In this document: piece after piece, positions 1-64,000 of the stretch
Layout of the letters: each line of letters begins with the position of its first letter
How positions within the stretch are numbered: the stretch's first letter is position 1
NCBI RefSeq assembly: GCF_056712565.1
Contig: NZ_CM160072.1
Reading direction: 5' to 3' (one strand)
DNA length: 64,000 nucleotides
Position numbers and translations under genes: made by a program
Notes under the pieces: model-generated
Told to the model about the DNA's origin: nothing
Databases searched by the model: none
The model's input: only the letters and a program-made list of their open reading frames with translations

Positions 1-1247
1 ATTGGCATCCAGGCAGCAATACCACTGGGATCGTTAGTGTGGATCACCCAGGAAATGATTGCAGAACCAACCAGTGGCGCGATCCCTCCGGCAATAACGG
101 CAGAAACTTCCCTTGCCAGTGCGACGCCAATATAACGATGGCGAGCACCAAAGAGTTCAGGCAGAAAAGCACCTTGTGCACCAAACATACCCCAGGCTCC
201 AATCCCTAAGGCCAGAGAAAGAGAGACAATAGTGACAGGAACATTACCGTGGCTGAAAGACCACCACACCGGAAAGGTAATCAACAACTGAAAAATCGCC
301 AGACTACGATAGACAAGAACCCTGCCGAAGCGATCGGTCAGCCAACCGGCAATAGGCACCATAATTGCACCGACTACTACCGCAGACATCAGGCATAGCG
401 TACCAACTGATTTGTCCAGCCCAACCACACCAACGATATAACTGATCGCTAAAGCCTGATAAATCGACGAGCCGCCGTTTTCTGCCAGACGTAAGCCAAT
501 CCCGACGAAGACATTACGGCGTGATGTTTTCAGCAAATTTCGTAAGGGTGATTCTGTAACTTGTTGACGAGCTTCGAGTTTTGCGAATGATGGCGATTCT
601 TTAAGATGCAGTCGAATATAAATAGCCACCGCGATAATCACCACGCTGGAGAGGAAGGGCAAGCGCCACCACCAGGTTTCGGCAAGATTTGTCACATTAT
701 GCAGCAGGATGAAGTAAACGGCAGATGCCATAAACGTACCAATCTGGATTCCGAGGAACGGCAGCGCGGCGTAATAACCCCGTTTGCCGTCAGGAGCATA
801 TTCGGTCATCAGTACGGCGGCTCCCGCCTGTTCAGCCCCAGCACCAAGCCCTTGCAGCAGGCGTAATGCAATAAGCATAATTGGCGCCCAGATTCCCGCT
901 GTTTCGTAAGTGGGTAATACCCCGATCAACGTGCTGGCGATTCCCATTAACAACACCGTTGCTAACAGGACGAACTTACGGCCCAAACGATCACCTAATG
1001 AGCCGAAGATAATTCCGCCTACAGGTCTGACGGCAAATCCGAGAAAGTAGGTGCCAAAACTGGCGATCAGCGCCATTCCCGGTTCCTGATTAGGAAAAAA
1101 GAGTGGACCAAAAATAATGGCGGATGCCAGGCTGTAAAGTGCGAAATCGTAGTATTCCAGTGCGCTGCCGAGAGAGCAGGTCCACGCCGCGCGACGCAGA
1201 TCTGCCGATGAAACATTCGCTTTCTCTGCTGGTTGTGAAGGTTGCAT
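1..1247 (-). CDS. MFS transporter, metabolite:H+ symporter (MHS; KgtP/ProP/ShiA-like) family; N-terminus at 1247, C-terminus beyond window start (partial)
   Basis: Own translation of the reverse strand from ATG (complement of 1245-1247) gives MQPSQPAEKANVSSADLRRAAW...; AAGGAG Shine-Dalgarno 6 nt upstream; MHS-type motifs EYYDFALY, RPVGGIIFGSLGDRLGRK and WLTDRFGR. Not in the ORF track because it runs off the window. Confidence 0.8.
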   Translation of the reverse strand, partial: MQPSQPAEKANVSSADLRRAAWTCSLGSALEYYDFALYSLASAIIFGPLFFPNQEPGMALIASFGTYFLGFAVRPVGGIIFGSLGDRLGRKFVLLATVLLMGIASTLIGVLPTYETAGIWAPIMLIALRLLQGLGAGAEQAGAAVLMTEYAPDGKRGYYAALPFLGIQIGTFMASAVYFILLHNVTNLAETWWWRLPFLSSVVIIAVAIYIRLHLKESPSFAKLEARQQVTESPLRNLLKTSRRNVFVGIGLRLAENGGSSIYQALAISYIVGVVGLDKSVGTLCLMSAVVVGAIMVPIAGWLTDRFGRVLVYRSLAIFQLLITFPVWWSFSHGNVPVTIVSLSLALGIGAWGMFGAQGAFLPELFGARHRYIGVALAREVSAVIAGGIAPLVGSAIISWVIHTNDPSGIAAWMP

Positions 1248-1337
1248 GATGTGTCTCCTTTCAGACGGATAAAAGAAATCCGCCTAAAATCAATGGGATT
1301 CTTGCGTTATTATTAAAATCCAAAATGAAATGCTAAG

Positions 1338-2117
1338 TTATCGAGCACTAAAGTGCGGTTGACGCTTCTCAGTAAATGCCTGACTGCCTTCATGAGCATC
1401 TTCAGTCGTGGCGGAAAAAGCGCCAGCCAGTGCTTCAAGCGTCGAGGCCACAGCAATACCTTCTCCGGCATCAATAACCTGCTTGGCGATCTGCACTGCA
1501 ACGGGAGCACGCTGGGCGATACGTTGTGCCAGTTGCAGTCCGGCGTCGTGTAACGCCTCCCTGGCGACAACGCGATTCACCAGCCCGCAGGACAGTGCCC
1601 GCTGTGCATCCAGTGGTTCACCGGTAAATACCAGTTCTTTCACCAGTGAGCGCCCAAGCAGTGCCGTCAGCCGCTGCGTTCCTGACCAGCCAGGCACTGT
1701 CGCCAGCCCGGTTTCTGGTAGTGCCATTTGTGCTTCGGCGCTACAAATACGGATATCGGTGGTAGCAGCCAGTTCCAGACCACCGCCATAAGCCAGGCCG
1801 TGCAACAGGGCGATTACGGGCTGTGGCAGTTGTGCCAGAGCATCAAATGCCTGATGACCGCGGCGGATCCAGTTGCGCCACATATCGAGTGCAGAAAGAG
1901 AGGTCCAGCGATGAATATCCGCGCCGACACAAAACGCTTTTTCACTGGCACTGGTCAGCAGTACTACGCGGATCTCCGAATCAGTTTCCAACGTGTGGCA
2001 ATGCGCCAGCAGTTGTTCGAGCATCTCTGGGGTTAATGCGTTGAGTTTTGCCGGGCGATTAATCACCAAAGTGGCAATGAAACCGTTGCGCTGGAGGTCA
2101 ATGGTGCCGTTATTCAT
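1338..2117 (-). CDS. enoyl-CoA hydratase/isomerase (crotonase superfamily)
   Basis: 259-aa ORF; crotonase-type motifs with both catalytic Glu positions (YGGGLELAATTD and ALPETGL); start overlaps the stop of the upstream CoA-transferase gene by 8 nt. Confidence 0.8.
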   Translation of the reverse strand: MNNGTIDLQRNGFIATLVINRPAKLNALTPEMLEQLLAHCHTLETDSEIRVVLLTSASEKAFCVGADIHRWTSLSALDMWRNWIRRGHQAFDALAQLPQPVIALLHGLAYGGGLELAATTDIRICSAEAQMALPETGLATVPGWSGTQRLTALLGRSLVKELVFTGEPLDAQRALSCGLVNRVVAREALHDAGLQLAQRIAQRAPVAVQIAKQVIDAGEGIAVASTLEALAGAFSATTEDAHEGSQAFTEKRQPHFSAR

Positions 2118-3681
2118 GGTGACGTCCTTGTTGAAAATAGTGGGGATTCATTAGTTTGAGATCGTCTGCCAGACGGAGTGGGGCATTGCTTTGGGCGAGA
2201 ATGTCGCGTTCAGGATCAATACCTGGGGCAATTTCCGTGACCAGTAGTCCGTCTGGGGTTAATTCCAGCACGCAGCGTTCAGTGATGTACTGCACTTGTT
2301 GCCCGAGTCTTATTGCGCGTTTGCCGGAGAACGTCACGTGGGCGACGTCCTGTACCAGTTTTTTGGCTTTGCCTTCTTTAATGATACGCAGCTGACCCTC
2401 TTCCAGTTGCAGTTGGGCACCGGCATTGAAAAAGCCAGAGAAAATAATGCGCTTCGCATGTGAGGTGATATCAATAAATCCACCGCATCCGGCAGTGACA
2501 TGTGGACGAGCGGGGAGATGTGAGACGTTCACTGAGCCATCTGCGCCGATTTGTAAAAACGACATCAGAGTGAGATCAAAGCCACCGCCCTGGAAATAGG
2601 TGAACTGCTGGGGAGAGGGCAAAAATGCTTCTGCATTAGAGGCACAACCGAACTGAAATTCCAGCAGTGGAACTCCGCCAATCGCGCCCTGTTCCAGCAG
2701 CCAGGTGACGTCACCGTGGCGACCTTGTTCCAGTAAAATGCGTGGTACGTTGGCAGAAATACCAAAGCCAATATTTACCGCATCTCCACTTTGTAGTTCT
2801 TGCGCGACTCGCTGGGCAATAACTCGCGCCGGGCCATGTTCCATATAACGAAAGGCTGATAGCGGACGACTGATTTCGCCGGAAATGGCAGGTTCATATT
2901 GCGTTTGTGTCGTTTGTGTTTGTTCCGGCGCAATCACGATGTAATCCACCAGTACACCCGGAATACGCACCTCTTTTGGTTTCAGACTTCCGGCGGCAAC
3001 CTGTCGTTTTACTTGCGCAATTATGATGCCACCATTATTGCGAACGGCAGTAGCCTGTTCCAGTGGCCCCAGATAAGCCCCTTCATGTTCATAAGTCAGG
3101 TTGCCGCGTTCATCGGCAGTGGTAGCGCGAATGATCGCCACCTGCGGCACGATACTGGGGAAAAACAGCCAGTCGTCGTTAGCAAATCGAACACGTTCAA
3201 CCAGAGATTGTTGCGCCGCTTTTTCATTCATTGCACCGCCCTGCAACAGGGGATCCACATAGGTATCCATGCCTGTTTGTGTCAGCACGCCAGGACGATG
3301 AGCCGCCGCTTCCCGGTGCATATCAAATAAGATCCCGGAAGGCAGATTCCAGGCGGGGATCGCGTTGTCATTGATCATTTGCCAGATTAACGGAGGCGCC
3401 ATTGATGATGGACCGGAGGGGTAGGAGCCAGCGATCACTTTTGCCAGTAAGCCCGGTTGCGCCAGATGATCGATGCCTTTTACGCCATACATATCACCAG
3501 CGGCGATAGGGTGGATGGAGGTGATGTTTTGCGGATGTCCGGCACGTTGAAAGCGTTCACCTATTGCTGCCAGCACCGCATCCGGACACCCCATTCCACT
3601 GGAGGAGGAGACGGTGACAACTGCGCCATCAACAATCAAATCTGCAGCTTCCGGTGCAGTGATCGTGCGTACAGAGCACAT
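2110..3681 (-). CDS. family I acyl-CoA:acetate CoA-transferase, fused alpha/beta (YdiF/Pct-like)
   Basis: 523-aa ORF; blocks AAAHRPGVLTQTGMDTYVDP, IRATTADERGNL and RIPGVLVDYIV align with E. coli YdiF as I recall it; E-x-G catalytic motif LLEQGAIGG; AAGGA SD before the ATG. Confidence 0.8.
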   Translation of the reverse strand: MCSVRTITAPEAADLIVDGAVVTVSSSSGMGCPDAVLAAIGERFQRAGHPQNITSIHPIAAGDMYGVKGIDHLAQPGLLAKVIAGSYPSGPSSMAPPLIWQMINDNAIPAWNLPSGILFDMHREAAAHRPGVLTQTGMDTYVDPLLQGGAMNEKAAQQSLVERVRFANDDWLFFPSIVPQVAIIRATTADERGNLTYEHEGAYLGPLEQATAVRNNGGIIIAQVKRQVAAGSLKPKEVRIPGVLVDYIVIAPEQTQTTQTQYEPAISGEISRPLSAFRYMEHGPARVIAQRVAQELQSGDAVNIGFGISANVPRILLEQGRHGDVTWLLEQGAIGGVPLLEFQFGCASNAEAFLPSPQQFTYFQGGGFDLTLMSFLQIGADGSVNVSHLPARPHVTAGCGGFIDITSHAKRIIFSGFFNAGAQLQLEEGQLRIIKEGKAKKLVQDVAHVTFSGKRAIRLGQQVQYITERCVLELTPDGLLVTEIAPGIDPERDILAQSNAPLRLADDLKLMNPHYFQQGRHHE

Positions 3682-3936
3682 AATAATTTCCTTGTTTCGA
3701 TATAAAAATAATTAAAAATATGCATTTAAAACAATATGATAATTTTCATAAATTAATTGGAACGATCTAATTTATGCGTAATTTGTACGATTAGGGTGTA
3801 AAAAACACAACAAGGGAAGTGCGAATCTGTGATCGAAACGACGATCTCCTGCGATCCCTTGCGTTAACGGATCGCATGAGTAAAAGGAGATTATGATAAA
3901 GTAATTGCCTTGATCTTATGGGGGTTTGGAGCAGGC

Positions 3937-4971
3937 ATGGCGAAGTCGGATACAGGAAGAAAGCGGGTAACATTAACCGATGTTGCGCGTGCGGCTGGCG
4001 TTTCGAAATCGACCGTATCGCTGGTTCTCAACGACAGTTCACTTATCAAAAAAGAGACTCAACAAAAAGTCCAGCAAGCCATTGAACAATTAGGCTATGT
4101 CTATAACCGTTTTGCTGCCAATCTGCGTTCGCAAAAATCGCTAACTATCGGCGTAGTCATTGACGATTTGATAAATCCTTTCTTCGCTGAATTTACTATG
4201 GGTCTTGAGATGACGCTGGCGGAGCACGGTTTTATCACCGTGATGTCCAATACCTCCCAGCGTAGTGACCGGCAAAAACAGGTGCTTGATACCTTGCTGG
4301 AACACCACGTCGCGGGCATTGTCCTCTGTCCAGTGAACAGTACCTCAGAAGCCGATTTACAGCGTTATGCCAACAGTTCCACACCCTTATTAATCACGAT
4401 GCGCCCTCTGGATTGGCAACAATTGCCCGTCGATTACGTTGGCGTGGACAGCCACGCAGGTGTACGGGAAGCGACGGAATATCTCATTCAACAAGGGCAC
4501 AGAGATATCGTGTTTATTGGTGGTCTTACGCACCATATGCGTTATCAGGGATACCTTGAGGCGATGAATCACCATGGTTTACAGCCGTGGAGTACTGATG
4601 CTTTTTCGCTGCGTGCTGAACCGACTCAGGCCAACGGCTACCAGTTGATGCAACAGCTGTTGGATATGCCTTCGCCACCCACAGCGGTGATTTGTTATAA
4701 CGATTTAATGGCTTTTGGCGCGGAGTCGGCACTAGGCGAAAGAGGATTATTTGCCGGGGAAGATATTTCGTTGATTGGTAATGATGGCGTGGCGGCTTGT
4801 GCTTACAGTAACCCGCCGTTAACCACAATTGCGGTAGAACCATTGGCTCTGGGGAAACAGGCGGCGCAGCAAATTTTACGGCGTATTGCGCAACCAGACG
4901 CACCGCTCAGCCATTACATCTATCGCCCGACCCTGCAAATTCGCGCTTCCACCGGAAAGCGGGGGCGTTAA
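3937..4971 (+). CDS. LacI/GalR-family transcriptional regulator, divergent from the CoA-transferase operon
   Basis: ORF-track ORF 3910-4971 trimmed to ATG 3937 (GGAG SD 5 nt upstream); N-terminal HTH VTLTDVARAAGVSKSTVSLVLN; periplasmic-binding-like effector domain. Confidence 0.8.
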   Translation: MAKSDTGRKRVTLTDVARAAGVSKSTVSLVLNDSSLIKKETQQKVQQAIEQLGYVYNRFAANLRSQKSLTIGVVIDDLINPFFAEFTMGLEMTLAEHGFITVMSNTSQRSDRQKQVLDTLLEHHVAGIVLCPVNSTSEADLQRYANSSTPLLITMRPLDWQQLPVDYVGVDSHAGVREATEYLIQQGHRDIVFIGGLTHHMRYQGYLEAMNHHGLQPWSTDAFSLRAEPTQANGYQLMQQLLDMPSPPTAVICYNDLMAFGAESALGERGLFAGEDISLIGNDGVAACAYSNPPLTTIAVEPLALGKQAAQQILRRIAQPDAPLSHYIYRPTLQIRASTGKRGR

Positions 4972-4977
4972 ATGCTG

Positions 4978-5000
4978 TAGCGAGAAACTGTTTCTCGCTA
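4978..5000. promoter_or_regulatory. perfect 23-bp palindrome TAGCGAGAAAC-T-GTTTCTCGCTA between the LacI-type gene stop and dnaB start; operator or terminator stem, function unknown
   Basis: Read directly: 11-bp arms pair perfectly around a single central T; lies 7 nt after the regulator stop and 44 nt before the dnaB ATG. Confidence 0.5.
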
Positions 5001-5043
5001 TACTCTCTTGTCCCCCATTCAACAGCAGGTAACACCATTCGTT

Positions 5044-6459
5044 ATGGCAGGCAATAGACCTTTCAACAAACAACAGACTGATAACCGCGAACGCGATCCA
5101 CAAGTTGCCGGGCTGAAAGTGCCTCCGCACTCGATCGAAGCGGAGCAGTCGGTGTTGGGCGGTTTAATGCTGGATAACGAACGCTGGGATGATGTAGCTG
5201 AGCGTGTGGTGGCAGATGATTTTTACACCCGCCCACACCGTCATATCTTTACTGAAATGGCGCGTTTGCAGGAAAGCGGTAGTCCTATCGATCTGATTAC
5301 CCTTGCGGAATCGCTGGAACGCCAGGGGCAACTCGATAGCGTCGGTGGTTTTGCTTATCTGGCAGAGCTGTCAAAAAATACGCCAAGTGCGGCGAACATC
5401 AGTGCATATGCGGATATCGTGCGCGAACGTGCCGTTGTTCGTGAGATGATCTCCGTTGCTAACGAGATTGCCGAAGCTGGTTTTGATCCACAAGGGCGTA
5501 CCAGTGAAGATCTGCTCGACCTTGCTGAATCCCGCGTCTTTAAAATTGCCGAAAGTCGTGCAAACAAAGACGAAGGGCCGAAGAACATCGCCGATGTGCT
5601 CGACGCAACCGTGGCGCGTATTGAGCAGTTGTTTCAGCAGCCACACGATGGCGTTACCGGGGTAAATACCGGTTATGACGATCTCAACAAAAAAACCGCT
5701 GGCTTGCAGCCGTCGGATTTGATCATCGTTGCCGCGCGTCCGTCGATGGGTAAAACGACATTTGCGATGAACCTCGTCGAAAACGCGGCGATGTTGCAGG
5801 ATAAACCGGTGCTTATCTTTTCGCTGGAGATGCCATCAGAACAGATTATGATGCGTTCTCTGGCGTCGCTGTCGCGCGTTGACCAGACTAAAATCCGTAC
5901 CGGGCAGCTCGATGATGAAGACTGGGCACGCATTTCCGGCACCATGGGTATTTTGCTCGAAAAACGCAATATCTATATCGATGATTCCTCCGGCTTGACG
6001 CCAACGGAAGTGCGTTCCCGCGCACGCCGTATTGCCCGTGAACACGGCGGCATCGGGCTTATCATGATCGACTACCTGCAACTGATGCGCGTACCGGCGC
6101 TTTCCGATAACCGTACGCTGGAAATTGCAGAAATCTCCCGCTCGCTGAAAGCACTGGCGAAAGAACTGAACGTGCCGGTGGTGGCGCTGTCCCAGTTGAA
6201 CCGTTCTCTGGAACAACGTGCCGACAAACGCCCGGTCAACTCCGACCTGCGTGAATCTGGCTCTATCGAGCAGGATGCGGACTTGATCATGTTTATCTAT
6301 CGTGATGAGGTGTATCACGAAAACAGTGATTTAAAAGGCATCGCGGAAATTATTATCGGTAAACAACGTAACGGCCCAATCGGGACGGTACGCCTGACCT
6401 TTAACGGTCAATGGTCGCGCTTCGACAACTATGCGGGGCCGCAGTACGACGACGAATAA
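5044..6459 (+). CDS. dnaB: replicative DNA helicase DnaB
   Basis: 471 aa from ATG 5044 (MAGNRPFNKQQ...); Walker A PSMGKTTFA; ORF-track ORF 5008-6459 has a 12-codon upstream extension that I reject. Confidence 0.95.
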   Translation: MAGNRPFNKQQTDNRERDPQVAGLKVPPHSIEAEQSVLGGLMLDNERWDDVAERVVADDFYTRPHRHIFTEMARLQESGSPIDLITLAESLERQGQLDSVGGFAYLAELSKNTPSAANISAYADIVRERAVVREMISVANEIAEAGFDPQGRTSEDLLDLAESRVFKIAESRANKDEGPKNIADVLDATVARIEQLFQQPHDGVTGVNTGYDDLNKKTAGLQPSDLIIVAARPSMGKTTFAMNLVENAAMLQDKPVLIFSLEMPSEQIMMRSLASLSRVDQTKIRTGQLDDEDWARISGTMGILLEKRNIYIDDSSGLTPTEVRSRARRIAREHGGIGLIMIDYLQLMRVPALSDNRTLEIAEISRSLKALAKELNVPVVALSQLNRSLEQRADKRPVNSDLRESGSIEQDADLIMFIYRDEVYHENSDLKGIAEIIIGKQRNGPIGTVRLTFNGQWSRFDNYAGPQYDDE

Positions 6460-6511
6460 TAATTATTTTATGAATTAGGTAATTAAAGCAAACACTTATC
6501 AAGGAACACTA

Positions 6512-7591
6512 ATGCAAGCGGCAACTGTTGTGATTAACCGCCGCGCTCTGCGACACAACCTGCAACGTCTTCGTGAACTGGCGCCTGCCAGTAAAATGGT
6601 TGCGGTGGTGAAAGCGAACGCTTATGGTCACGGTCTTCTTGAGACCGCGCGAACGCTCCCCGATGCTGACGCCTTTGGCGTAGCCCGTCTCGAAGAAGCT
6701 CTGCGACTGCGTGCGGGGGGAATCACCAAACCTGTACTTTTACTCGAAGGCTTTTTTGATGCCAGAGATCTACCGACGATTTCTGCGCAACATTTTCATA
6801 CCGCCGTGCATAACGAAGAACAGCTGGCTGCGCTGGAAGAGGCTAGCCTGGACGAGCCGGTTACCGTCTGGATGAAACTCGATACCGGTATGCACCGTCT
6901 GGGCGTAAGGCCGGAACAGGCTGAGGCGTTTTATCATCGTCTGACCCAGTGCAAAAACGTTCGTCAGCCGGTGAATATCGTCAGCCATTTTGCGCGCGCG
7001 GATGAACCAAAATGCGGCGCAACCGAGAAGCAACTCGCTATCTTTAATACCTTTTGCGAAGGCAAACCTGGTCAACGTTCCATTGCCGCGTCGGGTGGCA
7101 TTTTACTCTGGCCACAGTCGCATTTTGACTGGGTGCGCCCGGGCATCATTCTTTACGGCGTATCTCCGCTGGAAGATCGCTCCACCGGTGCCGATTTTGG
7201 CTGTCAGCCAGTGATGTCGCTAACCTCCAGCCTGATTGCCGTGCGTGAGCATAAAGCCGGAGAGCCTGTCGGTTATGGTGGAACCTGGGTAAGCGAACGT
7301 GATACTCGTCTTGGCGTAGTCGCGATGGGCTATGGCGATGGTTATCCGCGCGCCGCGCCGTCCGGTACGCCAGTGCTGGTGAACGGTCGCGAAGTGCCGA
7401 TTGTCGGGCGCGTGGCGATGGATATGATCTGCGTAGACTTAGGTCCACAGGCGCAGGATAAAGCCGGGGACCCGGTCATTTTATGGGGCGAAGGTTTGCC
7501 CGTAGAACGTATCGCTGAAATGACGAAAGTAAGTGCTTACGAACTTATCACGCGCCTGACCTCAAGAGTCGCGATGAAATACGTGGATTAA
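6512..7591 (+). CDS. alr: alanine racemase, biosynthetic
   Basis: 359 aa; PLP-lysine motif [10 protein letters not shown]; conserved position after dnaB. Confidence 0.95.
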
Positions 7592-7613
7592 TATTCGTCT
7601 CCAGGGAGGGACA

Positions 7614-8171
7614 ATGTCTTATTCAGAAATCGCCGCGTGTCTGGCATACGCGGTTTCCGTCTGGCTGGCTGCCAGAAACAATGTGCATACATGGTGGATC
7701 GGCATAATTGGCAGCATATTGTACGGCTGGGTTTTTTGGTCTGTGCAACTCTATGCCGACGTTACGCTCCAGTTATTCTTCATCGCGACCAGCATCACTG
7801 GCTGGATCCACTGGCTGAAAGGTCAGGGTGGCGACATCTTGCCGGTGCGCCGAACGCAAGCCAGTCACTTTTTCCTTTTGTTGCTCTGTGCTGTCGTCGT
7901 GGCAGGCGGTTACGGCTTTTTACTCCACACCTTTACCAATGCCTGGGCACCCTGGCTGGATTCGTTGATTTTGACCTTTAGCGTTCTGGCACAATTCATG
8001 TTGATGGGAAGACGTATCGAAAACTGGTTCGTCTGGTTAGCGGTGAATACCCTGGCAGTGCCACTGTATATGACGCGCGGTTTAAACCTGACCGCTGGCT
8101 TATATTTCCTGTTCTGGATTAACGCCTGGCATGGTTTGTATCAATGGCGCAAAGAGTTGCAAACATCATGA
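7614..8171 (+). CDS. PnuC-family nicotinamide riboside transporter homolog (compact, 185 aa)
   Basis: Blocks VQLYADVTLQLFFIATSITGWIHW and RRIENWFVWLAVNTLAVPLY align with E. coli PnuC (IQLYASLLLQVFFFAANIYGWYAW; RKYVENWLLWVIINVISVV) as I recall it; GGGAGGG SD; begins 22 nt after the alr stop. Confidence 0.75.
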   Translation: MSYSEIAACLAYAVSVWLAARNNVHTWWIGIIGSILYGWVFWSVQLYADVTLQLFFIATSITGWIHWLKGQGGDILPVRRTQASHFFLLLLCAVVVAGGYGFLLHTFTNAWAPWLDSLILTFSVLAQFMLMGRRIENWFVWLAVNTLAVPLYMTRGLNLTAGLYFLFWINAWHGLYQWRKELQTS

Positions 8172-9166
8172 AGCCTTTTGCAACGGGCCTGGTGGTTGGT
8201 AAATTCGCGCCTTTGCATTGTGGTCATGAAAAGTTGATCAATACCGCACTGGCGCAATGTGAAGAACTGTTCATCATCAGTTATTCCGTGCCGGAAATGC
8301 CTGACTGTGAACCTGAAAAGCGCCTGACGTGGCTGCAAGTGCGCTTCCCGCAAGCGACGATTTTGGTACTGACGCCAGAGCTTGTTGCGCGTTATAACTT
8401 ACCTGCCATACCGCATAACGATGCCGACATCCACCGTCATTATGTGGCGACGCTGTGCCTGCAGATATTACGCTGTCGTCCACATGCTGTATTTACTGCA
8501 GAAGACTATGGCGATGGCTTTGCTAACGTGCTGGCGCGGCGTTTTGCCCAACCCGTTGAACACGTTCGAATGGCGCGCCCAGTTGGCGATGAAGCGCCTT
8601 CGGGAACGCTTATTCGTTCCGATGTTCACCGCTATCGCTACATGTTGGCGAATGATGTTTATTACAGTTTCGTTCGCCGTATCTGTCTGCTTGGTGGCGA
8701 ATCTACCGGTAAAAGCACGCTTTCAAAAGCGCTGGCGGATGGGCTTGATACGGTGTATGTCGCTGAATTTGGCCGCGACTATTGGGAAGAAAAAAACGGA
8801 ATCTTAACCGCGGATGATTTGTTGCATATCGCCTGCGAACAGGTACGCCGGGAACAACAAGCAGAAGCTAATCACTATCTTATATGTGACACGTCGCCAC
8901 TCACGACCTTGTTCTATGCCCTTGATCAATATGGTCATGCTCCGCAAGAACTTCATCAACTGGCGGAGCGGGAATACTCTCTGGTGGTGCTTTGCGGCGC
9001 AGAATTTCCCTTCGTGCAGGATGGCACCCGGCAAGGAGAGGTATTTCGCGCACGGCAACAGGTGTGGTATGAACAGGAATTATCGCGCAGGAATATTCCT
9101 TATCTTTCTGTTTCGGGTTCGCTGCAAGAGCGACTGGGGCAAATTCTACATCGCCTTCCCGACTGA
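8168..9166 (+). CDS. NadR-like bifunctional NMN adenylyltransferase / ribosylnicotinamide kinase lacking the N-terminal HTH domain
   Basis: ORF-track ORF 8144-9166 trimmed to ATG 8168, which overlaps the upstream TGA (ATGA coupling); nucleotidyltransferase motif GKFAPLHCGH; Walker A GGESTGKST; same domain order as NadR without the DNA-binding domain. Confidence 0.75.
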   Translation: MKPFATGLVVGKFAPLHCGHEKLINTALAQCEELFIISYSVPEMPDCEPEKRLTWLQVRFPQATILVLTPELVARYNLPAIPHNDADIHRHYVATLCLQILRCRPHAVFTAEDYGDGFANVLARRFAQPVEHVRMARPVGDEAPSGTLIRSDVHRYRYMLANDVYYSFVRRICLLGGESTGKSTLSKALADGLDTVYVAEFGRDYWEEKNGILTADDLLHIACEQVRREQQAEANHYLICDTSPLTTLFYALDQYGHAPQELHQLAEREYSLVVLCGAEFPFVQDGTRQGEVFRARQQVWYEQELSRRNIPYLSVSGSLQERLGQILHRLPD

Positions 9167-9247
9167 CTTTGAACATCCACTCGATCTTCGTCTACTTCCG
9201 GTTTATTGTGTTTTAACCACCTGCCCGTAAACCTGGAGAACCATCGC

Positions 9248-10441
9248 GTGTTTCAAAAAGTTGACGCCTACGCTGGCGACCCGATTCTTACGCTTATGGA
9301 GCGTTTTAAAGAAGACCCTCGCAGCGACAAAGTGAATTTAAGTATCGGTCTGTACTACAACGAAGACGGAATTATTCCACAACTGAAAGCCGTAGCGGAT
9401 GCGGAAGCGCGCCTGAATGCGCAGCCTCATGGTGCTTCGCTTTATTTACCGATGGAAGGGCTTAACAGCTATCGCCATGCCATTGCGCCGCTGCTGTTTG
9501 GTGCGGACCATCCGGTACTGCAACAACAGCGCGTAGCAACCATTCAAACCCTTGGCGGCTCAGGGGCATTGAAAGTGGGTGCAGATTTCCTGAAACGCTA
9601 CTTCCCGGAATCAGGCGTCTGGGTCAGCGATCCTACCTGGGAAAACCACGTAGCAATATTCGCCGGGGCTGGATTCGAAGTAAGTACTTACCCCTGGTAT
9701 GACGAAGCGACTAACGGCGTGCGCTTTAATGACCTGTTGGCGACGCTGAAAACATTACCTGCCCGCAGTATTGTGTTGCTGCATCCATGTTGCCACAACC
9801 CAACGGGTGCCGATCTCACTAATGACCAGTGGGATTCCGTGATTGAAATTCTCAAAGCCCGCGAGCTTATTCCATTCCTCGATATTGCCTATCAAGGATT
9901 TGGTGCCGGTATGGAAGAGGATGCCTACGCCATTCGCGCCATTGCCAGCGCTGGATTACCCGCTCTGGTGAGCAATTCGTTCTCGAAAATTTTCTCCCTT
10001 TACGGCGAGCGCGTCGGCGGACTTTCTGTTCTGTGTGAAGATGCCGAAGCCGCAGGCCGCGTACTGGGGCAATTGAAAGCAACCGTTCGCCGCAACTACT
10101 CCAGCCCGCCGAATTTTGGTGCGCAGGTGGTGGCTGCGGTGCTGAATGACGAGGCATTGAAAGCCAGCTGGCTGGCGGAAGTAGAAGAGATGCGTACTCG
10201 CATTCTGGCAATGCGTCAGGAACTGGTGAAGGTATTGAGCACAGAGATGCCAGAGCGCAATTTCGATTATCTGCTTAATCAGCGCGGCATGTTCAGTTAT
10301 ACCGGTTTAAGAACCGCTCAGGTTGACCGACTACGTGAAGAATTTGGTGTCTATCTCATCGCCAGCGGTCGCATGTGTGTCGCCGGGCTTAACGCGCAAA
10401 ATGTGCATCGCGTGGCAAAGGCGTTTGCTGCGGTGATGTGA
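9248..10441 (+). CDS. tyrB: aromatic amino acid aminotransferase TyrB
   Basis: 397 aa from GTG 9248 ([14 protein letters not shown]...), matching the K-12 length; PLP-lysine context [16 protein letters not shown]. Confidence 0.9.
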
Positions 10442-10449
10442 TTTTAATC

Positions 10450-10473
10450 AACAGGCGGATCTCTCCGCCTGTT
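10450..10473 (+). terminator. stem-loop after tyrB (10-bp stem, 4-nt loop, no clear U-tract)
   Basis: AACAGGCGGA-TCTC-TCCGCCTGTT read directly 9 nt after the tyrB stop. Confidence 0.4.
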
Positions 10474-10571
10474 CCTGACTCCAGCCATCCCCTACTATTC
10501 TGTCCCTTTTTTCGCCCACTTTTACATCATCTCTTTTCTATAAGTTTTTGAAAATTAGTGTTTTTAACTGT

Positions 10572-10587
10572 TGGTACGGATTGTGCA
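10572..10587 (+). promoter_or_regulatory. candidate sigma-54 (-24/-12) promoter for the 2-oxoglutarate dehydrogenase operon
   Basis: TGGTACGGATTGTGCA: GG and GC separated by 10 nt, two mismatches to TGGCACG-N4-TTGC; 36 nt upstream of the E1 ATG; an NtrC-family activator gene is in the same island. Confidence 0.55.
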
Positions 10588-10622
10588 GTAATGCGGCTGT
10601 CTATGACCATCAGGAGAAAAAC

Positions 10623-13367
10623 ATGGAGAACATGACCTCGCCCGGCACGCTGCTTAGTGGAGATAACGCGACCTGGCTTGAAGAGTACTACCAGACCTGG
10701 TTGCGTACGCCGGAACAACTCCCGGAAGACTGGCGGCGTTTTTTTCTTTCACCTGAACTGACTGTCCAAAGCGTATCCGGTGATAACAACGTCAGCGGTG
10801 CGACGTTAAAAAAACAGGCTGCGGTAATACAACTGATCAATGCCTGGCGCACGCAGGGGCATCTGCGCGCAAAGCTTGATCCACTTGGTTTGAATCCCCC
10901 AGCTGACGTTCCCTCCCTCCAGCCTGGTTTTTGGGGATTAAGCGAAGAAGACTTGTTGCAGGAGTTTAGCGTCACCTTTGGCGCACACACCACGCAAATG
11001 CCACTTAAGCAACTGCTTAACCTGCTGGAGCAAGCCTGGGCCGGTAGCCAGGCTTATGAACTTGCTCATCTGGAAAATCGTGAAGAAATCAACTGGTTGT
11101 TATCACGGATTGAGAGCAGCAATGCGCCACAAGCTGATGCCCAAACCTGCATTGCCCGTTTTGAAAAACTGATGGCGGCAGAGACGTTAGAGCGTTATCT
11201 GCATACCCGTTATGTTGGGCAGAAACGGTTTTCTCTGGAAGGGGGCGAAAGTGCAATCCCGGCGCTCGATACGCTGACAAAACGCCTGCGTGCGCAAGGT
11301 GTGGAGGAAATGGTCATTGGCATGGCGCACCGGGGAAGACTTAATGTTCTGGTTAATCTGTTGAATAAAGACCCGGCACAGCTTTTTGCTGAGTTTGAAG
11401 GCAAGCAGACGATCGGCAGTGGTTCAGGCGATGTGAAATACCACATGGGGTATTCCAGCAATCTGGAAACACCTGCCGGTTCGCTGCATGTGGCGCTGGC
11501 GTATAACCCCTCACATCTGGAGATCGTGAATCCGGTGGTGCTGGGCCAGGTGCGAGCCAGGCAGGAACGCCGTGGTGAGGATGGTCAGGCAAAAGTGGTG
11601 GGCGTACTTATTCATGGGGATTCCGCGTTGGGCGGCCTCGGCGTCAACCAAACCACGTTTAACTTATCGCAGACTCAGGGCTACGGCACTGGCGGTACGC
11701 TACATCTGGTGATTAACAATCAGATTGGCTTCACCACTTCCCGCTTGCAGGATATGCGTTCTTCACGGTACTGCACCGATATTGCCAAAATGGTAGCGGC
11801 CCCAATTATCCACGTTAATGGCGATGACGTTGACGCTGTTTGCCAGGTAATGGAACTGGCGTGCGAATGGCGAGACACCTTCCGGCGCGACATCATCATC
11901 GATATTTGCTGCTTCCGTAAGCACGGACACAACGAAAGCGATGAGCCACGTCTTACCCAGCCACAAATGTATCAGGCAGTGGATGCTCACCCTGGTACGC
12001 TCGCCCGTTATGGTGAATCTCTTGCCCGCCGCGGCCTGTTAACTCAGGCGCAACAAGATGAGATGACGGCACGCTATCGCGACTGGCTGGATAGCTGCCA
12101 GAAACGTGAACCGCAGCCTCTCAAACCTGCAATTCACTCTTTTAGCGCTAACTGGTATGGGTTGACCAACCCTCACTGGAGCGCCCCGGTATCTACGGCA
12201 TTGCCTCGGCAAAAGCTGGCAGCGTATGGTGAAATCATTTCTACACTGCCACCCGATGTGGTCGCACATCCTACCATTAAACGGCAACTGGCGTTACGCC
12301 AGGATATGGCCGCAGGTACTCAGCCAATAGACTGGGGAATGGCTGAAATGCTGGCCTATGCATCGCTTGTGGATGCGGGTGTTGGTGTGCGTCTTTCTGG
12401 TGAAGACTCAGGGCGTGGCACGTTCAGTCATCGCCATGCAGTGGTACATCATCAAACTGAAGCCCGTCGTTATCTGCCGTTACAGCATATCCGCGCTGGT
12501 CAGGCATCTTTCGATGTTTATGATTCGGTGCTTAATGAAGAAGCGCTCTTAGCCTTTGAATATGGCTATTCAACGTCTGCGCCTCAGCAACTGGTTATTT
12601 GGGAAGCGCAGTTTGGTGACTTTGCCAACGGCGCTCAGGTTGCTATTGACCAGTTTATCTCGTCTGGCGAAACCAAGTGGGATCGCTATAGCGGTTTAAC
12701 CATTCTTCTGCCGCATGGCTATGACGGACAAGGGCCGGAGCACTCTTCTGCGCGTCCTGAGCGCTGGCTGCAACTGTGCGCAGAAAACAACATGCAGGTG
12801 GTGATGCCCAGTGAGTCAGCACAAATGTTCCATTTGCTGCGCGGTCAGGCATTACGCCCAATGCGCAAACCGTTAGTGATAATGATGAGTAAGCGTTTAC
12901 TTCGGTTTAAAGGCGCTATGAGCGAGCTTTCTGAATTCACTGATGGCGCTTATAAACCGGTAGTCACCGATCCGCAATTGCATCAGTCCCAGAAAGTTAA
13001 GCGCGTTATTTTGTGTAGCGGCCAGGTCTATTACGACGTACTGGAAGCCCGTAAGCAGCGTGAGTGTGAAGATGAGGTAGCGATTGTTCGCCTGGAGCAA
13101 CTCTACCCGTTCCCGGTCGCAGAACTGAATGATGTTCTGGCGAGTTGGCCGAACTGCTGCGAATGGATTTGGTTGCAGGAAGAGCCAGAAAACCAGGGCG
13201 CGTGGCGGCAGATTCGTCATGAGCTGGCGGCACTGAAAATTAACACTCCTTACTGGCAGTATGCAGGCCGCCCGGCAGTGGCAGCTCCGGCGACAGGGTA
13301 TGGGCGTGTACATAAACAACAAATCGACGAATTTCTTGCTGCTGCGTTTGCAGATATTCAGCCATGA
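10623..13367 (+). CDS. 2-oxoglutarate dehydrogenase E1 component paralog (SucA-like)
   Basis: ORF-track ORF 10548-13367 (TTG) trimmed to ATG 10623 with AGGAGA SD; ThDP region HGDSALGGLGVNQTTFNLSQTQGYGTGGTLHLVINNQIGFTTS parallels SucA. Confidence 0.9.
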   Translation: MENMTSPGTLLSGDNATWLEEYYQTWLRTPEQLPEDWRRFFLSPELTVQSVSGDNNVSGATLKKQAAVIQLINAWRTQGHLRAKLDPLGLNPPADVPSLQPGFWGLSEEDLLQEFSVTFGAHTTQMPLKQLLNLLEQAWAGSQAYELAHLENREEINWLLSRIESSNAPQADAQTCIARFEKLMAAETLERYLHTRYVGQKRFSLEGGESAIPALDTLTKRLRAQGVEEMVIGMAHRGRLNVLVNLLNKDPAQLFAEFEGKQTIGSGSGDVKYHMGYSSNLETPAGSLHVALAYNPSHLEIVNPVVLGQVRARQERRGEDGQAKVVGVLIHGDSALGGLGVNQTTFNLSQTQGYGTGGTLHLVINNQIGFTTSRLQDMRSSRYCTDIAKMVAAPIIHVNGDDVDAVCQVMELACEWRDTFRRDIIIDICCFRKHGHNESDEPRLTQPQMYQAVDAHPGTLARYGESLARRGLLTQAQQDEMTARYRDWLDSCQKREPQPLKPAIHSFSANWYGLTNPHWSAPVSTALPRQKLAAYGEIISTLPPDVVAHPTIKRQLALRQDMAAGTQPIDWGMAEMLAYASLVDAGVGVRLSGEDSGRGTFSHRHAVVHHQTEARRYLPLQHIRAGQASFDVYDSVLNEEALLAFEYGYSTSAPQQLVIWEAQFGDFANGAQVAIDQFISSGETKWDRYSGLTILLPHGYDGQGPEHSSARPERWLQLCAENNMQVVMPSESAQMFHLLRGQALRPMRKPLVIMMSKRLLRFKGAMSELSEFTDGAYKPVVTDPQLHQSQKVKRVILCSGQVYYDVLEARKQRECEDEVAIVRLEQLYPFPVAELNDVLASWPNCCEWIWLQEEPENQGAWRQIRHELAALKINTPYWQYAGRPAVAAPATGYGRVHKQQIDEFLAAAFADIQP

Positions 13368-13399
13368 AAGGCGCACAAAAATAATAAGGAGAACATTTT

Positions 13400-14554
13400 A
13401 TGATCGAAATTACTGTCCCTGTATTACCGGAATCTGTCACGGAAGGCACGCTGACAACCTGGTGTAAACAAGAAGGCGAGCACGTAAAACGCGATGATGT
13501 GATTGCCGAGCTGGAAACCGATAAAGTCATTCTGGAAATACCGGCCCCGCACGATGGCGTGTTAAGCAATATTATCGTCAGCGAAGGTAGCACGGTCACG
13601 TCCGCGCAACTGTTGGCGCATCTTAAGCCGCAAGCTGTCATAGAAGAAACCGTCACACCAGTCACCGAAACCCTGGCGATGCCTTCCGCACGGCTGGAGG
13701 CACAGCGTAGTGGTGTTGAACTTGCTGACGTTGCGGGGAGCGGGAGAAATGGACGTATCCTGAAAGAGGATGTACAGCGCGTTACTCCTGCACCAGTCAT
13801 TCAGCCTGAACGGGTGGCGGAGATCGCGCCAGCTAAACCCTTGACACCGGGTGCTCGTCAGGAACGTCGTGAGCCGATGTCGCGCTTACGTCAGCGAATT
13901 GCTGAGCGTCTGCTGGCTTCCCAACAAAATAACGCCATTCTTACCACATTCAACGAAGTAAACATGCAGAGCGTGATGGATTTACGCACCCGCTGGAAAG
14001 ATCGTTTTGCCGAGAAGCACGGCGTGAAGCTGGGCTTTATGTCCTTCTTTGTTAAGGCCGTTACCCGGGCGCTGGAGCGCTTCCCTGTAGTGAATGCCAG
14101 CGTTGATGGCAACGAGATTATCTGGCGTGATTATTGCGATATCGGCATTGCAGTGAGCAGCAACCGCGGCCTGGTAGTGCCTGTGTTACGCAATGCGCAA
14201 TCACTCTCTTTGGTGGAAATTGAACGGCAAATTGCCGAATACGCCACACAGGCACGCAATGGCAAATTGCCGCTGGAGGCGTTACAGGGCGGCACGTTCT
14301 CTATCACCAACGGCGGTACTTTTGGTTCGATGATGTCAACGCCAATCATTAACCCGCCGCAGTCGGCCATTCTTGGGATGCATGCCATCACGCCGCGCCC
14401 GGTCGCAGAAAACGGCCAGGTTGTTATTCGTCCCATGATGTACCTTGCTCTCAGCTATGACCATCGCATTATCGATGGTCAGGAAGCCGTGCAGACATTG
14501 GTGGCAATACGTGAGCTACTGGAATCACCGGAACAACTGTTGCTGGATCTTTAA
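13400..14554 (+). CDS. dihydrolipoyllysine-residue succinyltransferase E2 paralog (SucB-like)
   Basis: 384 aa; lipoyl-lysine motif [14 protein letters not shown]; catalytic [11 protein letters not shown]; AAGGAGA SD. Confidence 0.9.
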
Positions 14555-14565
14555 GGAGGGCGCCG

Positions 14566-15984
14566 ATGAGTACAATTTTTGATGTGGCAGTTATGGGGGG
14601 TGGGCCAGGTGGTTACGTAGCGGCACTGCGGGCTGCGCAGAATGGGCTTTCCGTAGTATGTATTGATGATGGTGTTAATGCACAGGGCGAACCTTCGCCG
14701 GGCGGTACGTGTCTCAATGTCGGCTGTATTCCGTCAAAATCGTTGCTGCAATCTTCCGAGCTGTACGCGCAAGTACAGCATGAGGCAAGCATTCATGGCG
14801 TTAACGTTGAAGGCGTATCTTTCAATGCTGCCGCGATGATTCAACGTAAAGATGCCATAGTAAGCCGCCTGACAATGGGCATCAGCTTGCTGTTTAAGAA
14901 AAATAAAGTGAAGCACTTGTGCGGCCTCGCAACGTTAGAACGTGCTCAGGATGAGATTTGGCAATTACGCGTAAACGATCAACACATTCACGCCCGTAAT
15001 GTAGTGATTGCAACAGGTTCTCAGCCGCGTCAGCTGCCTGGCGTTACCATTGATAATCAACAGATCCTCGACAATCGTGGCGCCCTGGCATTGAGCGAAG
15101 TGCCGCCGCGTCTCGGTGTGATCGGCGCTGGCGTGATTGGCCTTGAACTGGGGTCTGTGTGGAATCGGGTCGGTTCAGATGTCACGCTGCTGGAGATGGC
15201 GCCAACGTTCTTGCCTGCACTGGAAGCTCGCCTGTCGAACGAAGTCCGTAAAGCAATGATTGCCAGTGGGATGAAAATGCAACTGGCAGTAGAGATTGAG
15301 GCTATTGAACAACGGGATGACGGTGTGCATGTGCGCTGGCGGCAGGGTGAGAAGCGAGAAGAAAGCCGCTTCGATAAATTAATTCTTGCCATTGGACGTG
15401 TACCGCGACTTTCTGGTGTCGATCTCGTGCAACTCGGTCTTGAAGCCGATAACCGTGGCGGTATTGCCGTCGATAACTTATGCCGTACCGGGAAAGCCGG
15501 GCTGTGGGCAATTGGTGATGTCGTGCGAGGGCCGATGCTGGCGCATAAAGCGATGGCTGAAGGTGTGGTGGTTGCGGATCAAATTGCCGGACTGGCGGTA
15601 GAGCCGATTAATTTTGCGCTGATCCCTTCGGTGATTTACACCCAACCGGAAGTTGCGTGGGTAGGGGAAAACGAGGCCTCACTGAAAGCCGCTGGCAGAG
15701 TCTTTAACAAAGGAAATTCTCTGTTTGCCGGTAACGGTCGCGCCTTAGCATTAGGCCAGGAAGGTGGGCGTTGCACGTTATACAGCGATAAACACACTGA
15801 CCGCGTACTTGGCGGAGCGATTGTTGGCCCGCAGGCATCGGAGCTGATCAATGAAATTGCGCTGGCGATGACTTTTAGCGCCTCTGGCGAGGATATTGCC
15901 TGTGCGATCCATGCGCATCCGACCTTAAGCGAAGTCATCCACGAAGCAGCAATGGCCTTGAATAATAAAGCATTACACGGATAA
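14566..15984 (+). CDS. dihydrolipoyl dehydrogenase E3 paralog (Lpd-like)
   Basis: 472 aa; FAD fold GGGPGGYVAALRAAQ; redox-active disulfide CLNVGCIPSK. Confidence 0.9.
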   Translation: MSTIFDVAVMGGGPGGYVAALRAAQNGLSVVCIDDGVNAQGEPSPGGTCLNVGCIPSKSLLQSSELYAQVQHEASIHGVNVEGVSFNAAAMIQRKDAIVSRLTMGISLLFKKNKVKHLCGLATLERAQDEIWQLRVNDQHIHARNVVIATGSQPRQLPGVTIDNQQILDNRGALALSEVPPRLGVIGAGVIGLELGSVWNRVGSDVTLLEMAPTFLPALEARLSNEVRKAMIASGMKMQLAVEIEAIEQRDDGVHVRWRQGEKREESRFDKLILAIGRVPRLSGVDLVQLGLEADNRGGIAVDNLCRTGKAGLWAIGDVVRGPMLAHKAMAEGVVVADQIAGLAVEPINFALIPSVIYTQPEVAWVGENEASLKAAGRVFNKGNSLFAGNGRALALGQEGGRCTLYSDKHTDRVLGGAIVGPQASELINEIALAMTFSASGEDIACAIHAHPTLSEVIHEAAMALNNKALHG

Positions 15985-16005
15985 CACATACCACTGAGGG
16001 AATAT

Positions 16006-17175
16006 ATGAATTTACATGAGTATCAGGCCAAATCGTTACTGGCTGGCATGGGGATGCCGTGTCCAAAAGAGATAGCCATCCAACAGATTTCGCAACTGGC
16101 AGATGCCTGGCAACATATTGCTTGCCCGAGTAAAGGCGCGGTACTTAAAGCGCAGGTACATGCTGGTGGGCGCGGTAAAGCTGGCGGCGTAAAAGTGCTT
16201 AAGCAGCTGCCGGAAGCACAGGCTTTTGTACAGCAAATGTTGGGATCGCAACTGGTGACTTATCAGACCGGGCCAGAAGGGCAGTATGTCAGCAGTATTT
16301 TGCTGTGCGAAAACATCTATCCGGTACGCCAGGAACTCTATTTTGGCATGGTGGTGGATCGTGAAAGCCAGCGGGTCACGTTTATTGTCAGCCCGGAAGG
16401 TGGTGTGGAAATTGAAAAAGTCGCCCATGAGACACCGGAGAAAATCAGCAGTGTCAGCATTGATCCACTGACAGGCGTGCAGCCTTGCCATATCCGCGAA
16501 ATGTTTGCTGTTCTGCAACTGGAACACGGGCTATTTGCTACCTTTAGTCGCCTGGTTAATCAGGCGTGGAAAGCCTTTAACGAACTGGATTTCGCCCTGC
16601 TGGAAATTAACCCTCTGGTGTTGCGGGAAACGGGCGAATTTATGTGTGCAGACGCGAAAGTATCGCTGGATGATAACGCGCTGTATCGTCACCCGGAACT
16701 CCAGGTGCTACGTGATGAAACCCAGGAAGATCCACGCGAAAGCCAGGCAGCGAAGCTTGATCTTAATTATGTCTCGCTGGACGGAAATATCGGCTGCATG
16801 GTCAATGGTGCAGGGCTGGCTATGGCAACCATGGACATCATCAAGCTATACGGTGAACAACCCGCAAACTTCCTGGATGTTGGCGGTGGCGCAACCCAGG
16901 AGCGCGTCAGTGAAGCCTTTCGGCTGATTGTTTCCGACAGCAAAGTGAAAGCCATTCTGGTTAATATTTTTGGTGGGATTGTCCGTTGCGACATGATCGC
17001 CAGAGCCATTATTCATGCTCTGAATGAGGCCCGTATCACCCTGCCTGTCGTGGTGCGTCTCTCCGGTAATAACGCTGCCGAAGGGCAGCGGTTACTGGCA
17101 GAAAGTGGCCTGACGGTGGAAGCCGTCAATTCTCTGGATGATGCCGCTAAACGCATCATTGCGTTACTGAATTAA
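16006..17175 (+). CDS. succinyl-CoA synthetase beta subunit paralog (SucC-like)
   Basis: 389 aa; N-terminus MNLHEYQAKSLLAGMGMP typical of the ATP-grasp SucC family. Confidence 0.9.
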   Translation: MNLHEYQAKSLLAGMGMPCPKEIAIQQISQLADAWQHIACPSKGAVLKAQVHAGGRGKAGGVKVLKQLPEAQAFVQQMLGSQLVTYQTGPEGQYVSSILLCENIYPVRQELYFGMVVDRESQRVTFIVSPEGGVEIEKVAHETPEKISSVSIDPLTGVQPCHIREMFAVLQLEHGLFATFSRLVNQAWKAFNELDFALLEINPLVLRETGEFMCADAKVSLDDNALYRHPELQVLRDETQEDPRESQAAKLDLNYVSLDGNIGCMVNGAGLAMATMDIIKLYGEQPANFLDVGGGATQERVSEAFRLIVSDSKVKAILVNIFGGIVRCDMIARAIIHALNEARITLPVVVRLSGNNAAEGQRLLAESGLTVEAVNSLDDAAKRIIALLN

Positions 17176-17187
17176 CAGGAGGTTAAG

Positions 17188-18060
17188 ATGAGCGTTTTGA
17201 TCAACAAACACACGCGGGTACTGGTGCAGGGCATTACCGGCAAAAACGGCACATTTCATACAGAGCAGGCTATTGCGTATGGCACGCAGATTGTGGGTGG
17301 AGTGACGCCAGGTAAGGGCGGGCAACGGCATCTGGATCGCCCGGTTTTTGATTCAATGAAAGAAGCGATGCGACAAACTGAGGCTGATGCCAGCGTGATT
17401 TATGTGCCTGCACCGTTTGTGCTGGATTCTGTTGTTGAGGCTATTGAAGCTGGCGTCAAATTGGTTGTGGTGATCACTGAAGGTGTACCGACACTGGATA
17501 TGGTGAAAGTTCGTCGGCTGCTTGACTGCCACCCGGATGTGCGGCTGATTGGGCCAAACTGCCCAGGAGTTATCACGCCGGGCGAGTGCAAAATCGGGAT
17601 TATGCCTGGTGAAATCCACCGCCCAGGGCGTATTGGGATTGTTTCCCGCTCCGGTACATTAACCTACGAAGCTGTAGCGCAAACCACGGCGCTGGGACTT
17701 GGGCAATCCACCTGTATTGGTATTGGCGGCGATCCGGTTCCGGGGACTAACTTTATTGATGCGCTGCGTTTATTCGAAAATGATCCGCAAACAGACGCGG
17801 TAATTATGATCGGTGAAATTGGTGGTAATGCGGAAGAACGGGCTGCGGAATTTATTCGTCATGAAATGAATAAACCGGTCGTAGGTTATATTGCCGGTGT
17901 TACTGCACCAAAAGGAAAACGCATGGGGCACGCCGGAGCCATTATTTCTGGCGGTAGCGGCAGTGCAGAGGATAAATTCCGTGCGTTCGATAAAGCAGGC
18001 ATGGCATGGACAAGAAACCCGGCGTTGCTTGGCGAAACGTTATGGAATGTTATTAAGTAA
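17188..18060 (+). CDS. succinyl-CoA synthetase alpha subunit paralog (SucD-like)
   Basis: 290 aa; CoA-binding N-terminus [14 protein letters not shown]; phosphohistidine region [17 protein letters not shown]. Confidence 0.9.
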
Positions 18061-18078
18061 TCCATAAATGAATATCAA

Positions 18079-18102
18079 GGGAGCATATCGCTCCCTTTTT
18101 TT
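18079..18102 (+). terminator. rho-independent terminator ending the dehydrogenase/synthetase operon
   Basis: GGGAGC-ATATC-GCTCCC followed by an 8-T run, 19 nt after the sucD-like stop. Confidence 0.65.
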
Positions 18103-18215
18103 ATCTGTGTGGTAAGGGAATCATCTTTTAATAACTGTGCGGAAAACCGCGCATAAAATAAAAAGGATAAATAGCTAACTCATTAAATAACAAAGCGTTA
18201 TTAAAAAATTAAAGA

Positions 18216-18231
18216 TGGCATAGCTCCTGCA
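18216..18231 (+). promoter_or_regulatory. candidate sigma-54 (-24/-12) promoter for the transporter / Ldh_2 operon
   Basis: TGGCATAGCTCCTGCA: GG-N10-GC, close to consensus; about 40 nt upstream of ATG 18272. Confidence 0.6.
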
Positions 18232-18271
18232 ATAGCCAGGCAGGTTTTTTATTTTTCACAATGAGGTGAAT

Positions 18272-19771
18272 ATGTCATCAATATCCCATGGCGCACCACA
18301 AAAGCGTCGAATTATCCCTAATCCCGGCCTGTGGTTGGCGATCATTGCCGGAATTATTATTACCCTTCTGCCACTGGGCGATACCTTGCCCGTCGCCGGA
18401 CAAAATATGATCGCCATTCTGGTGTTTGCCATTATTGTCTGGATCAGCGAAGCGATGGATTACACCGCCAGTGCAATTGTTATTTCCGCACTGATTATCT
18501 TTATGGTTGGTTTTGCCCCGGATATGAATCACCCGGACACGATCCTTGGCACCGCGAAAGCGCTGAAAATGACTCTGTCGGGTTTTTCTAATTCTGCTCT
18601 GGCGCTGGTGGCAGCAGCAATGTTTATCGCGGCGGCAATGACCATTACCGGGCTGGATAAACGCATTGCGCTGTTTACTATGTCGAAAATAGGTGCCAGC
18701 AGCCGCAGCATTATTATCGGTGCCATTGTGGTGACCATCGTCCTGAGCCTGGTTGTACCCAGTGCCACTGCCCGTACGGCTTGCGTGGTGCCGATTATGA
18801 TGGGGGTCATTGCGGCATTTAAGGTGGATAAACATTCACGTTTAGCGGCGTCAATGATGATTGTTATCGCCCAGGCGACCAGTATCTGGAACGTTGGTAT
18901 TCAAACTTCGGCGGCGCAAAACCTGCTTTCTATCGGTTTTATCAATAAAACTTTCGGCGCCGGGCATTCTGTCAGCTGGCTTGACTGGCTGTTAGCGGGC
19001 GCGCCCTGGAGCCTCACCATGTCGGTGATCCTCTATTTCCTCGCACGTAAATTGTTGCCGCCAGAAACGGAAGCTGTTGAAGGGGGGAGCGAGGCCATTA
19101 AAAAAGCACTCGCAGAGTTAGGGCCAACCACCGGTAAAGAAAAACGCTTGATCGGTATTTCGCTATTGTTACTGCTCTTTTGGTCTACTGGCGGAAAATT
19201 ACACAGTATTGATACCACCTCTGTCACCCTTGCCGGACTGGCGATTATGTTGCTGCCAGGCATCGGTGTAATGAGCTGGAAAGAGGTCGAAAAACGTGTG
19301 CAGTGGGGCACGTTGCTGATGTTTGGTATTGGTATCAGCCTGGGGTCCACGCTGCTTGATACGCAGGCAGCTTCATGGATGGCGAACTATGTGGTGAAAG
19401 GTTTTGGTCTTGATGGCTTGCCATCATTAGCCATCTTCGCGATTCTCGCCGCTTTCTTGATAATTATTCACCTGGGGTTTGCCAGTGCCACTGCGCTAAC
19501 TGCCGCATTGCTGCCCATCCTGATTAGCCTGTTAAGCAGTCTGCCGCCAGAACTCGGCGTTAACCCGGTCGGCATGACCATTCTGCTCGCCTTCAGTGTC
19601 AGTTTTGGCTTCATCCTGCCGATTAACGCGCCACAAAATATGGTGTGTATGGGTACGGATACCTTCACGCCACGCCAGTTTACCCGTGTGGGACTGTACC
19701 TGACGGTAATCGGCTACCTGTTGTTGCTACTGTTTGCCGCCACCTGGTGGAAAATTTTAGGTCTAATGTGA
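18272..19771 (+). CDS. anion permease (DASS/CitT-like ion-transporter superfamily), probable 2-oxoglutarate/dicarboxylate uptake
   Basis: ORF-track ORF 18266-19771 (GTG) trimmed to ATG 18272; polytopic hydrophobic 499-aa protein; island context. Confidence 0.75.
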   Translation: MSSISHGAPQKRRIIPNPGLWLAIIAGIIITLLPLGDTLPVAGQNMIAILVFAIIVWISEAMDYTASAIVISALIIFMVGFAPDMNHPDTILGTAKALKMTLSGFSNSALALVAAAMFIAAAMTITGLDKRIALFTMSKIGASSRSIIIGAIVVTIVLSLVVPSATARTACVVPIMMGVIAAFKVDKHSRLAASMMIVIAQATSIWNVGIQTSAAQNLLSIGFINKTFGAGHSVSWLDWLLAGAPWSLTMSVILYFLARKLLPPETEAVEGGSEAIKKALAELGPTTGKEKRLIGISLLLLLFWSTGGKLHSIDTTSVTLAGLAIMLLPGIGVMSWKEVEKRVQWGTLLMFGIGISLGSTLLDTQAASWMANYVVKGFGLDGLPSLAIFAILAAFLIIIHLGFASATALTAALLPILISLLSSLPPELGVNPVGMTILLAFSVSFGFILPINAPQNMVCMGTDTFTPRQFTRVGLYLTVIGYLLLLLFAATWWKILGLM

Positions 19772-19782
19772 GGAAACCAACG

Positions 19783-20856
19783 ATGTCATTACAAATTGCT
19801 GTTGAAAAAGTGCGTTGGTTAGCTGCCGGGCTGCTGGAACTTAATGGCTGTGATGCCGATATCGCTCAGGATGTGGCGGAACATATGATTGAAGCGGAAC
19901 GTTATGGCTTTGCCAGCCACGGCGTCACGCTGCTACCGAAATATCTGGAAAATATCGCTCGTGGCGATGTAACCGCGAATGCCCGCCCGGAATGCTTAAC
20001 AAGTGAAGGTAATTTACAACGTTTTCATGCCCACAATGGCTTTGGTCAACACGCCGGAAAAGTGGCGGTAAATGCTGCCATCGAACAAGCAAAACACCGC
20101 GGTTTTTGCCTGTTAACGTTGTGCCATGCGCATCATTTAGGGCGTATGGGGCATTACGGGCAAATGGTTGCTGATCAAGGCCTGGCGATGCTGGCCATGA
20201 GTAACGTCACCGGGCGTCCGGCACTGGTCGCCCCGTGGGGCGGTGCGGAACCGCGTATGACCACTAACCCTTTCTGCTTTGCCTGGCCGTTCAGTGATGG
20301 GCGTCCGCCGATTCTGGTTGATTTTGCCACCAGTAGCATGGCGCTAAATAAAGCACGGGTAATGTCGTCCACCGGGAAGCAGGCCGCGCCGGGACAATTG
20401 ATCGATGCACAGGGGAATCCAAGCAATGATCCTGGGGTGTTATTCAGCAATCCTCCAGGGGCGTTACTGCCATTTGGTGAGCATAAAGGATTTGGCCTGG
20501 CACTGATGATTGAAATGATGGCGGGGATCTTATCTGGTGGTGACACGATCGCCGAAGATCATCAGACGGATGGATCTGCGCATAATCATCTTTTTGCGTT
20601 GATTATCGATCCTGATCAATTCACCGATCTGGCAGGGGAGAAAGGGCAGTTCTTTGCGGATTATCTGTTAGCTACGCAGCCTCAACCTGGCGGCAATCCG
20701 GTGATTTACCCCGGTATGCCAGAAGCTGCCAACCGGGAACGCAATGCGAAGATGATTACGATCCCGGTATCATTCTGGTCCTGGATAGTTGAACATTACG
20801 CCCGCAAAGGTATCGATTTGGGGTTACATCCTCAGGAATCAGCATTAGCTGGATGA
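19783..20856 (+). CDS. Ldh_2-family (malate/L-lactate dehydrogenase 2 type) 2-hydroxyacid/2-oxoacid oxidoreductase
   Basis: ORF-track ORF 19645-20856 trimmed to ATG 19783 (GAGGAAA SD; the upstream extension would overlap the transporter gene); 357 aa. Confidence 0.7.
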   Translation: MSLQIAVEKVRWLAAGLLELNGCDADIAQDVAEHMIEAERYGFASHGVTLLPKYLENIARGDVTANARPECLTSEGNLQRFHAHNGFGQHAGKVAVNAAIEQAKHRGFCLLTLCHAHHLGRMGHYGQMVADQGLAMLAMSNVTGRPALVAPWGGAEPRMTTNPFCFAWPFSDGRPPILVDFATSSMALNKARVMSSTGKQAAPGQLIDAQGNPSNDPGVLFSNPPGALLPFGEHKGFGLALMIEMMAGILSGGDTIAEDHQTDGSAHNHLFALIIDPDQFTDLAGEKGQFFADYLLATQPQPGGNPVIYPGMPEAANRERNAKMITIPVSFWSWIVEHYARKGIDLGLHPQESALAG

Positions 20857-22203
20857 TTCTGGTCGATAAACTTGCGGTTGAATCTGATGTTTGTTGAGTT
20901 TGTCATATAAAGTCTTGCGCGGCAGCTGTAATAGCCGCGCTGTCAAACTGACTTGGCCTTCCGTTTGTCGCAGCATATCTTCGATTAACTTTTTCTCGAA
21001 AGCATCAATGCAGGCGGTAAGGCCACTCTCTTCTTGCTGAGTCATTGGCACTGGCTGGTGGTGGGTCAGTAAACCGAGAACAAAACGCTCTGCATTGTGT
21101 TTAAGTTCACGTACATTGCCAGGCCAACTTTGTGATTGCAACCAGGCCAGTAACATGGGAGAAATATCAGGCAGAGGACGATTATATTTTTGTGCCGCCT
21201 GACTGGCGAACCAGTAAAACAGTTCAGGGATATCTTCTCGTCGCTGGCGTAGAGGTGGAATATTCAAGCTAACCACATTCAGACGATAATAGAGATCGAG
21301 ACGAAACAGATGTTCTTCGCTGCGACGCAGTAAATCTTCCTTGGTCGCTGCAATAACACGGCAATTCACCGGAATTAATTGATTGGCACCTAATCGTTCA
21401 ATGGTTCTTTCCTGCAATACACGTAGCAGTTTTACCTGCATTCCTGATGGCATTCCCTCTATTTCATCGAGAAATAACGTACCACCATTTGCATGTTCAA
21501 TTTTTCCAATACGCTTTTTAACCGCACCGGTAAATGCGCCCGCCTCATGACCAAATATTTCGCTTTCAAACAACGTTTCTGGTAAGCCTGCACAGTTTAA
21601 GGCAACAAACTGCCCCTGACGGCGGGTACTCCAGTGATGCAGCATTCTGGCGACGACTTCTTTACCACAACCTGTTTCACCATAAATAAGGACATCGGCA
21701 CCGGTATCTGCGACATTAAGGATCATTTTACGCAGTTGTTGCATCTGCGGACTACGACCAATCAGCACCGGGCCATTTTCCTGTTGCAGATTCGCCAGTA
21801 ATTGCTGATTTTCTAAAACCAATCGCCGTTTTTCTACCGCTCTGGCAATAATACTCAATAATTTATCTGAGCTACTTGGTTTCTCAATGAAATCGAATGC
21901 ACCATTACGCATGGCATCCACCGCCATTTCCACGTCACCGTGTCCGGTAATTAAAATAACCGGAATTTTGCTATCCATTTCGTTGATGTAACTGAGGAGC
22001 TCTAGTCCTGATATTCCAGGTAACCTGACATCGGTCAGTATAATAATGTTGGCTTGACTTTGAATAAGGGGAATACTGTGTTCTGCATCGCAACAGGAAA
22101 TAACACGATAACCAGCCAGCGTGAGCGTTTGTTCACAGGCAAAACGTACATCGTCACTATCCTCAATATAAACTATAGTAATTTCACTGGATTTATTATT
22201 CAT
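20845..22203 (-). CDS. kguR: sigma-54-dependent response regulator (NtrC family); matches KguR of the alpha-ketoglutarate utilization island
   Basis: 452 aa; receiver domain (IILTDVRLPG); AAA+ Walker A GETGCGKE; GAFTGA motif; C-terminal HTH. Gene name recalled from the UPEC literature, not verified here. Confidence 0.85.
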   Translation of the reverse strand: MNNKSSEITIVYIEDSDDVRFACEQTLTLAGYRVISCCDAEHSIPLIQSQANIIILTDVRLPGISGLELLSYINEMDSKIPVILITGHGDVEMAVDAMRNGAFDFIEKPSSSDKLLSIIARAVEKRRLVLENQQLLANLQQENGPVLIGRSPQMQQLRKMILNVADTGADVLIYGETGCGKEVVARMLHHWSTRRQGQFVALNCAGLPETLFESEIFGHEAGAFTGAVKKRIGKIEHANGGTLFLDEIEGMPSGMQVKLLRVLQERTIERLGANQLIPVNCRVIAATKEDLLRRSEEHLFRLDLYYRLNVVSLNIPPLRQRREDIPELFYWFASQAAQKYNRPLPDISPMLLAWLQSQSWPGNVRELKHNAERFVLGLLTHHQPVPMTQQEESGLTACIDAFEKKLIEDMLRQTEGQVSLTARLLQLPRKTLYDKLNKHQIQPQVYRPESSS

Positions 22204-24016
22204 GTTCTTCTCCCCATTCAGGCCAGGTTAATGTCATTACTGCGCCGCCTTCAGGATGATTACTGGCGTGGAGTGCGCCGTTCGAATTTCGGACAATTTC
22301 GCTGACTATTGCCAGTCCCAACCCCATTCCTCTACGTTTAGTGGTAAAAAATGGTTCAAATATGCGATCGACAACTTCAGGTGCAAAACCGCCACCGCTG
22401 TCTTTAATGGTAATAATAACTTTGTTATTTGCCTGGCGAATGGCGATATCCAGTCGTTTGTAAGAGCTACCTTCCATAGAATCTAAGGCGTTGCTAATTA
22501 AATTACTGAATATCTGTTCAAGACCGAGCTCATCGCAATTGACAAATAACGGCATGGATGGGGCTTTTATTCGTCGCTCAATGTTATTTTTCTCCATGCT
22601 GTGATTAAGTAACGCCACGGCGCTATACATCACTTTGATGACATCGGCAGAACCTTTAGGTACGCGATGGCGCGAGGCAAATGCTTTAAGTTCGGAAATG
22701 AGCTGCGTCATCCGCTCAATCACTGAAATAATGTGTTTCAGATTCTGTTCAACCTGCGGATACATCTCTTTTTTTAGCATAGTACGCGCGTTATCAGTAA
22801 GTGCGTGAATGGCGGCTAACGGTTGATTTTGTTCATGGGCAATTTCGGTTGCCATCTGTCCAAGCGCCGCCAGTTTGCTGGACTCTGCCAGTTCACTACG
22901 CGTAATTTGTAATACTTGTTCAGCCTGACTGCGCTCTTTTATCTCCTGTATTAATTTTTGATTGATCAATTCCAGGGCAGATGTACGCTCTTTAACCTGT
23001 TTTTCTAATGTTTCATTCGCCAGTGTTAATAATTGTTGTGCATGAGATCGCATTCTCCAGTATTTAATAAATAACAAAAACAGCAGGTAAATAATTAGTG
23101 TAATGACTAACGAAATAGCCCATGACCAGTACAGGTTATCTAAGGGGACCATAATTGTCATTTTCCAGTTAAATTCTGGAATGGCTATTTGTTGCGTATA
23201 ATATTGCGGGAATAAACAGAGTTGTTCTTTTTTATCTTTCAGGAAAGTAAAATTGCTCACGGTATAACAGGGATAATAATCCGCCGGTAAAAGATTGTCG
23301 AGACTATATTGACGGGTAGATTGTAGTTTTTGTTTTGCCTGAACAGGTAACGGTTGCAGTGTTCGCATTCGCCATGGCGATTTTGAACTTAAAAATATAA
23401 TCCCATGTTCATCATTCACGATAATATTTTCAGGACCTTCGGCCCATGCTTTTTCAATTTCATTAAGACTTATTTTTACTACTACAACACCGACAATTTT
23501 TCCTTTATCTTTTATACTTGTAGAGAGGAAGAATCCCGGTGTATTTGTAGTGCTACCAATACCGTAAAAGCGTCCATTTAAGCCAGACATGGCGTGTTTA
23601 TAATAGGGGCGATAGCTATAATTTTGCCCTACATAGCTGCCGGGGTCCTGCCAGTTGCTAGAAGCGATGGCCTTACCTTGGGTATCCAGAATAAATATTG
23701 CTGCGGTTTTGAGTTGAGTATTGAAATGTGCAATTCGTTGATTGAGTTCGCTGGACGTCATATCGTCAGGCGTAATTACCGCCTGACGGATGATATGGTC
23801 TGTTGAGAGCATATAGGGTAAAACATAAAATTGCTCGATGGTGGAATATAATGTGGACTTATACATTTCAAGCCGCATTTTATCGGTACCGGACAAGGTA
23901 TTAAAACGCAAGTGCAAAAAAGCGATTGAAACCGCGAGCATGATAAGAAAAAGTGAAATGCTTGTAATGTGAAATCGCCATTTGTTCTTAAATATATAAT
24001 TCCACGATATTTTCAT
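22196..24016 (-). CDS. kguS: sensor histidine kinase (DctB-like, periplasmic sensing domain); matches KguS
   Basis: 606 aa; two TM segments flanking a roughly 270-aa periplasmic domain; H-box ATEIAHEQNQPLAAI; ATPase G-box DSGGGF; stop overlaps the kguR start by 8 nt. Confidence 0.85.
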   Translation of the reverse strand: MKISWNYIFKNKWRFHITSISLFLIMLAVSIAFLHLRFNTLSGTDKMRLEMYKSTLYSTIEQFYVLPYMLSTDHIIRQAVITPDDMTSSELNQRIAHFNTQLKTAAIFILDTQGKAIASSNWQDPGSYVGQNYSYRPYYKHAMSGLNGRFYGIGSTTNTPGFFLSTSIKDKGKIVGVVVVKISLNEIEKAWAEGPENIIVNDEHGIIFLSSKSPWRMRTLQPLPVQAKQKLQSTRQYSLDNLLPADYYPCYTVSNFTFLKDKKEQLCLFPQYYTQQIAIPEFNWKMTIMVPLDNLYWSWAISLVITLIIYLLFLLFIKYWRMRSHAQQLLTLANETLEKQVKERTSALELINQKLIQEIKERSQAEQVLQITRSELAESSKLAALGQMATEIAHEQNQPLAAIHALTDNARTMLKKEMYPQVEQNLKHIISVIERMTQLISELKAFASRHRVPKGSADVIKVMYSAVALLNHSMEKNNIERRIKAPSMPLFVNCDELGLEQIFSNLISNALDSMEGSSYKRLDIAIRQANNKVIITIKDSGGGFAPEVVDRIFEPFFTTKRRGMGLGLAIVSEIVRNSNGALHASNHPEGGAVMTLTWPEWGEEHE

Positions 24017-24196
24017 TCATCATCCATTGAATGCATTTATATTTATCATCAGTATATTCCCTGAACAATGTTTGCGAGAACCAAAAGAGTGCCATTGTGT
24101 GAATGTGTAAGCAGAATAACCGTGGCAATGTGTGGTTTATCGCACAGGTATTCCAAATGTGATCATGCTCTTTTTATGTGACAAATCCGCAGATAA

Positions 24197-25006
<810 letters not shown>

Positions 25007-25116
25007 CAGAGCGGGAGAGCGTAATACTCTCCCGAATGCTGTTTTTTTAATCACACCTTTATCCTTTCGCTGTCTTGCTGCAAACTGATTAAGAGAGTTT
25101 TATCAAGGAGCAGCAC

Positions 25117-25533
25117 ATGTGGTATCAAAAGACGCTCACGCTTAGCGCCAAATCTCGTGGGTTTCATCTGGTAACGGATGAAATTCTGAATCAGCTGGCT
25201 GATATGCCGCGCGTTAACATCGGTTTACTGCATCTGTTGCTGCAACATACCTCCGCCTCTCTGACACTTAATGAGAACTGCGATCCCACCGTACGCCACG
25301 ACATGGAGCGTTTTTTCCTCCGCGCCGTTCCCGATAACGGAAATTATGAGCATGACTATGAGGGAGCAGACGATATGCCTTCTCATATCAAATCCTCAAT
25401 GCTGGGAACATCGCTTGTATTGCCGGTGCATAAAGGGCGTATTCAGACCGGCACCTGGCAAGGCATCTGGCTGGGGGAACATCGCATCCACGGCGGATCG
25501 CGTCGCATCATCGCGACACTACAAGGGGAGTGA
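25117..25533 (+). CDS. yjbQ: YjbQ family protein (UPF0047)
   Basis: 138 aa; conserved position and length. Confidence 0.85.
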
Positions 25534-25536
25534 AAA

Positions 25537-25893
25537 ATGACCATTTCGGAGTTGCTACAATATTGCATGGCAAAACCAGGCGCAGAACAGAGCGTGCATA
25601 ACGACTGGAAAGCGACGCAGATCAAAGTGGAAGATGTGCTGTTTGCGATGGTGAAAGAAGTAGAAAATCGCCCAGCTGTTTCGCTGAAAACCAGCCCGGA
25701 GCTGGCGGAGCTGCTACGTCAGCAGCACAGCGATGTGCGTCCAAGCCGCCATCTGAATAAAGCGCACTGGAGCACCGTGTATCTCGACGGTTCGCTGCCG
25801 GATTCGCAAATCTATTATCTGGTGGATGCGTCTTATCAGCAGGCGGTGAATTTGCTGCCGGAAGAAAAACGTAAATTGCTGGTGCAACTCTGA
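25537..25893 (+). CDS. yjbR: YjbR family protein
   Basis: 118 aa; starts 4 nt after the yjbQ stop. Confidence 0.85.
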   Translation: MTISELLQYCMAKPGAEQSVHNDWKATQIKVEDVLFAMVKEVENRPAVSLKTSPELAELLRQQHSDVRPSRHLNKAHWSTVYLDGSLPDSQIYYLVDASYQQAVNLLPEEKRKLLVQL

Positions 25894-25899
25894 AAGAAG

Positions 25900-25922
25900 A
25901 AGGCCGCTCTGAAAGCGGCCTT
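25900..25922. terminator. bidirectional stem-loop between convergent yjbR and uvrA
   Basis: AAGGCCGCT-CTGAA-AGCGGCCTT, 9-bp stem, read directly. Confidence 0.6.
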
Positions 25923-25927
25923 AACGA

Positions 25928-28750
25928 TTACAGCATCGGCTTGAGGAAGCGCGCCGTATGCGAAGCTTCGCACTCTGCGACGGTTTCTGGCGTACCGGAG
26001 ACGAGGATTTCGCCGCCCCCACTGCCGCCTTCCGGTCCCAGGTCGACAATCCAGTCAGCGGTTTTGATCACGTCGAGATTGTGCTCAATTACCACAATGG
26101 TATTGCCCTGATCGCGCAGTTTATGCAGTACGTCGAGCAGTTGCTGAATATCGGCGAAGTGCAGACCGGTGGTCGGCTCGTCGAGAATATACAGCGTCTG
26201 CCCGGTGCCGCGTTTTGACAGCTCACGCGCCAGCTTCACGCGCTGGGCTTCACCACCAGAAAGTGTGGTTGCGGACTGCCCGAGGCGAATGTACGTCAGG
26301 CCAACGTCCATCAACGTTTGCAGCTTACGCGCCAGAGCTGGCACCGCATCAAAGAACTCACGCGCCTCTTCGATGGTCATATCCAGCACTTCGTGGATGG
26401 TTTTGCCTTTGTACTTAATCTCCAGCGTTTCACGGTTATAGCGTTTGCCTTTGCACTGGTCGCACGGTACGTAAATGTCCGGCAGGAAGTGCATCTCCAC
26501 TTTGATCACGCCGTCGCCCTGACAGGCCTCGCAGCGTCCGCCACGGACGTTAAAGCTGAAACGTCCTGGCGTATAGCCGCGCGCACGGGATTCCGGTACG
26601 CCCGCAAACAGTTCGCGCACAGGTGTAAACACGCCGGTATAGGTCGCCGGGTTAGAACGCGGAGTACGACCAATTGGGCTTTGGTCGATATCGATCACTT
26701 TATCGAAATGCTCCAGTCCCTGAATATCGCGATACGGTGCCGGTTCGGCGATGGTCGCACCATTCAACTGGCGTTGGGCAATCGGGAACAGTGTGTCGTT
26801 AATCAGCGTCGATTTACCGGAACCTGAAACCCCTGTGATGCAGGTAAACAGACCTACCGGCAGCGTCAGCGTCACGTCTTTCAGGTTGTTGCCGCGTGCG
26901 CCCGTCAGTTTCAGCACTTTTTCTGGATTGGCGGGTACGCGTTTCTTCGGCACCTCAATCTTGCGTTTACCGCTCATGTACTGCCCGGTCAACGACTCAG
27001 GCACCGCCATAATCGCTTCCAGTGGACCTTCCGCGACCACTTCACCGCCGTGAACACCCGCACCCGGACCGATATCGATCACATGATCAGCGGCGCGAAT
27101 CGCGTCTTCGTCGTGCTCCACCACAATCACGGTATTACCGAGATCGCGCAGATGGATAAGCGTACCCAACAGGCGCTCGTTATCGCGCTGGTGCAGGCCG
27201 ATAGACGGCTCATCCAGCACGTACATCACGCCAACCAGGCCTGCACCAATCTGGCTCGCCAGACGAATACGCTGGGCTTCACCGCCGGAAAGTGTCTCTG
27301 CTGAGCGGGAAAGTGTCAGGTAATTCAGGCCGACGTTAACGAGGAATTTCAGACGATCGCCGATCTCTTTAAGGATTTTTTCTGCAATCTTCGCCCGCTG
27401 ACCTGCGAGTTTGAGATTGTTGAAGAATTCCATCGCATGACCGATGCTCATGTCGGAGATGGCGGGCAGCGGCGTATTCTCGACATACACGTGGCGTGCT
27501 TCCCGACGCAGACGGGTTCCTTCGCAGCTGGCGCACGGACGATTGCTGATAAACTTGGCTAATTCTTCACGTACCGCGCTGGATTCCGTCTCTTTATAAC
27601 GGCGCTCCATATTGTGCAGCACGCCTTCGAACGGATGACGACGAATGGAGGTATCGCCACGATCGTTCATGTATTTGAATTCAATGTTTTCTTTGCCAGA
27701 ACCGTACAACACCACTTTATGCACGTTCGCGCTCAGGCTGCCCCACGGCGCTTCGACGTCGAACTTATAGTGATCTGCCAGCGATTTCAGCATCTGGAAA
27801 TAATAGAAGTTGCGGCGATCCCAGCCACGGATCGCACCGCCAGCCAGCGACAATTCCGGATTCTGGATCACGCGGTCAGGATCGAAATATTGCTGTACGC
27901 CAAGACCGTCACAGGTCGGGCAGGCTCCCGCCGGGTTGTTAAATGAAAACAGGCGAGGTTCCAGCTCGCGCATACTGTAACCGCAAATCGGGCAGGCAAA
28001 GTTGGCGGAGAACAGCAGCTCTTCCGCTTTCGGGTCGTCCATATCCGCCACTACCGCGGTACCACCGGAAAGCTCCAGCGCGGTTTCAAACGACTCGGCA
28101 AGACGTTGGGTAAGATCGTCACGCACTTTGAAGCGATCAACCACCACTTCAATGGTATGTTTCTTTTGCAGTTCCAGTTTCGGCGGATCGGAAAGATCGC
28201 AGACTTCGCCATCAATACGAGCACGGATGTAACCCTGGCTTGCCAGGTTCTCCAGCGTTTTGGTGTGTTCGCCTTTGCGCTCTTTAATGATTGGCGCGAG
28301 CAGCATCAGACGCTTGCCTTCCGGCTGGGACAACACGTTATCCACCATCTGACTGACGGTTTGCGCCGCCAGCGGTACATCGTGGTCCGGGCAGCGCGGC
28401 TCACCAACGCGAGCGTACAGCAGACGCAAATAGTCGTGGATTTCGGTGATTGTCCCCACCGTAGAGCGCGGGTTATGAGACGTCGATTTCTGCTCAATTG
28501 AGATGGCAGGAGAAAGCCCTTCAATATGGTCGACGTCCGGCTTCTCCATCAGTGACAGAAACTGCCGCGCGTAGGCGGAAAGGGATTCAACGTAACGGCG
28601 CTGCCCTTCGGCATATAAGGTGTCGAAAGCGAGCGAGGATTTGCCAGAACCCGAAAGCCCGGTCACGACAATAAGCTTGTCGCGGGGGATAACGAGGTTG
28701 ATGTTTTTGAGATTATGGGTGCGGGCGCCCCGAACTTCGATCTTATCCAT
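25928..28750 (-). CDS. uvrA: excinuclease ABC subunit A
   Basis: 940 aa; [19 protein letters not shown]...; two ABC ATPase modules (GLSGSGKSS and GVSGSGKST). Confidence 0.97.
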
Positions 28751-28833
28751 TCACCTTTCCCGGATTAAACGCTTTTTTGCCCGGTGGCATGGTGCTACCG
28801 GCGATCACAAACGGTTAATTATGACACAAATTA

Positions 28834-28853
28834 ACCTGAATGAATATACAGTA
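28834..28853. promoter_or_regulatory. LexA (SOS) box in the divergent uvrA/ssb promoter region
   Basis: Bottom strand reads TACTGTATATTCATTCAGGT (CTGT-N8-ACAG core), 84 nt upstream of the uvrA start. Confidence 0.8.
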
Positions 28854-29003
28854 TTGGAATGCATTACCCGGAGTGTTGTGTAACAATGTCTGGCCAGGTT
28901 TGTTTCCCGGAACCGAGGTCACAACATAGTAAAAGCGCTATTGGTAATGGTACAATCGCGCGTTTACACTTATTCAGAACGATTTTTTTCAGGAGACACG
29001 AAC

Positions 29004-29540
29004 ATGGCCAGCAGAGGCGTAAACAAGGTTATTCTCGTTGGTAATCTGGGTCAGGACCCGGAAGTACGCTACATGCCAAATGGTGGCGCTGTTGCCAACA
29101 TTACGCTGGCTACTTCCGAATCCTGGCGTGATAAAGCGACCGGCGAGATGAAAGAGCAGACTGAATGGCACCGCGTTGTGCTGTTCGGCAAACTGGCAGA
29201 AGTGGCCAGCGAATATCTGCGTAAAGGTTCTCAGGTTTATATCGAAGGCCAGCTGCGTACCCGCAAATGGACCGATCAATCCGGTCAGGATCGCTATACC
29301 ACAGAAGTCGTGGTGAACGTTGGCGGCACCATGCAGATGCTGGGTGGTCGTCAGGGTGGTGGCGCTCCTGCAGGTGGCAATATCGGTGGTGGTCAGCCGC
29401 AGGGCGGTTGGGGTCAGCCTCAGCAGCCGCAGGGTGGCAATCAGTTCAGCGGCGGCGCGCAGTCTCGCCCGCAGCAGTCCGCTCCGGCAGCGCCGTCTAA
29501 CGAGCCGCCGATGGACTTTGATGACGATATTCCGTTCTGA
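29004..29540 (+). CDS. ssb: single-stranded DNA-binding protein
   Basis: ORF-track ORF 28941-29540 trimmed to ATG 29004 ([28 protein letters not shown]...); 178 aa; Gly/Gln-rich tail ending DDDIPF. Confidence 0.97.
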
Positions 29541-29609
29541 TTTGTCTTTAAAACAATAGGGTATATTGTTTTAAGGTGGATGATTAAAGCATCTGCCAGC
29601 CATAAAAAA

Positions 29610-29632
29610 GAAGCCTCCGTTATGGAGGCTTC
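29610..29632. terminator. bidirectional terminator between convergent ssb and yjcB
   Basis: GAAGCCTCC-GTTAT-GGAGGCTTC preceded by an A-run (a U-run on the minus strand). Confidence 0.6.
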
Positions 29633-29638
29633 TACATA

Positions 29639-29920
29639 TCAAGTCAAAATCATTGGCCATTGTGGCGGTGTCTGATTCATCTCTTCTATCATCACCGACT
29701 CGATGTTGTGCCAGATGGCGGTGATATCCGCCATTGTGATGCCAAGCAACCCCATTGCGAACCAGCAGGCGGAAACTACGCCCAGACCGCTGCTGATCAC
29801 TGCAAGCCCGACATAATCAGCCCGACGAAAACGGATGTTGAGCGTGCTAGCCAGAAACATCATTACGGCACTAAGAAGTTGCCAGCGAAGAAGAACCACG
29901 CCAGTGGTGAGGGTAGCCAT
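29639..29920 (-). CDS. yjcB: small inner-membrane protein YjcB
   Basis: ORF-track ORF 29639-30019 trimmed to ATG at 29920 (MATLTTGVVLLRWQLL...); 93 aa as in K-12. Confidence 0.7.
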   Translation of the reverse strand: MATLTTGVVLLRWQLLSAVMMFLASTLNIRFRRADYVGLAVISSGLGVVSACWFAMGLLGITMADITAIWHNIESVMIEEMNQTPPQWPMILT

Positions 29921-30348
29921 CAAACAATTCCTCGGAAAAGAGCTGATGCCCTGGACAGCGCGGCGTTGTTCACGGGAGGCGTGATACACTCTGGCTATCG
30001 CGGGGCTTGCAGAACACAAAAATGAAACACTCTGTTTGTTTCATGAATTTTGTGAACTATATCACAATTGGTTGTTTGTTAGCCAGATTAGGCCGTGACT
30101 TTTATTGCCGTACAGATTATGTGTTTTTTCAGCGGCATTAAGGGTATATCTTCCCGCCGCCTCTGCATTCCTGAAGGTGATTAATTTTTAAGATCAATGA
30201 ATTATCGTCATCCTGGTGACGATTAAAAAGGTCTCAATTTTATATCAGGCAAAAGTGCTATTTATACCGTAAGATTTATCTAAAGACGTCGGTAGCCAGG
30301 GTTTCACCTTGCAATAACCGGGTATAAACAGGCAGGGAATTGATAGCA

Positions 30349-31935
30349 ATGAGTCATCGTGCACGACACCAATTACTGGCGTTTCCGGGCATTATCTTTT
30401 TAGTTCTCTTTCCCATCATTCTGTCGCTATGGATTGCCTTCTTTTGGGCAAAATCAGAAGTGAATAATCAGCTCCGAACCTTTGCTCAGCTGGCGTTGGA
30501 TAAATCTGAGCTGGTCATTCGTCAGGCAGATTTAGTGAGCGATGCAGCTGAACGCTATCAGGGGCAAGTTTGCACTCCAGCCCATCAAAAGCGAATGTTG
30601 AATATTATTCGTGGCTATCTTTATATTAATGAATTGATTTATGCTCGTGATAACCATTTTTTATGCTCATCGCTGATAGCGTCTGTAAATGGCTATACGA
30701 TTGCACCGGCCGATTATAAGCGCGAACCTAACGTTTCTATCTATTATTACCGTGATACGCCTTTTTTCTCTGGCTATAAAATGACCTACATGCAGCGGGG
30801 AAATTATGTGGCGGTTATCAACCCTCTCTTCTGGAGTGAAGTGATGTCTGATGATCCGACATTGCAATGGGGAGTGTATGATACGGTGACGAAAACCTTT
30901 TTCTCGTTAAGCAACGAGGCCTCGGCAGCAACGTTTTCTCCGCTGATTCATTTGAATGATTTAACCGTACAACGAAATGGCTATTTATATGCGACAGTTT
31001 ATTCGACAAAACGCCCAATTGCAGCCATTGTTGCGACTTCATATCAACGTCTTATAACTCATTTTTATAATCATCTTATTTTTGCGTTGCCCGCCGGTAT
31101 TTTGGGGAGTCTTGTTCTGCTATTACTCTGGCTACGTATTCGACAAAACTATTTGTCTCCCAAACGCAAATTGCAACGCGCCCTCGAAAAACATCAACTT
31201 TGCCTTTATTACCAGCCAATAATCGATATCAAAACAGAAAAATGTATCGGCGCTGAAGCGTTGTTACGTTGGCCTGGTGAGCAGGGGCAAGTAATGAATC
31301 CGGCAGAGTTTATTCCGCTGGCAGAAAAGGAGGGGATGATCGAACAGGTAACTGATTATGTTATTGATAATGTCTTCCGTGATTTGGGCGCGTATCTGGC
31401 AACACATACCGATCGCTATGTTTCTATTAACCTGTCAGCCTCCGATTTTCATACCTCACGGTTGATAGCGCGAACCAATCAGAAAACAGAGCAACATGCG
31501 GTGCGTCCGCAGCAAATTAAATTTGAAGTGACTGAACATGCATTTCTTGATGTCGACAAAATGACGCCGATTATTCTGGCTTTCCGCAAGGCCGGTTACG
31601 AAGTGGCAATTGATGATTTTGGTATTGGCTACTCTAACTTGCATAACCTTAAATCATTGAATGTCGATATTTTGAAAATCGATAAATCGTTTGTTGAGAC
31701 GCTGACCACCCACAAAACCAGTCATTTGATTGCGGAACACATCATCGAGCTGGCGCACAGCCTGGGGTTAAAAACGATCGCTGAAGGTGTCGAAACTGAG
31801 GCGCAGGTTAACTGGCTGCGCAAACGCGGCGTGCGCTATTGCCAGGGATGGTTCTTCGCGAAGGCGATGCCGCCGCAGGTGTTTATGCAATGGATGGAGC
31901 AATTACCCGCGCGGGAGTTAACGCGCGGGCAATAA
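30349..31935 (+). CDS. pdeC: cyclic-di-GMP phosphodiesterase PdeC (CSS-motif sensor plus EAL domain)
   Basis: ORF-track ORF 30340-31935 (TTG) trimmed to ATG 30349; 528 aa; EAL domain motifs EALLRW and DDFGIGYS. Confidence 0.9.
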
Positions 31936-31937
31936 AA

Positions 31938-32261
31938 CTACAGGCGGTGGCGATAATCGCTGGGAGTGCGATCAAACTGCCGACGGAAAACGCGGGAGAA
32001 GGTCTGCTGAGAGACATAACCCAGGTCCATTGCGATATCAAAAATCGGACGCTCGGTGGTGCGCAACTCAACGGCGGCCAGTAACAGACGGCGCTGGCGA
32101 ATGTAATCGCCAAGCGTCTGATGCGTCACCGTGCGGAACATCCGTTGCAAGTACCACTTTGAATAGCCAGATTTTTTTGCGACGACATCAATGTTAAGCG
32201 GCTGGTCAATATGCTCGTCAATCCATGCGATAAGATCCTGAATAATTTTCTGATGGGACAT
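31938..32261 (-). CDS. soxS: superoxide-response AraC-family activator SoxS
   Basis: 107 aa; MSHQKIIQDLIAWIDEHIDQPL... Confidence 0.95.
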   Translation of the reverse strand: MSHQKIIQDLIAWIDEHIDQPLNIDVVAKKSGYSKWYLQRMFRTVTHQTLGDYIRQRRLLLAAVELRTTERPIFDIAMDLGYVSQQTFSRVFRRQFDRTPSDYRHRL

Positions 32262-32317
32262 AAATCTGCCTCTTTTCAGTGTTCAGTTCGTTAATTCATC
32301 TGTTGGGGAGTATAATT

Positions 32318-32335
32318 CCTCAAGTTAACTTGAGG
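32318..32335. promoter_or_regulatory. SoxR-binding palindrome in the soxS promoter
   Basis: Perfect 18-bp palindrome CCTCAAGTTAACTTGAGG between divergent soxS and soxR. Confidence 0.85.
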
Positions 32336-32346
32336 TAAAGCGATTT

Positions 32347-32811
32347 ATGGAAAAGAAATTACCCCGCATTAAAGCGCTGCTAACCCCCGGCGAAGTGGCG
32401 AAACGCAGCGGTGTGGCGGTATCGGCGCTGCATTTCTATGAAAGCAAAGGGTTGATTACCAGTATCCGTAATAGCGGCAATCAGCGGCGATATAAACGTG
32501 ATGTGTTGCGATATGTCGCAATTATCAAAATTGCTCAGCGTATTGGCATTCCGCTCGCAACCATTCGTGAAGCGTTTGGCGTGTTGCCAGAAGGGCATAC
32601 GTTAAGTGCGAAAGAGTGGAAACAGCTTTCGTCCCAATGGCGAGAAGAGTTGGATCGGCGCATTCATACCTTAGTGGCGCTGCGTGACGAACTGGATGGA
32701 TGTATTGGTTGTGGCTGCCTTTCGCGCAGTGATTGCCCGTTGCGTAACCCGGGCGACCGATTAGGAGAAGAAGGTACCGGCGCACGCTTACTGGAAGATG
32801 AACAAAACTAA
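32347..32811 (+). CDS. soxR: redox-sensing MerR-family regulator SoxR
   Basis: 154 aa; [24 protein letters not shown]; [2Fe-2S] cysteine cluster [12 protein letters not shown]. Confidence 0.95.
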
Positions 32812-32840
32812 AGCGCCACAAGGGCGCTTTAGTTTGTTTT
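32810..32840 (+). terminator. soxR terminator stem-loop
   Basis: AAAGCGCC-ACAAG-GGCGCTTT followed by AGTTTGTTTT. Confidence 0.55.
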
Positions 32841-32955
32841 CCGGTCTTTGTCTTTCTCTCTATCCCGCTGGTACACAGGAGGGTTTCCCCCGACGTCAAC
32901 ACACCTCATTCGAGCACGTGGTGGAGGTTCCGGTTGGTGTTGATGCTTTAATTGT
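32815..32955 (-). ncRNA. ryjA: possible RyjA small RNA (position by synteny only)
   Basis: In K-12 a roughly 140-nt sRNA lies convergent to soxR just downstream of it; boundaries here are approximate and not supported by any motif I can read. Confidence 0.25.
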
Positions 32956-33357
32956 ATGTTACCGGCGTTTCTTCGCCAGTGTAAAAGTACACTTTTTAGC
33001 CGCAATATTTTTGTCATCTCAGACGATTTTTTATCGCAATCCTGAACGGTATACGGCTCGATAACGCTGCAATCTTGCGCATCGACGATAACGTTTGCGC
33101 ATCAATTGCCTGGTTTTTCATCGTCAAGACAATAAAAGAGAAAAAAGCAGCAAACTTCGGTTGAAAAAGCCGCTATGATCGCCGGATAATCGTTTGCTTT
33201 TTTTACCACCCGTTTTGTATGCGCGGAGCTAAACGTTTGCTTTTTTTGCGACGCAGCAAATTGTCGCAAACCTGGAGCAGGAAGATAACGTTTCGCTGGC
33301 AGGGGATTGTCCGCCACGCATCTTGACGAAAATTAAACTCTCAGGGGATGTTTTCTT

Positions 33358-34707
33358 ATGTCTACGCCATCAGCGCGTACCGGCGGTTCACTCGACGCCT
33401 GGTTTAAAATTTCACAACGTGGAAGCACTGTCCGTCAGGAAGTGGTTGCCGGGTTAACAACGTTTCTGGCGATGGTCTACTCGGTTATCGTCGTTCCAGG
33501 CATGCTGGGTAAAGCGGGCTTCCCGCCTGCGGCAGTTTTCGTTGCAACCTGTCTGGTTGCCGGACTCGGTTCTATCGTGATGGGTCTGTGGGCTAATCTG
33601 CCGTTGGCGATTGGTTGCGCCATCTCTCTGACGGCGTTTACCGCATTCAGTCTGGTGCTGGGGCAACATATTAGCGTACCTGTCGCGCTGGGTGCCGTGT
33701 TCCTGATGGGTGTGCTGTTTACGGTAATTTCTGCCACGGGTATCCGTAGCTGGATTTTGCGCAACTTGCCGCACGGTGTGGCGCACGGCACGGGGATTGG
33801 TATCGGTCTGTTCCTGCTGCTGATTGCTGCTAATGGTGTCGGTCTGGTGATTAAAAACCCACTTGATGGTCTGCCCGTCGCGCTGGGGGATTTCACGACC
33901 TTTCCGGTGATGATGTCGTTGGTGGGGCTGGCAGTGATTATCGGCCTGGAAAAACTGAAAGTCCCTGGTGGCATTCTGCTGACCATTATCGGTATCTCAA
34001 TTGTCGGTTTGATCTTCGATCCTAACGTCCATTTCTCCGGCGTTTTCGCCATGCCTTCATTGAGCGATGAAAACGGCAATTCACTGATTGGCAGCCTGGA
34101 CATTATGGGTGCGCTGAATCCTGTAGTCCTGCCAAGTGTTCTGGCACTGGTGATGACGGCAGTATTTGATGCCACCGGAACTATCCGTGCCGTCGCCGGT
34201 CAGGCGAACCTGCTGGATAAAGATGGGCAGATCATCGACGGCGGGAAAGCACTGACCACCGACTCCATGAGCAGCGTTTTTTCTGGCCTCGTGGGTGCAG
34301 CTCCGGCAGCGGTATACATCGAGTCTGCGGCGGGTACGGCGGCGGGCGGTAAAACCGGTTTGACGGCTATCACCGTTGGCGTGCTGTTCCTGCTGATTCT
34401 GTTCCTCTCTCCGCTCTCTTACCTCGTTCCGGGGTACGCAACGGCTCCGGCGCTGATGTACGTTGGCCTGCTGATGCTGAGCAACGTGGCGAAAATCGAC
34501 TTTGCTGATTTTGTTGATGCGATGGCGGGTCTGGTTACGGCGGTATTCATCGTGCTGACCTGTAACATCGTAACAGGCATCATGATTGGCTTCGCGACTC
34601 TGGTGATTGGTCGTCTGGTTTCCGGCGAATGGCGCAAGTTGAACATCGGTACGGTCGTTATTGCCGTGGCGCTGGTGACCTTCTATGCGGGTGGCTGGGC
34701 TATCTAA
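33358..34707 (+). CDS. ghxP: guanine/hypoxanthine permease (NCS2 family)
   Basis: 449 aa; conserved position after soxR. Confidence 0.9.
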
Positions 34708-34725
34708 TCTTACATAGGATTCTGA

Positions 34726-34758
34726 AAACGGGTGGCAATGGCTGCCCGTTTTTATTTT
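34726..34758 (+). terminator. rho-independent terminator after ghxP
   Basis: AAACGGG-(12-nt loop)-CCCGTTT followed by TTTATTTT. Confidence 0.6.
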
Positions 34759-34857
34759 CTCCGCACATTGTGTGAGCTTTTGCGATATTCTGAAAAAATG
34801 AGAATTCAGGCATAACGCCTTTCTCAGATCATAAAAAACATCGCAAACAGGGAACGC

Positions 34858-36507
34858 ATGGAAATCTTCTTCACCATACTGATAATGACCCTCGTGGTCT
34901 CGCTGTCCGGGGTGGTCACTCGTGTCATGCCCTTTCAGATCCCGCTTCCGCTTATGCAAATCGCCATCGGTGCGCTACTGGCGTGGCCGACGTTTGGTTT
35001 GCATGTGGAGTTTGATCCTGAACTCTTTTTAGTCTTGTTTATCCCGCCGTTGCTGTTCGCTGATGGCTGGAAAACGCCGACCCGTGAATTTCTCGAACAT
35101 GGGCGAGAGATTTTCGGCCTCGCGCTGGCGCTGGTGGTGGTCACCGTGGTCGGCATTGGCTTCCTTATTTACTGGGTGGTGCCGGGCATTCCGCTGATCC
35201 CCGCCTTTGCGCTGGCTGCGGTGCTTTCTCCGACCGATGCTGTAGCGCTCTCCGGGATTGTTGGCGAGGGGCGCATCCCGAAAAAAATCATGGGCATTTT
35301 GCAGGGCGAAGCGTTGATGAATGACGCCTCCGGCCTGGTGTCGTTGAAGTTTGCCGTGGCAGTGGCGATGGGGACAATGATCTTCACCGTCGGCGGTGCG
35401 ACGGTCGAATTTATGAAAGTGGCAATAGGCGGTATTCTCGCCGGTTTTGTGGTGAGCTGGCTGTATGGTCGCTCGCTGCGATTCCTCAGCCGCTGGGGCG
35501 GTGATGAACCCGCGACGCAGATCGTTCTGCTGTTCTTGCTGCCATTCGCTTCTTATCTGATTGCGGAACATATTGGCGTTTCCGGCATCCTCGCTGCGGT
35601 TGCCGCCGGGATGACCATCACCCGCTCCGGTGTGATGCGCCGTGCGCCGCTGGCAATGCGCCTGCGCGCAAACAGCACCTGGGCGATGCTGGAATTTGTC
35701 TTTAACGGCATGGTGTTCCTGCTGTTAGGTCTGCAGTTGCCGGGGATTCTGGAGACGTCGCTGATGGCGGCAGAAATCGACCCTAACGTCGAAATCTGGA
35801 TGCTGTTTACCGATATTATTCTGATATATGCGGCGCTGATGCTGGTCCGTTTCGGCTGGCTGTGGACGATGAAAAAGTTCAGCAACCGCTTCCTGAAGAA
35901 GAAGCCGATGGAGTTTGGTTCGTGGACTACACGAGAAATCCTGATCGCGTCTTTCGCCGGGGTGCGTGGGGCGATCACTCTGGCCGGTGTGCTCTCTATC
36001 CCGCTTCTCTTGCCGGATGGTAACGTCTTCCCTGCGCGCTATGAGTTGGTGTTCCTGGCGGCTGGCGTCATTCTCTTCTCATTGTTTGTCGGCGTGGTGA
36101 TGTTGCCTATTCTGCTACAACACATAGAAGTCGCGGACCATTCGCAACAATTGAAAGAGGAACGTATTGCACGAGCGGCAACGGCAGAAGTGGCGATTGT
36201 GGCGATCCAGAAAATGGAGGAGCGTCTGGCGGCGGATACCGAAGAGAATATCGATAACCAGCTGCTCACAGAGGTTAGTTCTCGCGTCATTGGTAACCTG
36301 CGTCGTCGCGCCGATGGACGTAATGATGTAGAAAGTTCAATCCTGGAAGAGAACCTGGAGCGTCGCTTCCGTCTGGCGGCATTGCGTTCTGAACGTGCTG
36401 AACTGTACCACCTGCGCGCCACGCGGGAGATCAGTAACGAAACGCTGCAAAAATTACTGCACGATCTCGATTTGCTTGAAGCGTTGCTGATTGAGGAAAA
36501 TCAGTAA
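34858..36507 (+). CDS. yjcE: Na+/H+ exchanger family protein (CPA1)
   Basis: 549 aa polytopic membrane protein; conserved position. Confidence 0.9.
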   Translation: MEIFFTILIMTLVVSLSGVVTRVMPFQIPLPLMQIAIGALLAWPTFGLHVEFDPELFLVLFIPPLLFADGWKTPTREFLEHGREIFGLALALVVVTVVGIGFLIYWVVPGIPLIPAFALAAVLSPTDAVALSGIVGEGRIPKKIMGILQGEALMNDASGLVSLKFAVAVAMGTMIFTVGGATVEFMKVAIGGILAGFVVSWLYGRSLRFLSRWGGDEPATQIVLLFLLPFASYLIAEHIGVSGILAAVAAGMTITRSGVMRRAPLAMRLRANSTWAMLEFVFNGMVFLLLGLQLPGILETSLMAAEIDPNVEIWMLFTDIILIYAALMLVRFGWLWTMKKFSNRFLKKKPMEFGSWTTREILIASFAGVRGAITLAGVLSIPLLLPDGNVFPARYELVFLAAGVILFSLFVGVVMLPILLQHIEVADHSQQLKEERIARAATAEVAIVAIQKMEERLAADTEENIDNQLLTEVSSRVIGNLRRRADGRNDVESSILEENLERRFRLAALRSERAELYHLRATREISNETLQKLLHDLDLLEALLIEENQ

Positions 36508-36514
36508 TCTGCAT

Positions 36515-36538
36515 GGTTGGCGGGCGAGCCCGCCAACC
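36515..36538. terminator. bidirectional stem-loop between yjcE and the convergent LysR-type gene
   Basis: GGTTGGCGGG-CGAG-CCCGCCAACC, perfect 10-bp stem. Confidence 0.55.
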
Positions 36539-36542
36539 CGAC

Positions 36543-37427
36543 TTACTCTGGCGTTAACCAGTATCCTTCACAACAGCTCAGCCACGCGTGGGCAGAGTGG
36601 GAAAGGTAAACGCCCTCACGCCAAATCATTCCTAATTTCCAGCTTAGTTCGCTTTCCAGCGGTAGCCATTTTAAGGTGTTTTTATCTAATCGCTGGCAAA
36701 TGGGTTCCGGCAATATGGCTATTCCGACACCGGCCTGAACCATCGCGGCGAGAAAATCCCATTGCCCGCTGCGAACTGCAATTCTCGGCTTAACGCCATG
36801 TTCATCGAATAACTTCATCAATTGCTTACTTAAGGCAAAATCTTCGTTATAGATAAGTAGAGGATGTTCCGCCAATGTCTCCGGTGAGACGGCATCACAT
36901 TCAAGCCATTTACCTGAATGTGGCGTCAGTACACATAGTGGATGACTAAACAGCGATAACGTTGTCAGGCCGCTTTCTTCTACTGGCAGGGCTGTCAGTG
37001 CCATATCCAGTTCACCGTTCATCACCGCTTGTTGTACCGTCAGACCACCAAACTCCGAAATTTTCAATTCTACGCCGGGGTAACGCTGGCGAAAAAGGCC
37101 AATCGGCCCGGCCATCAACATCCCAACCATCGGCGGGATTCCCAGCCGCAAAACGCCGGTTTTAAGCTGATTGATATCGCTAAGCTCAGCTTCCAGTTGC
37201 CGAAACTCAGCCAGTAAAGCCAGCCCGCGCTCAAATACGACGCGACCAGTATCAGTGAGAAGCAGCCGACGACCATCGCGGATCAACAATATACAGTTCA
37301 GCTCATCTTCGAGATTCTTCAGCATCTTGCTGATAGTTGGTTGGGTGACAAACAACTTCTCCGCTGCGCGGGTGAAGCTTTGCTGGCGCACGACTTCGAC
37401 AAAATAACGCAGCGTTCTGATATCCAT
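36543..37427 (-). CDS. LysR-type transcriptional regulator, divergent from the LrgA/LrgB-like pair
   Basis: 294 aa; N-terminal wHTH IRTLRYFVEVVRQQSFTRAAEKLFVTQPTISKMLKNLE; LTTR co-inducer domain. Confidence 0.85.
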   Translation of the reverse strand: MDIRTLRYFVEVVRQQSFTRAAEKLFVTQPTISKMLKNLEDELNCILLIRDGRRLLLTDTGRVVFERGLALLAEFRQLEAELSDINQLKTGVLRLGIPPMVGMLMAGPIGLFRQRYPGVELKISEFGGLTVQQAVMNGELDMALTALPVEESGLTTLSLFSHPLCVLTPHSGKWLECDAVSPETLAEHPLLIYNEDFALSKQLMKLFDEHGVKPRIAVRSGQWDFLAAMVQAGVGIAILPEPICQRLDKNTLKWLPLESELSWKLGMIWREGVYLSHSAHAWLSCCEGYWLTPE

Positions 37428-37530
37428 AACTATTCCCTTTGACTATACCTGCAATGATTTTAATTCATTTCAGTCAGGGGCGAGCGCTCTCTATACTTAC
37501 CATTCTGTTTTATTTTCAGGATATCCTCTC

Positions 37531-37941
37531 ATGCCCGTGGCGCTTCGCCGCATTACCCCTGCCGTAGTGCAATCTATCCAGGTATTTTTTCAGGTTGTGC
37601 TGTATGCAGGTTTATTTATTTTTGCGCAGTATCTCGTCTCCTGGCTGCATTTGCCGCTGCCTGCCAACCTGGTGGGGATGATCCTGATGCTGGCGCTGAT
37701 TGTTTGTCGCATTCTTCCTCTGCAATGGGTTCGAGCCGGGGCGCGTTGGCTATTGGCCGAAATGTTGCTGTTTTTTGTCCCTGCCGTGGTGGCTGTGGTG
37801 AACTATGCACAACTATTACTGGTGGATGGCTGGCGTATTTTTGCTGTGATCGCGCTGAGTACGGTGATGGTGCTGGGCACGACTGCCTGGGTAGTGGAAA
37901 AAGTCTATCGCTATGAAATGCGCAGGTTAAACCGTGGCTAA
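37531..37941 (+). CDS. CidA/LrgA-family small membrane protein (YohJ-like)
   Basis: 136 aa; four predicted TM helices; paired with the downstream LrgB-family gene. Confidence 0.8.
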   Translation: MPVALRRITPAVVQSIQVFFQVVLYAGLFIFAQYLVSWLHLPLPANLVGMILMLALIVCRILPLQWVRAGARWLLAEMLLFFVPAVVAVVNYAQLLLVDGWRIFAVIALSTVMVLGTTAWVVEKVYRYEMRRLNRG

Positions 37942-38623
37942 TTTTCAGCTAAGTATGCTCTGTCTGGCAATTACGCTAGTTATCTATTTTCTTAACAAAC
38001 GCCTTTATCGCCGCTTTCGTAAATTGCCATTGATGCCTCTGGTGCTGACGCCTACGCTACTGGTTATGCTGCTGGTTTTTGGCAATATTTCCTGGCAAAA
38101 CTATATTGGCGAAGCGCACGGGTTACTATGGCTATTAGGTCCGGCCACCATCGCCTTTGCGGTACCAGTGTATGACAATCGGGCGATCATTAAGCGTCAC
38201 TGGATGTCGTTGACGGCAGGCGTACTGACGGCAACGGTGGTGGCAGTGACCAGCTCAGTGTGGCTGGCGCGATTGTTTACCCTGCCAGATGAGATCCAGC
38301 GTAGCCTGGCGGTGCGTTCGGTCACTACGCCATTTGCTTTGGCAGCGAGCCAGTCGCTCGGCGGACAGCCTGATCTGGTGGCGCTGTTTGTGGTGGTCAC
38401 CGGTGTGTTTGGCATGGCGATTGGCGACGTGTTGTTTTTACGTCTCTCTATTCGCGAAGGGATGGCGAAAGGTGCTGGATTCGGCGCGGCATCTCATGGT
38501 GCCGGGACTGCGCGGTCATATGAACTGGGTCAACAAGAAGGCGTAGTTGCAAGCCTGGTCATGATGCTTTCAGGTGTATTGATGGTATTGGTTTCGCCGC
38601 TGGTGGCCAGGATGATGTTCTGA
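37934..38623 (+). CDS. CidB/LrgB-family membrane protein (YohK-like)
   Basis: 229 aa from GTG 37934 (alternative ATG at 37955); aligns with E. coli YohK as I recall it (GTASHALGTARCAELDYQEG vs GAASHGAGTARSYELGQQEG); overlaps the LrgA-like stop by 8 nt. Confidence 0.8.
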   Translation: MANFQLSMLCLAITLVIYFLNKRLYRRFRKLPLMPLVLTPTLLVMLLVFGNISWQNYIGEAHGLLWLLGPATIAFAVPVYDNRAIIKRHWMSLTAGVLTATVVAVTSSVWLARLFTLPDEIQRSLAVRSVTTPFALAASQSLGGQPDLVALFVVVTGVFGMAIGDVLFLRLSIREGMAKGAGFGAASHGAGTARSYELGQQEGVVASLVMMLSGVLMVLVSPLVARMMF

Positions 38624-38661
38624 AGAAATTCCCCGATCAAGCGACCGGGGAAGGGGAGAGA

Positions 38662-40622
<1,961 letters not shown>

Positions 40623-40699
40623 CACAGATTCTCCAGAGGTAATGTAGGGATTGTTTTAATTCCCGCTCCCTTATGGGAGAAGGTTAACGCTTGGGTAAC

Positions 40700-40905
40700 C
40701 CTTGCCGAATGTAGGCCGGATAAGGCGTTATACGCCGCATCCGGCAATCAATGCCTGATGCGACGCTGTCGCGTCTTATCAGGCCTACAGCCGTTGCCGA
40801 ATGTAGGCCGGATAAGGCGTTCACGCCGCATCCGGCAACCAGCGCCTGATGCGCCGCTGTCGCGTCTTATCAGGCCTACAAACCGTTACCGACTCGCATC
40901 CGGCA
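40700..40905. repeat. REP/BIME cluster: two tandem roughly 90-bp units of palindromic REP sequences between yjcH and acs
   Basis: Two near-identical units each containing GCCGGATAAGGCGTT...ACGCCGCATCCGGCA and TGCGACGCTGTCGCGTCTTATCAGGCCTAC palindromic cores. Confidence 0.85.
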
Positions 40906-40913
40906 ATTGTGGG

Positions 40914-42872
40914 TTACGATGGCATCGCGATGGCCTGCTTCTCTTCAAGCAGCTTCTCGACTACGCCAGGATCGGCAAGCGTCGAGGTATCGCCCAGGTT
41001 GCTGGTATCGCCCGCCGCAATTTTGCGCAGAATACGGCGCATAATTTTGCCGGAGCGGGTTTTAGGCAGGGAGTCGGTCCAGTGCAGCACGTCTGGCGTC
41101 GCCAGCGGGCCAATCTCTTTACGCACCCAGTTGCGGACTTCTGCGTACAGTTCTGGTGACGGTTCCTCCCCGTGATTAAGCGTGACGTAGGCGTAGATCG
41201 CCTGACCTTTAATATTGTGCGGAATACCGACCACAGCGGCTTCGGCAATTTTCGGATGCGCCACCAGCGCCGACTCAATCTCTGCCGTCCCCAGGCGGTG
41301 ACCGGAGACGTTCAGCACGTCGTCCACGCGCCCGGTGATCCAGTAATAGCCATCTTCATCGCGACGCGCGCCGTCGCCGCTGAAATACATATTTTTGAAG
41401 GTGGAGAAGTAGGTCTGCTCAAAACGTTCGTGATCGCCAAACAGAGTACGCGCCTGACCCGGCCAGGAGTCGGTGATCACCAGACTGCCTTCGGTGGCCC
41501 CCTCCAGCGGGTTACCTTCGTTATCGACCAGCGCTGGTTGCACGCCGAAGAACGGACGTGTTGCCGAACCGGCTTTCAGCTCGGTAGCGCCAGGCAGTGG
41601 CGTGATCATGAAACCGCCAGTTTCGGTCTGCCACCAGGTGTCGACCACCGGGCATTTCTCATTGCCGATCTTCTTCCAGTACCACTCCCACGCTTCCGGG
41701 TTAATTGGCTCGCCCACGGAACCGAGAATGCGCAGCGACGAACGGTCGGTGCCTTCGATCGCTTTATCGCCTTCCGCCATCAGCGCGCGAATCGCCGTGG
41801 GCGCGGTATAGAGAATATTGACCTGATGCTTGTCCACCACCTGCGCCATACGGGCAGGCGTCGGCCAGTTCGGTACGCCTTCAAACATCAGCGTGGTCGC
41901 GCCGCAGGCCAGCGGGCCATACAGCAAATAACTGTGTCCGGTAACCCAGCCCACATCGGCGGTGCACCAGTAGATGTCGCCCGGATGATAATCAAAGACA
42001 TATTTAAAGGTCAGCGCCGCGTACACCAGATAACCGCCGGTAGTGTGCAGCACGCCTTTTGGCTTACCGGTAGAACCGGAGGTATAGAGAATAAACAGCG
42101 GATCTTCGGCGTTCATCTCTTCCGCCTGGTGCTGATCGCTGGCTTGCTCAACCAGGTCGTGCCACCACAGGTCGCGCCCTTCCTGCCAGTCAATTTTTCC
42201 GCCAGTACGCTTCAGTACCACCACATGCTCTACGCTGGTGACGTTCGGGTTTTTCAGCGCGTCATCAACGTTTTTCTTCAGCGGAATACTACGCCCGGCA
42301 CGCACACCTTCGTCGGAAGTGATCACCAGTCGTGAACTGGAGTCGATAATGCGTCCGGCAACGGCTTCCGGCGAGAAGCCGCCGAAAATCACCGAATGTA
42401 CCGCGCCAATGCGGGCGCAGGCCAGCATCGCGACCGCGGCTTCCGGTACCATCGGCATATAAATCGCAACTACGTCACCTTTTTTAATGCCCAGTTCGAG
42501 CAGGGTATTGGCGAAGCGGCAGACGTCGCGGTGCAGCTCTTTATAGCTAATATGTTTGCTCTGGCTGGCGTCGTCGCCTTCCCAGATGATGGCGGTACGA
42601 TCGCCGTTTTCTTGCAGATGGCGGTCAAGGCAGTTTGCCGCCAGATTCAGCGTGCCGTCCTCGTACCATTTAATGGACACATTACCGGGGGCAAAGGAGG
42701 TGTTTTTCACCTTCTGGTACGGTGTGATCCAGTCGAGAATTTTTCCCTGTTCGCCCCAGAAGGTATCTGGTGCGTTAATAGATTGTTGATACATCGCCTC
42801 GTACTGCTGAGGGTTTATCAGGCAACGGTCTGCGATGTTGGCAGGAATGGTGTGTTTGTGAATTTGACTCAT
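40914..42872 (-). CDS. acs: acetyl-CoA synthetase
   Basis: 652 aa; [25 protein letters not shown]...; AMP-binding motif [11 protein letters not shown]. Confidence 0.97.
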
Positions 42873-43123
42873 GCTTTTGTTCTCCTTGTAAGATGTTAAT
42901 AATATGTGGCATAAGCGTTAAATGTAGGGGTATTGGCAGTTTTGTTTAGTATTTGGGCGACAGATCACGCAAAAGTAGAATTGTGCAAATAAACGGCAGG
43001 GTAATTTTTGAAGGTCAGCAACAAAAGTTGATTAATTCTTTGAGGAACATGCAGTTATGCATGCTGTTGAAAAAGAGGAAGATACTGACTAACTCTAAAG
43101 TGGTATTTTACATGCACTTACAA

Positions 43124-43137
43124 TTGATTAAAGACAA
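43124..43137 (+). promoter_or_regulatory. candidate FNR site in the nrfA promoter
   Basis: TTGATTAAAGACAA versus consensus TTGAT-N4-ATCAA (two mismatches in the second half-site); about 130 nt upstream of the nrfA ATG. Confidence 0.4.
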
Positions 43138-43257
43138 CATTCATAGTGTGGTTATTTGTTACACATAGGGACGAGCAATGTCATGACAGTGTAGGTGCGG
43201 TTACTGTCGTGAAAAACAATAAAAACCGCCATTGCAACAATGGCGCAATTCGGATGA

Positions 43258-44700
<1,443 letters not shown>

Positions 44701-44744
44701 CCCCGTTCCGCCTCGCAAGGGGCGGAAAACACAATGGAGTGAAT

Positions 44745-45311
44745 ATGAGCGTATTACGTTCGTTATTAACTGCCGGGGTGCTGGCGTCGGGCCTGTTGTG
44801 GAGCCTGAACGGAATTACCGCTACCCCTGCGGCGCAGGCATCTGGTGATCGCTACGAAGTTACCCAGCAGCGTAACCCGGATGCCGCCTGTCTGGACTGT
44901 CATAAGCCAGATACCGAAGGTATGCATGGCAAACATGCTTCCGTTATCAACCCGAATAACAAACTGCCGGTCACCTGCACCAACTGCCACGGTCAGCCAT
45001 CACCGCAACACCGCGAAGGGGTGAAAGATGTGATGCGCTTTAACGAGCCGATGTACAAGGTTGGAGAGCAGAACAGCGTCTGTATGTCCTGCCATCTGCC
45101 GGAACAGTTGCAAAAAGCGTTCTGGCCGCACGATGTCCACGTAACCAAAGTGGCGTGCGCCAGCTGCCATTCCCTGCATCCACAGCAAGATACGATGCAG
45201 ACGTTAAGTGACAAAGGACGGATTAAGATTTGCGTCGATTGCCACAGCGATCAACGCACCAATCCGAACTTTAACCCGGCGTCTGTTCCGTTGCTTAAGG
45301 AGCAGCCATGA
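44745..45311 (+). CDS. nrfB: pentahaem cytochrome c NrfB
   Basis: ORF-track ORF 44739-45311 (GTG) trimmed to ATG 44745 ([12 protein letters not shown]...); 188 aa; five CxxCH motifs. Confidence 0.95.
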
Positions 45312-45979
45312 CCTGGTCACGTCGCCAGTTTCTCACCGGCGTCGGTGTGCTGGCCGCCGTCAGCGGCACCGCAGGACGCGTGGTGGCGAAAACGTTGAAT
45401 ATCAATGGTGTGCGTTACGGCATGGTGCATGACGAGTCGTTATGCATCGGCTGTACCGCCTGTATGGATGCTTGTCGGGAAGTGAACAAGGTGCCGGAAG
45501 GCGTCTCGCGCCTGACGATTATTCGTAGCGAGCCGCAGGGCGAATTTCCTGATGTGAAATATCGCTTCTTCCGTAAGTCTTGCCAGCACTGCGATCATGC
45601 GCCGTGCGTTGATGTCTGCCCGACCGGTGCGTCTTTTCGCGACGCTGCCAGTGGGATTGTCGATGTTAATCCGGATCTCTGCGTCGGTTGTCAGTACTGC
45701 ATCGCCGCCTGTCCGTACCGCGTGCGCTTTATCCATCCGGTCACGAAGACGGCGGACAAATGCGATTTCTGCCGTAAGACCCATTTGCAGGCCGGTAAGC
45801 TGCCCGCGTGCGTTGAGGCTTGCCCGACGAAGGCGCTGACGTTTGGCAATCTGGACGATCCCAGCAGTGAGATTTCGCAACTGCTGCGCCAGAAGCCCAC
45901 TTACCGCTACAAGCTGGCGCTGGGAACCAAACCGAAGCTGTACCGCGTACCGTTTAAATACGGGGAGGTGAGCCAATGA
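45308..45979 (+). CDS. nrfC: 4Fe-4S ferredoxin-type subunit NrfC
   Basis: 223 aa; Tat signal RRQFLTG; multiple CxxCxxCxxxCP clusters; ATGA overlap with nrfB. Confidence 0.95.
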
Positions 45980-46932
45980 CGCAGACTTCCGCATTTCATT
46001 TTGAATCGCTGGTGTGGGACTGGCCGATTGCCATCTACCTGTTTTTGATTGGTATTTCTGCCGGTCTGGTGACGCTGGCCGTACTGTTACGTCGTGTCTA
46101 CCCGCAGGCGGGCGGTGCAGACAGTACGTTGCTGCGCACCACGCTGATTGTCGGGCCTGGCGCGGTGATCCTCGGTCTGTTGATCCTCGTCTTCCACCTG
46201 ACAAGACCGTGGACCTTCTGGAAGCTGATGTTCCACTACAGTTTTACCTCGGTGATGTCGATGGGGGTGATGCTGTTTCAGCTTTACATGGTGGTGCTGG
46301 TGCTGTGGCTGGCGAAAATCTTTGAACATGATTTGCTTGCCCTGCAACAACGCTGGTTGCCGAAGCTGGGGATCGTGCAAAAGGTCTTGAGCCTGCTGAC
46401 GCCCGTTCATCGCGGACTGGAAACATTGATGCTGGTGCTGGCGGTGTTGTTGGGGGCTTATACCGGCTTTCTGCTGTCGGCGCTGAAATCGTATCCGTTC
46501 CTCAATAACCCGATCCTGCCGGTGCTGTTCCTCTTCTCCGGCATCTCGTCCGGTGCGGCGGTGGCGCTGATCGCCATGGCGATACGCCAACGCAGTAACC
46601 CGCATTCCACGGAAGCGCACTTTGTACACCGTATGGAAATCCCCGTGGTATGGGGTGAAATCTTCCTGCTGGTGGCGTTTTTTGTCGGTCTGGCGCTGGG
46701 CGATGACGGTAAAGTGCGTGCGCTGGTGGCGGCATTGGGCGGCGGTTTCTGGACATGGTGGTTCTGGCTTGGTGTCGCCGGGCTGGGGCTGATTGTGCCA
46801 ATGTTGCTCAAACCGTGGGTCAATCGCAGTTCCGGCATTCCTGCCGTGCTGGCTGCGTGTGGGGCCAGCCTGGTCGGCGTGTTGATGCTGCGCTTTTTCA
46901 TTCTCTACGCCGGGCAGTTGACGGTGGCGTAA
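45976..46932 (+). CDS. nrfD: membrane quinol dehydrogenase subunit NrfD
   Basis: 318 aa polytopic protein; ATGA overlap with nrfC. Confidence 0.95.
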   Translation: MTQTSAFHFESLVWDWPIAIYLFLIGISAGLVTLAVLLRRVYPQAGGADSTLLRTTLIVGPGAVILGLLILVFHLTRPWTFWKLMFHYSFTSVMSMGVMLFQLYMVVLVLWLAKIFEHDLLALQQRWLPKLGIVQKVLSLLTPVHRGLETLMLVLAVLLGAYTGFLLSALKSYPFLNNPILPVLFLFSGISSGAAVALIAMAIRQRSNPHSTEAHFVHRMEIPVVWGEIFLLVAFFVGLALGDDGKVRALVAALGGGFWTWWFWLGVAGLGLIVPMLLKPWVNRSSGIPAVLAACGASLVGVLMLRFFILYAGQLTVA

Positions 46933-47011
46933 GCCAGAACAGAGGTGGTTTCTGGACGTATTCCTTCCTGAAGTCGGTTTTCTGGCGTTGTTGTTAAGTC
47001 TCGGGGTCAAC

Positions 47012-48670
47012 GTGTTGACCCCGTTGACGGCCTTCGCGGGAGTGCGGTTGCGCTGGCCTGCCATGATGCGACTCACTTGCATCGGCATTCTGGCGCAGTT
47101 CGCGCTCCTGCTGCTCGCCTTTGGCGTACTGACGTATTGTTTTCTCATCAGCGATTTCTCGGTCATTTATGTCGCCCAACATAGCTATAGCCTGCTGTCG
47201 TGGGAACTCAAACTGGCGGCGGTGTGGGGCGGTCATGAAGGTTCGCTGCTGCTTTGGGTGCTGCTGCTTTCCGCCTGGAGCGTGCTGTTTGCCTGGCATT
47301 ATCGACAGCAAACCGATCCGCTATTTCCGCTCACGTTAACGGTTTTATCGCTGATACTTGCCGCACTGCTGCTGTTTGTTGTCGGATGGTCCGATCCTTT
47401 TGTGAGGATATTTCCGCCCGCAATAGAAGGGCGCGATCTCAATCCGATGCTGCAACATCCCGGTCTTATCTTTCATCCACCGCTGCTTTATCTCGGCTAC
47501 GGCGGTTTGATGGTGGCGGCGAGCGTGGCGCTGGCGAGTTTACTGCGCGGCGAGTTTGGTGGTACCTGCGCCCGAATTTGCTGGCGTTGGGCACTACCTG
47601 GCTGGAGCGCATTAACAGCGGGGATCATCCTCGGTTCCTGGTGGGCCTATTGCGAACTGGGCTGGGGCGGCTGGTGGTTCTGGGATCCGGTGGAAAACGC
47701 GTCGTTATTACCCTGGCTTTCTGCCACAGCGCTGCTGCACAGTTTATCCCTGACACGCCAGCGGGGGATTTTCCGCCACTGGTCGCTGTTGCTGGCGATA
47801 GTAACTCTGATGCTGTCGCTGCTGGGCACCTTAATTGTCCGTTCTGGCATTCTGGTTTCGGTTCATGCGTTCGCGCTGGATAACGTCCGCGCCGTGCCGT
47901 TGTTCAGCCTGTTTGCACTGATTAGCCTTGCGTCTCTGGCTCTGTATGGCTGGCGAGCGCGGGACGGTGGCCCGGCGGTGCGTTTTTCGGGGTTATCGCG
48001 GGAAATGTTAATCCTCGCTACGCTGTTGCTGTTTTGCGCAGTGCTACTGATCGTGCTGGTGGGAACGCTTTATCCGATGATTTACGGCCTGCTGGGCTGG
48101 GGACGCCTCTCCGTTGGCGCGCCGTATTTTAACCGCGCGACGTTACCGTTTGCTCTGTTGATGCTGGTGGTGATTGTGCTGGCGACGTTTGTCTCTGGCA
48201 AACGTGCTCAGCTTCCGGCGCTGCTGGCGCATGCGGGCGTGCTGTTATTTGCCGCGGGGATCGTGGTTTCCAGCGTCAGCCGTCAGGAGATCAGCCTGAA
48301 TTTACAGCCGGGTCAGCAGGTGACGCTGGCAGGATACACCTTCCGTTTTGAGCGCCTCGATCTGCAAGCCAAAGGCAATTACACCAGTGAAAAAGCGATA
48401 GTGGCACTGTTTGACCATCAGCAACGCATTGGTGAATTAACGCCGGAGCGGCGTTTTTACGAAGCACGTCGTCAGCAAATGATGGAACCGTCAATTCGCT
48501 GGAATGGCATCCATGACTGGTATGCGGTCATGGGCGAGAAAACCGGAGCGGATCGTTACGCTTTTCGTTTGTATGTACAAAGCGGTGTGCGCTGGATCTG
48601 GGGGGGAGGATTGTTGATGATTGCGGGCGCATTGTTAAGCGGATGGCGGGGAAGGAAGCGCGATGAATAA
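47012..48670 (+). CDS. nrfE: cytochrome c-type biogenesis protein NrfE (haem lyase, CcmF-like)
   Basis: ORF-track ORF 46988-48670 (TTG) trimmed to GTG 47012 to give the K-12 length of 552 aa (GGGG SD 6 nt upstream); start is uncertain. Confidence 0.85.
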   Translation: MLTPLTAFAGVRLRWPAMMRLTCIGILAQFALLLLAFGVLTYCFLISDFSVIYVAQHSYSLLSWELKLAAVWGGHEGSLLLWVLLLSAWSVLFAWHYRQQTDPLFPLTLTVLSLILAALLLFVVGWSDPFVRIFPPAIEGRDLNPMLQHPGLIFHPPLLYLGYGGLMVAASVALASLLRGEFGGTCARICWRWALPGWSALTAGIILGSWWAYCELGWGGWWFWDPVENASLLPWLSATALLHSLSLTRQRGIFRHWSLLLAIVTLMLSLLGTLIVRSGILVSVHAFALDNVRAVPLFSLFALISLASLALYGWRARDGGPAVRFSGLSREMLILATLLLFCAVLLIVLVGTLYPMIYGLLGWGRLSVGAPYFNRATLPFALLMLVVIVLATFVSGKRAQLPALLAHAGVLLFAAGIVVSSVSRQEISLNLQPGQQVTLAGYTFRFERLDLQAKGNYTSEKAIVALFDHQQRIGELTPERRFYEARRQQMMEPSIRWNGIHDWYAVMGEKTGADRYAFRLYVQSGVRWIWGGGLLMIAGALLSGWRGRKRDE

Positions 48671-49046
48671 AGGGCTTCTCACGCTACTGCTGTTATTTAC
48701 CTGTTTTGCGCGCGCTCAGGTTGTAGACACCTGGCAATTCGCCAATCCGCAACAACAGCAACAGGCGTTAAATATTGCCAGCCAGTTACGTTGTCCGCAG
48801 TGCCAGAATCAGAACTTACTGGAATCCAATGCGCCGGTGGCAGTCAGTATGCGCCATCAGGTTTACACCATGGTGGAAGAGGGGAAAAGTGAAGTCGAAA
48901 TCATTGACTGGATGACCGAACGCTACGGAGATTTTGTTCGCTATAACCCACCGTTAACGGGTCAGACGCTGGTGTTGTGGGCGCTGCCAGTAGTGTTGTT
49001 ACTGCTGATGGCACTGATCCTCTGGCGAGTGAGGGCGAAGCGATGA
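48663..49046 (+). CDS. nrfF: thiol:disulfide oxidoreductase-like haem lyase subunit NrfF (CcmH-like)
   Basis: 127 aa; LRCPQCQNQ motif; 8-nt overlap with nrfE. Confidence 0.95.
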
Positions 49047-49639
49047 AACAGCCCCAAATACCGGTGAAAATGCTGACAACACTCACGATTTTGATGGTAT
49101 TTCTCTGTGTCGGCAGTTATCTGTTAAGTCCAAAATGGCAGGCTGTACGTACGGAGTATCAGCGTCAGCGCGATCCGCTGCATCAGTTTGCCAGCCAGCA
49201 AACCCCGGAAGCGCAGCTTCAGGCATTGCAGGATAAAATCCGTGCTAATCCACAAAACAGCGAACAGTGGGCGTTACTGGGCGAGTATTATCTGTGGCAA
49301 AACGATTACAGCAATTCGCTGCTGGCGTACCGTCAGGCGTTGCAACTACGTGGTGAGAACGCTGAACTGTATGCGGCGCTGGCGACGGTGCTGTATTACC
49401 AGGCCAGCCAACATATGACCGTCCAGACTCGCGCAATGATCGACAGAGCCCTCGCGCTGGACTCTAACGAAATCACCGCTCTGATGCTGCTGGCTTCCGA
49501 TGCGTTTATGCAGGCGAACTACGCGCAAGCCATCGAACTATGGCAAAAAGTGATGGATCTCAACTCACCCCGGATCAACCGGACACAGCTGGTCGAGTCG
49601 ATTAATATGGCGAAATTGTTGCAGCGGAGATCAGATTAA
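49043..49639 (+). CDS. nrfG: TPR-repeat haem lyase accessory protein NrfG
   Basis: ORF-track ORF 48977-49639 trimmed to ATG 49043 ([13 protein letters not shown]...); 198 aa; ATGA overlap with nrfF. Confidence 0.9.
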
Positions 49640-49981
49640 TCATCTGGTGATGAAGATTATGTTATTGAGCTGCATAAAAAATAATCGAATGAACATATAA
49701 TCAAAAATAATCACCAATCAGTATTATTGCAGATTAAATAAATAAAAATCCTTCTATAACAAATGGTTATTCATTAATCCTGCCATAAACTCGCGTTATT
49801 ATGCATTAATGCAGCGAAAAGCTCTGTTGTTAAAGGGTTGCGCAACATACCGCGCAAATGATACTGATCATAAGCGTTAAAAAAATCTACAAACCAACGC
49901 AACACAATTCATGCCCTGGCAGTATGTCACGTTCTCGCGTTTCTGAACGGGGAACGGCGCTCCATTGAGGAAGTTATTCTG

Positions 49982-51295
49982 ATGAAAAATATAAAATTCA
50001 GCCTGGCCTGGCAGATTCTGTTTGCTATGGTGCTGGGCATTCTCCTGGGAAGCTACCTGCACCACCATAGCGACAGCCGCGACTGGCTGGTCGTCAATTT
50101 GCTCTCTCCGGCGGGTGATATCTTCATCCATCTGATCAAAATGATTGTTGTGCCGATTGTGATCTCCACACTGGTGGTGGGTATCGCGGGTGTTGGTGAT
50201 GCCAAACAGCTCGGGCGTATTGGTGCGAAAACCATTATCTACTTCGAGGTGATCACCACCGTCGCCATCATTTTGGGGATCACTCTGGCGAACGTCTTCC
50301 AGCCCGGTGCCGGGGTGGATATGTCGCAGCTGGCGACCGTCGATATCTCGAAATATCAGAGCACTACGGAAGCGGTACAAAGCAGTTCCCACGGCATTAT
50401 GGGCACGATTTTGTCGCTGGTGCCGACGAACATCGTGGCGTCGATGGCGAAAGGCGAAATGCTGCCGATCATCTTCTTCTCGGTGCTGTTTGGTCTGGGG
50501 CTTTCATCCCTGCCCGCGACGCATCGTGAACCGCTGGTGACAGTTTTCCGCTCCATCTCTGAAACCATGTTTAAAGTGACTCACATGGTGATGCGTTATG
50601 CGCCGGTGGGTGTGTTTGCGCTGATTGCGGTGACGGTGGCTAACTTTGGTTTCTCGTCTCTGTGGCCACTGGCGAAACTGGTGCTGCTGGTGCATTTCGC
50701 CATTCTGTTCTTCGCGCTGGTAGTGCTGGGAATTGTGGCGCGCCTGTGCGGGTTAAGCGTCTGGATCCTGATTCGTATTCTGAAAGATGAGCTGATTCTG
50801 GCGTACTCCACTGCCAGCTCTGAAAGCGTGCTGCCGCGAATTATTGAGAAGATGGAAGCCTACGGAGCACCGGCGTCGATCACCAGTTTCGTGGTGCCGA
50901 CCGGTTACTCTTTTAACCTTGATGGTTCGACGCTGTATCAAAGTATTGCCGCTATTTTCATCGCTCAGCTGTATGGCATTGACCTGTCCATCTGGCAGGA
51001 AATCATTCTGGTGCTGACGCTGATGGTGACCTCGAAAGGGATTGCTGGCGTGCCGGGCGTGTCGTTTGTGGTGTTGCTGGCAACGCTGGGCAGCGTAGGG
51101 ATCCCGCTGGAAGGTCTGGCGTTTATTGCCGGTGTTGACCGTATCCTCGACATGGCGCGTACTGCGCTGAACGTGGTGGGTAATGCGCTGGCGGTGCTGG
51201 TGATTGCCAAATGGGAACACAAATTTGACCGTAAGAAAGCGCTGGCTTATGAGCGTGAAGTACTGGGCAAATTTGATAAAACTGCGGATCAGTAA
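49982..51295 (+). CDS. gltP: glutamate/aspartate:proton symporter
   Basis: 437 aa; MKNIKFSLAWQILFAMVLGILLG...; preceded by a roughly 340-bp AT-rich regulatory region. Confidence 0.95.
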   Translation: MKNIKFSLAWQILFAMVLGILLGSYLHHHSDSRDWLVVNLLSPAGDIFIHLIKMIVVPIVISTLVVGIAGVGDAKQLGRIGAKTIIYFEVITTVAIILGITLANVFQPGAGVDMSQLATVDISKYQSTTEAVQSSSHGIMGTILSLVPTNIVASMAKGEMLPIIFFSVLFGLGLSSLPATHREPLVTVFRSISETMFKVTHMVMRYAPVGVFALIAVTVANFGFSSLWPLAKLVLLVHFAILFFALVVLGIVARLCGLSVWILIRILKDELILAYSTASSESVLPRIIEKMEAYGAPASITSFVVPTGYSFNLDGSTLYQSIAAIFIAQLYGIDLSIWQEIILVLTLMVTSKGIAGVPGVSFVVLLATLGSVGIPLEGLAFIAGVDRILDMARTALNVVGNALAVLVIAKWEHKFDRKKALAYEREVLGKFDKTADQ

Positions 51296-51369
51296 TTGAA
51301 GATTGCCGGGGGGATATCCACCCGGCAATGTGTGGATGCCTGACTGAGTAATAGCCTGATGTAGCGTGA

Positions 51370-51441
51370 TTTTTGTAGGTCGGATAAGGCGTTTACGCCG
51401 CATCCGACATCAATGCCTGATGCGACGTTTGCTGCGCCTAC
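51370..51441. repeat. REP element(s) between gltP and yjcO
   Basis: GTAGGTCGGATAAGGCGTTTACGCCGCATCCGACATCAATGCCTGATGCGACG, same REP family as at 40700-40905. Confidence 0.75.
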
Positions 51442-51442
51442 C

Positions 51443-52132
51443 TTAACCGTTAGTTAATTTTTCAAACTCTTCACAACCGGTATCAAATCCTTCCATACAG
51501 CTCAGATTCAACCAGTGCAGCGCCTTTTGTTTATTCTTCTCGATAAAACCCTCTTCACCGTTTAAGAACATCATTCCCGCCCAGTATTCGGAATAACCGG
51601 TTCGGGAAATCGCGGAGCTACGCTTGAAATACCAGGTTGCTTTGTCATCGTCGGCCTTAATGCCCACGCCGTTGGCGTAAATCAAACCAAGCAGCATTTG
51701 GGCATCGACGGCAGAGTCGTTCTCCAGATCTTCCGAGGCGTTTTCTAACAGCGAAATCGCCTTTGGATAATCCGGTTTACCCGCTTGCGTATTTACCAGA
51801 ATATGCGCCAGCGTTACTTCACCTTCTTTACTGCCCGCTTGCGCTGCTTTCTCGGCAAGCACTTTTGCTTGTGGATAGTCCAGACTGACCGGATTGGTGA
51901 TTTTGATCTGCGCCAACAGCGCACAGGCATCGGCATCACCGCTGTCGGCGGCTTTCTGTGCCCAATATTCGGCTTTGCTCAAATCGCCGGAGCTAAACCA
52001 GCTGTCGGCAAGAAAATATTGTGCGCGTCGGTCTCCGGCCTCTGCTGCCTTTAAATACTGGCTGCCAGGCTCGGAGTCGTTCGCGTGGGCAAAGAATGTC
52101 AAAAACAACATCAAAGTGATAATTTTTTTCAT
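51443..52132 (-). CDS. yjcO: Sel1-repeat lipoprotein YjcO
   Basis: ORF-track ORF 51443-52186 trimmed to ATG at 52132 (MKKIITLMLFLTFFAHA signal); 229 aa. Confidence 0.85.
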   Translation of the reverse strand: MKKIITLMLFLTFFAHANDSEPGSQYLKAAEAGDRRAQYFLADSWFSSGDLSKAEYWAQKAADSGDADACALLAQIKITNPVSLDYPQAKVLAEKAAQAGSKEGEVTLAHILVNTQAGKPDYPKAISLLENASEDLENDSAVDAQMLLGLIYANGVGIKADDDKATWYFKRSSAISRTGYSEYWAGMMFLNGEEGFIEKNKQKALHWLNLSCMEGFDTGCEEFEKLTNG

Positions 52133-52242
52133 TTTGATAATGAAGTTTGGTAGGGGAGAGACAGTATAAAGTGTTCGGGTGGACAAAAAAACAACTGTAA
52201 AAAGACCTGAAAGCAGAATGAATTAATGCAATGTCAGGTTTT

Positions 52243-52947
52243 TTAATCCATCCGATGTTCCCCCTTTTCCATGGCGTCGCGATCAAAAAATCGCTGAATT
52301 TTTCCCTCGGACATCAATGCCGCTCGATCAGACATATGCGCGATGACATCGGCATCGTGACTGACCAGCAGATATGTCATTTGGTGTTCCAGCTTAAGTT
52401 GATTCAACAAATTAAGGATTTCCGCTTGTACCGACATATCCAACGCCGAGGTGGGTTCATCCAGCAGAAGAAGTTGTGGTCGTAACAACAGGGCGCGAGC
52501 AATAACCACACGTTGCCGTTGACCACCGGAAAGCTGGTGTGGGTAGCGACGAGCGGCGTCGAAAGGCAAGCCAACCTGTTCCAGTGCAGTCTGGACGCGT
52601 TTTTCTATTTCTCTTTCGCCACGAATTTTGAGTGGTTCAGCCAGCGTTCGCCACAGAGTATGATTGGGATGCAACGAGGCATAGGGATCCTGAAACACCA
52701 TTTGCACATTGCGGCGGAGATCGCCTTGAAAACGCATTCCTGGTTTGATGGTGTGCCCAAACAGTGACACCTGACCGTGCCAGTCGCGCTGTAATCCAGC
52801 AATTACGCGCAAAATCGTGGATTTTCCGCAGCTTGATTCGCCAATTAAACTAAATGTCTCTCCGGCATTAACCGAAAAACTGGCGGCAGAAACTGCGGTT
52901 TTCTCAGCAAAAGTCACCTGTAAGTGATTAATTTCAACAATCGTCAT
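52243..52947 (-). CDS. ABC transporter ATP-binding protein (short, NikE-type)
   Basis: 234 aa; Walker A GESSCGKST; signature LSGGQRQR; Walker B LLLLDEPTSALD; no C-terminal oligopeptide-transporter extension. Confidence 0.85.
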   Translation of the reverse strand: MTIVEINHLQVTFAEKTAVSAASFSVNAGETFSLIGESSCGKSTILRVIAGLQRDWHGQVSLFGHTIKPGMRFQGDLRRNVQMVFQDPYASLHPNHTLWRTLAEPLKIRGEREIEKRVQTALEQVGLPFDAARRYPHQLSGGQRQRVVIARALLLRPQLLLLDEPTSALDMSVQAEILNLLNQLKLEHQMTYLLVSHDADVIAHMSDRAALMSEGKIQRFFDRDAMEKGEHRMD

Positions 52948-53770
52948 GGTATTTCTCCGGCGTCATTGCCGTCCTGTCCAGCGTCGGCAGCATCTGCCCG
53001 TAAGTTTGTGCATTTGGGCGGCAAGTCCACAGTGTGCGCGTGTAAGGATGCGTTGCTGTAGGTAGCGCAGCAGCGTGCATTTCATCCACCTTATTTCCCT
53101 GATACATCACCAGCACCCGATGGCAAAATTGGGCAACTAATGGCAGGTCGTGACTGATCAGCAACATTGCCATCTGACGTTGTTCACACTGGGTAACCAG
53201 CAGTTCCAGAATCTGATTACGCAGGCGCACATCCAGTGCTGATGTTGGCTCATCGGCAATCAATACCCGGGGATCGTTGATGAGCGCAATTGCAATCATC
53301 ACTCGCTGCCCCATGCCGCCAGAAAGTTCACGAGGATAGCTTTGCAGTACTCGCGTATTGAGGCCGACAGCCTGAATTGCGGTGTTTATTTTCTCTTCTT
53401 TCTCGCGGCGGTTCAGACGTTGATGGAGCGTAAGCGCCTCTTCCAGTTGCGCTTTTACTGTCTTTACTGGATTAAGCGCGTAACGCGGATCTTGCAATAC
53501 CATCGCGATATCGTTACCGCGCAACTGTTGCCATCCACGCGCGTTAAGGGTGAGTGCATCACGCCCCAGAATGTTAAGTGTGTCCGCGGTTACTACACCC
53601 GGTTTACGCACCAGCCCCATCAGGGCGCGGGCGGTCATGGACTTACCTGAACCCGACTCACCGACCAGCGCCAGACGTTCATTGCCTAATGTAAAACTGA
53701 CATTGTTGACGACCCGGGACTCCGGATAATCGACGCAGAGATTGTTGATACTAAGACGTGAGTCAGTCAT
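52934..53770 (-). CDS. ABC transporter ATP-binding protein (short, NikD-type)
   Basis: ORF-track ORF 52934-53830 (TTG) trimmed to ATG at 53770 (MTDSRLSINNLCVDY...); Walker A GESGSGKS; signature LSGGMGQR. Confidence 0.8.
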   Translation of the reverse strand: MTDSRLSINNLCVDYPESRVVNNVSFTLGNERLALVGESGSGKSMTARALMGLVRKPGVVTADTLNILGRDALTLNARGWQQLRGNDIAMVLQDPRYALNPVKTVKAQLEEALTLHQRLNRREKEEKINTAIQAVGLNTRVLQSYPRELSGGMGQRVMIAIALINDPRVLIADEPTSALDVRLRNQILELLVTQCEQRQMAMLLISHDLPLVAQFCHRVLVMYQGNKVDEMHAAALPTATHPYTRTLWTCRPNAQTYGQMLPTLDRTAMTPEKYHDDC

Positions 53771-54596
53771 GTTGAGGCTCCAGAACATCGCGCAAGCCAT
53801 CACCCAGCAGATTAAAGGCCAGACTGGCAATTAAGATAATTGCGCCGGGAGCGGCGGCAATCCACCATTGATCAAAAATGACCTGCATACCGTCGGCGAT
53901 CATGGCTCCCCATTCCGCCATTGGCGGGCGAGCACCAAGCCCAAGAAAACCCAGGCCAGCAGCCGCCAGAATGATACCCGCTAAATCCAGTGCCAGACGG
54001 ACAATGGCAGATGGCAGGCACAATGGTAAAATATGACCAGCCAGCAGACGCCTGCCGCGGATGCCCATCATTTCTGCGGCGGCAAGATAATCACTGTGTC
54101 GCAGACGTTGGATCTCACTCCGTGCCTGACGCGCATAAGCAGGCCAGGTGGTTAATGCCAGGGCCAGTGCGCCGTTAACCAGCCCCGGCCCCAGCATGGC
54201 AACAAAAGCAAAAGCCAGAATTAAACGCGGCATTGACATTACTACGTCAGTAAAACGCATCAGCACGCGTTCCAGCCAGCCGCCGTAGTACCCGGCTAAA
54301 ATGCCAATCAGCAGACCGACCGGGAGTGTAATGATTGTCACCAATGCCACCAGCCCCAGTGCCGGGCGGCTGCCGTAGATTAAACGTGAAAGTAGGTCTC
54401 GTCCGTAACTGTCAGTGCCGAGCCAGTGCTGACGACTCGGTGCTTGTAACCGCGCCGCCGCATCCTGCCAGTTAGGATCGTGAGGTGCCAGCCACGGCGC
54501 GAAGAGCGCAATTAGCATTAATAACAGGATAATTATCAACCCGCAAAACGCGGCGGGTGAATGGCGTAAACGGCGTAAAAAGAGAAACATCGGCAT
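53763..54596 (-). CDS. ABC transporter permease (NikC/DppC-type)
   Basis: 277 aa; six predicted TM helices; BPD-transporter region around AFAFVAMLGPGLVNGALALALT. Confidence 0.85.
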   Translation of the reverse strand: MPMFLFLRRLRHSPAAFCGLIIILLLMLIALFAPWLAPHDPNWQDAAARLQAPSRQHWLGTDSYGRDLLSRLIYGSRPALGLVALVTIITLPVGLLIGILAGYYGGWLERVLMRFTDVVMSMPRLILAFAFVAMLGPGLVNGALALALTTWPAYARQARSEIQRLRHSDYLAAAEMMGIRGRRLLAGHILPLCLPSAIVRLALDLAGIILAAAGLGFLGLGARPPMAEWGAMIADGMQVIFDQWWIAAAPGAIILIASLAFNLLGDGLRDVLEPQHD

Positions 54597-55645
54597 CAGC
54601 GTAACCTCGGATCGGTCAGCCGGACCAGCAGGTCGGTTAAGTTATTTATCAACACAAAGCAGACGCCAATCAGCAGCGTTCCTCCCATGATTGCTGTGGT
54701 ATCACCCGCGAAGAGCGCTGTAGTGAGGTAGCGCCCAATACCTGGCCATGAAAAGACGGTTTCTGTCAGTACCGCGCCTTCCAGCATTGATGTATAGGCG
54801 AGGGCGATAACGGTGAGCAAGGTGCCGCGAATGTTGGGTAAAACATGACGTAGCAAAATTGTCATCTCGCTGGCCCCTTTGGCGCGCGCCAGCAGAATAT
54901 ATTCTTTATTCATTTCGCCAAGACAGGCGGAACGAGTCAGGCGCGTAATACTGGCGAGCGAGAAGTACGCCAGTAATAAAACCGGAAGTATCAAATGGTT
55001 GATTGCATTGGTAAATGCCTCGCGATCGCCAGAAAGCCACGTATCAATCAGCGCAAATCCGCTGCGGGGTTCTATGGTGAATTGATAAATATCATCCAGC
55101 CTGCCCGGCCCGGCACTCCATTGCAGTCTGGCGTAGAACAGCGCCAGCATCAGCAGACCAAGCCAAAAAACAGGGACGGAATTTCCCAGTAGAGTTAATG
55201 TTCGCACGGTGAAATCCAGCGGAGAACCGACATAACGGGCGCAAAGTACACCCGCAATGACGCCGACAACAGCACCGACAATAAGCGCCAACGTTGCCAG
55301 TTCAATGGTCGCCGGGAATACTGATAGCAAGTCCTGGAGTACCGGTTGCCCGGTGGAGCTGGCGATGCCCAGATCGCCGTGTGCCAGATTCATCAGGTAA
55401 TGCCAGAACTGGACGGCTAACGGCTGATCCAATCCTAACTGGTGGCGTACCTGATCATAGGTGGACTGGCTGGCGTGATCGCCAACGATTTGTAGTACGC
55501 GATCGACCGGTGAGAGAGCCGAAAGCGCAAAGGTAATCAGCAGCAGGCCGAGTAGCGTCAGAGCAACGGTAAACAGCCCTTGCAACAGCGCGAGCAGAGG
55601 GCGCTTGCCTCGCCATCTCGCGCGAGTGGAAAAAACGACAGACAT
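54596..55645 (-). CDS. ABC transporter permease (NikB/DppB-type)
   Basis: ORF-track ORF 54596-55738 trimmed to ATG at 55645 (MSVVFSTRARWRGKRPLLALL...) because the intergenic stem-loop occupies the extension; start is uncertain. Confidence 0.75.
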   Translation of the reverse strand: MSVVFSTRARWRGKRPLLALLQGLFTVALTLLGLLLITFALSALSPVDRVLQIVGDHASQSTYDQVRHQLGLDQPLAVQFWHYLMNLAHGDLGIASSTGQPVLQDLLSVFPATIELATLALIVGAVVGVIAGVLCARYVGSPLDFTVRTLTLLGNSVPVFWLGLLMLALFYARLQWSAGPGRLDDIYQFTIEPRSGFALIDTWLSGDREAFTNAINHLILPVLLLAYFSLASITRLTRSACLGEMNKEYILLARAKGASEMTILLRHVLPNIRGTLLTVIALAYTSMLEGAVLTETVFSWPGIGRYLTTALFAGDTTAIMGGTLLIGVCFVLINNLTDLLVRLTDPRLR

Positions 55646-55691
55646 GATCTTTCCATACAGTGATAAATCAGCGGCTGGCCTGCAATACAGG

Positions 55692-55725
55692 CCAGCCCTG
55701 GTACCGCGCCCGGTAACAGGGCTGG
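55692..55725 (-). other. intra-operon stem-loop between the binding-protein gene and the first permease gene
   Basis: CCAGCCCTG-(16 nt)-CAGGGCTGG, 9-bp stem, read directly. Confidence 0.5.
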
Positions 55726-55744
55726 ACGCGAGTTGCATACAGGG

Positions 55745-57313
55745 TTATTTGGTTACCTGATCAAACCAGACCATATCGGCATTCAACCCTTGTTGATACC
55801 CCTGCACATTATCACGCATGACAATTTGCGTTTTGCCTTGATCAATAAAGACATACGGGGAACTACGTTGTAGTTCTTGTTGCATTTTCTTATACAAATC
55901 AAGACGTTTAGTGCTATCAGGTTCAGCGATGGCCGCCAGCGTTTCTTTGTTCAGTTCCGGGATTTTCCAGCCGTTTAACCCGGCAACGGTGCTGGATTTG
56001 CCATCGTTATAGGCGAAAGAGCTGGCGTTGGAATGTGCGTCAAAATAATCAGGCAACCACATACGAATGGCCCCCTGATGCTGGTGGGCGCGAACGCGAG
56101 AGTAGACCTGACTCCCTGCGGCTGGCAGCAAATCAACTTTTACACCGCCCTGAGCAAAGCTGGCCTGAATTGACTGCGCGATGGTAATAAATGGCGGTTT
56201 ATTTTCGACATCAAGCGTGAAGTGCGGGTCTTTGATTCCGGCTTTAGCGAGGATCTCTTTTGCTTTGGCTGGATTAAAGGTAAACGGTGTTTCTTCCAGT
56301 GCTCCAGGAAAGCCCACGGGCAGGAAACTTTGATGGGTAAAATATTGTCCTTTTAAGAGATTTTTGGTGATGCCGTCGTAATCGACCAACCAGCGAGCGG
56401 CCTCCCAGAACGCAGGATTACTCATCAGCGGGTTATCCTTGTTACCGGTATTGAAGGCCAGGTAGTTCTGTTCGGCGGAGGCAATGCTCATCACTTTTAC
56501 GCCAGGTTTACCCTGTAATGCATCGATTTGATCGGCTCCCAGATCACGAGCCATATCAGCATCACCTTGTTGGATCAGCAGGCGACGCGTTGCCGGATCG
56601 GGAACATTTTTGATGATGACGTTTTTCAGTTTCGGGGCGCCGGTTGGTGAGCTGGCGTTGGCTTCCATCACGATGGCCTGATGCGGTTGGTAAGTACGCA
56701 TTTTAAACGCGCCGCTGCCAGCGGAATGCATCTTCAGCCATTCATTACCAAAGTCGTTATTTTTGGCGTTTGGCGCAACCAGCTTCTCGTCAACAATTGA
56801 GGCGATTGGTGTGGAGAGAATATTCAGTGCCAGCGCCGGGCTGACGTCGGCACTCCATTGCACCTGGACGGTATGGTCATCGATTTTCTTCAACTGGCTG
56901 GCGATATTTTCCGGCTGCCATCCCAGCACATTGAGAATAAACGCACCGGATTTATTCAGTGTGACAGCCCGGACATAAGAGTAAATCACATCTTCCGGGC
57001 GTACCGGATTACCAGAGGCAAATTTCGCATCGCTTTTCAGTTTTATGGTTAGCGTTTTGGCTGCGGGGTCAGCCTGCCAACTTTCCGCCAGAATCGGAGT
57101 GATTTTCGTCGGATCATTACGGTCCGGTTGTACTACGCGTTGATACAGACTTGGTACAGTCTGAATACTTGAGAGTTCATTAGCTTCTGCCGGGTCCAGA
57201 CTCACAATATCATCCAGTCCCTGGGCTACAACCAACGTATTAGGCGGTGTAGCGGCAACGGTTGTGGCGGAAATTGTGCTTAAAACCAGTAAAGGTAATA
57301 GTTTTTTAATCAT
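55745..57313 (-). CDS. ABC transporter periplasmic substrate-binding protein, family 5 (NikA/DppA/OppA-like)
   Basis: 522 aa; signal peptide MIKKLLPLLVLSTISATTVAA; size typical of cluster C SBPs. Confidence 0.85.
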   Translation of the reverse strand: MIKKLLPLLVLSTISATTVAATPPNTLVVAQGLDDIVSLDPAEANELSSIQTVPSLYQRVVQPDRNDPTKITPILAESWQADPAAKTLTIKLKSDAKFASGNPVRPEDVIYSYVRAVTLNKSGAFILNVLGWQPENIASQLKKIDDHTVQVQWSADVSPALALNILSTPIASIVDEKLVAPNAKNNDFGNEWLKMHSAGSGAFKMRTYQPHQAIVMEANASSPTGAPKLKNVIIKNVPDPATRRLLIQQGDADMARDLGADQIDALQGKPGVKVMSIASAEQNYLAFNTGNKDNPLMSNPAFWEAARWLVDYDGITKNLLKGQYFTHQSFLPVGFPGALEETPFTFNPAKAKEILAKAGIKDPHFTLDVENKPPFITIAQSIQASFAQGGVKVDLLPAAGSQVYSRVRAHQHQGAIRMWLPDYFDAHSNASSFAYNDGKSSTVAGLNGWKIPELNKETLAAIAEPDSTKRLDLYKKMQQELQRSSPYVFIDQGKTQIVMRDNVQGYQQGLNADMVWFDQVTK

Positions 57314-57601
57314 ATGCTTCCCAATCCCTGAAATTACTTTGAGGTTATTAATATGCTATCAGACGGGGTTTCGCTGCATTAATCGCGCCAGAATATCCCG
57401 TTAATAGAACGAGTTAAACGGTCGATGATTTCTCACCTTACCGAAATTTTGTTTATCAAATGTAAAGTATTATTACGTTAGGCCGCGATGAGAATTGAGT
57501 AAAGATAATTCTCATTTGCAATCGTGACTGGAATAGAAGAACAACCGAGAAGACGTCGCTAATAACCAGGATGGGCTGGTTTGACTGCGCAGGTATGTAT
57601 A

Positions 57602-57635
57602 AAAAAATCCGGAAACAGAGAGTCGTTTCCGGATT
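57602..57635 (-). terminator. rho-independent terminator of fdhF
   Basis: ATCCGGAAAC-(8 nt)-GTTTCCGGAT with a 7-A run on the plus strand (U-tract on the minus-strand transcript), 53 nt after the fdhF stop. Confidence 0.7.
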
Positions 57636-57687
57636 GATACAAAGGCGTTGGGTAATATCGCCGCTTTTAACGTGAGTTTACGCGGTA

Positions 57688-59835
57688 TTACGCCAGTGCC
57701 GCTTCGCGCAGGCGAGTTTTCAACTTGTTGTACTCGTCAATCACGTACTGCTCGGCGGCGCGCTGATCGGCGATCGGCTCGACGCGCACGGCGCAGTATT
57801 TGTATTCCGGCGTTTTCGTAATCGGGCTTAAGTTTTCGGTCACCAGCTCGTTACAGGCACCAATCCACCACTGGTAGGTCATGTAAATCGCCCCTTTGTT
57901 CGGACGATCGCTGACCTGCGCACGGGTGATAATTTTGCCTTTACGCGAGTGCACCCAAACCAATGCCTCATCTTCAATACCCAGACGTTTGGCGTCTTCG
58001 GTATTGATTTGTGCGTAGCCAGGTTCATCAGCCAGCGCCGCCAGTGCCGCACAGTTACCGGTCATCGAACGGCAAGAGTAGTGACCAACTTCACGCACCG
58101 TTGACAGTACCATCGGGTACTCGTCGGTGAGTTTGTCGATTGGCGCTACCCAGTCGCAGGTGAAGAACTGCGCCAGACCGTTCGGGGTATCAAACTTCTC
58201 TTTAAACAGATAAGAAGTCCCCTGATCGGCATCTGAAGTATCGCGGCAAGGCCACTGAATGAAGCCCAGTTCGCCCATTTTCTCGTAAGTCGCACCGTAG
58301 AAATCCGGGCACAGATGACGCAACTCGTCCCAGATCTCCTGGGTGTTGTTGTAGTGCATCGGATAACCCATACGAGTGGCAATTTCACTGATGATTTGCC
58401 AGTCCGTTTTCAGATCCCACTTCGGCTCAACCGCCTTGAAGAAACGCTGGAAGCCACGGTCAGCCGCAGTAAACACGCCTTCATGCTCGCCCCACGACGT
58501 TGACGGTAAAATGACATCCGCCGCCGACGCGGTTTTGGTCATAAAGATGTCCTGAACGATAACCAGTTCCAGATCTTCAAAGGCTTTACGTACTGCCGAC
58601 AGTTCCGCGTCAGTTTGCAGCGGATCTTCGCCCATAATGTACGCCGCTCTCACTTCACCATGCGCCACGCGGTGCGGCAGCTCGCTGATACGATAACCGG
58701 TATGAGCAGGCAGGCTTTCCACGCCCCAGGCTTTGGCAAATTTCTCGCGGTTAGCCGGATCTTTCACGTACTGATAGCCCGGATACGTATCCGGCAGCGC
58801 GCCCATATCGCAGGCACCCTGCACGTTGTTCTGACCACGAACCGGGTTTACACCCGCATGTGGCTTACCGAGGTTACCGGTCAGCATCGCGAGGCTGGTC
58901 AGAGAACGCACGGTTTCCACGCCCTGATAGAACTGGGTTACCCCCATGCCCCACAGGATGGCGGCGCTTTCCGCCTGGGCATACATCCGCGCCGCCTGAC
59001 GAATCTCACTGGCGCTGACGCCGGTGATATCTTCAACCGACTCCGGCGTGTAGCCTTCAACGATTTTACGATACTCTTCAAAGCCTTCTGTACGGGAAGC
59101 GACGAACGCTTTGTCGTACAGATTTTCTTCAATAATGACATGGCCCATCGCATTCAACAGCGCGATGTTCGAGCCGTTTTTCAATGCAATGTGCATGTCA
59201 GCAATGCGCGCGGTTTCAATTTTACGCGGATCGCAGACGATAATTTTCGCCCCGTTACGTTTAGCGTTAATTACGTGATTCGCCACGATTGGGTGGGAAT
59301 CCGCCGGGTTATACCCGAAAACGAACACTAAATCGGTATTATCAATTTCGTTAATAGCATTGCTCATTGCGCCATTACCGACCGATTGGTGCAGACCTGC
59401 AACCGATGGGCCGTGTCAGACACGAGCGCAGCAGTCAACGTTATTGGTACCAATAACGGCGCGCGCAAATTTTTGCATTACATAGTTGGTTTCGTTACCC
59501 GTACCGCGCGAGGAGCCGGTCGTCTGGATGGCATCCGGACCGTACTTCTCTTTGATGGCGCTCAGGCGCTCGGCAACGTAATTCAGTGCCTCATCCCAGG
59601 AAACAGGTTCGAGTTTGCCGCCACGCTGGCGACGGATCATGGGGGTTTTCAGGCGCGGGGTCAGGATCTGGGTATCGTTAATGAAGTCCCAGCCATAATA
59701 ACCCTTCAGACACAGGGTACCCTGGTTGGTTTTCCCCTGCGCTGCCTCCGCCCGGACGATTTTGCCGTTATCGACGACCAGGTTGATTTTGCAACCTGAT
59801 GCGCAATAGGGGCAAACCGTGACGACTTTTTTCAT
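57688..59835 (-). CDS. fdhF: formate dehydrogenase H (selenocysteine- and molybdopterin-containing), with in-frame UGA Sec codon at 59416-59418
   Basis: ORF-track ORFs 59416-59835 (139 aa, ...VDCCARV) and 57688-59367 are in the same frame, separated only by TGA; joined product is 715 aa reading ...CARV-U-HGPSV...; N-terminal 4Fe-4S motif CPYCASGC. Confidence 0.95.
59375..59418 (-). other. UGA(Sec140) codon and immediately downstream SECIS region of fdhF mRNA
   Basis: Position of the in-frame TGA read directly; SECIS extent (about 40 nt 3' of the UGA) is placed from knowledge of fdhF, not folded here. Confidence 0.7.
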
Positions 59836-59886
59836 CGGTCTCGCTCCAGTTAATCAAATCACGCATACGCGCTCTCGACTACAGTA

Positions 59887-59902
59887 TGCATCTTTTATGC
59901 CA
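59887..59902 (-). promoter_or_regulatory. sigma-54 promoter of fdhF (FhlA-dependent)
   Basis: Minus strand reads TGGCATAAAAGATGCA (GG-N10-GC), about 50 nt upstream of the fdhF ATG. Confidence 0.8.
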
Positions 59903-60001
59903 CATTTTATTTGGGGTCATTCCCTGATATTACGGGCACTATTTATTCAAAACTCTGACGAAAAACAGGCTGTCGTCAGTTTTGACGTGACGAAACGAAA
60001 T

Positions 60002-60025
60002 ACCGCGTGACAGCCATCACGCGGT
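60002..60025. terminator. stem-loop downstream of mdtP
   Basis: ACCGCGTGA-CAGCCA-TCACGCGGT, 9-bp stem, 8 nt after the mdtP stop. Confidence 0.45.
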
Positions 60026-60032
60026 AGACATT

Positions 60033-61499
60033 TTATTTTTTCTCGACGATGGGAGCCGCCTGATACCCGCCGCCCAGCGATTTCATCAACTGAATGCTTT
60101 GGATCACCCGGCGGCTGTCCAGCATCAGTAATGACATCTCTTCGGCAAGCACTGGCAACCGGGCTTCGGTGGCCTGTAAGCGGCTGGTTAAGCCGCGCTG
60201 ATAGGCGGCCTCGGCTGCGCGCTGGGTGAAGCGCGTTGCTTCTACGCGTTCAGCCTGCATCTCTCGCTCGTCGTTGAGCGTTTGCAGACGTGTGCCGTTG
60301 ACGGCAACGTCACGCACCGCGTTCAGTACTGACTGGTTGTAACGTTCAATCATCATGTTGCTGGCGGCGCGAGTGCCTTCGAGATTGGCATTCAACCGTC
60401 CACCGTCAAACAGCGGCAATTTCAGACCCGGGATGAAGTTGAACTGGCGACTGGTTTTTTTGAATAAGGTATCCAGGTGGATGGAGTCCAGACCGAAAAA
60501 CGCTTTGATATCAAAGCTCGGGTAGAACAGCGCCCGCGCGGAATCCACCTGATCTAATGACGCCTGAACATACCAGCGCATGGCTTGCAGATCCGGGCGT
60601 CTGGCGAGCAACTCATAAGAGAGCGTTGCCGGAATGCCGGTCTGTACTCGTGGTAATGCCACCGGTTTGATCTCCGGCATATCGCTGGCTCCCGCGCCAA
60701 TCAATGCACGCAGAGATTCTCGCGTTTCAGTGATTTGCCCTTTGACGGCAGCAATTTGTTTATCGACCGCCAGAATCTGTGCCCGCGCGCCGTGGAAAGG
60801 CACTTGCGCTTCCAGACCGTGCGCCACTTTACTCTGGTGCGCTTTCACCGCGTAATCAATCACATCGCGAGTTTGTTCTAACAGATCGAGCATCTGATAG
60901 CTGGCCTGCATACTGTAATAAAGCTGCGCTACGCCCGTGGTCAGCGATAGCTCTACTGCTGCGGTTTCTGCCAGCGCGGCATTATGCGCGCCAATGGCGG
61001 CAGCAACCGCTGAGCGATGCACACCCCACAAATCGAGATCCAGTCCGGCAAACAAACCGACTGTGGCTTCCGTATAGTACGGCCCGTCCATACCCAGTGC
61101 TGGCGCATCCATCGCATAAGGGCTTAAAAAGCCGTTCGCCGAGACGCGTTGGCGGTTGAGCATCCCTAACGCTGCGACCTGTAATTGTGAACCGGCATCT
61201 AACAAATCGGCCTGGGACTGCGCTTTTTCTTCCCGCAGTTTCGCTTCGGCGAGGGTGTGTGAACCACTTAGCGTCCGTTGGATCAGCGCATCCAGCTGCG
61301 GGTCATTGAGTTGTTTCCACCACTGCGCCTGCGGCCAGCCGGAGCTGGCAAGATGAATATCATCGGCCAGTTTGATTTGTTCCGGTTTGAGCTGTTGATG
61401 AGGCGCAGAATCCTTACGTACCAGGGCACAGCCGGAAATCAGCGTCGTGCTGCCGAGAATGCTGCACAACAGCAGACGTGAAAGTTGACGATTGATCAT
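60033..61499 (-). CDS. mdtP: outer-membrane efflux lipoprotein (NodT family)
   Basis: 488 aa; lipobox LISGC; conserved position. Confidence 0.9.
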   Translation of the reverse strand: MINRQLSRLLLCSILGSTTLISGCALVRKDSAPHQQLKPEQIKLADDIHLASSGWPQAQWWKQLNDPQLDALIQRTLSGSHTLAEAKLREEKAQSQADLLDAGSQLQVAALGMLNRQRVSANGFLSPYAMDAPALGMDGPYYTEATVGLFAGLDLDLWGVHRSAVAAAIGAHNAALAETAAVELSLTTGVAQLYYSMQASYQMLDLLEQTRDVIDYAVKAHQSKVAHGLEAQVPFHGARAQILAVDKQIAAVKGQITETRESLRALIGAGASDMPEIKPVALPRVQTGIPATLSYELLARRPDLQAMRWYVQASLDQVDSARALFYPSFDIKAFFGLDSIHLDTLFKKTSRQFNFIPGLKLPLFDGGRLNANLEGTRAASNMMIERYNQSVLNAVRDVAVNGTRLQTLNDEREMQAERVEATRFTQRAAEAAYQRGLTSRLQATEARLPVLAEEMSLLMLDSRRVIQSIQLMKSLGGGYQAAPIVEKK

Positions 61500-63547
61500 T
61501 GCGTGGCTCCTTGTGCCTGTTCCGTGGCGGGCGTTAATGCCGGAGCTGTCCAGTCTGGCAAGCGGGCGAAAAGCTGGCAGACGTGTTGCTCCTGTTTTAA
61601 TAAGGTGGGCAGGATGGCCTGCGAGGCGGGTGTTTCTTCAAGCGTTATTTGAGGAGAACGGCTGAGTGCGGTTGCCAGACCGGCAGCGTATTTCTCCAGG
61701 GCGTCGGCAAACTGACCTGCTCTGTCCGGCTGTAGTGCGTTATCCAGCGCCTGCGCCGAGTTCCAGGTGGCATCCCAGGCGTGAAGAATATCGCGGCCCT
61801 GACGAATAACCGTTTGCGAACGTTCAATCAGTAATGCGCGTTCTTCGCTGTCCAGTTGACGCTCCAGCACCACGCGTTGGCACATCTCTTCACAGGCATT
61901 AAACGCCGCATGCAGACCTATGCGAATTTGCAGATAAGTGCGCAGAGCCGTGACTTCCTGCTGGCGTGGGATCCGCATTACTTTACTCAACATACCCAGC
62001 GCGCCAGCCAGTTTTTGCGGCAGCGTGCGCGCTTCGCTTTCAGGCCAGACAAAGGTGTAAATCACCGCGGACACCACGGTACCAATGATGATACCCAGAG
62101 CGCGATCGCGAATTTCCACCAGGTCGTACACCGGGCCAAAAACGTTTTCGAGCGTGGCGAGCGCGAAGGTGACCACCATCTGTGTGCCGATATAAGAAGA
62201 GCGTTCAGAGCTGGTGGCAATCCATGCGCCCAACAGGAAAATCGGTGCCAGCACAAACAGCAATTCGACAATATTGTCCAGCCAGGGCATGACCAGTAGC
62301 GTGAATAACAGTGCCAGAATCGCGCCGCAAAAGGCCCCACCAAAACGCAGCACCATCTTCTGGTACGACGAACCGACATTTGGATTAGCGACGATCACGC
62401 AGGTCAGCATACAGGTGTGAATGCCTTCCCAGTCCACGCCGCTGTAGAAGGTGTAACAGATCAAACAGGCGAGCAGCGTTTTTACCGCGTAGCGCATATA
62501 GTCTGGATTGGTAAAAGCATCGGCGACCATTGATGGCGGTTTGGCTGCGGGCGTTGGCGGCGTATTCGGGTCCATCTGACCAAGCTGTAACAGCGTCTGG
62601 CAGATATTCTCCAGGTTACATTCCCGTGCCGCCATCGCTTCACTTTCACTGATCCGCCAGTCGCTTTGCCAGCACTGACCTTCGGCAATGGTATGTTGCA
62701 GCTTGTTGATTTCTGAGACTAATTTTTGCCGAAATTCAATAATTGCCTGAGAATCAGCAAAAGAGGTGGGATCGTAGCGATTCAGCGTCGAGTAAATGTA
62801 GGTTACCGTTGCCACGCAGCTTTGCCACCATGCGCTCTGGGTTCGCCAGTTGGCATCATCCGCGAGGCAAAAGACATTGAGTTTTTGCAGCGCCAGCGCC
62901 TCTCTTTCAATCCGCGTTTCGGGTAGCGGTGCGAGGCTGTCCGTCAGGTGGCTAATGGCATCATCAAGCCGATCATTAAGCGCCTGATGCATCTGCGTAA
63001 TGGCACGACTGGGAAACCACAGCACGCCGATTAACGTCATCAGCAAGGTTGGATAGAGGCCAACAACGATACACCACAGCGTTAAGCGCACGACCACTTC
63101 CGGATAGTCGAGCATGGCGGGGAAGGTTTGCCCGTAAATAGCGACAATGGCGACGGCGAAAAAGACCAGTCCCAGCCGATGGGTGCGCATCAAAAACATG
63201 CAGCCCATCAGGATCGGCCCGGCGATGATCAATCGGATCAACGGTTCGCCATATGACCATTTGTAGATCAAAAACAGGCTGCCGATCTCCAGCACCGTGG
63301 CAACCACAAACAAGATCGCGACAAATTTGGTGTAAAACGCGTTCGACTGAATACCGTAAAACAGCACTGCCAGTGATAACGCCACAAAAGGGATCTCAAA
63401 AGTCATCGAGATCAGAATCACCAGCAGGCAGCCTACCCAGAGTTGCATAGTCTGTGGCACGCGCCCTGGTCGCCGCTCGCTTAACTCTTCATGAAAGAAC
63501 GCCAGCAGCCTGACCACCGGTAATGGCAGGGAGTTGAGCGCGCTCAT
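61496..63547 (-). CDS. mdtO: putative efflux pump membrane protein (FUSC/aromatic acid exporter family)
   Basis: 683 aa; ATGA overlaps with both mdtP and mdtN. Confidence 0.9.
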   Translation of the reverse strand: MSALNSLPLPVVRLLAFFHEELSERRPGRVPQTMQLWVGCLLVILISMTFEIPFVALSLAVLFYGIQSNAFYTKFVAILFVVATVLEIGSLFLIYKWSYGEPLIRLIIAGPILMGCMFLMRTHRLGLVFFAVAIVAIYGQTFPAMLDYPEVVVRLTLWCIVVGLYPTLLMTLIGVLWFPSRAITQMHQALNDRLDDAISHLTDSLAPLPETRIEREALALQKLNVFCLADDANWRTQSAWWQSCVATVTYIYSTLNRYDPTSFADSQAIIEFRQKLVSEINKLQHTIAEGQCWQSDWRISESEAMAARECNLENICQTLLQLGQMDPNTPPTPAAKPPSMVADAFTNPDYMRYAVKTLLACLICYTFYSGVDWEGIHTCMLTCVIVANPNVGSSYQKMVLRFGGAFCGAILALLFTLLVMPWLDNIVELLFVLAPIFLLGAWIATSSERSSYIGTQMVVTFALATLENVFGPVYDLVEIRDRALGIIIGTVVSAVIYTFVWPESEARTLPQKLAGALGMLSKVMRIPRQQEVTALRTYLQIRIGLHAAFNACEEMCQRVVLERQLDSEERALLIERSQTVIRQGRDILHAWDATWNSAQALDNALQPDRAGQFADALEKYAAGLATALSRSPQITLEETPASQAILPTLLKQEQHVCQLFARLPDWTAPALTPATEQAQGATQ

Positions 63548-64000
63548 TATTGTGGCTCAAGATTAGCGACTGCCGAAGCGCCGATGCGGAACATTTCCGG
63601 GTCAGGTTTATCAACCATGATTTTGACCGGAAAACGCTGGGCAACGCGGACCCAGTTAATAGACCGTGACACTTTCGGCAGGCCGCCCAGCACCAGGCCG
63701 CCGTCATCCGGTAGCACGCCGTAGCCAATCGAATCCACTTTACCCTCGAAGGTTTTGCCGCTGTCGCTCATCAGGCGAATGGTTGCGAGTGTACCCGAGC
63801 GAATATTTTTCAGATCAGTTTCGCGGAAGTTGGCAATCACGTACCAGTGACGAGTGTCGATTAGAGTGAAAATAGGGCGCATCGCAGATGCAAACTGCCC
63901 GACGGAGGTTTTGAGGGAAATGACCCGGCCATCAAACGGCGCGCGAACGGTCGCCATTTCCAGATGCAGTTTCGTCAACGCAATATCCGCTTCGACTGCC
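63547..64000 (-). CDS. mdtN: membrane fusion protein (HlyD family), C-terminal part only; N-terminus beyond window end
   Basis: Open reading frame continues to the window edge; ORF-track entry 63547-63978 begins at an internal Met. Confidence 0.85.
   Translation of the reverse strand, partial: AVEADIALTKLHLEMATVRAPFDGRVISLKTSVGQFASAMRPIFTLIDTRHWYVIANFRETDLKNIRSGTLATIRLMSDSGKTFEGKVDSIGYGVLPDDGGLVLGGLPKVSRSINWVRVAQRFPVKIMVDKPDPEMFRIGASAVANLEPQ

Follow-up and report, generated by a model that had tools for sequence, protein, structure and literature searches.

A two-unit BIME-2 in the acs-yjcH spacer of Escherichia coli ATCC 11775 and its possible influence upon the acs-yjcH-actP operon

The untranslated spacer between acs and yjcH raises a twofold question: what kind of element forms the two near-identical units found there, and does it influence the expression of the operon in which it lies? 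We addressed both parts in a stretch of 64,000 nucleotides (the window), whose host strain is E. coli ATCC 11775 (DSM 30083), to the chromosome of which it is 100% identical. The first part can be answered with near certainty. The spacer carries a BIME-2 consisting of two 91-nt Z2/Y units, which is an ordinary and already known kind of element. The second part is a matter of weighing several explanations against the anatomy of the array, its distribution among strains and species, and its position within the operon.

Repeat anatomy of the spacer

Tandem Repeats Finder (TRF) reported a single array with a period of 91, 2.1 copies, 89% matches, and a score of 322, and a gapless repeat search returned two direct-repeat blocks located 91–92 nt apart (93% and 97% identity), together with inverted repeats that are dense both within and between the two units. 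An earlier note on this DNA had described two near-identical, REP-rich units of about 90 bp in the yjcH-acs spacer, which both searches confirm. The array occupies 196 nt of the 291-nt spacer that extends from the acs stop codon to the yjcH start codon (Table 1). When the REP core pattern GCCKGATGCGNCG was scanned with at most one mismatch, 8 matches were obtained in the 64-kb window, compared to a shuffle mean of 1.15, and none of 100 shuffles reached 8. Six of the eight matches fall inside the array and a second element located in the gltP-yjcO spacer. The segment at 2483-2494 was considered as a further REP and rejected, as its 12 nt match by chance and are not surrounded by a palindrome.

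Two hallmarks of REPs are a GTAG 5' to the stem foot and non-complementary bases within the stem (PMC3333891). Both are evident here, as all four elements of the array start with GTAGGCC on their own strand and have mismatches inside every predicted stem. They are imperfect palindromes of 34–36 nt with the capacity to form stem-loops, they are extragenic, being confined to the spacer that separates the acs stop from the yjcH start, and the REP part of the query matches a median of at least 38 places per E. coli genome. BIME-2 are defined by z2 and y elements arranged as REP/iREP with a short S linker, in tandem copies whose number is variable between strains (PMC3333891). In the spacer, each unit comprises one Y and one Z2 REP in opposite orientation, the z2 and y elements form inverse REP/iREP pairs joined by a short S linker, the 7-nt and 14-nt linkers are regular, and the units are tandem, numbering 2.1 here and 1, 3, or 4 at this locus in other E. 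coli. The assignment of Y and Z2 is further backed by an alignment of the units to Rfam RF02564, which is a Y-Z2 model. A CRISPR array can be rejected, since the entire 91-nt unit recurs, linkers and palindromes together, and these imperfect palindromes are accompanied by no unique spacers. On both points, the REP/BIME identity (as judged by the Y/Z2 anatomy, the GTAG, and the linkers) and the dismissal of CRISPR, the view taken in the earlier note is borne out.

Read in the sense of acs mRNA, the spacer consists of 34 nt, Z2 (36 nt), 7 nt, Y (34 nt), 14 nt, Z2 (36 nt), 7 nt, Y (35 nt), and a distal part of 88 nt. The Y REPs are GTAG-first on the plus strand, and the yjcH-proximal one is a head-first iREP in acs mRNA. 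The S linker is 6 nt shorter than that of naRNA4 in the Rfam alignment, and the 14-nt tail-to-tail spacing is found again in alleles of three and four units. When folded singly in acs-sense RNA, the four REPs yield -17 to -22 kcal/mol with z scores of -3.0 to -5.6, the acs-proximal Z2 having one more stem mismatch than the yjcH-proximal Z2, and the entire spacer folds to -146.7 kcal/mol (z -7.5). Close to the acs stop lies the head of a further Y REP, a 13-nt remnant that has no significant fold (-6 kcal/mol, z -0.6). The distal 88 nt contain a small hairpin (40662-40683, -12.3 kcal/mol) and an A-rich tract, both located just upstream of the yjcH ribosome-binding site, where the Shine-Dalgarno sequence GGAG is found at 40631-40634.

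Table 1. Genes, REPs, and spacer segments of the acs-yjcH and gltP-yjcO loci, in window coordinates.
Feature	Position	Strand	Evidence or remark
acs (acetate--CoA ligase), upstream gene of operon	40914-42872	-	NCBIfam NF001208, 1118 bits; RefSeq
yjcH (DUF485 membrane protein), downstream of array	40308-40622	-	RefSeq annotation
actP (cation/acetate symporter), last gene of operon	38662-40311	-	NCBIfam TIGR02711, 1143.8 bits
acs stop codon	40914-40916	-	
yjcH start codon	40620-40622	-	
Whole tandem array (BIME-2)	40697-40892	.	TRF and direct repeats, 93-97%
Y REP head remnant TTGCCGGATGCG, 13 nt, 8 nt past acs stop	40895-40907	-	Third copy of a direct repeat
Z2 REP, acs-proximal unit	40844-40879	-	-17.0 kcal/mol, z -3.0
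Y REP, acs-proximal unit	40803-40836	+	-21.9 kcal/mol, z -4.1
Tail-to-tail linker between units, 14 nt	40789-40802	.	Architecture analysis
Z2 REP, yjcH-proximal unit, GTAG-first in acs mRNA	40753-40788	-	-21.9 kcal/mol, z -5.6
Short (S) head-to-head linker AATCAAT, 7 nt	40746-40752	.	Architecture analysis
Y REP, yjcH-proximal unit, GTAGGCCGGATAAGGCGTTATACGCCGCATCCGGC	40711-40745	+	-22.1 kcal/mol in acs-sense RNA, z -5.2
Distal non-REP part of spacer, 88 nt	40623-40710	-	Present unchanged in every BIME allele examined
gltP	49982-51295	+	NF008440, 905.6 bits; convergent with yjcO
Y REP in gltP-yjcO spacer	51375-51408	+	94% over 32 nt to Y at 40803 (blastn)
Decayed Z2 REP, head GCCTGATGCGACG and tail CCTAC	51415-51441	-	Alignment
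yjcO	51443-52186	-	Convergent with gltP

The related REP that had been mentioned after gltP is real as well. It belongs to the same family and consists of one intact Y REP and one decayed Z2 REP. In the former, an outer-stem change is compensated (GGTCGGA...TCCGACA), and the REP folds to -18.8 kcal/mol (z -4.6). Of the latter, the head (51415-51427) and the CCTAC tail (51437-51441) persist, whereas the middle or 3' arm has been lost; it stops 1 nt short of the yjcO stop codon (51443-51445) and yields no fold (-2.2 kcal/mol, z +0.9). The K-12 "gltP-yjcO partial BIME" has served as a substrate of TnpA_REP (RayT), by which it is cleaved in vitro (PMC3333891). The gltP-yjcO spacer is length-polymorphic in E. 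coli, with a 501-bp query covering from 430 to 997 bp in other genomes, and K-12-like strains carry a BIME array in this spacer that is much longer than that of the window. A separate plus-strand hairpin at 51301-51330 (-19.4 kcal/mol, z -3.4), 6 nt past the gltP stop, has no U-tract and is not a REP.

Variation between lineages and species

For allele comparison, the acs-yjcH spacer was taken from representative E. coli genomes. Its length is 199 nt with one unit in MG1655, 291 nt with two units in the window, 382-394 nt with three units in ST1193, ATCC 25922, FEA3, and FCI5, and 472 nt with four units in HSP60 and SCU-482. Two other alleles have a different content: that of ST131 (209 nt) combines a truncated REP, a divergent REP, and a Y, and that of elppa4 (226 nt) combines a single Y, 9 nt past the acs stop, with an ERIC-like element. 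Alleles of one, two, three, and four units exhibit identical spacing and an unchanged distal 88 nt, which argues that the array changes by whole units. Allele frequencies were estimated from 86 E. coli chromosomes, obtained as two evenly spaced samples of ranked matches with the window's own record excluded. One unit is found in approximately 70% of these, two units in 2%, three in 5%, four in 2%, the ST131-type allele in 14%, and the ERIC-type allele in 7%, all of them approximate values for a collection that is biased.

Isolates within a lineage have a common allele, as seen among several O157:H7 strains and among several strains with an ST131-type span, so the locus varies between lineages and is not hypermutable. 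A match was returned by 5,425 of the 5,426 E. coli genomes, and gene order at the locus is the same in all E. coli records and all enterobacterial loci examined. The earlier note had considered these repeats to be frequent junctions of rearrangement and had proposed that REP copy number be compared across strains. The comparison reveals one to four units at acs-yjcH, and the idea of rearrangement holds for unit number and element content, both of which vary, whereas gene order is constant everywhere examined.

The two alleles of different content merit separate description. In the ST131 strain 5506 (extracted locus 624-832), the outer stems of the REPs are TCGGA/TCCGA, not CCGGA/TCCGG. The gltP-yjcO Y REP of the window has the same compensated variant, which suggests that REP copies from different loci have undergone exchange or descend from a common ancestor. 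In the ERIC-type allele (elppa4, extracted locus 624-849), the single Y is accompanied by an ERIC/IRU-like element, an arrangement also present in Citrobacter, and its REP is near enough to the acs stop (≤15 nt) for a published translational-stalling rule to apply.

To place the locus in a broader context, species-representative genomes were scanned with a conserved Acs C-terminus pattern, yielding 50 loci, of which 47 have readable acs-yjcH synteny. The spacers at these loci range from 77 to 294 nt, and E. coli-type Y/Z2 REPs are found only in Escherichia. E. albertii has a single, K-12-like unit, and E. whittamii as well as the divergent "E. coli SCPM-O-B-8794" have only a single Y that starts 10 nt past the acs stop. 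A complete Y is present at the position of the 13-nt remnant in both of these genomes, and likewise in the elppa4-type allele, which suggests that insertion or recombination brought a BIME-2 unit into an older, ancestral single Y, whose head would be the remnant. Citrobacter has the genus's own REP type at the same position, together with an ERIC-like element. No REP was found in the acs-yjcH spacer at the species-representative loci of Enterobacter, Leclercia, and Lelliottia; the REP-free spacers of Enterobacter and Leclercia measure 77-140 nt, and those of some genera are bare at 77-88 nt. Since repeats of differing types, or none, occupy the spacer in different genera, it is a recurrent landing place for small repeats, within which the BIME-2 is both recent and dispensable.

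The segment homologous to the distal 88 nt is conserved across the Enterobacteriaceae. In Enterobacter, Leclercia, and Lelliottia, the counterpart of the weak E. coli hairpin at 40662-40683 is a strong, perfect 10-bp hairpin, CCCTCTCCCC-ATA-GGGGAGAGGG, preceded by CCCTCACCCTAA. It was considered as an intrinsic terminator and rejected, as it has no U-tract; we take it to resemble the GC-rich repeats of the "box C" type.

Given such polymorphism, a purely neutral or selfish status of the array is a serious rival to any functional explanation. The array would then be a non-autonomous BIME-2 that is amplified by RayT or by recombination and tolerated in the spacer, with no selected effect upon the operon. 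The range of alleles at this highly polymorphic site, including the ST131-type and ERIC-type alleles, is consistent with this, as are the lack of E. coli-type REPs at the site outside Escherichia, the bare spacers of some genera, the resemblance of the remnant to an insertion or recombination scar, and the visible decay of the gltP-yjcO element. A candidate enzyme is encoded as well: an intact rayT (REP-associated tyrosine transposase) lies next to yafL in the host genome, outside the window (NZ_CP033092.2, 3730659-3731156), and rayT is detectable in 3,574 of the 5,426 complete E. coli genomes; changes in unit number need not involve RayT. However, the four acs-yjcH REPs are intact, with their stems kept and GTAG present, and Citrobacter has independently acquired a REP of its own type directly past the acs stop. 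Furthermore, a comparable array, REP325, measurably affects its operon, and a stable hairpin array in an mRNA likely has some effect, whether selected or not. On these grounds, we consider a neutral or selfish status to be possible, if somewhat unlikely.

Position within the operon and candidate effects on expression

The array had previously been placed downstream of yjcH, which is wrong. As acs, yjcH, and actP are all encoded on the minus strand, the array is situated downstream of acs and upstream of yjcH, within the acs-yjcH-actP operon. The transcript with a 3' side open to protection is consequently that of acs, not yjcH. Co-transcription of the three genes, starting at the acs promoters, has been reported (Gimenez 2003, as cited in PMC6036698), and they have been handled as one operon (PMC6498577). 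An intrinsic terminator was rejected, as a simple scan of the minus strand found no hairpin with a U-tract in 40623-40913. A simple scan likewise found no promoter-like site on the minus strand within the spacer, which is weak negative evidence and gives no sign of an internal yjcH promoter. With neither an intrinsic terminator nor a promoter-like site in the spacer, yjcH and actP probably depend on read-through across the array, and hence upon transcription crossing four stable hairpins.

A useful precedent is REP325, a six-unit Y-Z2 array located between yjdM and yjdN, which form one operon. When it is deleted, yjdM mRNA declines and that of yjdN increases approximately 8-fold, the array stabilizes the mRNA of the upstream gene, termination is partly Rho-dependent, and, genome-wide, tandem gene pairs with a REP have higher upstream/downstream ratios (bioRxiv 10.64898/2026.03.23.713779). 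By analogy, the acs-yjcH array may both stabilize acs mRNA, as a barrier to 3' exonucleases, and partially attenuate yjcH-actP. The stabilization of upstream transcripts suggested in the earlier note is thus likely, going by what has been published for other REPs. We judge this dual role to be the most likely, because the array shares its REP types and its intra-operon position with REP325, and we regard some effect of this kind as probable.

Mechanistically, transcription from the acs promoters would cross the array, whereupon the four REPs would fold into stable RNA hairpins. These would stop 3'-to-5' exonucleases, and in transcripts that have been processed or terminated the acs portion would be longer-lived. 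Part of transcription would also end within the long, untranslated, and structured spacer before reaching yjcH-actP, presumably in a partly Rho-dependent manner given that no intrinsic terminator is present. Because the array is intercistronic, this attenuation of yjcH-actP would matter as much as stabilization of the 3' end, and the net result would be a raised ratio of acs to yjcH-actP expression. The array itself would gain or lose whole 91-nt units via slippage, unequal recombination, or RayT. Such growth and shrinkage would be the mark of a lineage-variable tuning element and not of an essential signal. The REP325 study also describes REP effects as context-dependent and widely variable (bioRxiv 10.64898/2026.03.23.713779). 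As a counterpoint, most sampled E. coli have a single unit, a minority have an ERIC-like element in its place, and Enterobacter and Leclercia are REP-free; the array is evolutionarily dispensable, and its pattern of occurrence is equally compatible with a tuning element and with a neutral or selfish one.

It is conceivable that the array instead acts upon the translation of acs. REPs located ≤15 nt away from the stop codon upstream of them reduce translation (Liang, Rudd and Deutscher 2015, summarised in PMC12306157), and a REP near the acs stop could stall terminating ribosomes, leading to mRNA cleavage and the involvement of tmRNA, which would make the array a translational down-regulator of acs. 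However, the first intact REP of the window lies 35 nt past the acs stop, and only the 13-nt remnant, with its lack of a significant hairpin, falls within the 15-nt limit. The rule could fit the single-Y alleles of the elppa4 type and of E. whittamii, in which the Y is positioned 9-10 nt past the stop, but not the allele of the window, for which we find this explanation very unlikely.

A further explanation would assign the array a role mainly at the DNA level, as a strong, transcription-independent gyrase site that handles supercoiling between acs, which is strongly induced, and its neighbors. BIME-2 show a significant enrichment of gyrase cleavage sites, in y more than in z2, and the cleavage signal of BIME-2 goes up, not down, when transcription is blocked (PMC6379681). 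With its two canonical y REPs, the acs-yjcH array would be a suitable candidate. Conversely, cleavage sites occur in only a subset of BIME-2, with acs-yjcH not among the named examples (PMC6379681), and alleles with one unit or without REPs are common. Moreover, a role at the DNA level does not exclude one at the RNA level. It is plausible that the Y REPs are binding and cleavage sites of DNA gyrase, which would be compatible with a role in RNA, whereas a mainly DNA-level function seems improbable.

Returning to the proposed dual role in acs mRNA stabilization and yjcH-actP attenuation, one extension concerns the number of units. This number, from one to four, or none in the ERIC-type allele, might serve as a heritable, lineage-specific dial on the ratio of acetyl-CoA synthetase to ActP. 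We consider such a dial doubtful. If true, E. coli lineages would differ in acetate scavenging and in the acetate switch with no change of coding sequence or promoter. The tuning of acs:actP between lineages by unit number is the only mildly novel possibility here. The literature already covers REP/BIME-2 elements well, including the variation in their copy number and the roles proposed for them, and in K-12 both elements have counterparts within the known REP inventory; the discovery value is small. Differences in unit number are worth knowing when comparing acetate metabolism between strains or when engineering the operon.

Comparison with REP325, naRNA4, and other REP elements

Rfam RF02564 (naRNA4), a model built on the Y-Z2 pair of REP325, matches both acs-yjcH units on the plus strand with 76.9 and 73.8 bits, exceeding its gathering score of 59.5. 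Taken at face value, the units could be genes for naRNA4-like nucleoid-associated noncoding RNAs that would act with HU to condense the chromosome. The orientation argues otherwise. The scoring strand is antisense to acs-yjcH-actP, whereas the matches at REP325 are sense to its operon, and the operon-sense minus strand of the acs-yjcH units reaches only 55.1 and 47.7 bits, below the gathering score. A simple scan also found no promoter-like site on the plus strand of the spacer. In effect, RF02564 describes a Y-Z2 pair that any BIME-2 matches, so the matches corroborate the REP types and are no sign of an sRNA gene. Furthermore, a 2026 study whose authors include one from the original naRNA4 work found neither REP325 nor naRNA4 to compact the nucleoid measurably (bioRxiv 10.64898/2026.03.23.713779). 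Based upon the antisense strand and this re-evaluation, we reject a naRNA4 gene as a functional explanation, as it is barely credible here, and the matches should not be annotated as sRNA genes. Two other gathering-level Rfam matches in the window, both on the minus strand and both expected for this region, are the sRNA sraL at 32804-32944 (153 bits) and SECIS_2, the bacterial selenocysteine insertion sequence, at 59369-59423 (87 bits).

The resemblance to REP325 of E. coli K-12 resides in the REP types, the tandem units, and the location between two co-oriented genes of one operon. REP325 differs in its size, with six units of 100 nt compared to two of 91-92 nt at acs-yjcH, and in its orientation. 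Its mRNA carries pairs with Y first and Z2 second, whereas acs mRNA carries the complementary arrangement, and the naRNA4-sense strand is sense to yjdMN and antisense to the acs operon.

Similar parallels can be drawn with the REP of malE-malF, whose intercistronic hairpins are said to protect the upstream segment from 3' exonucleases and to skew expression toward the upstream gene; single REP stabilizers of this kind, whether intercistronic or at the 3' end, are the subject of a review by Higgins et al. 1988 (listed in PMC12306157). Both loci place REP hairpins between the cistrons of an operon, with a comparable role at acs-yjcH being putative and based upon this analogy. They are distinct in composition, since the malE-malF type is a simple REP pair and acs-yjcH has four REPs in a BIME-2. 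Like the substrates of REPtrons and RayT and REPIN-type doublets, the acs-yjcH REPs possess GTAG, the stem mismatch for RayT binding, and the CT dinucleotides for cleavage, but the array lies at a great distance from rayT and does not belong to a REPtron. When compared with BIME-2 generally, there is no difference of substance. The array is small and has its own linkers, as is normal for BIME-2, and it is alike in its alternating inverted Y and Z2 REPs, its 7-nt head-to-head and 14-nt flanking linkers, and a unit number that varies from strain to strain.

Follow-up and report, generated by a model that had tools for sequence, protein, structure and literature searches.

Differentially decaying operons of E. 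coli carry protective RNA hairpins that have no U tracts and involve no Rho termination (Dar and Sorek 2018, PMC5927463). These hairpins edge the 3' end of the more stable upstream segment and are conserved in Salmonella and Enterobacter. Once an endonuclease has cut the transcript, they keep PNPase and RNase II from degrading that segment (PMC5927463). REPs are the classical mRNA stabilisers that act as exonuclease barriers, as at malE-malF (PMC5927463 and PMC12306157).

The spacer between nrfA and nrfB in E. coli holds a hairpin that resembles both. Like the malE-malF REP stabiliser (Newbury et al. 1987) and the hairpins of PMC5927463, it has no U tract, lies past the first and most needed cistron and is conserved. 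Unlike the element at malE-malF, it is not a REP, is present in a single copy and is much smaller than a BIME. It also sits in the spacer, whereas most of the Dar and Sorek protective hairpins lie inside the next open reading frame (PMC5927463). We liken the nrf hairpin to this class from its sequence and predicted fold.

Other described elements resemble the nrf hairpin in part. Intrinsic terminators and attenuators also combine a GC-rich hairpin, a short loop and a position at a gene boundary. Efficient release at intrinsic terminators requires a U-rich tail. In no lineage, however, does the nrf hairpin carry a U-rich tail, and further genes of the operon lie directly behind it. Long-range mRNA pairing can couple translation, as for rpmI-rplT in the infC operon and for the coat and replicase genes of MS2. 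At nrf, too, the upstream cistron is predicted to close the downstream start region through pairing with its own 3' end, and translation of nrfA would open it. Here, however, the pairing is a prediction with weak covariation, and the spacer hairpin is not the sequestering helix. REPs within about 15 nt of a stop codon are reported to stall ribosomes (Liang, Rudd and Deutscher 2015, as summarised in PMC12306157). The nrf hairpin shares with these stop-proximal REPs a stable structure less than 15 nt from the stop. It is not a REP, however, and the prediction of less NrfA runs opposite to the expected need.

The nrf operon serves respiratory nitrite ammonification in enteric bacteria. Its regulation has been described at the promoter only, through FNR, NarL/NarP, NsrR, IHF and Fis, and a 2025 review of nrf regulation makes no mention of mRNA-level control. 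Our literature search returned no paper on a stem-loop, terminator, sRNA or mRNA processing at nrfA-nrfB; Darwin 1993 and Hussain 1994 lay outside this search and may have noted the dyad symmetry. On comparative evidence, the hairpin is a real sense-strand RNA structure that compensatory evolution has preserved, and it does not qualify as a canonical terminator. Most probably it is an operon-internal mRNA stabiliser or organiser.

The locus

The window is the whole stretch of DNA that we analysed, 64,000 nt long. The region is 100% identical to E. coli ATCC 11775 and occurs as a single copy in 5,419 of 5,426 complete E. coli genomes. The genes nrfC to nrfG lie downstream of nrfB, all on the + strand. 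The nrfA-nrfB spacer is 44 nt long (44701-44744), has the identical sequence in K-12 and carries no annotation in RefSeq records. The features of the junction are:

43264-44700, + strand: nrfA coding sequence, cytochrome c552 nitrite reductase
44698-44700, + strand: nrfA stop codon TAA; the hairpin begins 5 nt beyond it
44701-44704, + strand: CCCC run between the nrfA stop and the hairpin, kept in nearly all Enterobacterales; its predicted partner is GGGG at 44775-44778 in nrfB
44706-44727, + strand: intercistronic RNA hairpin, with 5' arm UUCCGCCUC (44706-44714), GCAA tetraloop (44715-44718) and 3' arm GGGGCGGAA (44719-44727)
44728-44735, + strand: A-rich single-stranded linker 3' of the stem, beginning AAACACAA, without a U tract
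44736-44747, + strand: nrfB ribosome-binding site, comprising the Shine-Dalgarno motif GGAG (44736-44739) and the ATG (44745-44747), which comes 17 nt after the end of the stem
44742-44767, + strand: predicted second hairpin, in which the nrfB AUG pairs with codons 4-8; near-invariant sequence in Enterobacterales
44683-44793, + strand: three-way RNA domain predicted by RNAalifold, enclosing the spacer hairpin and the nrfB start
44745-45311, + strand: nrfB coding sequence, pentahaem cytochrome

A stable hairpin on the sense strand

The initial annotation had placed a stem-loop between the nrfA stop and the nrfB start, and our analysis bears this out. A repeat finder recovers TTCCGCC (44706-44712) and GGCGGAA (44721-44727), which are 100% complementary and lie 8 nt apart, as the sole inverted repeat in 44600-44850. 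The RNA stem is longer than the DNA repeat: U44713-G44720 and C44714-G44719 extend it to 9 bp. This stem contains six G-C pairs and one U-G wobble and is closed by a GCAA (GNRA) tetraloop.

The minimum free energy (MFE) of the hairpin is -16.3 kcal/mol, with z = -3.5 against dinucleotide shuffles and only one of 200 shuffles as good. The reverse strand folds weakly (-11.4 kcal/mol, z = -0.4). The hairpin is retained in the MFE structures of 91-nt and 141-nt contexts, and the linker 3' of the stem is single-stranded in every fold that we computed.

How rare is such a fold? The spacer folds better than 99.2% of its own dinucleotide shuffles. In a sliding scan of the 64-kb window, 32-nt segments reach an MFE of -16 kcal/mol or lower at 37 loci of the + strand and at 33 of the - strand. 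Given 37 comparable + strand loci, a given 44-nt spacer holds one with a chance of about 1%. Because of these 37 loci we dropped thermodynamic rarity as an argument. Their abundance speaks for a palindrome without selected function, or for a site at which a protein binds the DNA itself, a reading that we consider quite unlikely overall. The case for more than chance is one of pairing conserved across sequence-divergent lineages, not of stability.

An E-value search of 42800-46000 against Rfam 15 gives no match at 44700-44770 and three chance-level hits elsewhere. A MicA-like match at 43222-43295 reaches 20.9 bits, where the gathering score is 41, and was rejected as chance.

The window holds further palindromes. 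Canonical REP-like palindromes of the form GCCGGATAAGGCGT...GCATCCGGC occur at 40715-40746, 40807-40838 and 51379-51410; they adjoin the 3' end of acs or lie between nrfG and gltP. The 5' UTR of nrfA contains a hairpin at 43227-43245 (CGCCATTG-CAA-CAATGGCG) that ends 18 nt before the AUG, similar to the 17-18 nt at nrfB. It is kept across Enterobacteriaceae, where it shows wobble changes, and Serratia and Pectobacterium have other stems in the same place. Read on the - strand, this hairpin has GTTTTTATTG behind it and resembles an intrinsic terminator that points towards the acs promoter region.

Conservation across lineages

Our comparative set consists of 50 loci from an NrfB scan of species-representative genomes. 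We enlarged it by eight readable loci (L054-L057, L059-L062), in seven of which nrfA lies directly upstream of nrfB. Where a strong hairpin comes directly behind the nrfA stop, it takes the following forms:

Escherichia, Citrobacter, Salmonella, Enterobacter, Trabulsiella, Intestinirhabdus and Buttiauxella: hairpin alignable with the E. coli form
Providencia: CACCCCAG/CUGGGGUG
Serratia, two of three species: CGCCCCG/CGGGGCG
Pectobacterium: hairpin of its own sequence
Edwardsiella: hairpin of its own sequence
Yersinia sp.: two hairpins in an 88-nt spacer
Aeromonas, 15 of 15 species: UGCGGGCCCG/CGGGCCCGCA, 10-14 bp
Two AT-rich lineages (39-42% GC): AU-richer stems

Among 22 Enterobacterales spacers, 85% of the cells of the 9-bp helix are paired. 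Double changes occur in four of the nine pairs (C-G to U-A, G-C to A-U and U-G to U-A). The covariation score of this helix is unmatched by all 500 shuffles and by every slid control. In Aeromonas the basal pair is U-A in ten species, G-C in four and A-U in one. On this comparison, it is the pairing of the hairpin rather than its sequence that selection maintains.

Many species carry U-G wobbles whose U belongs to the 5' arm and whose G belongs to the 3' arm. The opposite strand, or DNA, would have A-C mismatches at these places. Hence the selected object is the sense RNA. Conservation of pairing rather than sequence, the wobble pairs and the strand asymmetry of folding together led us to reject a DNA-level palindrome; a DNA site would conserve sequence, not pairing. 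The absence of any selected function is also difficult to reconcile with unrelated hairpins that occupy the same position in at least eight lineages and carry compensatory changes.

The position of the hairpin is conserved as well. Between the nrfA stop and the start of the stem lie 3-9 nt, mostly 5-7 nt, and lineages with unrelated stems are no exception. In most independent lineages, those with unrelated stems among them, about 17-20 nt separate the end of the stem from the nrfB AUG, and the distance from the stem end to the Shine-Dalgarno motif is about 8 nt across lineages.

Not every lineage has the hairpin. It is missing from the spacers of Shimwellia (31 nt), Serratia microhaemolytica (41 nt) and a 2.2-Mb genome of 41% GC (18 nt), and these three lineages fit a palindrome without function. 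In four Citrobacter species of the amalonaticus/koseri group (L015, L016, L020, L025) the spacer is 100-113 nt long and contains a BIME in place of the hairpin; among the compared loci, these four alone have true REP/BIME elements at this site. This BIME consists of two inverted REPs (GCCGGATG...CATCAGGC) and replaces the simple hairpin; it is not added to it. The sequence directly past the stop and the nrfB ribosome-binding site are kept in the BIME-bearing Citrobacter. The hairpin is still present in C. amalonaticus S646, a close relative of the BIME carriers.

Two further identities were considered and rejected. The E. coli hairpin is not itself a REP, being single copy and without the REP consensus. 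CsrA-type GGA sites, sought by eye, are not kept: Citrobacter Awk4/R56, Providencia and Serratia lack the GGA that E. coli has at the base of the 3' arm.

Variation within E. coli

The hairpin is a single-copy element in E. coli, found at a median of one place per genome in 5,415 genomes. The 45-nt hairpin region is identical in 5,104 of 5,416 E. coli records (94%). Variants at the pair formed by G44710 and C44723 are as follows. G44710A alone occurs in 43 of the 5,416 records; the resulting A-C mismatch is uncompensated and leaves a weaker stem of -10.9 kcal/mol. C44723U alone occurs in one record and leaves a G-U wobble. The compensated double change G44710A + C44723U is found in none of the 5,416 E. 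coli records and is fixed in Escherichia sp. MOD1-EC7003.

A different change breaks the stem of E. coli H2 (NZ_CP028733.1), where a C-to-A substitution turns CCGCC into CCGAC. The nrfA gene of this strain is annotated as a frameshifted pseudogene. The coincidence of a broken stem and a decayed nrfA is an anecdotal sign of relaxed selection.

The mismatch that segregates in 43 genomes again favours a palindrome without selected function. Selection on the stem looks real but moderate.

No terminator tail

In the initial annotation the stem-loop was also a candidate partial terminator or stabiliser that could raise NrfA relative to the downstream subunits. A factor-independent terminator or attenuator would cut transcription of nrfB-G relative to nrfA. 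In favour of this reading are the GC-rich 9-bp hairpin at a gene boundary and a link to transcription attenuation that has been drawn for BIMEs (Espeli 2001, cited in PMC12306157), the elements that take the place of the hairpin in some Citrobacter. The tail, however, is missing. The eight nucleotides past the stem, taken with its 8-bp core, read AAACACAA and contain no U. Among 27 hairpin-bearing lineages the next eight nucleotides hold 0-3 U and are usually A-rich; even the maximum of three is no U tract. A consensus terminator scan does not call the site. The terminator reading is thus not supported, and we consider partial termination very unlikely. A promoter scan finds no internal promoter-like site upstream of nrfB.

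A different picture is seen in two Aeromonas loci (L035, L050), where a long GC hairpin with a T-rich tail follows just past nrfD (e.g., AAGCGCCAGCCGCC...GGCGGCTGGCGCTT GTTTGTTGTT). By its sequence, this post-nrfD hairpin looks like a true terminator that ends the operon, in contrast to the U-less post-nrfA hairpin of the same genomes.

A proposed barrier to exonucleases

Our leading explanation, by analogy with the described protective hairpins, is that the hairpin is a barrier to 3'-to-5' exonucleases and stabilises the nrfA segment; we hold it tentatively, as plausible but somewhat short of probable. The nrfABCDEFG mRNA would be cut downstream or ended prematurely, and decay by PNPase or RNase II would halt at the base of the stem. 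The translatable nrfA segment would then outlive the nrfB-G part, which would favour the abundant catalytic subunit.

We favour stabilisation because the hairpin is stable without a U tract, because its structure is conserved and because some Citrobacter have a REP/BIME in its place. This substitution is the single most suggestive piece of evidence for functional equivalence. The described protective hairpins are stable stem-loops that mark the 3' boundary of the upstream cistron, lack a U tract and have a structure conserved in relatives, and the nrf hairpin has each of these properties. Structure, strand specificity, conservation, covariation and the missing terminator tail are results of the present analysis, whereas we infer the barrier function and any effect on the NrfA:NrfB ratio.

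About 17-20 nt upstream of an AUG is about the space that a 30S subunit needs clear. With about 5-7 nt between stop and stem and about 17-20 nt between stem and nrfB AUG, the arrangement looks like the tightest packing that would spare both ribosomes.

A second conserved hairpin lies at the nrfD-nrfE junction (47004-47023). Together, the two hairpins fit a segmented-decay layout A / BCD / EFG, that is, catalytic subunit, electron-transfer subunits and haem lyase. The palindrome at 47004-47023 is near-perfect (GGGGTCAACGTGTTGACCCC), and the surrounding 32-nt segment folds with -19.3 kcal/mol. It is kept in Escherichia, Citrobacter, Salmonella and Enterobacter. The Buttiauxella variant GGGGTCAG/CTGGCCCC still pairs, with one compensated pair and one wobble. 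A K-12-type GTG start of nrfE (47012) would fall in the loop of this palindrome; the RefSeq start at 46952 reads CTG.

Several observations count against stabilisation. NrfA and NrfB are thought to act as 1:1 or 2:2 complexes (PMC12285233). Hence a large excess of NrfA over NrfB is not obviously needed. The three hairpin-less lineages and the 43 E. coli genomes with an uncompensated A-C mismatch also count against it.

Published transcript maps bear on the locus as follows. The supplements of Dar and Sorek (2018), from aerobic cultures, contain no nrf genes. The aerobic 3'-end tables of Adams et al. (2021) contain nothing in the nrfA-nrfB spacer; their only nrf entry is a significant bicyclomycin-sensitive (Rho-dependent) site in the 5' part of nrfA (MG1655 4287833, + strand, aerobic), which is unrelated to the hairpin. 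The anaerobic study of Murashko (2023) contains no nrf entry.

The same placement can be read from the other side. The hairpin could protect the downstream transcript or the junction itself, either as a 5'-terminal stem-loop that would stabilise nrfB-G once RNase E had cut near the nrfA stop, or by leaving no naked spacer RNA for RNase E. We regard this as unlikely. With 5 nt from the stop to the stem and a short linker to the Shine-Dalgarno motif, ribosomes and stem together cover the whole spacer. Structured 5' ends made by RNase E stabilise downstream operon segments in E. coli (PMC5927463), and the similar hairpin in the 5' UTR of nrfA ends 18 nt before the nrfA AUG. The A-rich linker past the stem, however, is single-stranded in every fold. 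A candidate RNase E motif RN/WUU in the nrfB loop (GU/AUU, found by eye) was rejected, since it is lost where species have ACU or CUG.

The short distance to the stop codon could also make the stem a roadblock. By analogy with stop-proximal REPs, a terminating ribosome would stall on mRNA trimmed at its 3' end, and cleavage and tmRNA rescue would lower NrfA output. In favour of this, the stem begins 5 nt past the stop in E. coli and 3-9 nt past it in all lineages. NrfA is the most abundant product of the nrf operon, however, and a built-in brake on it is hardly to be expected. Judged from published ribosome geometry, moreover, a ribosome that holds the stop codon in its A site would have the stem base at position +12 or so relative to the P site, where mRNA enters the channel, and little or no unwinding would be needed. 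We consider a roadblock highly improbable.

A possible role in nrfB translation and a predicted junction domain

The main rival to exonuclease protection is a role in the translation of nrfB. The spacing to the nrfB AUG and the conservation of synonymous sites in the flanks exceed what a pure exonuclease barrier needs, which hints at a role linked to translation. The hairpin could belong to a translation-initiation module of nrfB, a possibility that we take seriously but find doubtful. In one version, the hairpin insulates the nrfB ribosome-binding site from upstream sequence. In another, it is an arm of a three-way domain of about 110 nt; a ribosome that finishes nrfA would open this domain, and only then would nrfB be translated efficiently, by translational coupling.

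The conserved spacing is the first point in favour of such a module: a gap of 17-20 nt between stem and nrfB AUG recurs in most independent lineages, unrelated stem sequences notwithstanding. However, this spacing may simply be the minimum that leaves the 30S site free, and a much larger BIME is tolerated in place of the hairpin.

The second point is the conservation of the flanking gene ends. We calculated synonymous-codon identity at conserved residues in 26 Enterobacterales loci, where the median is 0.62 and the 99th percentile 0.88. Identity peaks in the last 12 codons of nrfA (0.87) and the first 12 codons of nrfB (0.91). The stretches of high identity are the last 12 nrfA codons (44662-44697) and nrfB codons 1-15 (44745-44790). 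Nucleotide identity over the first 45 nt or so of nrfB is nearly complete from E. coli to Providencia, Serratia and Pectobacterium, although the NrfB protein is only 71-80% identical. This pattern suggests that the flanks of the junction are under constraint at the RNA level.

RNAalifold predicts enclosing helices and a hairpin that sequesters the AUG. In the predicted domain, the 3' end of nrfA (44683-87, 44693-96, 44700-04) pairs with 44775-79, 44782-85 and 44789-93, that is, with nrfB codons 11-17. These long-range helices have 95.7% of their cells paired, and their covariation score is reached by four of 500 shuffles. The CCCC past the stop is near-invariant, as is its predicted GGGG partner in nrfB; the Yersinia sp. 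locus has lost the two of them. The AUG hairpin (44742-44767, AAUAUGAGCGU/ACGUUCG-UAUU) is near-invariant in sequence and has 94% of its cells paired. What variation it shows sits in the loop or preserves pairs.

Covariation, however, lends the flanking helices little weight. They are near-invariant, and double changes occur in two pairs only. The covariation of the AUG hairpin, at 76-94 of 500 on all five measures, is not significant. Covariation is weak or absent in these helices because their sequences barely vary. The domain structure was also derived from the same sequences that were used to test it.

In its strongest form, this model makes the junction a translational coupling switch that would set the NrfA:NrfB stoichiometry, with the hairpin as an arm of the 44683-44793 domain. 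We consider such a switch rather unlikely. If true, this would add a previously undescribed post-transcriptional layer to nrf regulation, of which the promoter is so far the only described level.

Implications for nrf biology

General understanding would not change, since elements of this kind are already known in other operons. If confirmed, the nrfA-nrfB hairpin would be a clean and compact natural example of an operon-internal stabiliser or coupling element. The swap of the hairpin for a REP/BIME in one Citrobacter clade is a natural experiment. For the nrf operon itself, a conserved hairpin between conserved flanking gene ends suggests that subunit ratios are also tuned post-transcriptionally.

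Follow-up and report, generated by a model that had tools for sequence, protein, structure and literature searches.

A five-gene operon between yjcO and fdhF appears to encode a self-contained importer of the PepT family (Opp/Dpp/Nik, TC 3.A.1.5) that depends on a binding protein (SBP) and forms a subfamily of its own. Its ligand is probably a dipeptide-like nutrient with a free amino group. In the proposed mechanism, the secreted 522-aa SBP would capture the ligand in the periplasm, with the invariant Asp422 recognizing the free amino group. The SBP would hand the ligand to a heterodimeric permease (349 and 277 aa) powered by two different minimal ATPases (278 and 234 aa). The ligand, possibly a modified or sulfur-containing peptide, would be taken up as a nutrient; the inward direction of transport is likewise a prediction.

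Gene content and organization

The window analyzed here is a 64,000-nucleotide stretch of DNA. Positions 52243-57313 of the window hold five intact, tightly packed, co-directional ORFs on the minus strand that encode a binding protein, two permeases, and two ATPases. The ORF coordinates agree with those of the preliminary description and with RefSeq's gene calls for NZ_CP033092.2 (E. coli ATCC 11775), an identical genome, and are listed below with the flanking genes.

55745-57313, minus strand: SBP gene, 522 aa (ORF and RefSeq WP_000592281.1)
54596-55645, minus strand: permease 1 gene, 349 aa, DppB/DdpB-like (RefSeq start)
53763-54596, minus strand: permease 2 gene, 277 aa, DdpC/NikC-like
52934-53770, minus strand: ATPase 1 gene, 278 aa
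52243-52947, minus strand: ATPase 2 gene, 234 aa, minimal NBD
51443-52132: yjcO, flank of the five-gene block
57688-59835: fdhF, flank of the five-gene block; its selenocysteine TGA breaks it up in the ORF list

From the first permease gene onward, adjacent genes adjoin or overlap, sharing 1, 8, and 14 nucleotides, which indicates an operon. The only neighbors of the module in Escherichia are yjcO and fdhF; no gene for a peptidase, a GNAT, a regulator (nikR included), the DdpX dipeptidase, or opine-metallophore biosynthesis adjoins it. The gap between yjcO and fdhF is only 93 bp in the K-12 strain NCM3722. The preliminary description of a complete five-gene Nik/Opp (PepT) family ABC importer that fills this gap and is absent from K-12 is borne out on both points.

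Family placement

The operon combines a secreted family-5 (cluster C) SBP with OppB-type and OppC-type BPD_transp_1 permeases and two different ABC ATPases, as is characteristic of the PepT family. All NCBIfam matches of the five proteins are to PepT-family models, including the B- and C-type permease and D/F ATPase models. None of the five reaches an equivalog cut-off. Scores in bits over the respective cut-offs are 107/1005, 242/590, and 239/483 for DppA, DppB, and DppC; 111/393, 203/447, 276/358, 209/319, and 187/333 for NikA to NikE; and, for the Cnt/Opp1-type models, 84/800 for CntA, 218/440 for CntC, and about 203/380 for CntD/F.

In BLASTP comparisons with K-12 paralogues, Ddp and Dpp components rank first, and NikA, NikD, and NikE are near the bottom. 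A neighbor-joining (NJ) tree places the SBP with 18 homologues in a clade with 100% bootstrap that holds no K-12 paralogue. DdpA is a weak sister of this clade (58%); only the YejA outgroup branches farther out than NikA. The SBP thus does not cluster within a characterized peptide clade, the outcome that the earlier account named as refuting its reading. Because the SBP has a subfamily of its own, a metal substrate is disfavored rather than formally excluded.

Among K-12 paralogues, DdpABCDF, a putative D,D-dipeptide transporter, comes closest for all but one of the five components (DdpA, DdpB, DdpC, and DdpF). DdpA is 29.5% identical to the SBP (E = 6e-46), contains the same W-x-P-D-(Y/F) motif, and also lacks the Arg355 loop of DppA. 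Permease 2 scores 278 against the DdpC cut-off of 434, and the Ddp ATPases are longer (328 and 308 aa) than those of the module. With identities of 29-45%, a separate clade, and no adjacent ddpX, the module is not a Ddp orthologue.

DppABCDF (dipeptide/haem/ALA) is built from the same five kinds of gene. Among solved structures, DppA matches the SBP best by sequence (E = 4e-27, 24% identity), and it is among the top fold matches. However, DppD and DppF carry an oligo_HPY C-terminal domain that the module ATPases lack. NikABCDE (nickel-(His)2) shares the superfamily and gene order, and NikD (254 aa) and NikE (268 aa) are short and lack oligo_HPY, like the module ATPases.

Binding protein

The SBP, a periplasmic SBP_bac_5 protein (Pfam PF00496, found on protein cluster P0001), contains no cysteine and has a signal peptide, MIKKLLPLLVLSTISATTVAA/TPP, at its N terminus. 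Its AF2 model has a mean pLDDT of 95.6 and is low only for residues 1-20. Foldseek places the model among the cluster-C SBPs, with probability 1.00 to DppA, GsiB, MppA, and NikA, although the best solved structures share only about 21% identity. In PDB sequence and profile searches, DppA, HbpA, GsiB, and 5u4o score best, about 100 bits above NikA.

The motif W419-x-P-D422-Y-F-D-x-H-S-N is invariant. D422 corresponds to the amino-binding Asp of DppA (D408), OppA, MppA, DdpA, and SapA, a position occupied by Pro in NikA. The DppA loop with Arg355, which binds the peptide alpha-carboxylate, is missing. NikA residues R97, W100, R137, and H416 (numbering verified on the K-12 sequence) align to I126, V129, I170, and G438, which are invariant among the SBP orthologues shown in the alignment; at the approximately 25% identity of these alignments, single residues outside the W-x-x-D anchor can be misplaced. 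Position 446 is Leu in the Enterobacterales clade and Arg in 76 of 84 aligned subfamily sequences, so specificity may have shifted.

Permeases and ATPases

Permease 1 is 44% identical to DdpB and 39% to DppB, and its orthologues contain BPD_transp_1_N and BPD_transp_1 domains. Permease 2 is 45% identical to DdpC. It matches the Opp2C, DdpC, and NikC models at about 276-279 bits, in every case below the cut-off, and its orthologues contain OppC_N and BPD_transp_1 domains.

The catalytic motifs of both ATPases are intact. ATPase 1 has Walker A GESGSGKS, signature LSGGMGQR, Walker B VLIADEPTSALD, and H-loop SHD. Its short C-terminal tail of about 40 residues beyond the core includes an HPYT remnant, and its top K-12 matches are DppD (39%) and YejF (42%). 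ATPase 2 has Walker A GESSCGKS, signature LSGGQRQR, Walker B LLLLDEPTSALD, and H-loop SHD, and is 44% identical to DdpF and 34% to NikE. Pfam finds ABC_tran alone on either ATPase, with no oligo_HPY (PF08352) even at E ≤ 10. This bears out the earlier statement that both are short ATPases without the C-terminal extension seen in Dpp/Opp. The label "Nik-type/metallophore" had been drawn from ATPase length alone, and the BLASTP ranking, the missed equivalog cut-offs, the replaced NikA ligand residues, the retention of DppA Asp408 as Asp422, and the lack of upstream NikR, Fur, or Zur operators all speak against it.

Distribution and ancestry

Among 5426 complete E. coli genomes, 1043 have the operon; in 1041 the identity is 99.4% or higher. 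Carriers include known B2 strains (ST131, E2348/69, and O2:K2:H1). In E. albertii, the module lies at the identical yjcO-fdhF site, and its nucleotide identity to the B2 copy (89-94%) is like that of the flanking genes (86-96%). The shared site and this divergence indicate an ancestral module that was lost in non-B2 E. coli, and the term "inserted" in the preliminary description is misleading. By this comparison, the operon already lay at yjcO-fdhF before E. coli and E. albertii diverged; B2 is the only E. coli lineage that has kept it, and K-12-like strains have lost it.

B2 is the E. coli lineage behind most extraintestinal pathogens (ST131, UPEC, NMEC). Because B2 kept this conserved, intact importer and all other phylogroups lost it, the module marks the lineage cleanly and is a candidate trait for niche adaptation.

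The module also defines an orthologous group across many Enterobacterales, including Klebsiella, Enterobacter, Serratia, Yersinia, Proteus, and Morganella, in which it occupies at least seven different chromosomal sites. Since these sites are unrelated, the fdhF neighborhood is incidental, and its earlier use as a clue to the substrate fails. The Proteus orthologue lies at a locus separate from that of the Proteus NikA homologue.

Gene neighborhoods of related modules

By these comparisons, the SBP is placed in a separate SBP_bac_5 subfamily with short ATPases throughout. Subfamily organisms include Rhizobium, Phyllobacterium, Sinorhizobium, Pantoea, and Ottowia. Sampled members have SBP identities of 28-56%, the five-gene set, and ATPases of about 273-294 and 221-263 aa. 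No characterized protein was found within the subfamily.

Peptidase or sulfur-acquisition genes accompany the modules of these relatives but not those of the stand-alone Enterobacterales clade; the homologues in question are 39-56% identical and are not orthologues. The Phyllobacterium and Loktanella members (45% identity) share an operon with a Xaa-Pro peptidase, the S. meliloti member (41%) with a dipeptidase, and another (39%) with a creatininase/MftE-family amidase. The nearest outgroup homologues (Rhizobium, 56%) lie in sulfur islands on two different plasmids. One island contains metNIQ, tauABC, and an LLM monooxygenase; the other contains SfnB, a 2OG oxygenase, a transsulfuration PLP enzyme, cysE, and an LLM gene. 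The Pantoea homologue (39%) lies between three SfnB-family genes (two of the three above the model cut-off) and an NtaA/DmoA monooxygenase. Other homologues adjoin a cysteine-desulfurase-like gene or a methionine-aminotransferase-like gene.

Among 85 Enterobacterales loci, no sulfur gene lies beside the module and no catabolic enzyme is linked to it. A GNAT of the Acetyltransf_3 class (RimJ/RimL/MccE-related) accompanies the module in 25 loci from nine genera, on either side, and its match to MccE is very weak (E = 0.004). Enzymes of this class acetylate alpha-amino groups. No copy of the GNAT was detectable in E. coli at the DNA level.

Upstream region

The region upstream of the SBP gene contains one conserved noncoding block.

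57457..57522, minus strand: probable promoter/operator (putative function), 66-bp block conserved in E. albertii

The block is 100% identical between E. coli B2 and E. albertii, compared with 87% for the whole intergenic region. It contains a -35-like TTTACT (57503-57498) and a -10-like TAACGT (57480-57475). A perfect 9-bp inverted repeat, ATGAGAATT-N10-AATTCTCAT (57515-57488), spans the -35. The pattern TTTAC(T/G)-17-TAACGT also occurs 5' of the Klebsiella orthologue, and a weaker TTTGCG-17-TAACGT 5' of the Buttiauxella orthologue. A generic sigma-70 scan gave the block no score, and the weak -10 suggests an activator-dependent promoter.

The check for metal-responsive operators proposed earlier gave no Fur, NikR, or Zur box upstream of the SBP gene. 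The NikR operator GTATGA-N16-TCATAC has a single match with three mismatches in the intergenic region, which is the chance frequency.

Candidate substrates

The evidence favors a small peptide-like substrate over nickel, which would make this an ordinary though uncharacterized transporter. Retention of Asp422, peptidases co-operonic with distant subfamily members, the sulfur-acquisition islands around others, and the alpha-amino-acetylating class of the linked GNAT all point toward a peptide-like compound. Set against this are the missing Arg355 loop and the lack of an adjacent peptidase, GNAT, or regulator in Escherichia. A nickel or metal-chelate (metallophore) importer supplying the hydrogenase of formate-hydrogenlyase is the least probable reading. 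NikD/E and CntD/F also lack oligo_HPY, but short ATPases occur throughout the subfamily, even in members that adjoin peptidases. The top NCBIfam match of the SBP is nominally nikA, but its 111 bits are equivalent to DppA (107) and GsiB (105). The module adjoins fdhF in B2, but this neighborhood is unique to Escherichia. NikA, NikD, and NikE are among the least similar paralogues, all four NikA ligand residues checked are replaced, and no metal-type box, nikR, or metallophore-synthesis gene accompanies the module. B2 strains presumably still carry nikABCDE. Proteus, which has a module orthologue, offers evidence on both sides. According to a review of Brauer 2020, P. mirabilis that has lost Ynt and Nik can still feed nickel to its hydrogenase by some other transporter. 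Urease activity, however, is reportedly absent from a Proteus ynt nik double mutant, and an excess of nickel does not restore it. As things stand, the module is one more uncharacterized Dpp/Ddp-like transporter, and the link to nickel and formate-hydrogenlyase fails.

Two further readings concern the kind of peptide-like compound. The importer could scavenge sulfur in the form of an organosulfur amino-acid derivative or S-peptide (such as Cys-Gly, gamma-Glu-Cys, or an S-substituted cysteine). It would then be expressed when sulfate or cysteine is limiting, and the adjacent GNAT of Klebsiella and Enterobacter would N-acetylate the imported compound. The Rhizobium and Pantoea contexts, the cysteine-desulfurase-like and methionine-aminotransferase-like neighbors, the weak -10, and the GNAT linkage are consistent with this, and salvage of S-substituted cysteine in B. 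subtilis starts with N-acetylation. This reading is nevertheless unlikely, given 0 of 85 Enterobacterales loci with a sulfur gene, the plain peptidases beside other subfamily members, and the lack of the GNAT in E. coli DNA. Many sulfate-starvation proteins are depleted in Cys or Met, but the five module proteins show no such depletion relative to paralogues. Less probable again is uptake of a peptide-like molecule that is not a nutrient. It could be a signal, or a toxic "Trojan-horse" peptide that the GNAT would detoxify. AapF, the importer of the signal HEHEAA, is among the best structural and sequence matches, and MccE/RimL act on processed microcin C. The GNAT is linked to the module in both orientations with different flanks, and no catabolic enzyme is linked in Enterobacterales. 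However, most carriers, Escherichia included, lack the GNAT, and the resemblance to MccE is slight. The module has also long been under strong purifying selection (SBP identity 72-86%, Proteus to Klebsiella), which fits a nutrient function better than a liability.

More speculatively, and with rather low probability, the dipeptide-like importer could represent an unrecognized PepT subfamily (minimal ATPases, own SBP clade) for modified or sulfur-containing dipeptide-like compounds, joined in Klebsiella, Enterobacter, and related genera by a dedicated alpha-amino N-acetyltransferase. B2 and E. albertii would thereby gain a host- or microbiota-derived nutrient closed to other E. coli.

Hairpin structures

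Two potential hairpins were identified in the noncoding sequence.

57606..57635, minus strand: intrinsic terminator of fdhF as arranged in B2 and E. albertii, with a T-run after the 12-bp stem
55673..55697, minus strand: GC-rich hairpin, 11 bp (8 GC), in the 99-nucleotide spacer between the SBP and permease 1 genes

The fdhF terminator differs from the K-12 fdhF terminator hairpin, CAGCCTCC-TTTC-GGAGGCTG, which was not found in the window. Given the common organization of ABC importer operons, the hairpin at 55673..55697 may stabilize or partly terminate the transcript, favoring an excess of SBP.

Organization of the operon

The window sequence matches E. coli ATCC 11775 (NZ_CP033092.2) exactly. 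Five co-directional genes lie between yjcO (downstream) and fdhF (upstream), and their coordinates from ORFs and RefSeq annotation agree with the preliminary description.

Genes of the operon (window positions; ORF and RefSeq annotation)
55745-57313, minus strand, substrate-binding protein (SBP), 522 aa
54596-55645, minus strand, permease, 349 aa
53763-54596, minus strand, permease, 277 aa
52934-53770, minus strand, ATPase, 278 aa
52243-52947, minus strand, ATPase, 234 aa

The last four genes are packed end to end or with overlaps (1, 8, and 14 nucleotides). Between the SBP gene and the first permease gene lies a 99-nucleotide spacer, which contains a GC-rich hairpin. The Walker A, signature, Walker B, and H-loop sequences are canonical in both ATPases. 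Both proteins are short and lack a C-terminal extension, as had been described; Pfam assigns them ABC_tran alone, and the oligo_HPY domain is absent even at E ≤ 10. The reported gap in K-12 is also confirmed, with just 93 bp between yjcO and fdhF in K-12 strain NCM3722. Literature searches (yjcO/fdhF ABC transporter, WP_000592281, phylogroup B2/fdhF/CFT073, and SfnB/dipeptide) returned nothing on this operon.

The fdhF gene (57688-59835) contains an in-frame selenocysteine TGA and is therefore broken into two ORFs (559 aa and 139 aa); in RefSeq it is a single selenoprotein.

Distribution and origin in Escherichia

The complete operon is present in 1043 of the 5426 complete E. coli genomes, with at least 99.4% identity in 1041 of these carriers. 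Carriers include ST131, EPEC E2348/69, and O2:K2:H1, which are established B2 strains. The same five genes occupy the same yjcO-fdhF site in E. albertii (L021, one of the L-numbered comparison loci from other genomes). Gene by gene, B2 and E. albertii are 89-94% identical at the nucleotide level across the operon and 86-96% identical in nrfG, gltP, yjcO, fdhF, and mdtP. The shared site and matching divergence show that the operon was already present when the two species split. The operon is ancestral for Escherichia, and among E. coli only B2 has kept it. These comparisons contradict the earlier view of an inserted operon; it was lost instead from the ancestor(s) of the remaining phylogroups of E. 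coli. The junctions show no repeats, target-site duplications, or mobile-element genes. K-12 and B2 become homologous again at TGTTTTTTT, upstream of yjcO. No equivalent of the K-12 fdhF terminator hairpin exists in B2, where, as in E. albertii, fdhF has a different terminator hairpin.

One genome labelled E. coli (L104, NZ_CP024131.1, strain 14EC007) carries an operon 91.9% identical to that of B2, an SBP-fdhF spacer matching E. albertii except at one position, and a frameshifted gene for the 234-aa ATPase. This strain is probably E. albertii or a recombinant.

In O157:H7 (L003, NZ_CP076241.1, 4986-6464), a deletion has fused a truncated ghxP with a truncated yjcO, both annotated as pseudogenes. 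The whole ghxP-yjcO stretch, including nrf and gltP, is gone. A bioRxiv paper from 2026 about gene fusions born of deletions, in which yjcO is mentioned 16 times, may describe this fusion.

Plasmid counts from PLSDB are to be read with care, as chromosomes are filed among the plasmids. Several entries are whole 4-5 Mb chromosomes (Proteus, E. coli, Klebsiella), and the suspect records are NZ_OL790811.1, NZ_OL790812.1, NZ_OL790696.1, CP125156.1, NZ_CP048307.1, and CP054241.1. Two E. coli "plasmids" bearing the operon, of 94 kb and 834 kb, are probably pieces of chromosome.

Family placement

The operon encodes a PepT-family importer, intact and conserved, whose subfamily is distinct and uncharacterised. 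None of the five proteins reaches any NCBIfam equivalog cut-off, and the SBP scores alike against nikA (111), DppA (107), and GsiB (105), all far under the cut-offs. In BLASTP against the K-12 paralogues of MG1655, Ddp ranks first for four components (DdpA 29.5%, E = 6e-46; DdpB 44%; DdpC 45%; DdpF 44%), Dpp is next, and the Nik proteins are close to the bottom. A neighbour-joining tree (100 bootstraps) groups the SBP with 18 homologues (28-86% identical) in a clade with 100% support that contains no K-12 paralogue. The sister position of DdpA is weakly supported (58%), and NikA branches outermost within the ingroup. Membership in a characterised peptide-specific clade, considered in the preliminary description, was therefore not found.

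The short ATPases had been taken as a Nik-type feature. Distant subfamily members also have short ATPases (approximately 273-294 and 221-263 aa), and the length is a trait of the subfamily and not a Nik signature. Together with the low BLASTP rank of Nik and the outermost position of NikA, this leaves the Nik-type assignment unsupported.

A subfamily profile searched against the PDB scored approximately 260-296 bits with 5u4o, HbpA, DppA, and GsiB, and approximately 187 bits with NikA; this search returned no solved structure within the SBP subfamily. The AF2 model of the SBP (pLDDT 95.6) has a standard cluster-C fold. Its Foldseek neighbours in the PDB are all approximately 16-23% identical, and peptide binders are not told apart from nickel binders. 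The operon is rated an ordinary transporter, of modest interest as a B2-specific trait.

Chromosomal sites in other Enterobacterales

SBP orthologues 72-87% identical are found across many Enterobacterales, including Kluyvera, Klebsiella, Raoultella, Enterobacter, Kosakonia, Lelliottia, Leclercia, Buttiauxella, Cedecea, Mangrovibacter, Serratia, Yersinia, Proteus, and Morganella. The five-gene order and short ATPases are the same in nearly all of these genera.

Chromosomal site of the operon by group
Escherichia: yjcO/fdhF
Kluyvera: ycjF/tyrR
Klebsiella and Raoultella: adjoining betIBA
Yokenella, Lelliottia, and Kosakonia: entD-ybdK region
Buttiauxella and Cedecea: aer-proP/patA
Serratia and Yersinia: argI/pyrB
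Proteus and Morganella: oppA/ychE

Since the site varies between groups, the proximity to fdhF is incidental, and the fdhF neighbourhood, previously offered as a functional clue, does not serve as one.

The putrescine aminotransferase considered as a partner in Buttiauxella and Cedecea is merely patA, which adjoins the operon because the latter occupies the aer-patA gap. Likewise, fes-fepA-entD, betIBA, argI/pyrB, ycjF/tyrR, and oppA/ychE were rejected as partners and are just different insertion sites.

Promoter region

Metal-type operators (Fur, NikR, or Zur) had been proposed as a check upstream of the SBP gene. No Fur or Zur box was found across the whole window, and NikR-like matches occur only at chance frequency. 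The SBP-fdhF spacers of E. coli and E. albertii are 87% identical overall and share a 66-bp block (57457-57522) that is 100% conserved. This block holds TTTACT-17-TAACGT as a putative -35/-10 pair. A perfect 9-bp inverted repeat, ATGAGAATT-N10-AATTCTCAT (57488-57515), overlaps the putative -35 and does not match the NikR, Fur, or Zur consensus. Upstream of the orthologues, the spacing and -10 hexamer are the same, with TTTACG as the -35 in Klebsiella and a weaker TTTGCG in Buttiauxella. The Escherichia dyad is not present in these two genera, which have other palindromes. These sequences suggest a weak promoter that depends on a regulator encoded elsewhere.

In a Klebsiella locus (L011, 7796-8000), the divergent spacer between a GNAT gene and the SBP gene contains a perfect 16-bp palindrome, ATAAGGATATCCTTAT, just upstream of the conserved TTTACG-17-TAACGT element. 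It is a candidate operator unlike that of Escherichia.

Potential substrates

Residues were compared in a MAFFT alignment anchored on a conserved Trp, with NikA numbering verified on the K-12 sequence. The NikA nickel-chelate residues R97, W100, R137, and H416 correspond to I126, V129, I170, and G438 of the SBP. DppA D408, which salt-bridges the peptide alpha-amino group, corresponds to an invariant D422 within an invariant W-x-P-D-Y-F-D-x-H-S-N motif. The equivalent Asp is also present in OppA, MppA, DdpA, and SapA, and is missing in NikA and GsiB. The SBP lacks the DppA Arg355 loop. At position 446, 76 of 84 aligned subfamily sequences have Arg, and the Enterobacterales clade has Leu. Given the missing loop and Leu446, the carboxylate end of the ligand is probably handled otherwise than in DppA. 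The most probable substrate is a dipeptide-like compound, possibly related to sulfur; nickel is unlikely.

Proteus genetics also argue weakly against nickel import. In P. mirabilis, PMI2943-47 make up the putative Nik system. A Proteus NikA homologue (44% identity) lies approximately 1.7 Mb from the operon's SBP (72% identity), as measured on whole chromosomes that PLSDB files as plasmids and to which the PMI numbers are unmapped. These separate loci speak against the operon being the published Nik system. Being at a separate locus, next to opp, the operon is a third system in Proteus. According to a review of Brauer 2020, loss of both ynt and nik abolishes urease activity even when nickel is in excess, and other transporters can still supply hydrogenase.

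The neighbourhoods of distant subfamily members include an Xaa-Pro peptidase directly after the SBP gene (Phyllobacterium and Loktanella, 45%), a dipeptidase directly ahead of it (S. meliloti, 41%), and, on a metagenomic contig, a creatininase/MftE-family amidase that closes the operon. The closest outgroup consists of Rhizobium homologues, 56% identical, on two plasmids. One lies amid metNIQ, tauABC, and an LLM monooxygenase, and the other amid SfnB, a 2OG oxygenase, a transsulfuration enzyme, cysE, and another LLM. A Pantoea homologue is flanked by three SfnB-family genes (two of the three above the model cut-off) and an NtaA/DmoA monooxygenase. The peptidase and sulfur-acquisition contexts both fit a small peptide or amino-acid-derived ligand, and neither fits nickel.

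A sulfur-economy signature was considered and rejected, as the five proteins contain no less Cys+Met than their paralogues do.

Linked and additional genes

The sole gene co-travelling with the operon encodes a GNAT (231 aa, Acetyltransf_3 class). The closest structures to this GNAT, 3tcv and 3pzj, are both uncharacterised, and its distant relatives are RimJ/RimL-type enzymes and MccE. No copy was detectable in E. coli. The GNAT gene adjoins the operon in 25 loci of nine genera, mostly upstream and divergent, and downstream in Kosakonia; the outer flanks vary.

In Serratia marcescens, inhibens, proteamaculans, and quinivorans (L006, L084, L088, L095, and L097), the SBP gene stands alone between argI and pyrB. 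The full operon is present at this site in other Serratia and in Yersinia (L079, L080, L092, and L099). The orphan SBP keeps its full length of 522 aa, and the cluster that contains it has over 1000 members. Its intact state suggests that it works with another transporter or in sensing.

An Enterobacterales metagenome-assembled genome (L093, 8001-11300) contains the SBP gene in two tandem copies, followed by permease and ATPase genes that are more divergent (57-69% identity).

Follow-up and report, generated by a model that had tools for sequence, protein, structure and literature searches.

A GC-rich hairpin block between the binding-protein gene and the first permease gene of a peptide/nickel-type ABC transporter operon in Escherichia coli

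The window analysed here, a 64,000-nucleotide stretch of E. coli DNA (contig NZ_CM160072.1, assembly GCF_056712565.1), carries a whole ABC transporter operon which, together with its relevant neighbours, lies on the minus strand. The ORF list and the PGAP annotation give the minus-strand gene order as fdhF, the substrate-binding protein (SBP) gene, two permease genes, two ATPase genes and yjcO. The SBP gene (55745..57313, 522 aa, SBP_bac_5) is the first gene of the operon and is present both in the ORF list and in the PGAP annotation of ATCC 11775. Its product matches Pfam PF00496 (E=1e-68) and is of the Dpp/Opp/Nik type, while its matches to the NCBIfam NikA, DppA and GsiB models all fall below the equivalog cut-offs. 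The transporter is assigned to the Dpp/Opp/Nik group (peptide/nickel-type), with no NCBIfam equivalog passing above its own cut-off. The first permease gene (54596..55645, 349 aa, start at 55645) is followed by the second (53763-54596; ORF list and PGAP). The first ATPase gene (52934-53830) begins with TTG at 53830 in the ORF list, for a product of 298 aa; the PGAP version is shorter, starting at about 53770 and overlapping the end of the second permease gene by a few nucleotides.

The five-gene operon (52243-57313), situated between fdhF and yjcO, occurs in only 1043 of 5426 complete E. coli genomes and is absent from K-12; two matches are on records labelled plasmid. The 501-nt region around the spacer described below displays 100% identity to ATCC 11775 and was likewise found in 1043/5426 genomes. 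A literature search with the RefSeq protein accessions of the operon found no papers. Between fdhF and the SBP gene, 3' of the former and 5' of the latter, lies a strong terminator-like minus-strand hairpin of 12 pairs followed by TTTTTAT (57606-57635), suggesting that the operon probably has its own promoter somewhere in 57314-57600.

The intercistronic spacer (55646..55744, minus strand) separates the SBP stop codon (55745-55747) from the permease ATG at 55645. Its length of 99 nt, and the fact that it links the SBP and first permease genes of a single operon, agree with a previous description of this locus, made from the letters and the ORF list (hereafter the sequence-only reading). The spacer holds a cluster of hairpins, all within 55669-55731, and a Shine-Dalgarno-like GGAAAG (55649..55654, minus strand) stands 5' of the permease ATG. 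A scan of the minus strand of the spacer found no promoter-like site, and an internal promoter for the permease genes was rejected on these grounds. Scanning 55300-56100 against Rfam (E up to 10) returned no family, and the ORF list shows no evident leader ORF within the 99 nt.

The ORF list places the permease start further upstream, at 55738, and the sequence-only reading had preferred 55645, counting the hairpin as an argument against the longer form. The operon was recovered in 80 other Enterobacterales species, with a measurable spacer in 77 (78 loci including the window), and an alignment of these orthologues, together with the PGAP annotation, bears out the shorter form. Orthologue N-termini of the form MS[VAD]... 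align to the ATG at 55645, and Shine-Dalgarno-like sequences in the orthologues (ACGGAA, AAGAG or CAGGA) are spaced from the start much like GGAAAG in the window. An upstream in-frame start is absent in 56/78 loci, and in many an in-frame stop occurs within a few codons. Every member of the permease cluster that was read in the public protein collection has 349 aa, and the DppB model alignment begins at residue 21 of the 349-aa permease. The start at 55738 was rejected: it has no Shine-Dalgarno-like sequence and exists in E. coli and E. albertii alone, and at this place the orthologues show either in-frame stops or no start codon. Its frame is open only because the spacer happens to lack stops in these two species. 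These comparisons firmly support 55645 as the true permease start; the longer form is thus dismissed as had been argued, but through the homologue alignment, the hairpin itself saying little about it.

The sequence-only reading had pointed to a 9-bp inverted repeat in the spacer, and this was recovered exactly where it had been placed, with CCAGCCCTG at 55692-55700 and CAGGGCTGG at 55717-55725 of the plus strand. The exact 9-bp pattern occurs once in the window, against 0.00 times in shuffled sequences. The repeat is longer than first noted, with 15-nt arms (55692-55706 and 55711-55725) that are 93% complementary (one mismatch) around a 4-nt loop. Flanking symmetry had also been noted: TGCAA (55681-55685) and TTGCA (55733-55737) are indeed present and complementary, but the left TGCAA sits within the loop and stem of another hairpin, H2 (below). 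Read on the minus strand, the repeat forms hairpin H1 (55692..55725), with 9 + 5 bp and a predicted energy of -26.8 kcal/mol, which makes it the strongest single hairpin of the spacer when taken alone. It has no U-tail. Counting perfect inverted repeats of at least 9 bp with loops of 3-20 nt, and scoring each arm-length/loop combination separately, the window holds 32 entries compared with 4.5 +/- 3.1 in first-order Markov simulations. About 0.007 such repeats would be expected per 99 nt; the spacer has two, overlapping each other, and is therefore far from chance.

Two further hairpins, absent from the sequence-only reading, overlap H1; all three are read on the minus strand, in the mRNA sense. 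H2 (55673..55697) is GGCUGGCCUGU-AUU-GCAGGCCAGCC, with 11 pairs (10 Watson-Crick and a closing U-G; 8 G-C), a 3-nt loop and a predicted energy of -21.7 to -23.3 kcal/mol, and it can be extended to 55669-55700 with one bulge. It has 6 nt (55692-55697) in common with H1, and it ranks first among the terminator-like matches of the region in the terminator scan. The AU-rich, single-stranded segment 3' of H2 (GCUGAUUUAUCACUGUAU, 55655..55672, minus strand) provides a weak U-tail. The tail, GCUGAUUUAU, reaches the scan threshold of 5 T in 8, scoring -2.04 for the core stem and -2.97 for the extended stem, compared with -4.92 for the tail of the fdhF terminator. This segment also contains GA|UUU, a match to the RNase E motif RN|WUU as quoted in PMC5927463, and is a candidate cleavage site only. 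H0 (55704..55731), in which UCGCGUCCAG pairs with CCGGGCGCGG around an 8-nt loop, starts 14 nt past the SBP stop codon and competes for the 5' arm of H1. It is weak in E. coli (-12.4 kcal/mol), where the window allele forms 9/10 of its pairs; E. albertii-type alleles form 10/10. GGAAAG and the permease AUG lie free of the pairing of H0, H1 and H2.

In silico folding, which had been proposed as a check, indicated a stable structured spacer and favoured H0+H2 over H1. A 111-nt stretch has a minimum free energy (MFE) of -44.1 kcal/mol (z = -3.27 against dinucleotide shuffles), and H0+H2, which together reach -35.7 kcal/mol, make up the MFE fold of the 131-nt context. H1 is mutually exclusive with full H2, through 55692-55697, and with full H0, so that one of two exclusive pairings is terminator-like. 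For the window allele the mean pair probabilities are 0.34 (H1), 0.44 (H0) and 0.86 (H2). Across alleles that of H2 ranges over 0.86-0.99, while H0 has 0.85 in the major allele and rises to 0.97-0.98 in those of E. albertii type; for H1 in the full spacer the mean is 0.0 in alleles other than the window's. When growing prefixes of the transcript were folded, H1 was the MFE structure only for transcripts whose end had passed its 3' arm but had not yet completed H2. The two E. coli alleles both favoured it at ends between alignment columns 69 and 84, after which H0+H2 took over. On these predictions H1 is best seen as a transient or alternative pairing within a larger structured block, specific to E. 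coli alleles and not part of the conserved core.

The alleles of the spacer distinguish these hairpins further. At position 55719 the window has G on the plus strand (C in the mRNA), whereas the majority of E. coli have T (A in the mRNA). In the alignment the majority base disrupts pair 7 of the 9-bp stem of H1, at a cost of 6.6 kcal/mol, and falls in the loop of H0. Exact-allele counts, read from identity bands over an 86-nt query, gave 875 records for the major allele and 151 for the window allele among 1044 E. coli records, so the perfect H1 stem is a minority form (151/1044). A third allele, found in E. coli 14EC007 and E. albertii, carries nine or ten substitutions in H0/H1 which abolish H1 and leave a perfect 10-bp H0. 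H2 is identical in all four alleles compared. The 55 nt from H2 to the permease start contain 1 difference from E. albertii, compared with 17% at third codon positions of the flanking genes (P about 5e-4), a conservation measured on two diverged lineages only, E. coli and E. albertii. In the 28 nt of H0 there are 9 substitutions between the two with pairing kept, one pair being altered on both sides (GC to UG) and three on one side. Covariation was assessed on four alleles, a sample that cannot separate H0 from H1: paired cells amount to 97.6% for H0+H2 and 89.3% for H1, neither of them above the shuffle controls (87 and 81 of 500), and each structure shows one pair changed on both sides. The repeat singled out by the sequence-only reading is not, then, a conserved element, being mismatched in 875/1044 records and lost in E. 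albertii-type alleles; as far as these alleles tell, the conserved, terminator-like element of the spacer is H2.

E. coli 14EC007 (NZ_CP024131.1, L002) has an SBP gene, spacer and permease gene that are all E. albertii-like. Its SBP shows the same 98 differences from the window as that of E. albertii NBRC 107761, which suggests that the locus has been transferred between species. The last ATPase gene of this strain is annotated as frameshifted.

The possibility that the block belongs to a dispersed repeat family was considered. A blastn search (word size 11, E up to 10) of 5426 E. coli genomes with the 86-nt query placed matches at this locus only, the median carrier having one. With a single copy in E. 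coli the block is not of a REP/MITE family, and a dispersed-repeat identity (REP, MITE or BIME) was rejected. No GTAG/CTAC tag was seen in the E. coli block.

The same junction was then compared across the orthologous operons. The SBP-permease spacers vary in length between 11 and 526 nt, with a median of 84, and their sequences are unrelated between genera; even so, most hold a strong hairpin. The energy of the best hairpin (in windows of up to 80 nt) has a median of -27.6 kcal/mol in spacers against -18.2 and -22.7 kcal/mol in controls, and is a modest discriminator, since GC-rich coding sequence also yields long imperfect folds. It was replaced by the length of the longest perfect stem, with means of 7.6 bp in spacers and 4.9 bp in length-matched coding tiles, and by a hairpin-plus-T-tail criterion. 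With the latter, which asks for -15 kcal/mol or stronger and for 5 or more T in 8 nt after the hairpin, 30/72 junctions (window included) scored positive compared with 6/359 length-matched coding tiles, an enrichment of about 25-fold. Stable intercistronic hairpins are thus strongly enriched here in orthologues, in line with the sequence-only reading. Junctions resembling classical terminators occur in Proteus, Kluyvera, Kosakonia and Mangrovibacter. Serratia orthologues, however, have an 11-nt gap without a hairpin, and several Yersinia have weak hairpins only; the Serratia case implies that the feature, although common, is dispensable as judged from these genomes.

What fills the spacers differs from genus to genus. 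In Enterobacter, Lelliottia and Raoultella we find inverted palindrome pairs, GCCGGGTGGCGC...CCCGGCCTAC, which we take to be REP-like, and other spacers carry what are presumably repeats of the CCCTCTCCC/GGGAGAGGG type. In Enterobacter, Lelliottia, Raoultella and relatives (L014, L016, L019, L025, L036, L044, L056 and L076), REP-like inverted pairs (GCCGGGTGGCGCTGCGCTTACCCGGCCTAC...) fill the spacers and fold with energies as low as -50 to -66 kcal/mol. As the 3' arm of this element ends in GGC-ATG, a spurious ATG arises 15 nt upstream of what is likely the real permease start. In Yersinia alsatica (L065) and Y. rohdei (L067) the spacer has grown to 181 and 128 nt, respectively, through an element ending in TTGCAGG...CCTGCAA, which we assume to be ERIC-like; other Yersinia spacers measure 41-58 nt. 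The 526-nt spacer of Kosakonia oryzendophytica (L049 2405-2799) holds 6.9 tandem copies of a 57-nt palindrome-containing unit (TCCCCTCACCCTAACCCTCTTCCCCATGGGGAGAGGG..., 93% matches). Many orthologous hairpins resemble mobile repeats (REP-like, 57-nt tandem, ERIC-like), and may be tolerated in a permissive spacer rather than selected.

Our preferred reading, held with moderate confidence, is that the GC-rich block at the 3' end of the SBP cistron (H0 or H1, then H2) serves as an exonuclease barrier and/or a leaky terminator, uncoupling the SBP gene from the four membrane and ATPase genes. From the anatomy, predicted energetics, conservation pattern and orthologue enrichment given above, we infer the following outcome for the transcripts. 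The full-length operon mRNA would be cut endonucleolytically in the AU-rich stretch 3' of H2, or further downstream; 3'-to-5' exonucleases would then chew back and halt at H2. The permease/ATPase part would decay, and what is left would be a stable mRNA for the SBP only, still translatable. H2 with its weak AUUUAU tail probably also ends a minority of transcripts as a leaky intrinsic terminator. The U-tail of H2 is weak (-2.0 to -3.0 versus -4.9 for fdhF), so termination may be negligible. Both routes would lead to SBP in excess over the permeases, mainly by way of the exonuclease barrier. The general mechanism invoked by the sequence-only reading, excess SBP transcript via an intercistronic hairpin, is documented for other ABC operons, and that reading is partly borne out: the kind of element was right, but the hairpin it singled out was the wrong one. 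The block is an unannotated instance of an ordinary, well-known kind of element, most likely allowing more binding protein than membrane subunits to be made.

The hisJ-hisQ junction resembles malE-malF, and both bear on this reading. As in malE-malF, the SBP gene comes first and stable palindromic hairpins follow directly after its stop codon, before the permeases; by analogy, 3' exonucleases would be blocked and SBP mRNA and protein would exceed the membrane subunits. Unlike the mal and his elements, which are REP/BIME copies of a dispersed family, the E. coli block here is single-copy. The stabilising REP between malE and malF of the E. coli maltose operon goes back to Newbury et al. 1987, as cited in PMC5927463. 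According to that study, malEFG and four other E. coli ABC operons show differential decay in favour of the substrate-binding gene, which in E. coli ABC operons is invariably the segment that is stabilised, guarded by 3' structures (PMC5927463). Concept and position are the same in those five operons as here. Many of the structures described in PMC5927463, however, are inside coding sequence and were defined by term-seq 3' ends and half-lives, whereas the spacer block here is known from sequence and folding.

A second precedent is the leaky Rho-independent terminator between gltI and gltJ, which releases a monocistronic gltI mRNA and the small RNA SroC (PMC4474525). There, too, a hairpin separates the SBP gene of an ABC operon from its first permease gene, the downstream genes depend on read-through, and the layout of H2 is similarly terminator-like. 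The U-tail of H2 is much weaker than that of the gltI-gltJ terminator, and no sign of an sRNA product or of Hfq binding was seen for it. In Vibrio cholerae, discoordinate expression of oppA and oppBCDF involves OppZ, a 3'-UTR sRNA which acts in trans, preventing translation of oppB and setting off Rho termination, and Opp operons require an excess of OppA (PMC7398697). The transporter here is of the same Opp/Dpp type, and that system has the same goal of SBP excess with the oppA-oppB spacer as the control point; unlike it, nothing comparable to OppZ was found here.

Of the alternatives, the one that survives best is that the block is a neutral leftover, a decayed or unique palindromic insertion tolerated in the spacer with no selected effect on expression. 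This would suit the orthologous spacers of 11 to 526 nt with their unrelated and apparently mobile palindromic repeats, the ability of Serratia to manage without a hairpin, and the E. coli block itself, whose 5' part evolves fast (9 differences within 28 nt). We consider it possible but unlikely, as H2 and the sequence downstream of it have changed far less than synonymous sites (P about 5e-4), E. coli has a single copy of the element, and terminator-like hairpins are about 25-fold more frequent at this junction than in coding controls.

REP/BIME elements act as transcription attenuators, and the present block likewise places palindromes a few nucleotides from a stop codon inside an operon; unlike them, the E. 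coli block belongs to no repeat family. A translational role, in which a hairpin near the SBP stop stalls terminating ribosomes and lowers SBP, or in which the block sets permease initiation, appears improbable. H0 does start only 14 nt past the stop codon, and ribosome stalling, which is reported for REPs within about 15 nt of stop codons, is cited in PMC12306157. On the other side, H0 is weak in E. coli (-12.4 kcal/mol), GGAAAG and the AUG are outside all three hairpins, and a lowering of SBP would be contrary to the usual stoichiometry of these transporters.

The competition between the hairpins raises the question of regulation. With H1 mutually exclusive with H0 and H2, with the nascent-transcript MFE being H1 until H2 is complete in both E. 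coli alleles, and with the 55719 variant lowering H1 stability by 6.6 kcal/mol, H1 might act as an anti-terminator against H2 (and H0), forming a regulated attenuator or allele-dependent switch in which folding kinetics, a ribosome at the SBP stop or position 55719 tunes read-through. We regard such an attenuator as very improbable: E. albertii-type alleles lack a competing H1, so the alternative pairing is not a conserved one; the block has neither an Rfam match nor a leader peptide nor a recognisable ligand-sensing domain; the terminator tail is weak; and covariation on four alleles cannot separate H0 from H1. A specific version, rated as rather improbable, would have the three hairpins form a kinetic switch differing by E. 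coli lineage, G at 55719 trapping the nascent RNA in H1, delaying H2 and raising permease read-through, while T-at-55719 and E. albertii-type alleles go directly to H0+H2. If this were true, one spacer SNP would tune transporter stoichiometry between B2 sublineages.

It is highly improbable that the SBP mRNA gives rise to an SroC-like 3'-UTR sRNA with targets in trans and H2 as its terminator. SroC, released by the leaky gltI-gltJ terminator, offers a precedent (PMC4474525), and E. coli and E. albertii agree closely in H2 and the sequence around it. Nevertheless, the U-tail is poor for Hfq binding, the Rfam scan matched no family, no candidate seed or target was identified, and the sequence directly upstream of H2 is the fastest-evolving part of the spacer. 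Scarcely credible, finally, is a DNA-level role for the perfect 10+5+10 palindrome of H2 as an operator or dimeric-protein binding site: although invariant in four alleles, it lies inside the operon on a spacer whose minus strand has no promoter-like site rather than at a promoter, its GC-rich arms of 10-11 bp around a 3-5-nt centre are typical of an RNA hairpin, and orthologues have unrelated palindromes at the same junction.

Beyond annotation, where it fixes the permease start at 55645 and points to H2 in place of the repeat first singled out as the conserved element, the finding matters little. It is a further case of a rule known for long, by which RNA hairpins follow the binding-protein gene in ABC importer operons. 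The most useful by-product is the junction comparison, in which, across more than 70 species, the same place is filled with unrelated hairpins (unique palindromes, REP-like pairs, a 57-nt tandem array, ERIC-like elements). As a clean natural data set it lends itself to the question of whether such hairpins have been selected or are just tolerated.

Elsewhere in the window there are about 17 more perfect inverted repeats with short loops and stems of 9 bp or longer, most of which are probably terminators; among them are those at 32805-32835 (13-bp stem), 36515-36538, 29548-29633 and 51302-51329.

What the first reader, a model, noticed from the sequence alone, without database searches (positions are those of the whole stretch)
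59375..59418. Selenocysteine recoding in fdhF: in-frame TGA splits the ORF track
The ORF track reports a 139-aa ORF ending at TGA (59416-59418) and a 559-aa ORF in the same frame 48 nt downstream. Reading through the TGA gives a continuous 715-aa formate dehydrogenase H with Sec at position 140 (...CARV-U-HGPSV...). A naive gene caller would mis-annotate this as two genes or a pseudogene.
Basis: partly seen in the sequence, partly recalled or inferred. Interest (0 to 1): 0.35.

Follow-up and report, generated by a model that had tools for sequence, protein, structure and literature searches.

The report
Selenocysteine UGA codon in E. coli fdhF

Summary
On the minus strand, a 139-aa ORF (59416-59835) ends at a TGA (59416-59418). 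A 559-aa ORF (57688-59367) follows in the same frame, 48 nt downstream. Reading through the TGA gives 715 codons with ...CARV-U-HGPSV....

- The protein aligns end to end with the solved FDH-H structure (PDB 1AA6/1FDO). That chain has a non-standard residue at position 140, and only two residues differ (K289E, A390V).
- Rfam SECIS_2 matches 59369-59423 (-) at 87.1 bits (gathering score 70), with the UGA in register.
- The published minimal SECIS elements (+15 to +31 hairpin, U17, G23, U24) are all present.
- RefSeq annotates these exact coordinates as one CDS, [quoted passage not shown].
- The window differs from the E. coli ATCC 11775 chromosome at only 2 of 64,000 bases.
- The 121 nt around the UGA are at least 99% identical in 5,419 of 5,420 matching records.
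- selA/selB, selC and selD are each present in at least 5,424 of 5,426 complete E. coli genomes.
- Substitutions downstream of the TGA are almost all synonymous.

One caveat: folding energy alone does not separate the hairpin from shuffled sequence.

Verdict: already known, the founding example of bacterial Sec recoding. Interest is low.

The parts
57688..59835 (-). fdhF coding sequence: 715 codons plus the TAA stop, encoding formate dehydrogenase H, a Mo-bis-MGD/[4Fe-4S] selenoprotein
   Evidence: The translation is continuous apart from codon 140. It aligns 715/715 with PDB 1aa6_A, with 2 substitutions. TIGR01591 scores 1089 bits against a cutoff of 666. RefSeq annotates a CDS at exactly these coordinates. 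Cys8, Cys11, Cys15, Cys42, His141 and Arg333 are present.
59416..59418 (-). UGA codon 140, decoded as selenocysteine (Sec140, the Mo ligand)
   Evidence: The sequence shows TGA here. PDB chain 1aa6_A has the non-standard residue X at position 140. Solved homologs have X or Cys in this column, followed by His. PMC4513850 describes UGA140 of fdhF.
59369..59423 (-). Full SECIS element as modelled by Rfam SECIS_2 (RF01988). It includes the UGA at model positions 6-8 and the basal stem.
   Evidence: cmscan scores 87.1 bits (gathering 70), with E = 9.9e-19 in the 3.5-kb search and 1.8e-17 over the whole window, model positions 1-55/55, and no non-canonical pairs.
59388..59404 (-). Minimal 17-nt SECIS hairpin GGUUGCAGGUCUGCACC, at nt +15 to +31 counting from the U of UGA. 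It carries the bulged U17 (59402), the apical loop GGUC (59394-59397), G23 (59396) and U24 (59395). This is the SelB-binding part.
   Evidence: Positions were computed. The fold is shown: the centroid bulges +17 and the MFE bulges +18. The definition of the minimal SECIS and its essential bases comes from PMC8659212.
59844..59847 (-). Shine-Dalgarno-like GGAG, 8 nt upstream of the fdhF ATG
   Evidence: Read directly from the sequence. Its function is inferred.
59888..59902 (-). Sigma-54-type -24/-12 promoter-like element TGGCATAAAAGATGC, ending 52 nt upstream of the ATG
   Evidence: It matches the pattern with 2 mismatches and the sequence is shown. FhlA/sigma-54 control of fdhF is stated in PMC11291172. 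The pattern count across the window is no higher than chance (91 found, 90 expected), so the assignment rests on position and literature and was not tested here.
59947..59995 (-). Candidate FhlA upstream activating region: two TTTCGTCA copies 32 nt apart, and an 8-nt inverted repeat TCAAAACT/AGTTTTGA
   Evidence: the repeat finder families D4 and I3. This is inference only. Short two-copy repeats are often chance matches, and no binding-site model was tested.
57606..57635 (-). Intrinsic-terminator-like hairpin with a T-run, about 50 nt after the fdhF stop codon
   Evidence: scan_promoters_terminators reports a 12-bp stem followed by TTTTTAT. This is a consensus match only.
60001..60026 (-). 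Terminator-like hairpin after mdtP, the upstream gene. It suggests that fdhF is a separate, monocistronic transcription unit.
   Evidence: One search reports 11 pairs followed by TTTCGTTT, and one search reports inverted repeat I2 at 100% complementarity. The boundary role is inferred.

Best explanation
This is fdhF of Escherichia coli, from a strain essentially identical to the type strain ATCC 11775. It encodes the 715-residue formate dehydrogenase H of the formate hydrogenlyase complex. Codon 140 is UGA and is recoded to selenocysteine. As the ribosome approaches, the mRNA directly 3' of the UGA folds into the SECIS hairpin. Its apical part (+15 to +31, with bulged U17 and loop G23/U24) binds the specialised elongation factor SelB, which carries Sec-tRNA(Sec). 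That tRNA is selC, charged with Ser and converted to Sec by SelA using selenophosphate from SelD. This tethers the Sec-tRNA at the right distance to decode the UGA in competition with RF2. Sec140 then becomes the selenium ligand of the molybdenum centre, next to His141 and Arg333. Shown here: the stop codon, the continuous homologous frame, the SECIS match and its key nucleotides, the annotation, conservation across the species, presence of the sel genes in the species, and purifying selection on the downstream frame. Taken from established knowledge and not tested here: SelB binding, actual selenium insertion, and Mo coordination.
For: A single in-frame TGA sits at codon 140, with no other stop before codon 716. 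The protein aligns over 715/715 positions with PDB 1aa6/1fdo/1fdi/2iv2/7z0t 'formate dehydrogenase H'; the chain has X at 140 and only K289E and A390V differ. TIGR01591 scores 1089 bits against a cutoff of 666. Rfam SECIS_2 scores 87.1 bits against a gathering score of 70 at 59369-59423 (-), with the UGA in register. The minimal hairpin GGUUGCAGGUCUGCACC lies at +15 to +31 with U17, G23 and U24, as described in PMC8659212. PMC4513850 states that UGA140 is followed by a SECIS encoding aa 141-153 and is recoded at 30-40% efficiency. RefSeq annotates one CDS, 'selenocysteine-containing', on 100% identical DNA. The window equals the ATCC 11775 record apart from 2 SNPs. The 121 nt around the UGA are at least 99% identical in 5,419 of 5,420 records, and the TGA is retained in K-12 and in the most divergent allele. 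Against K-12 there are 36 nucleotide differences, 35 of them downstream of the TGA, and they change only 2 amino acids; against 14EC007, 81 of 85 are synonymous. selAB, selC and selD are present in at least 5,424 of 5,426 genomes. Solved homologs carry Sec (X) or Cys at this column, followed by His.
Against: Thermodynamics alone is weak. The MFE z-score is -0.29 for the 55-nt element, -1.55 for the 40 nt 3' of the UGA, and -0.67 for the 17-nt hairpin, and 16 to 65 of 200 shuffles fold at least as well. The consensus of the Rfam model is almost identical to this sequence, so its high score mostly restates sequence identity to known fdhF SECIS elements and is not independent structural evidence. 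No covariation test across distant species was run. The only structure-relevant change seen is one U.G to C-G change in the basal stem of one allele. The sel genes lie outside the window, so their presence in this particular genome is inferred from species-wide frequency. None of these points contradicts the explanation.
Confidence: 0.98

Rival explanations
1. The TGA is a genuine nonsense mutation and fdhF is a pseudogene in this strain.
For: A mechanical ORF listing splits the gene into 139-aa and 559-aa ORFs.
Against: The same TGA is present in K-12 and in the most divergent allele found. The surrounding 121 nt are at least 99% identical in 5,419 of 5,420 records. Substitutions downstream are overwhelmingly synonymous, which means the frame is still under selection. 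A SECIS follows the codon. The crystallised protein has a non-standard residue at 140.
Confidence: 0.005
2. There are two independent genes: a 139-aa [4Fe-4S]-domain protein ending at the TGA, and a 559-aa protein initiated at ATG 59367.
For: The two ORFs exist. Published in vitro work shows that a sizeable fraction of ribosomes terminate at UGA140 (PMC4513850), so a 139-aa product is made as a by-product.
Against: The solved structure is a single 715-residue chain spanning both parts. The TIGR01591 match runs uninterrupted from residue 6 to 685. The 20 nt before Met157 (AATCGGTCGGTAATGGCGCA) contain no GGAG/AGGA-type ribosome-binding site. The 48-nt 'gap' encodes conserved residues HGPSVAGLHQSVGNGA, which align with homologs.
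Confidence: 0.005
3. The UGA is read through without selenocysteine, for example by near-cognate tRNA(Trp) or tRNA(Cys), with the hairpin merely slowing termination.
For: [quoted passage not shown] This suggests that some Sec-independent read-through exists as a minor pathway.
Against: The complete Sec machinery is near-universal in the species. The SelB-contact nucleotides U17, G23 and U24 are all in place. The PDB chain carries a non-standard residue, not Trp or Cys, at 140. PMC4513850 reports that efficient recoding depends on selenium supply.
Confidence: 0.01

Closest known systems
E. coli K-12 fdhF (b4079) / formate dehydrogenase H, PDB 1AA6, 1FDO, 1FDI, 2IV2, 7Z0T
   Same: The gene, its length (2,148 nt), the UGA at codon 140, and the neighbour mdtP on the 5' side are all the same. 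The 121 nt around the UGA are identical. The protein aligns 715/715, and nucleotide identity is 98.3%.
   Different: There are two amino-acid substitutions (K289E, A390V) and 33 synonymous differences. In this strain a 5-gene ABC transporter lies between fdhF and yjcO, whereas in K-12 the two genes are adjacent.
Rfam RF01988 SECIS_2 (bacterial selenocysteine insertion sequence)
   Same: The match is full length (1-55/55) at 87.1 bits, above the gathering score of 70, and every modelled pair is canonical or G.U.
   Different: Nothing of note. The sequence differs from the model consensus only at the two degenerate positions of the basal stem.
Rfam RF01989 SECIS_3
   Same: It overlaps the same site, shares the GUCUGACA start, and has a similar hairpin layout.
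   Different: It scores only 35.8 bits against a gathering score of 63, with four non-canonical pairs, so this site is not a member of that family.
Cys-type and other Sec-type formate dehydrogenase catalytic subunits (e.g. PDB 7QV7_S, 7BKB_D, 9WXB_B with Cys; 9T1S_L with X)
   Same: They share the Mo/W-bis-PGD fold family and the conserved motif ...CAR(V/L/I)-[U/C]-H..., with the ligand residue followed by His.
   Different: The Cys-type enzymes encode the ligand with an ordinary Cys codon and need no SECIS. They also belong to different complexes (HDCR, F420-dependent or NAD-dependent FDH) rather than formate hydrogenlyase.

Membership tests
Bacterial SECIS element, fdhF type (Rfam RF01988) | Covariance-model score at or above the curated gathering score | tested here: met
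   87.1 bits against 70, full-length match at 59369-59423 (-)
Bacterial SECIS element, fdhF type (Rfam RF01988) | Hairpin lies inside the coding sequence directly 3' of an in-frame UGA | tested here: met
   The UGA occupies model positions 6-8, and the stem-loop occupies the next ~40 nt, which encode aa 141-153 (PMC4513850)
Bacterial SECIS element, fdhF type (Rfam RF01988) | Minimal 17-nt apical hairpin at +15 to +31 with a bulged U17 and with G23 and U24 in the loop (definition from PMC8659212) | tested here: met
   +15..+31 = GGUUGCAGGUCUGCACC; +17 = U, +23 = G, +24 = U. The predicted fold has a 4-nt GGUC loop and a single bulged U, at +17 in the centroid and +18 in the MFE.
Bacterial SECIS element, fdhF type (Rfam RF01988) | Fold is more stable than composition-matched random sequence | tested here: inconclusive
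z-scores are -0.29 (55 nt), -1.55 (40 nt) and -0.67 (17 nt).
Bacterial SECIS element, fdhF type (Rfam RF01988) | Binds SelB-GTP-Sec-tRNA(Sec) and directs Sec insertion | not testable with these tools
   Established experimentally for the identical K-12 sequence (PMC4513850). The sequence identity is shown.
Formate dehydrogenase H (FdhF; NCBIfam TIGR01591 Fdh-alpha) | Whole-protein HMM score above the curated cutoff | tested here: met
   1089 bits against a cutoff of 666.25, residues 6-685 on profile positions 1-672/672. All other families score below their cutoffs.
Formate dehydrogenase H (FdhF; NCBIfam TIGR01591 Fdh-alpha) | Near-identity to the experimentally solved FDH-H chain | tested here: met
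   1666 bits, 715/715 aligned, 2 substitutions
Formate dehydrogenase H (FdhF; NCBIfam TIGR01591 Fdh-alpha) | N-terminal [4Fe-4S] cysteines plus the active-site Sec140-His141 and Arg333 (the role of these residues is from established knowledge of FDH-H) | tested here: met
   C8, C11, C15, C42, *140, H141 and R333 are present
Formate dehydrogenase H (FdhF; NCBIfam TIGR01591 Fdh-alpha) | Conserved genomic context and annotation as fdhF | tested here: met
   mdtP-mdtO-mdtN lie upstream and yjcO downstream, and RefSeq annotates a CDS 'fdhF ... selenocysteine-containing'
Sec-decoding trait of the host genome (selA, selB, selC, selD) | All four genes are present in the same genome | tested here: inconclusive
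   They are not in the window, which has no tRNA gene. They are present in 5,425, 5,424 and 5,425 of 5,426 complete E. coli genomes, so presence in this genome is near-certain but inferred. I did not locate them in the ATCC 11775 record itself.

The most novel reading that the evidence does not exclude
The evidence does not exclude that the UGA140/SECIS site also has a role beyond Sec insertion. Because only a fraction of ribosomes recode (PMC4513850), the 139-residue [4Fe-4S]-domain termination product could have a function of its own. Alternatively, the site could act as a selenium-sensing checkpoint that adjusts FHL output through translation-coupled mRNA fate. The near-invariance of the 121 nt around the UGA across about 5,400 genomes fits such an extra constraint. 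It is equally explained by the known double constraint of protein sequence plus SelB-binding RNA structure.
Probability: 0.03. Interest if true: 0.35.

Novelty: already known. Interest (0 to 1): 0.04.

Why it matters
This adds no new biology. fdhF UGA140 with its SECIS is, to my knowledge, the founding example of bacterial selenocysteine recoding, and it is the standard reagent for studying it (PMC4513850 and PMC8659212 both use it). Its practical value is as a positive control for the scan: it shows the first-stage reader can recognise a recoded stop from raw sequence. It also serves as a reminder that mechanical ORF lists split selenoprotein genes, whereas current RefSeq annotation handles them correctly.

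Tried and rejected
(1) Folding energy as the test for the SECIS. The hairpin is predicted, but its energy is not distinguishable from dinucleotide shuffles. I therefore rejected it as a discriminating test and used the covariance model and position-specific nucleotides instead.

(2) A sigma-54 consensus search of the window gave 91 matches against 90 expected, so the count is uninformative. The one site 52 nt upstream of the fdhF ATG is kept only because of its position and the literature.

(3) A proposal that the ORF pattern (two long ORFs split by one stop) is itself significant was rejected. Ten other such pairs exist in the window, all adjacent genes or non-coding frames.

(4) A weak THF-II riboswitch hit at 57395-57421 (17.3 bits against a gathering score of 41, E = 6.3) was dismissed as chance. 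SECIS_3 scored below its gathering score.

(5) Local hyper-conservation of the SECIS is only partly supported. The window and K-12 show no differences from gene nt 331 to 524, but the whole 5' quarter of the gene is low in differences between these two alleles. The divergent allele 14EC007 has 2 changes in the 55-nt element, about the gene average.

(6) I deliberately did not run large database scans (protein homolog searches, genome contigs, structure prediction). A solved structure and curated families already answer the question, and the cost was not justified.

Full report
**1. The observation**

The feature lies on the minus strand. The + strand reads 'tca' at 59416-59418, which is TGA on the minus strand. 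The mechanical ORF list gives a 139-aa ORF at 59416..59835 (-) that ends at this TGA. It also gives a 559-aa ORF at 57688..59367 (-) in the same frame, leaving 48 nt (59368-59415) between them. Translating 57688-59835 (-) in one frame gives 716 codons with stops only at codon 140 and at the end. The local context is ...NNVDCCARV*HGPSVAGLHQ.... The 559-aa ORF is just the stretch from Met157, the first in-frame ATG after the stop. The 20 nt before that ATG contain no GGAG/AGGA-type ribosome-binding site. The only omission is the strand.

As a control, I counted how often two stop-free stretches of at least 130 codons in one frame are split by a single stop. There are 11 such pairs in the window. 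By their coordinates against the annotation, the other 10 are adjacent genes in the same frame or non-coding frames. The ORF pattern alone is therefore not diagnostic, and the argument has to rest on homology and on the RNA element.

**2. What it is**

The read-through protein, with X at position 140, aligns over all 715 positions with the solved structure of E. coli formate dehydrogenase H (1aa6_A; the same sequence is in 1fdi, 1fdo, 2iv2 and 7z0t) at 1666 bits. That chain itself carries the non-standard residue X at position 140. Only two residues differ, K289E and A390V. NCBIfam TIGR01591 (formate dehydrogenase subunit alpha, equivalog) scores 1089 bits against a cutoff of 666. Every other molybdopterin-oxidoreductase family falls below its own cutoff. 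The [4Fe-4S] cysteines C8, C11, C15 and C42, plus His141 and Arg333, are present.

A 2.5-kb query around the gene is 100% identical to many E. coli chromosomes, and the gene is present in 5,419 of 5,426 complete genomes. In the type strain ATCC 11775 (NZ_CP033092.2), RefSeq annotates exactly these coordinates as one CDS, 'fdhF: formate dehydrogenase H subunit alpha, selenocysteine-containing'. It is flanked by mdtP-mdtO-mdtN on one side. The whole 64-kb window equals the reverse complement of record positions 4431534-4495533 apart from two single-base differences.

**3. The recoding signal**

Rfam's SECIS_2 model (RF01988) matches 59369-59423 (-) over its full length at 87.1 bits (gathering score 70). 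The E-value is 9.9e-19 in the 3.5-kb search and 1.8e-17 over the whole window. The UGA sits at model positions 6-8, and there are no non-canonical pairs. It is the only SECIS hit in the window.

Counting from the U of UGA as +1 (window 59418), the published minimal SECIS is the 17-nt hairpin at +15 to +31, with U17 bulged and G23/U24 in the apical loop. U17 and G23 are the SelB contacts (PMC8659212). In the window, +15..+31 is GGUUGCAGGUCUGCACC (59404-59388), with U at +17, G at +23 and U at +24. The predicted fold is a stem with a GGUC tetraloop and one bulged U. [quoted passage not shown]

Two caveats apply:
- Folding energy does not separate the element from shuffled sequence. The z-score is -0.29 for 55 nt, -1.55 for the 40 nt 3' of the UGA, and -0.67 for the 17-nt hairpin.
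- The Rfam consensus is nearly identical to this sequence. The high score is therefore mostly a statement of identity to known fdhF SECIS elements, not independent structural evidence.

**4. Evidence that the stop is read through rather than being a lesion**

- The 121 nt centred on the UGA are at least 99% identical in 5,419 of 5,420 matching records. Over the 2.5-kb region, only 1,002 records reach 99%.
- The TGA is retained in K-12 and in the single most divergent allele, strain 14EC007.
- Against K-12 there are 36 nucleotide differences in the gene. Thirty-five lie downstream of the TGA, and together they change only two amino acids. Against 14EC007, 81 of 85 differences are synonymous. 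The frame after the stop is therefore under purifying selection as protein.
- The two changes that 14EC007 carries inside the 55-nt element are both synonymous and compatible with the structure. CGU to CGC turns a U.G pair of the basal stem into C-G, and AAU to AAC falls in the unpaired UAAU (one search read against the structure line).
- In solved homologs, the column aligned with position 140 holds X (Sec) in the F420-dependent FDH 9t1s_L and Cys in 7qv7_S, 7bkb_D and 9wxb_B, always followed by His. This is the pattern expected for the metal-ligand position.

**5. The machinery**

The window has no tRNA gene, and the sel genes lie elsewhere on the chromosome. I took selB-selA, selC (tRNA-Sec) and selD from K-12 and used them as queries. 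They are found in 5,425, 5,424 and 5,425 of 5,426 complete E. coli genomes. Their presence in the genome this window comes from is therefore near-certain, but it is inferred. I did not locate them in the ATCC 11775 record itself.

**6. Surroundings**

- fdhF appears to be its own transcription unit. A terminator-like hairpin follows mdtP (60001-60026) and another follows fdhF (57606-57635).
- A -24/-12-type element, TGGCATAAAAGATGC, lies at 59888-59902 (-), ending 52 nt before the ATG. A GGAG lies 8 nt before the ATG.
- The literature states that fdhF expression depends on FhlA, a sigma-54-dependent activator that binds upstream of fdhF (PMC11291172).
- The consensus search itself is no better than chance across the window. 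The repeated TTTCGTCA motifs and the inverted repeat further upstream are only candidate FhlA sites.

**7. Mechanism, rivals, and verdict**

The best explanation is SelB/SECIS-directed decoding of UGA140 by Sec-tRNA(Sec). It yields the Mo-coordinating Sec140 of FDH-H, and I give it a confidence of 0.98. Three rivals were considered:
- A nonsense mutation or pseudogene.
- Two separate genes.
- Sec-independent read-through as the main pathway.

Each is contradicted by several independent results listed above, and together they receive about 0.02.

The feature is a full member of the fdhF-type bacterial SECIS family and of the FdhF protein family on every criterion that could be tested. It is already known, and to my knowledge it is the founding example of bacterial selenocysteine recoding. 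It is also already correctly annotated in public records. Interest is therefore low (0.04). Its main value is as a positive control showing that the first-stage reader can detect stop-codon recoding from raw sequence.

Noticed in passing
window 52300-57400 (substrate-binding protein gene at 55745-57313, minus strand): A five-gene ABC transporter (substrate-binding protein, two permeases, two ATPases) lies between fdhF and yjcO, whereas in K-12 yjcO is directly next to fdhF. The block is present in only 1,043 of 5,426 E. coli genomes, nearly all at >=99% identity. The binding protein's best NCBIfam hit is nickel NikA at 110.9 bits, far below the cutoff of 393, with Dpp, Gsi and Opp close behind, so the substrate is unassigned. 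A Nik-like importer next to a gene of the Ni-dependent formate hydrogenlyase pathway is suggestive, but this was not tested.
   Followed up: partly
window ~10623-24016: Between tyrB and aphA the matching record annotates a second 2-oxoglutarate dehydrogenase E1 / odhB / lpdA / sucC / sucD set. It also annotates a DASS anion symporter, an Ldh-family oxidoreductase, and a histidine kinase plus sigma-54-dependent regulator pair. From memory this resembles the alpha-ketoglutarate utilisation island (KguS/KguR) of extraintestinal pathogenic E. coli, but I did not check that here.
   Followed up: no
window 32804-32944 (-) and 40714-40785, 40806-40876 (+): Rfam gathering-level hits: the sRNA sraL (153 bits), and two tandem naRNA4 (REP-derived) copies in the acs-yjcH intergenic region.
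   Followed up: no
RefSeq records hit (e.g. H14 NZ_CP076230.1, H34 NZ_CP200247.1): The same fdhF gene is named inconsistently across RefSeq genomes. Names include 'formate dehydrogenase subunit alpha', 'formate dehydrogenase H subunit alpha, selenocysteine-containing' and, in at least two records, 'formate dehydrogenase N subunit alpha, selenocysteine-containing', which is the wrong isoenzyme.
   Followed up: no
E. coli genome collection: fdhF is missing from 7 of 5,426 complete genomes. Four fdhF matches, two selD matches and one selC match lie on records labelled as plasmids. These may be mislabelled replicons or real transfers.
   Followed up: no
window 33711 and 49739: These are the only two differences between the 64-kb window and the ATCC 11775 chromosome record. 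At 33711 the window has T and the record G, inside ghxP. At 49739 the window has T and the record C, in the gltP-nrfG intergenic region. The window therefore comes from the type strain lineage or a very close relative.
   Followed up: partly
L002 (NZ_CP024131.1, strain 14EC007), gene nt 414 and 462; equivalent to window 59422 and 59374: The most divergent fdhF allele found carries two synonymous changes inside the SECIS_2 match. One converts a U.G pair of the basal stem to C-G, and the other falls in the unpaired UAAU. This is a small example of variation compatible with the structure.
   Followed up: partly
window 1-4971, 7614-9166, 36543-38623: Several gene sets are annotated without gene names in the matching record: a LacI-family regulator with CoA-transferase, enoyl-CoA hydratase and MFS transporter; pnuC with an AAA-family ATPase; and LrgA/LrgB-family proteins with a LysR regulator. 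They may be lineage-specific insertions among conserved core genes. I did not compare them with K-12.
   Followed up: no

Follow-up and report, generated by a model that had tools for sequence, protein, structure and literature searches.

The minus-strand sequence TGGCATAAAAGATGCA, which occurs only once (59887-59902) in the window, that is, in the whole 64-kb stretch of DNA analysed here, is almost certainly the canonical sigma-54 (RpoN) promoter of fdhF, activated by FhlA from an upstream UAS. The fdhF gene encodes the selenoprotein formate dehydrogenase H, part of the formate hydrogenlyase complex, and its promoter is among the founding examples of sigma-54 promoters outside nitrogen control. 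It is a textbook case and was already known, and carries little weight as a discovery. The features of the fdhF region are as follows.

60001-60026, minus strand: terminator-like hairpin after mdtP (TACCGCGTGA...TCACGCGGTA), an 11-bp stem and then a T-rich tail (inverted repeat I2).
59955-59993, minus strand: UAS, the presumed FhlA enhancer, TCGTCACGTCAAAACTGACGACAGCCTGTTTTTCGTCAG, at about -117 to -79 from the start site, with TCGTCA/TGACGA hexamers.
59923-59935, minus strand: block CCGTAATATCAGG between the UAS and the -24 element, at about -59 to -47, from the alignment across genera.
59887-59903, minus strand: sigma-54 core promoter of fdhF, the 17-mer GTGGCATAAAAGATGCA, identical to K-12 and to ChIP-seq peak OS41 (PMC4591121).
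59876, minus strand: predicted transcription start site of fdhF with a 41-nt leader, placed by geometry 12 nt 3' of the C in the -12 GC (motif centre + 19).
57688-59835, minus strand: fdhF coding sequence, 715 codons, from the translation and the RefSeq annotation of 100%-identical genomes.
57599-57635, minus strand: intrinsic terminator of fdhF, a 12-bp stem and a T-run.

From the sequence, it can be seen that the 16-mer is intergenic and lies in sense orientation 52 nt 5' of the fdhF ATG at 59835. The -24 GG (59901-59900) and the -12 GC (59889-59888) of the minus strand show the canonical spacing, with the two dinucleotides exactly 10 bp apart, and when compared with TGGCAC-N5-TTGCW the site has two mismatches, both at non-critical positions. 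The start site has been put 19 bp downstream of the sigma-54 motif centre (PMC4591121), and our predicted start at 59876, with its 41-nt leader, reproduces the 'distance 41' given for fdhF in Table 1 of that study. The inverted repeat 59856-59868/59884-59896 was also considered as a hairpin of the leader RNA and rejected, because its upstream arm lies in the promoter, 5' of the predicted start site.

A comparison with K-12 MG1655 revealed only two differences in the 197-bp mdtP-fdhF intergenic region. The first is an A for the K-12 G directly after the mdtP stop codon, and the second is an A for the K-12 C, 10 nt 5' of the -24 TGGC; the -24 GG, the -12 GC, the core, the UAS and the leader are all identical. 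Since both SNPs miss the GG, the GC and the UAS, this comparison, which the sequence-only reading of the window had proposed as a check, found both dinucleotides unchanged and fails to refute the promoter. That reading had placed a minus-strand sigma-54 promoter of fdhF at 59887-59902 and called it the classical one, and it holds on both counts: the exact 16-mer is there with GG and GC in place and fdhF downstream, the core is that of K-12, and fdhF carries its in-frame selenocysteine TGA at codon 140 (59416-59418). The 17-mer coincides with the K-12 sigma-54 ChIP-seq peak OS41 upstream of fdhF (FAT 41, EcoCyc 'confirmed', distance 41; PMC4591121), and the portion of the K-12 chromosome common to this window has no high-stringency sigma-54 site other than OS41.

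The fdhF promoter region is present in 5419 of the 5426 complete E. coli genomes at an identity of at least 95%, and even in the most divergent copy (95.3% identity) every SNP falls outside the core and the UAS. Genomes with a 100% identical region (RefSeq) include those of ATCC 11775, Nissle 1917 and NU14, among others; the window is therefore a segment of a B2-phylogroup (B2/UPEC-type) E. coli chromosome.

We have also checked the conservation of the promoter outside E. coli, using 120 fdhF-like loci from other species that were retrieved by means of a degenerate nucleotide pattern for the conserved N-terminal part of the coding sequence, 118 of them with enough upstream sequence. The pattern TGGCAY-N6-TGCA was found upstream in 97 of these 118 loci, mostly 35-71 nt from the ATG, as against about 0.004 expected per region. 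Among the 118, the loci without it include those of Pasteurellaceae, Budvicia, Pragia and a Burkholderiaceae metagenome-assembled genome, together with second Raoultella paralogues. The 28 distinct variants from the 97 loci agree at all nine specified core positions and differ from one another at the six spacer positions. When 13 genera are aligned, two conserved islands, the -24/-12 core and the UAS block, stand out from otherwise unalignable sequence; the block CCGTAATATCAGG (59923-59935) is moderately conserved across genera and is possibly a site of DNA bending or an IHF-like site.

For occupancy by sigma-54 and dependence on FhlA, RpoN and formate, we rely on publications that deal with identical or orthologous sequences. 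At the orthologous Salmonella site, TGGCATAAAACATGCA, ChIP-chip detects sigma-54 binding, and Salmonella fdhF shows a 29-fold induction that depends on sigma-54 (PMC3844500). In Proteus mirabilis, the activity of the fdhF promoter goes down in fhlA and rpoN mutants and up with formate (PMC7658346). FhlA binding and formate- and fhlA-dependent expression have been established for K-12 fdhF, as cited in PMC4987338 and PMC6540204.

The UAS block, TCG(T/A)CACGTCAAAnnTGACGA...TTTTCGTCAG (59993-59955), is nearly invariant across the 13 genera, with flanks that cannot be aligned, and is unchanged in all E. coli copies examined. Its hexamers, TCGTCA and TGACGA, are in inverted orientation (inverted repeats I3, I4 and I7). 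At about 100 bp upstream of the start site, the block has the position that would be expected of an enhancer for a sigma-54 activator. Birkmann and Bock in 1989 and Schlensog et al. in 1994 reportedly centred the fdhF UAS near -110, in agreement with the conserved block. Two published descriptions of FhlA sites were also compared with this region. The 16-mer FhlA consensus CATTTCGTACGAAATG (cited in PMC4987338) has no match within six mismatches in the fdhF upstream region and, being unusable here for this reason, was dropped as a means to define the UAS. The best local match of the 14-nt FhlA PWM (PMC7658346) does fall in the UAS, at 59974-59987, but at 8.1 bits it is within background, as the window has 200 matches of 7 bits or more; the PWM holds too little information to tell anything of FhlA boxes at the kgu or ABC promoters of the window. 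Because neither motif gives a discriminating match, the block was assigned to FhlA on the literature and on its position, from which we infer that FhlA contacts the conserved hexamer block specifically.

The hairpin after mdtP (60001-60026) directly abuts the UAS and the 5' edge of the fdhF upstream region, and probably insulates fdhF from mdtNOP read-through. With this hairpin on one side and the strong terminator after fdhF on the other, fdhF forms a self-contained unit. An ATTTCGT element, similar to a half-site for FhlA, overlaps the T-rich tail of the mdtP terminator.

The following mechanism is proposed for the fdhF unit. The sigma-54 RNA polymerase would bind the -24 GG and -12 GC (59901-59888, minus strand) as a closed complex that is unable to open alone. 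FhlA, encoded elsewhere on the chromosome with the hyp operon and activated by formate, would bind the UAS at 59955-59993, some 80-117 bp 5' of the start site, and contact the polymerase by DNA looping, and ATP hydrolysis would then open the promoter. Transcription would start near 59876 and end at the terminator at about 57600-57635.

Besides mdtNOP and fdhF, the gene content of the window includes nrf, acs, soxRS, uvrA, tyrB, dnaB and the kgu island, which sits between tyrB and aphA and has sigma-54-type promoters of its own. The island features needed here are the following.

10571-10587, plus strand: sigma-54-type motif TTGGTACGGATTGTGCA upstream of c5032, a 2-oxoglutarate dehydrogenase E1 paralogue, with a KguR box at 10374-10398.
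18215-18231, plus strand: sigma-54 promoter ATGGCATAGCTCCTGCA of c5038, the gene for a DASS alpha-ketoglutarate transporter, with a KguR box at 18136-18155.
20845-22203, minus strand: kguR, an NtrC-family sigma-54-dependent response regulator (RefSeq annotation).
22196-24016, minus strand: kguS, in the kgu island.

The c5032 operon starts at 10623 and the c5038 operon at 18272, and each has its sigma-54-type motif 35-40 nt 5' of the ATG and its KguR box further upstream. Pc5038 is dependent on both RpoN and KguR by experiment, with its start site at the 'A' at -30 (PMC5318444); this published start corresponds to position 18242 of the window, again the motif centre + 19. For Pc5032, KguR binding and KguR dependence have been published (PMC3694859), and its RpoN dependence is inferred. 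The NCBIfam matches of KguR (NtrC, AtoC and ZraR) all lie below the equivalog cutoffs. The claim that the window holds three RpoN-dependent units can thus be upheld with fdhF, c5038 and, presumably, c5032, and so can the claim that they are served by at least two activators, KguR here and FhlA elsewhere, since kguR is in the window and fhlA is absent from it. Three may nevertheless be an undercount, because of a previously unlisted sigma-54 candidate at 57375-57391.

KguR autoregulates the kguS promoter (PMC8716947). Upstream of kguS we noted a sigma-54-like -24 element, TGGCACTCTTTTGGTT (24079-24094, minus strand), without a -12 GC. It lies only about 35 nt 3' of the KguR box at 24129-24146, unlike the normal geometry of an enhancer and its promoter.

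With two activators in play, it has been asked whether KguR, encoded about 38 kb away, might cross-activate PfdhF, or FhlA the kgu promoters, thereby coupling formate and alpha-ketoglutarate metabolism under anaerobic conditions. The two systems share the holoenzyme and are both expressed under anaerobiosis (PMC5318444), and such cross-activation is mechanistically possible, since the overexpressed AAA+ domain of a heterologous bEBP, lacking a DNA-binding domain, drives Salmonella fdhF 29-fold from solution; this activation is, however, about 10-fold weaker than that by the cognate activator (PMC3844500). The window contains only three KguR-type inverted repeats (TGTGYG-N6-15-CGCRCA), at 10374, 18136 and 24129, in the upstream regions of c5032, c5038 and kguS, and none is within 35 kb of fdhF. 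The published genome-wide list of KguR sites in CFT073 comprises the same three sites, with none at fdhF. Conversely, nothing else in the window matches the UAS core CACGTCAAANNTGACGA with fewer than two mismatches, and the kgu promoters have no close copy of it nearby.

Expression data point in the same direction. RNA-seq of a delta-kguR mutant gave 620 differentially expressed genes, with the kgu island genes down by up to about 10 log2 units (Supplementary Table 3, PMC8716947). Neither fdhF (C_RS24035) nor any other gene from C_RS24000 to C_RS24059 is in this table, although the medium (glycerol, TMAO and alpha-ketoglutarate) was not chosen to induce fdhF (PMC8716947). The existing data thus already argue against cross-talk between KguR and fdhF: the question is answered in the negative, with no KguR box near fdhF and fdhF not among the 620 genes in a medium not chosen to induce it. 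There is no positive evidence for the coupling and some against it, so that it is disfavoured and, in our estimate, very unlikely.

The motif scan proposed in the sequence-only reading gave a less simple answer. We have used a sigma-54 PSSM derived from 41 intergenic-sense E. coli ChIP-seq sites (Bonocora et al. 2015, PMC4591121), with fdhF itself left out. The scan does find the fdhF site, but at 14.8 bits it ranks only sixth in the window, within chance, and would rank 32nd among the 41 training sites. Under a first-order Markov model, 1.5 sites of this score are expected per 64 kb (both strands), and under an i.i.d. model 0.6; several of the PSSM matches that score above fdhF fall inside genes. 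The motif score alone is therefore not significant in a 64-kb window, and the case for the fdhF promoter rests on position, homology and conservation. Position changes the expectation considerably, because only about 0.03 sites of this score are expected 20-150 nt upstream, in sense, of the approximately 54 gene starts of the window. At a threshold of at least 12.97 bits, four motifs are in promoter-like positions (those of fdhF, c5038, c5032 and an ABC operon), compared with about 0.1 expected. The fdhF site can serve as a calibration in this respect: in 64 kb, the sigma-54 motif score alone fails to tell real promoters and background apart, whereas position together with conservation succeeds.

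That the fdhF site matches by chance, or binds sigma-54 without ever firing, with fdhF transcribed from another promoter, would fit the score within the 64-kb chance range and the many non-productive sigma-54 ChIP sites of E. coli (PMC4591121), but it can be practically discarded in view of the deep conservation of position and sequence around a freely varying spacer, the mark of experimental confirmation on the identical K-12 promoter (PMC4591121), the RpoN and FhlA dependence in Proteus (PMC7658346), the sigma-54-dependent induction in Salmonella (PMC3844500) and the lack of any sigma-70-like promoter on the fdhF strand of the mdtP-fdhF intergenic region.

While the fdhF site is accounted for by the FhlA-activated sigma-54 promoter, the sole loose end with discovery value is a sigma-54-like site before an accessory ABC operon. 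The best-scoring sigma-54 motif in the window, at 17.8 bits, is CTGGCGCGATTAATGCA (57375-57391, minus strand), which the sequence-only reading did not list. It lies 61 nt 5' of the start codon of a five-gene operon for an ABC transporter of the peptide/nickel family (about 52.0-57.3 kb), located between fdhF and yjcO and absent from K-12. Of 5426 E. coli genomes, 1043 (about 19%) carry the operon, with fdhF annotated beside it in all the matches listed, and its proteins reach no NCBIfam equivalog cutoff. By chance, the window should contain only about 0.003 sites as good as CTGGCGCGATTAATGCA in a promoter-like position. In addition, a perfect palindrome, ATGAGAATT-N10-AATTCTCAT (57488-57515), is found about 113 bp upstream of it, at an enhancer distance, and in a divergent E. 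coli copy the CTGGCGCGATTAATGCA core is intact with SNPs on both sides.

The comparison with other species gave no such picture. No orthologues of the ABC substrate-binding protein were present in the 120 fdhF-like loci, and orthologous operons were then found by protein search; upstream of six of these (in Kluyvera, Buttiauxella, Mangrovibacter, Serratia, Yersinia and Proteus) there was no sigma-54 motif, the best score being 2.3 bits. No activator gene adjoins the ABC operon, and the operon showed no response in the delta-kguR expression data (PMC8716947). We regard it as a tentative and rather doubtful possibility that the ABC operon is a fourth RpoN unit, driven by CTGGCGCGATTAATGCA with the palindrome as the enhancer for an activator encoded elsewhere.

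Two other properties of this operon were noted. In E. coli SaT040 (NZ_CP014495.1 4655762-4657330), the gene for the ABC substrate-binding protein is annotated as a pseudogene with an internal stop, which suggests that the operon is decaying in some lineages. The chromosomal surroundings of the five-gene cassette also change with every genus examined; in Kluyvera, for example, it lies between ycjF and tyrB, and in Serratia and Yersinia beside argF/pyrBI, the Serratia locus having only the binding-protein gene. The behaviour of the cassette is like that of a unit that is mobile or has been relocated repeatedly.

CTGGCGTGATTATTGCG (14122-14138, plus strand) has the second-highest sigma-54 score of the window, 16.9 bits. 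It is located within the odhB-like gene of the kgu island, in sense orientation, about 430 nt 5' of the lpdA-like gene. Bonocora et al. describe intragenic sigma-54 sites, and this motif could be one of them in kind.

Among known systems, PfdhF of K-12 is the closest, sharing the 17-mer core, the 41-nt leader, the UAS and the flanking genes mdtP and fdhF; the differences are the two intergenic SNPs and the five-gene ABC transporter operon that this strain, unlike K-12, has downstream of fdhF. The other promoters of the FhlA regulon (hycA, hypA, hydN and hyfA) have the same -24/-12 architecture, an upstream enhancer and the same formate-responsive FhlA (PMC4591121 Table 1; PMC4987338). They differ in their core, which is TGGCAC...TTGCT as compared with TGGCAT...ATGCA in fdhF, and the fdhF UAS departs from CATTTCGTACGAAATG, the 16-mer consensus cited for FhlA sites. 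The UPEC promoters Pc5038 and Pc5032 are, like PfdhF, of the sigma-54 type, are anaerobically induced, have their enhancer upstream and lie in the same window. In their case, however, the activator is the KguS/KguR two-component system, which senses alpha-ketoglutarate, the enhancer is TGTGYG-N-CGCRCA, and both are, unlike PfdhF, accessory-genome elements absent from K-12. Taken together, this B2/UPEC-type segment carries three sigma-54 units that answer to two activators.
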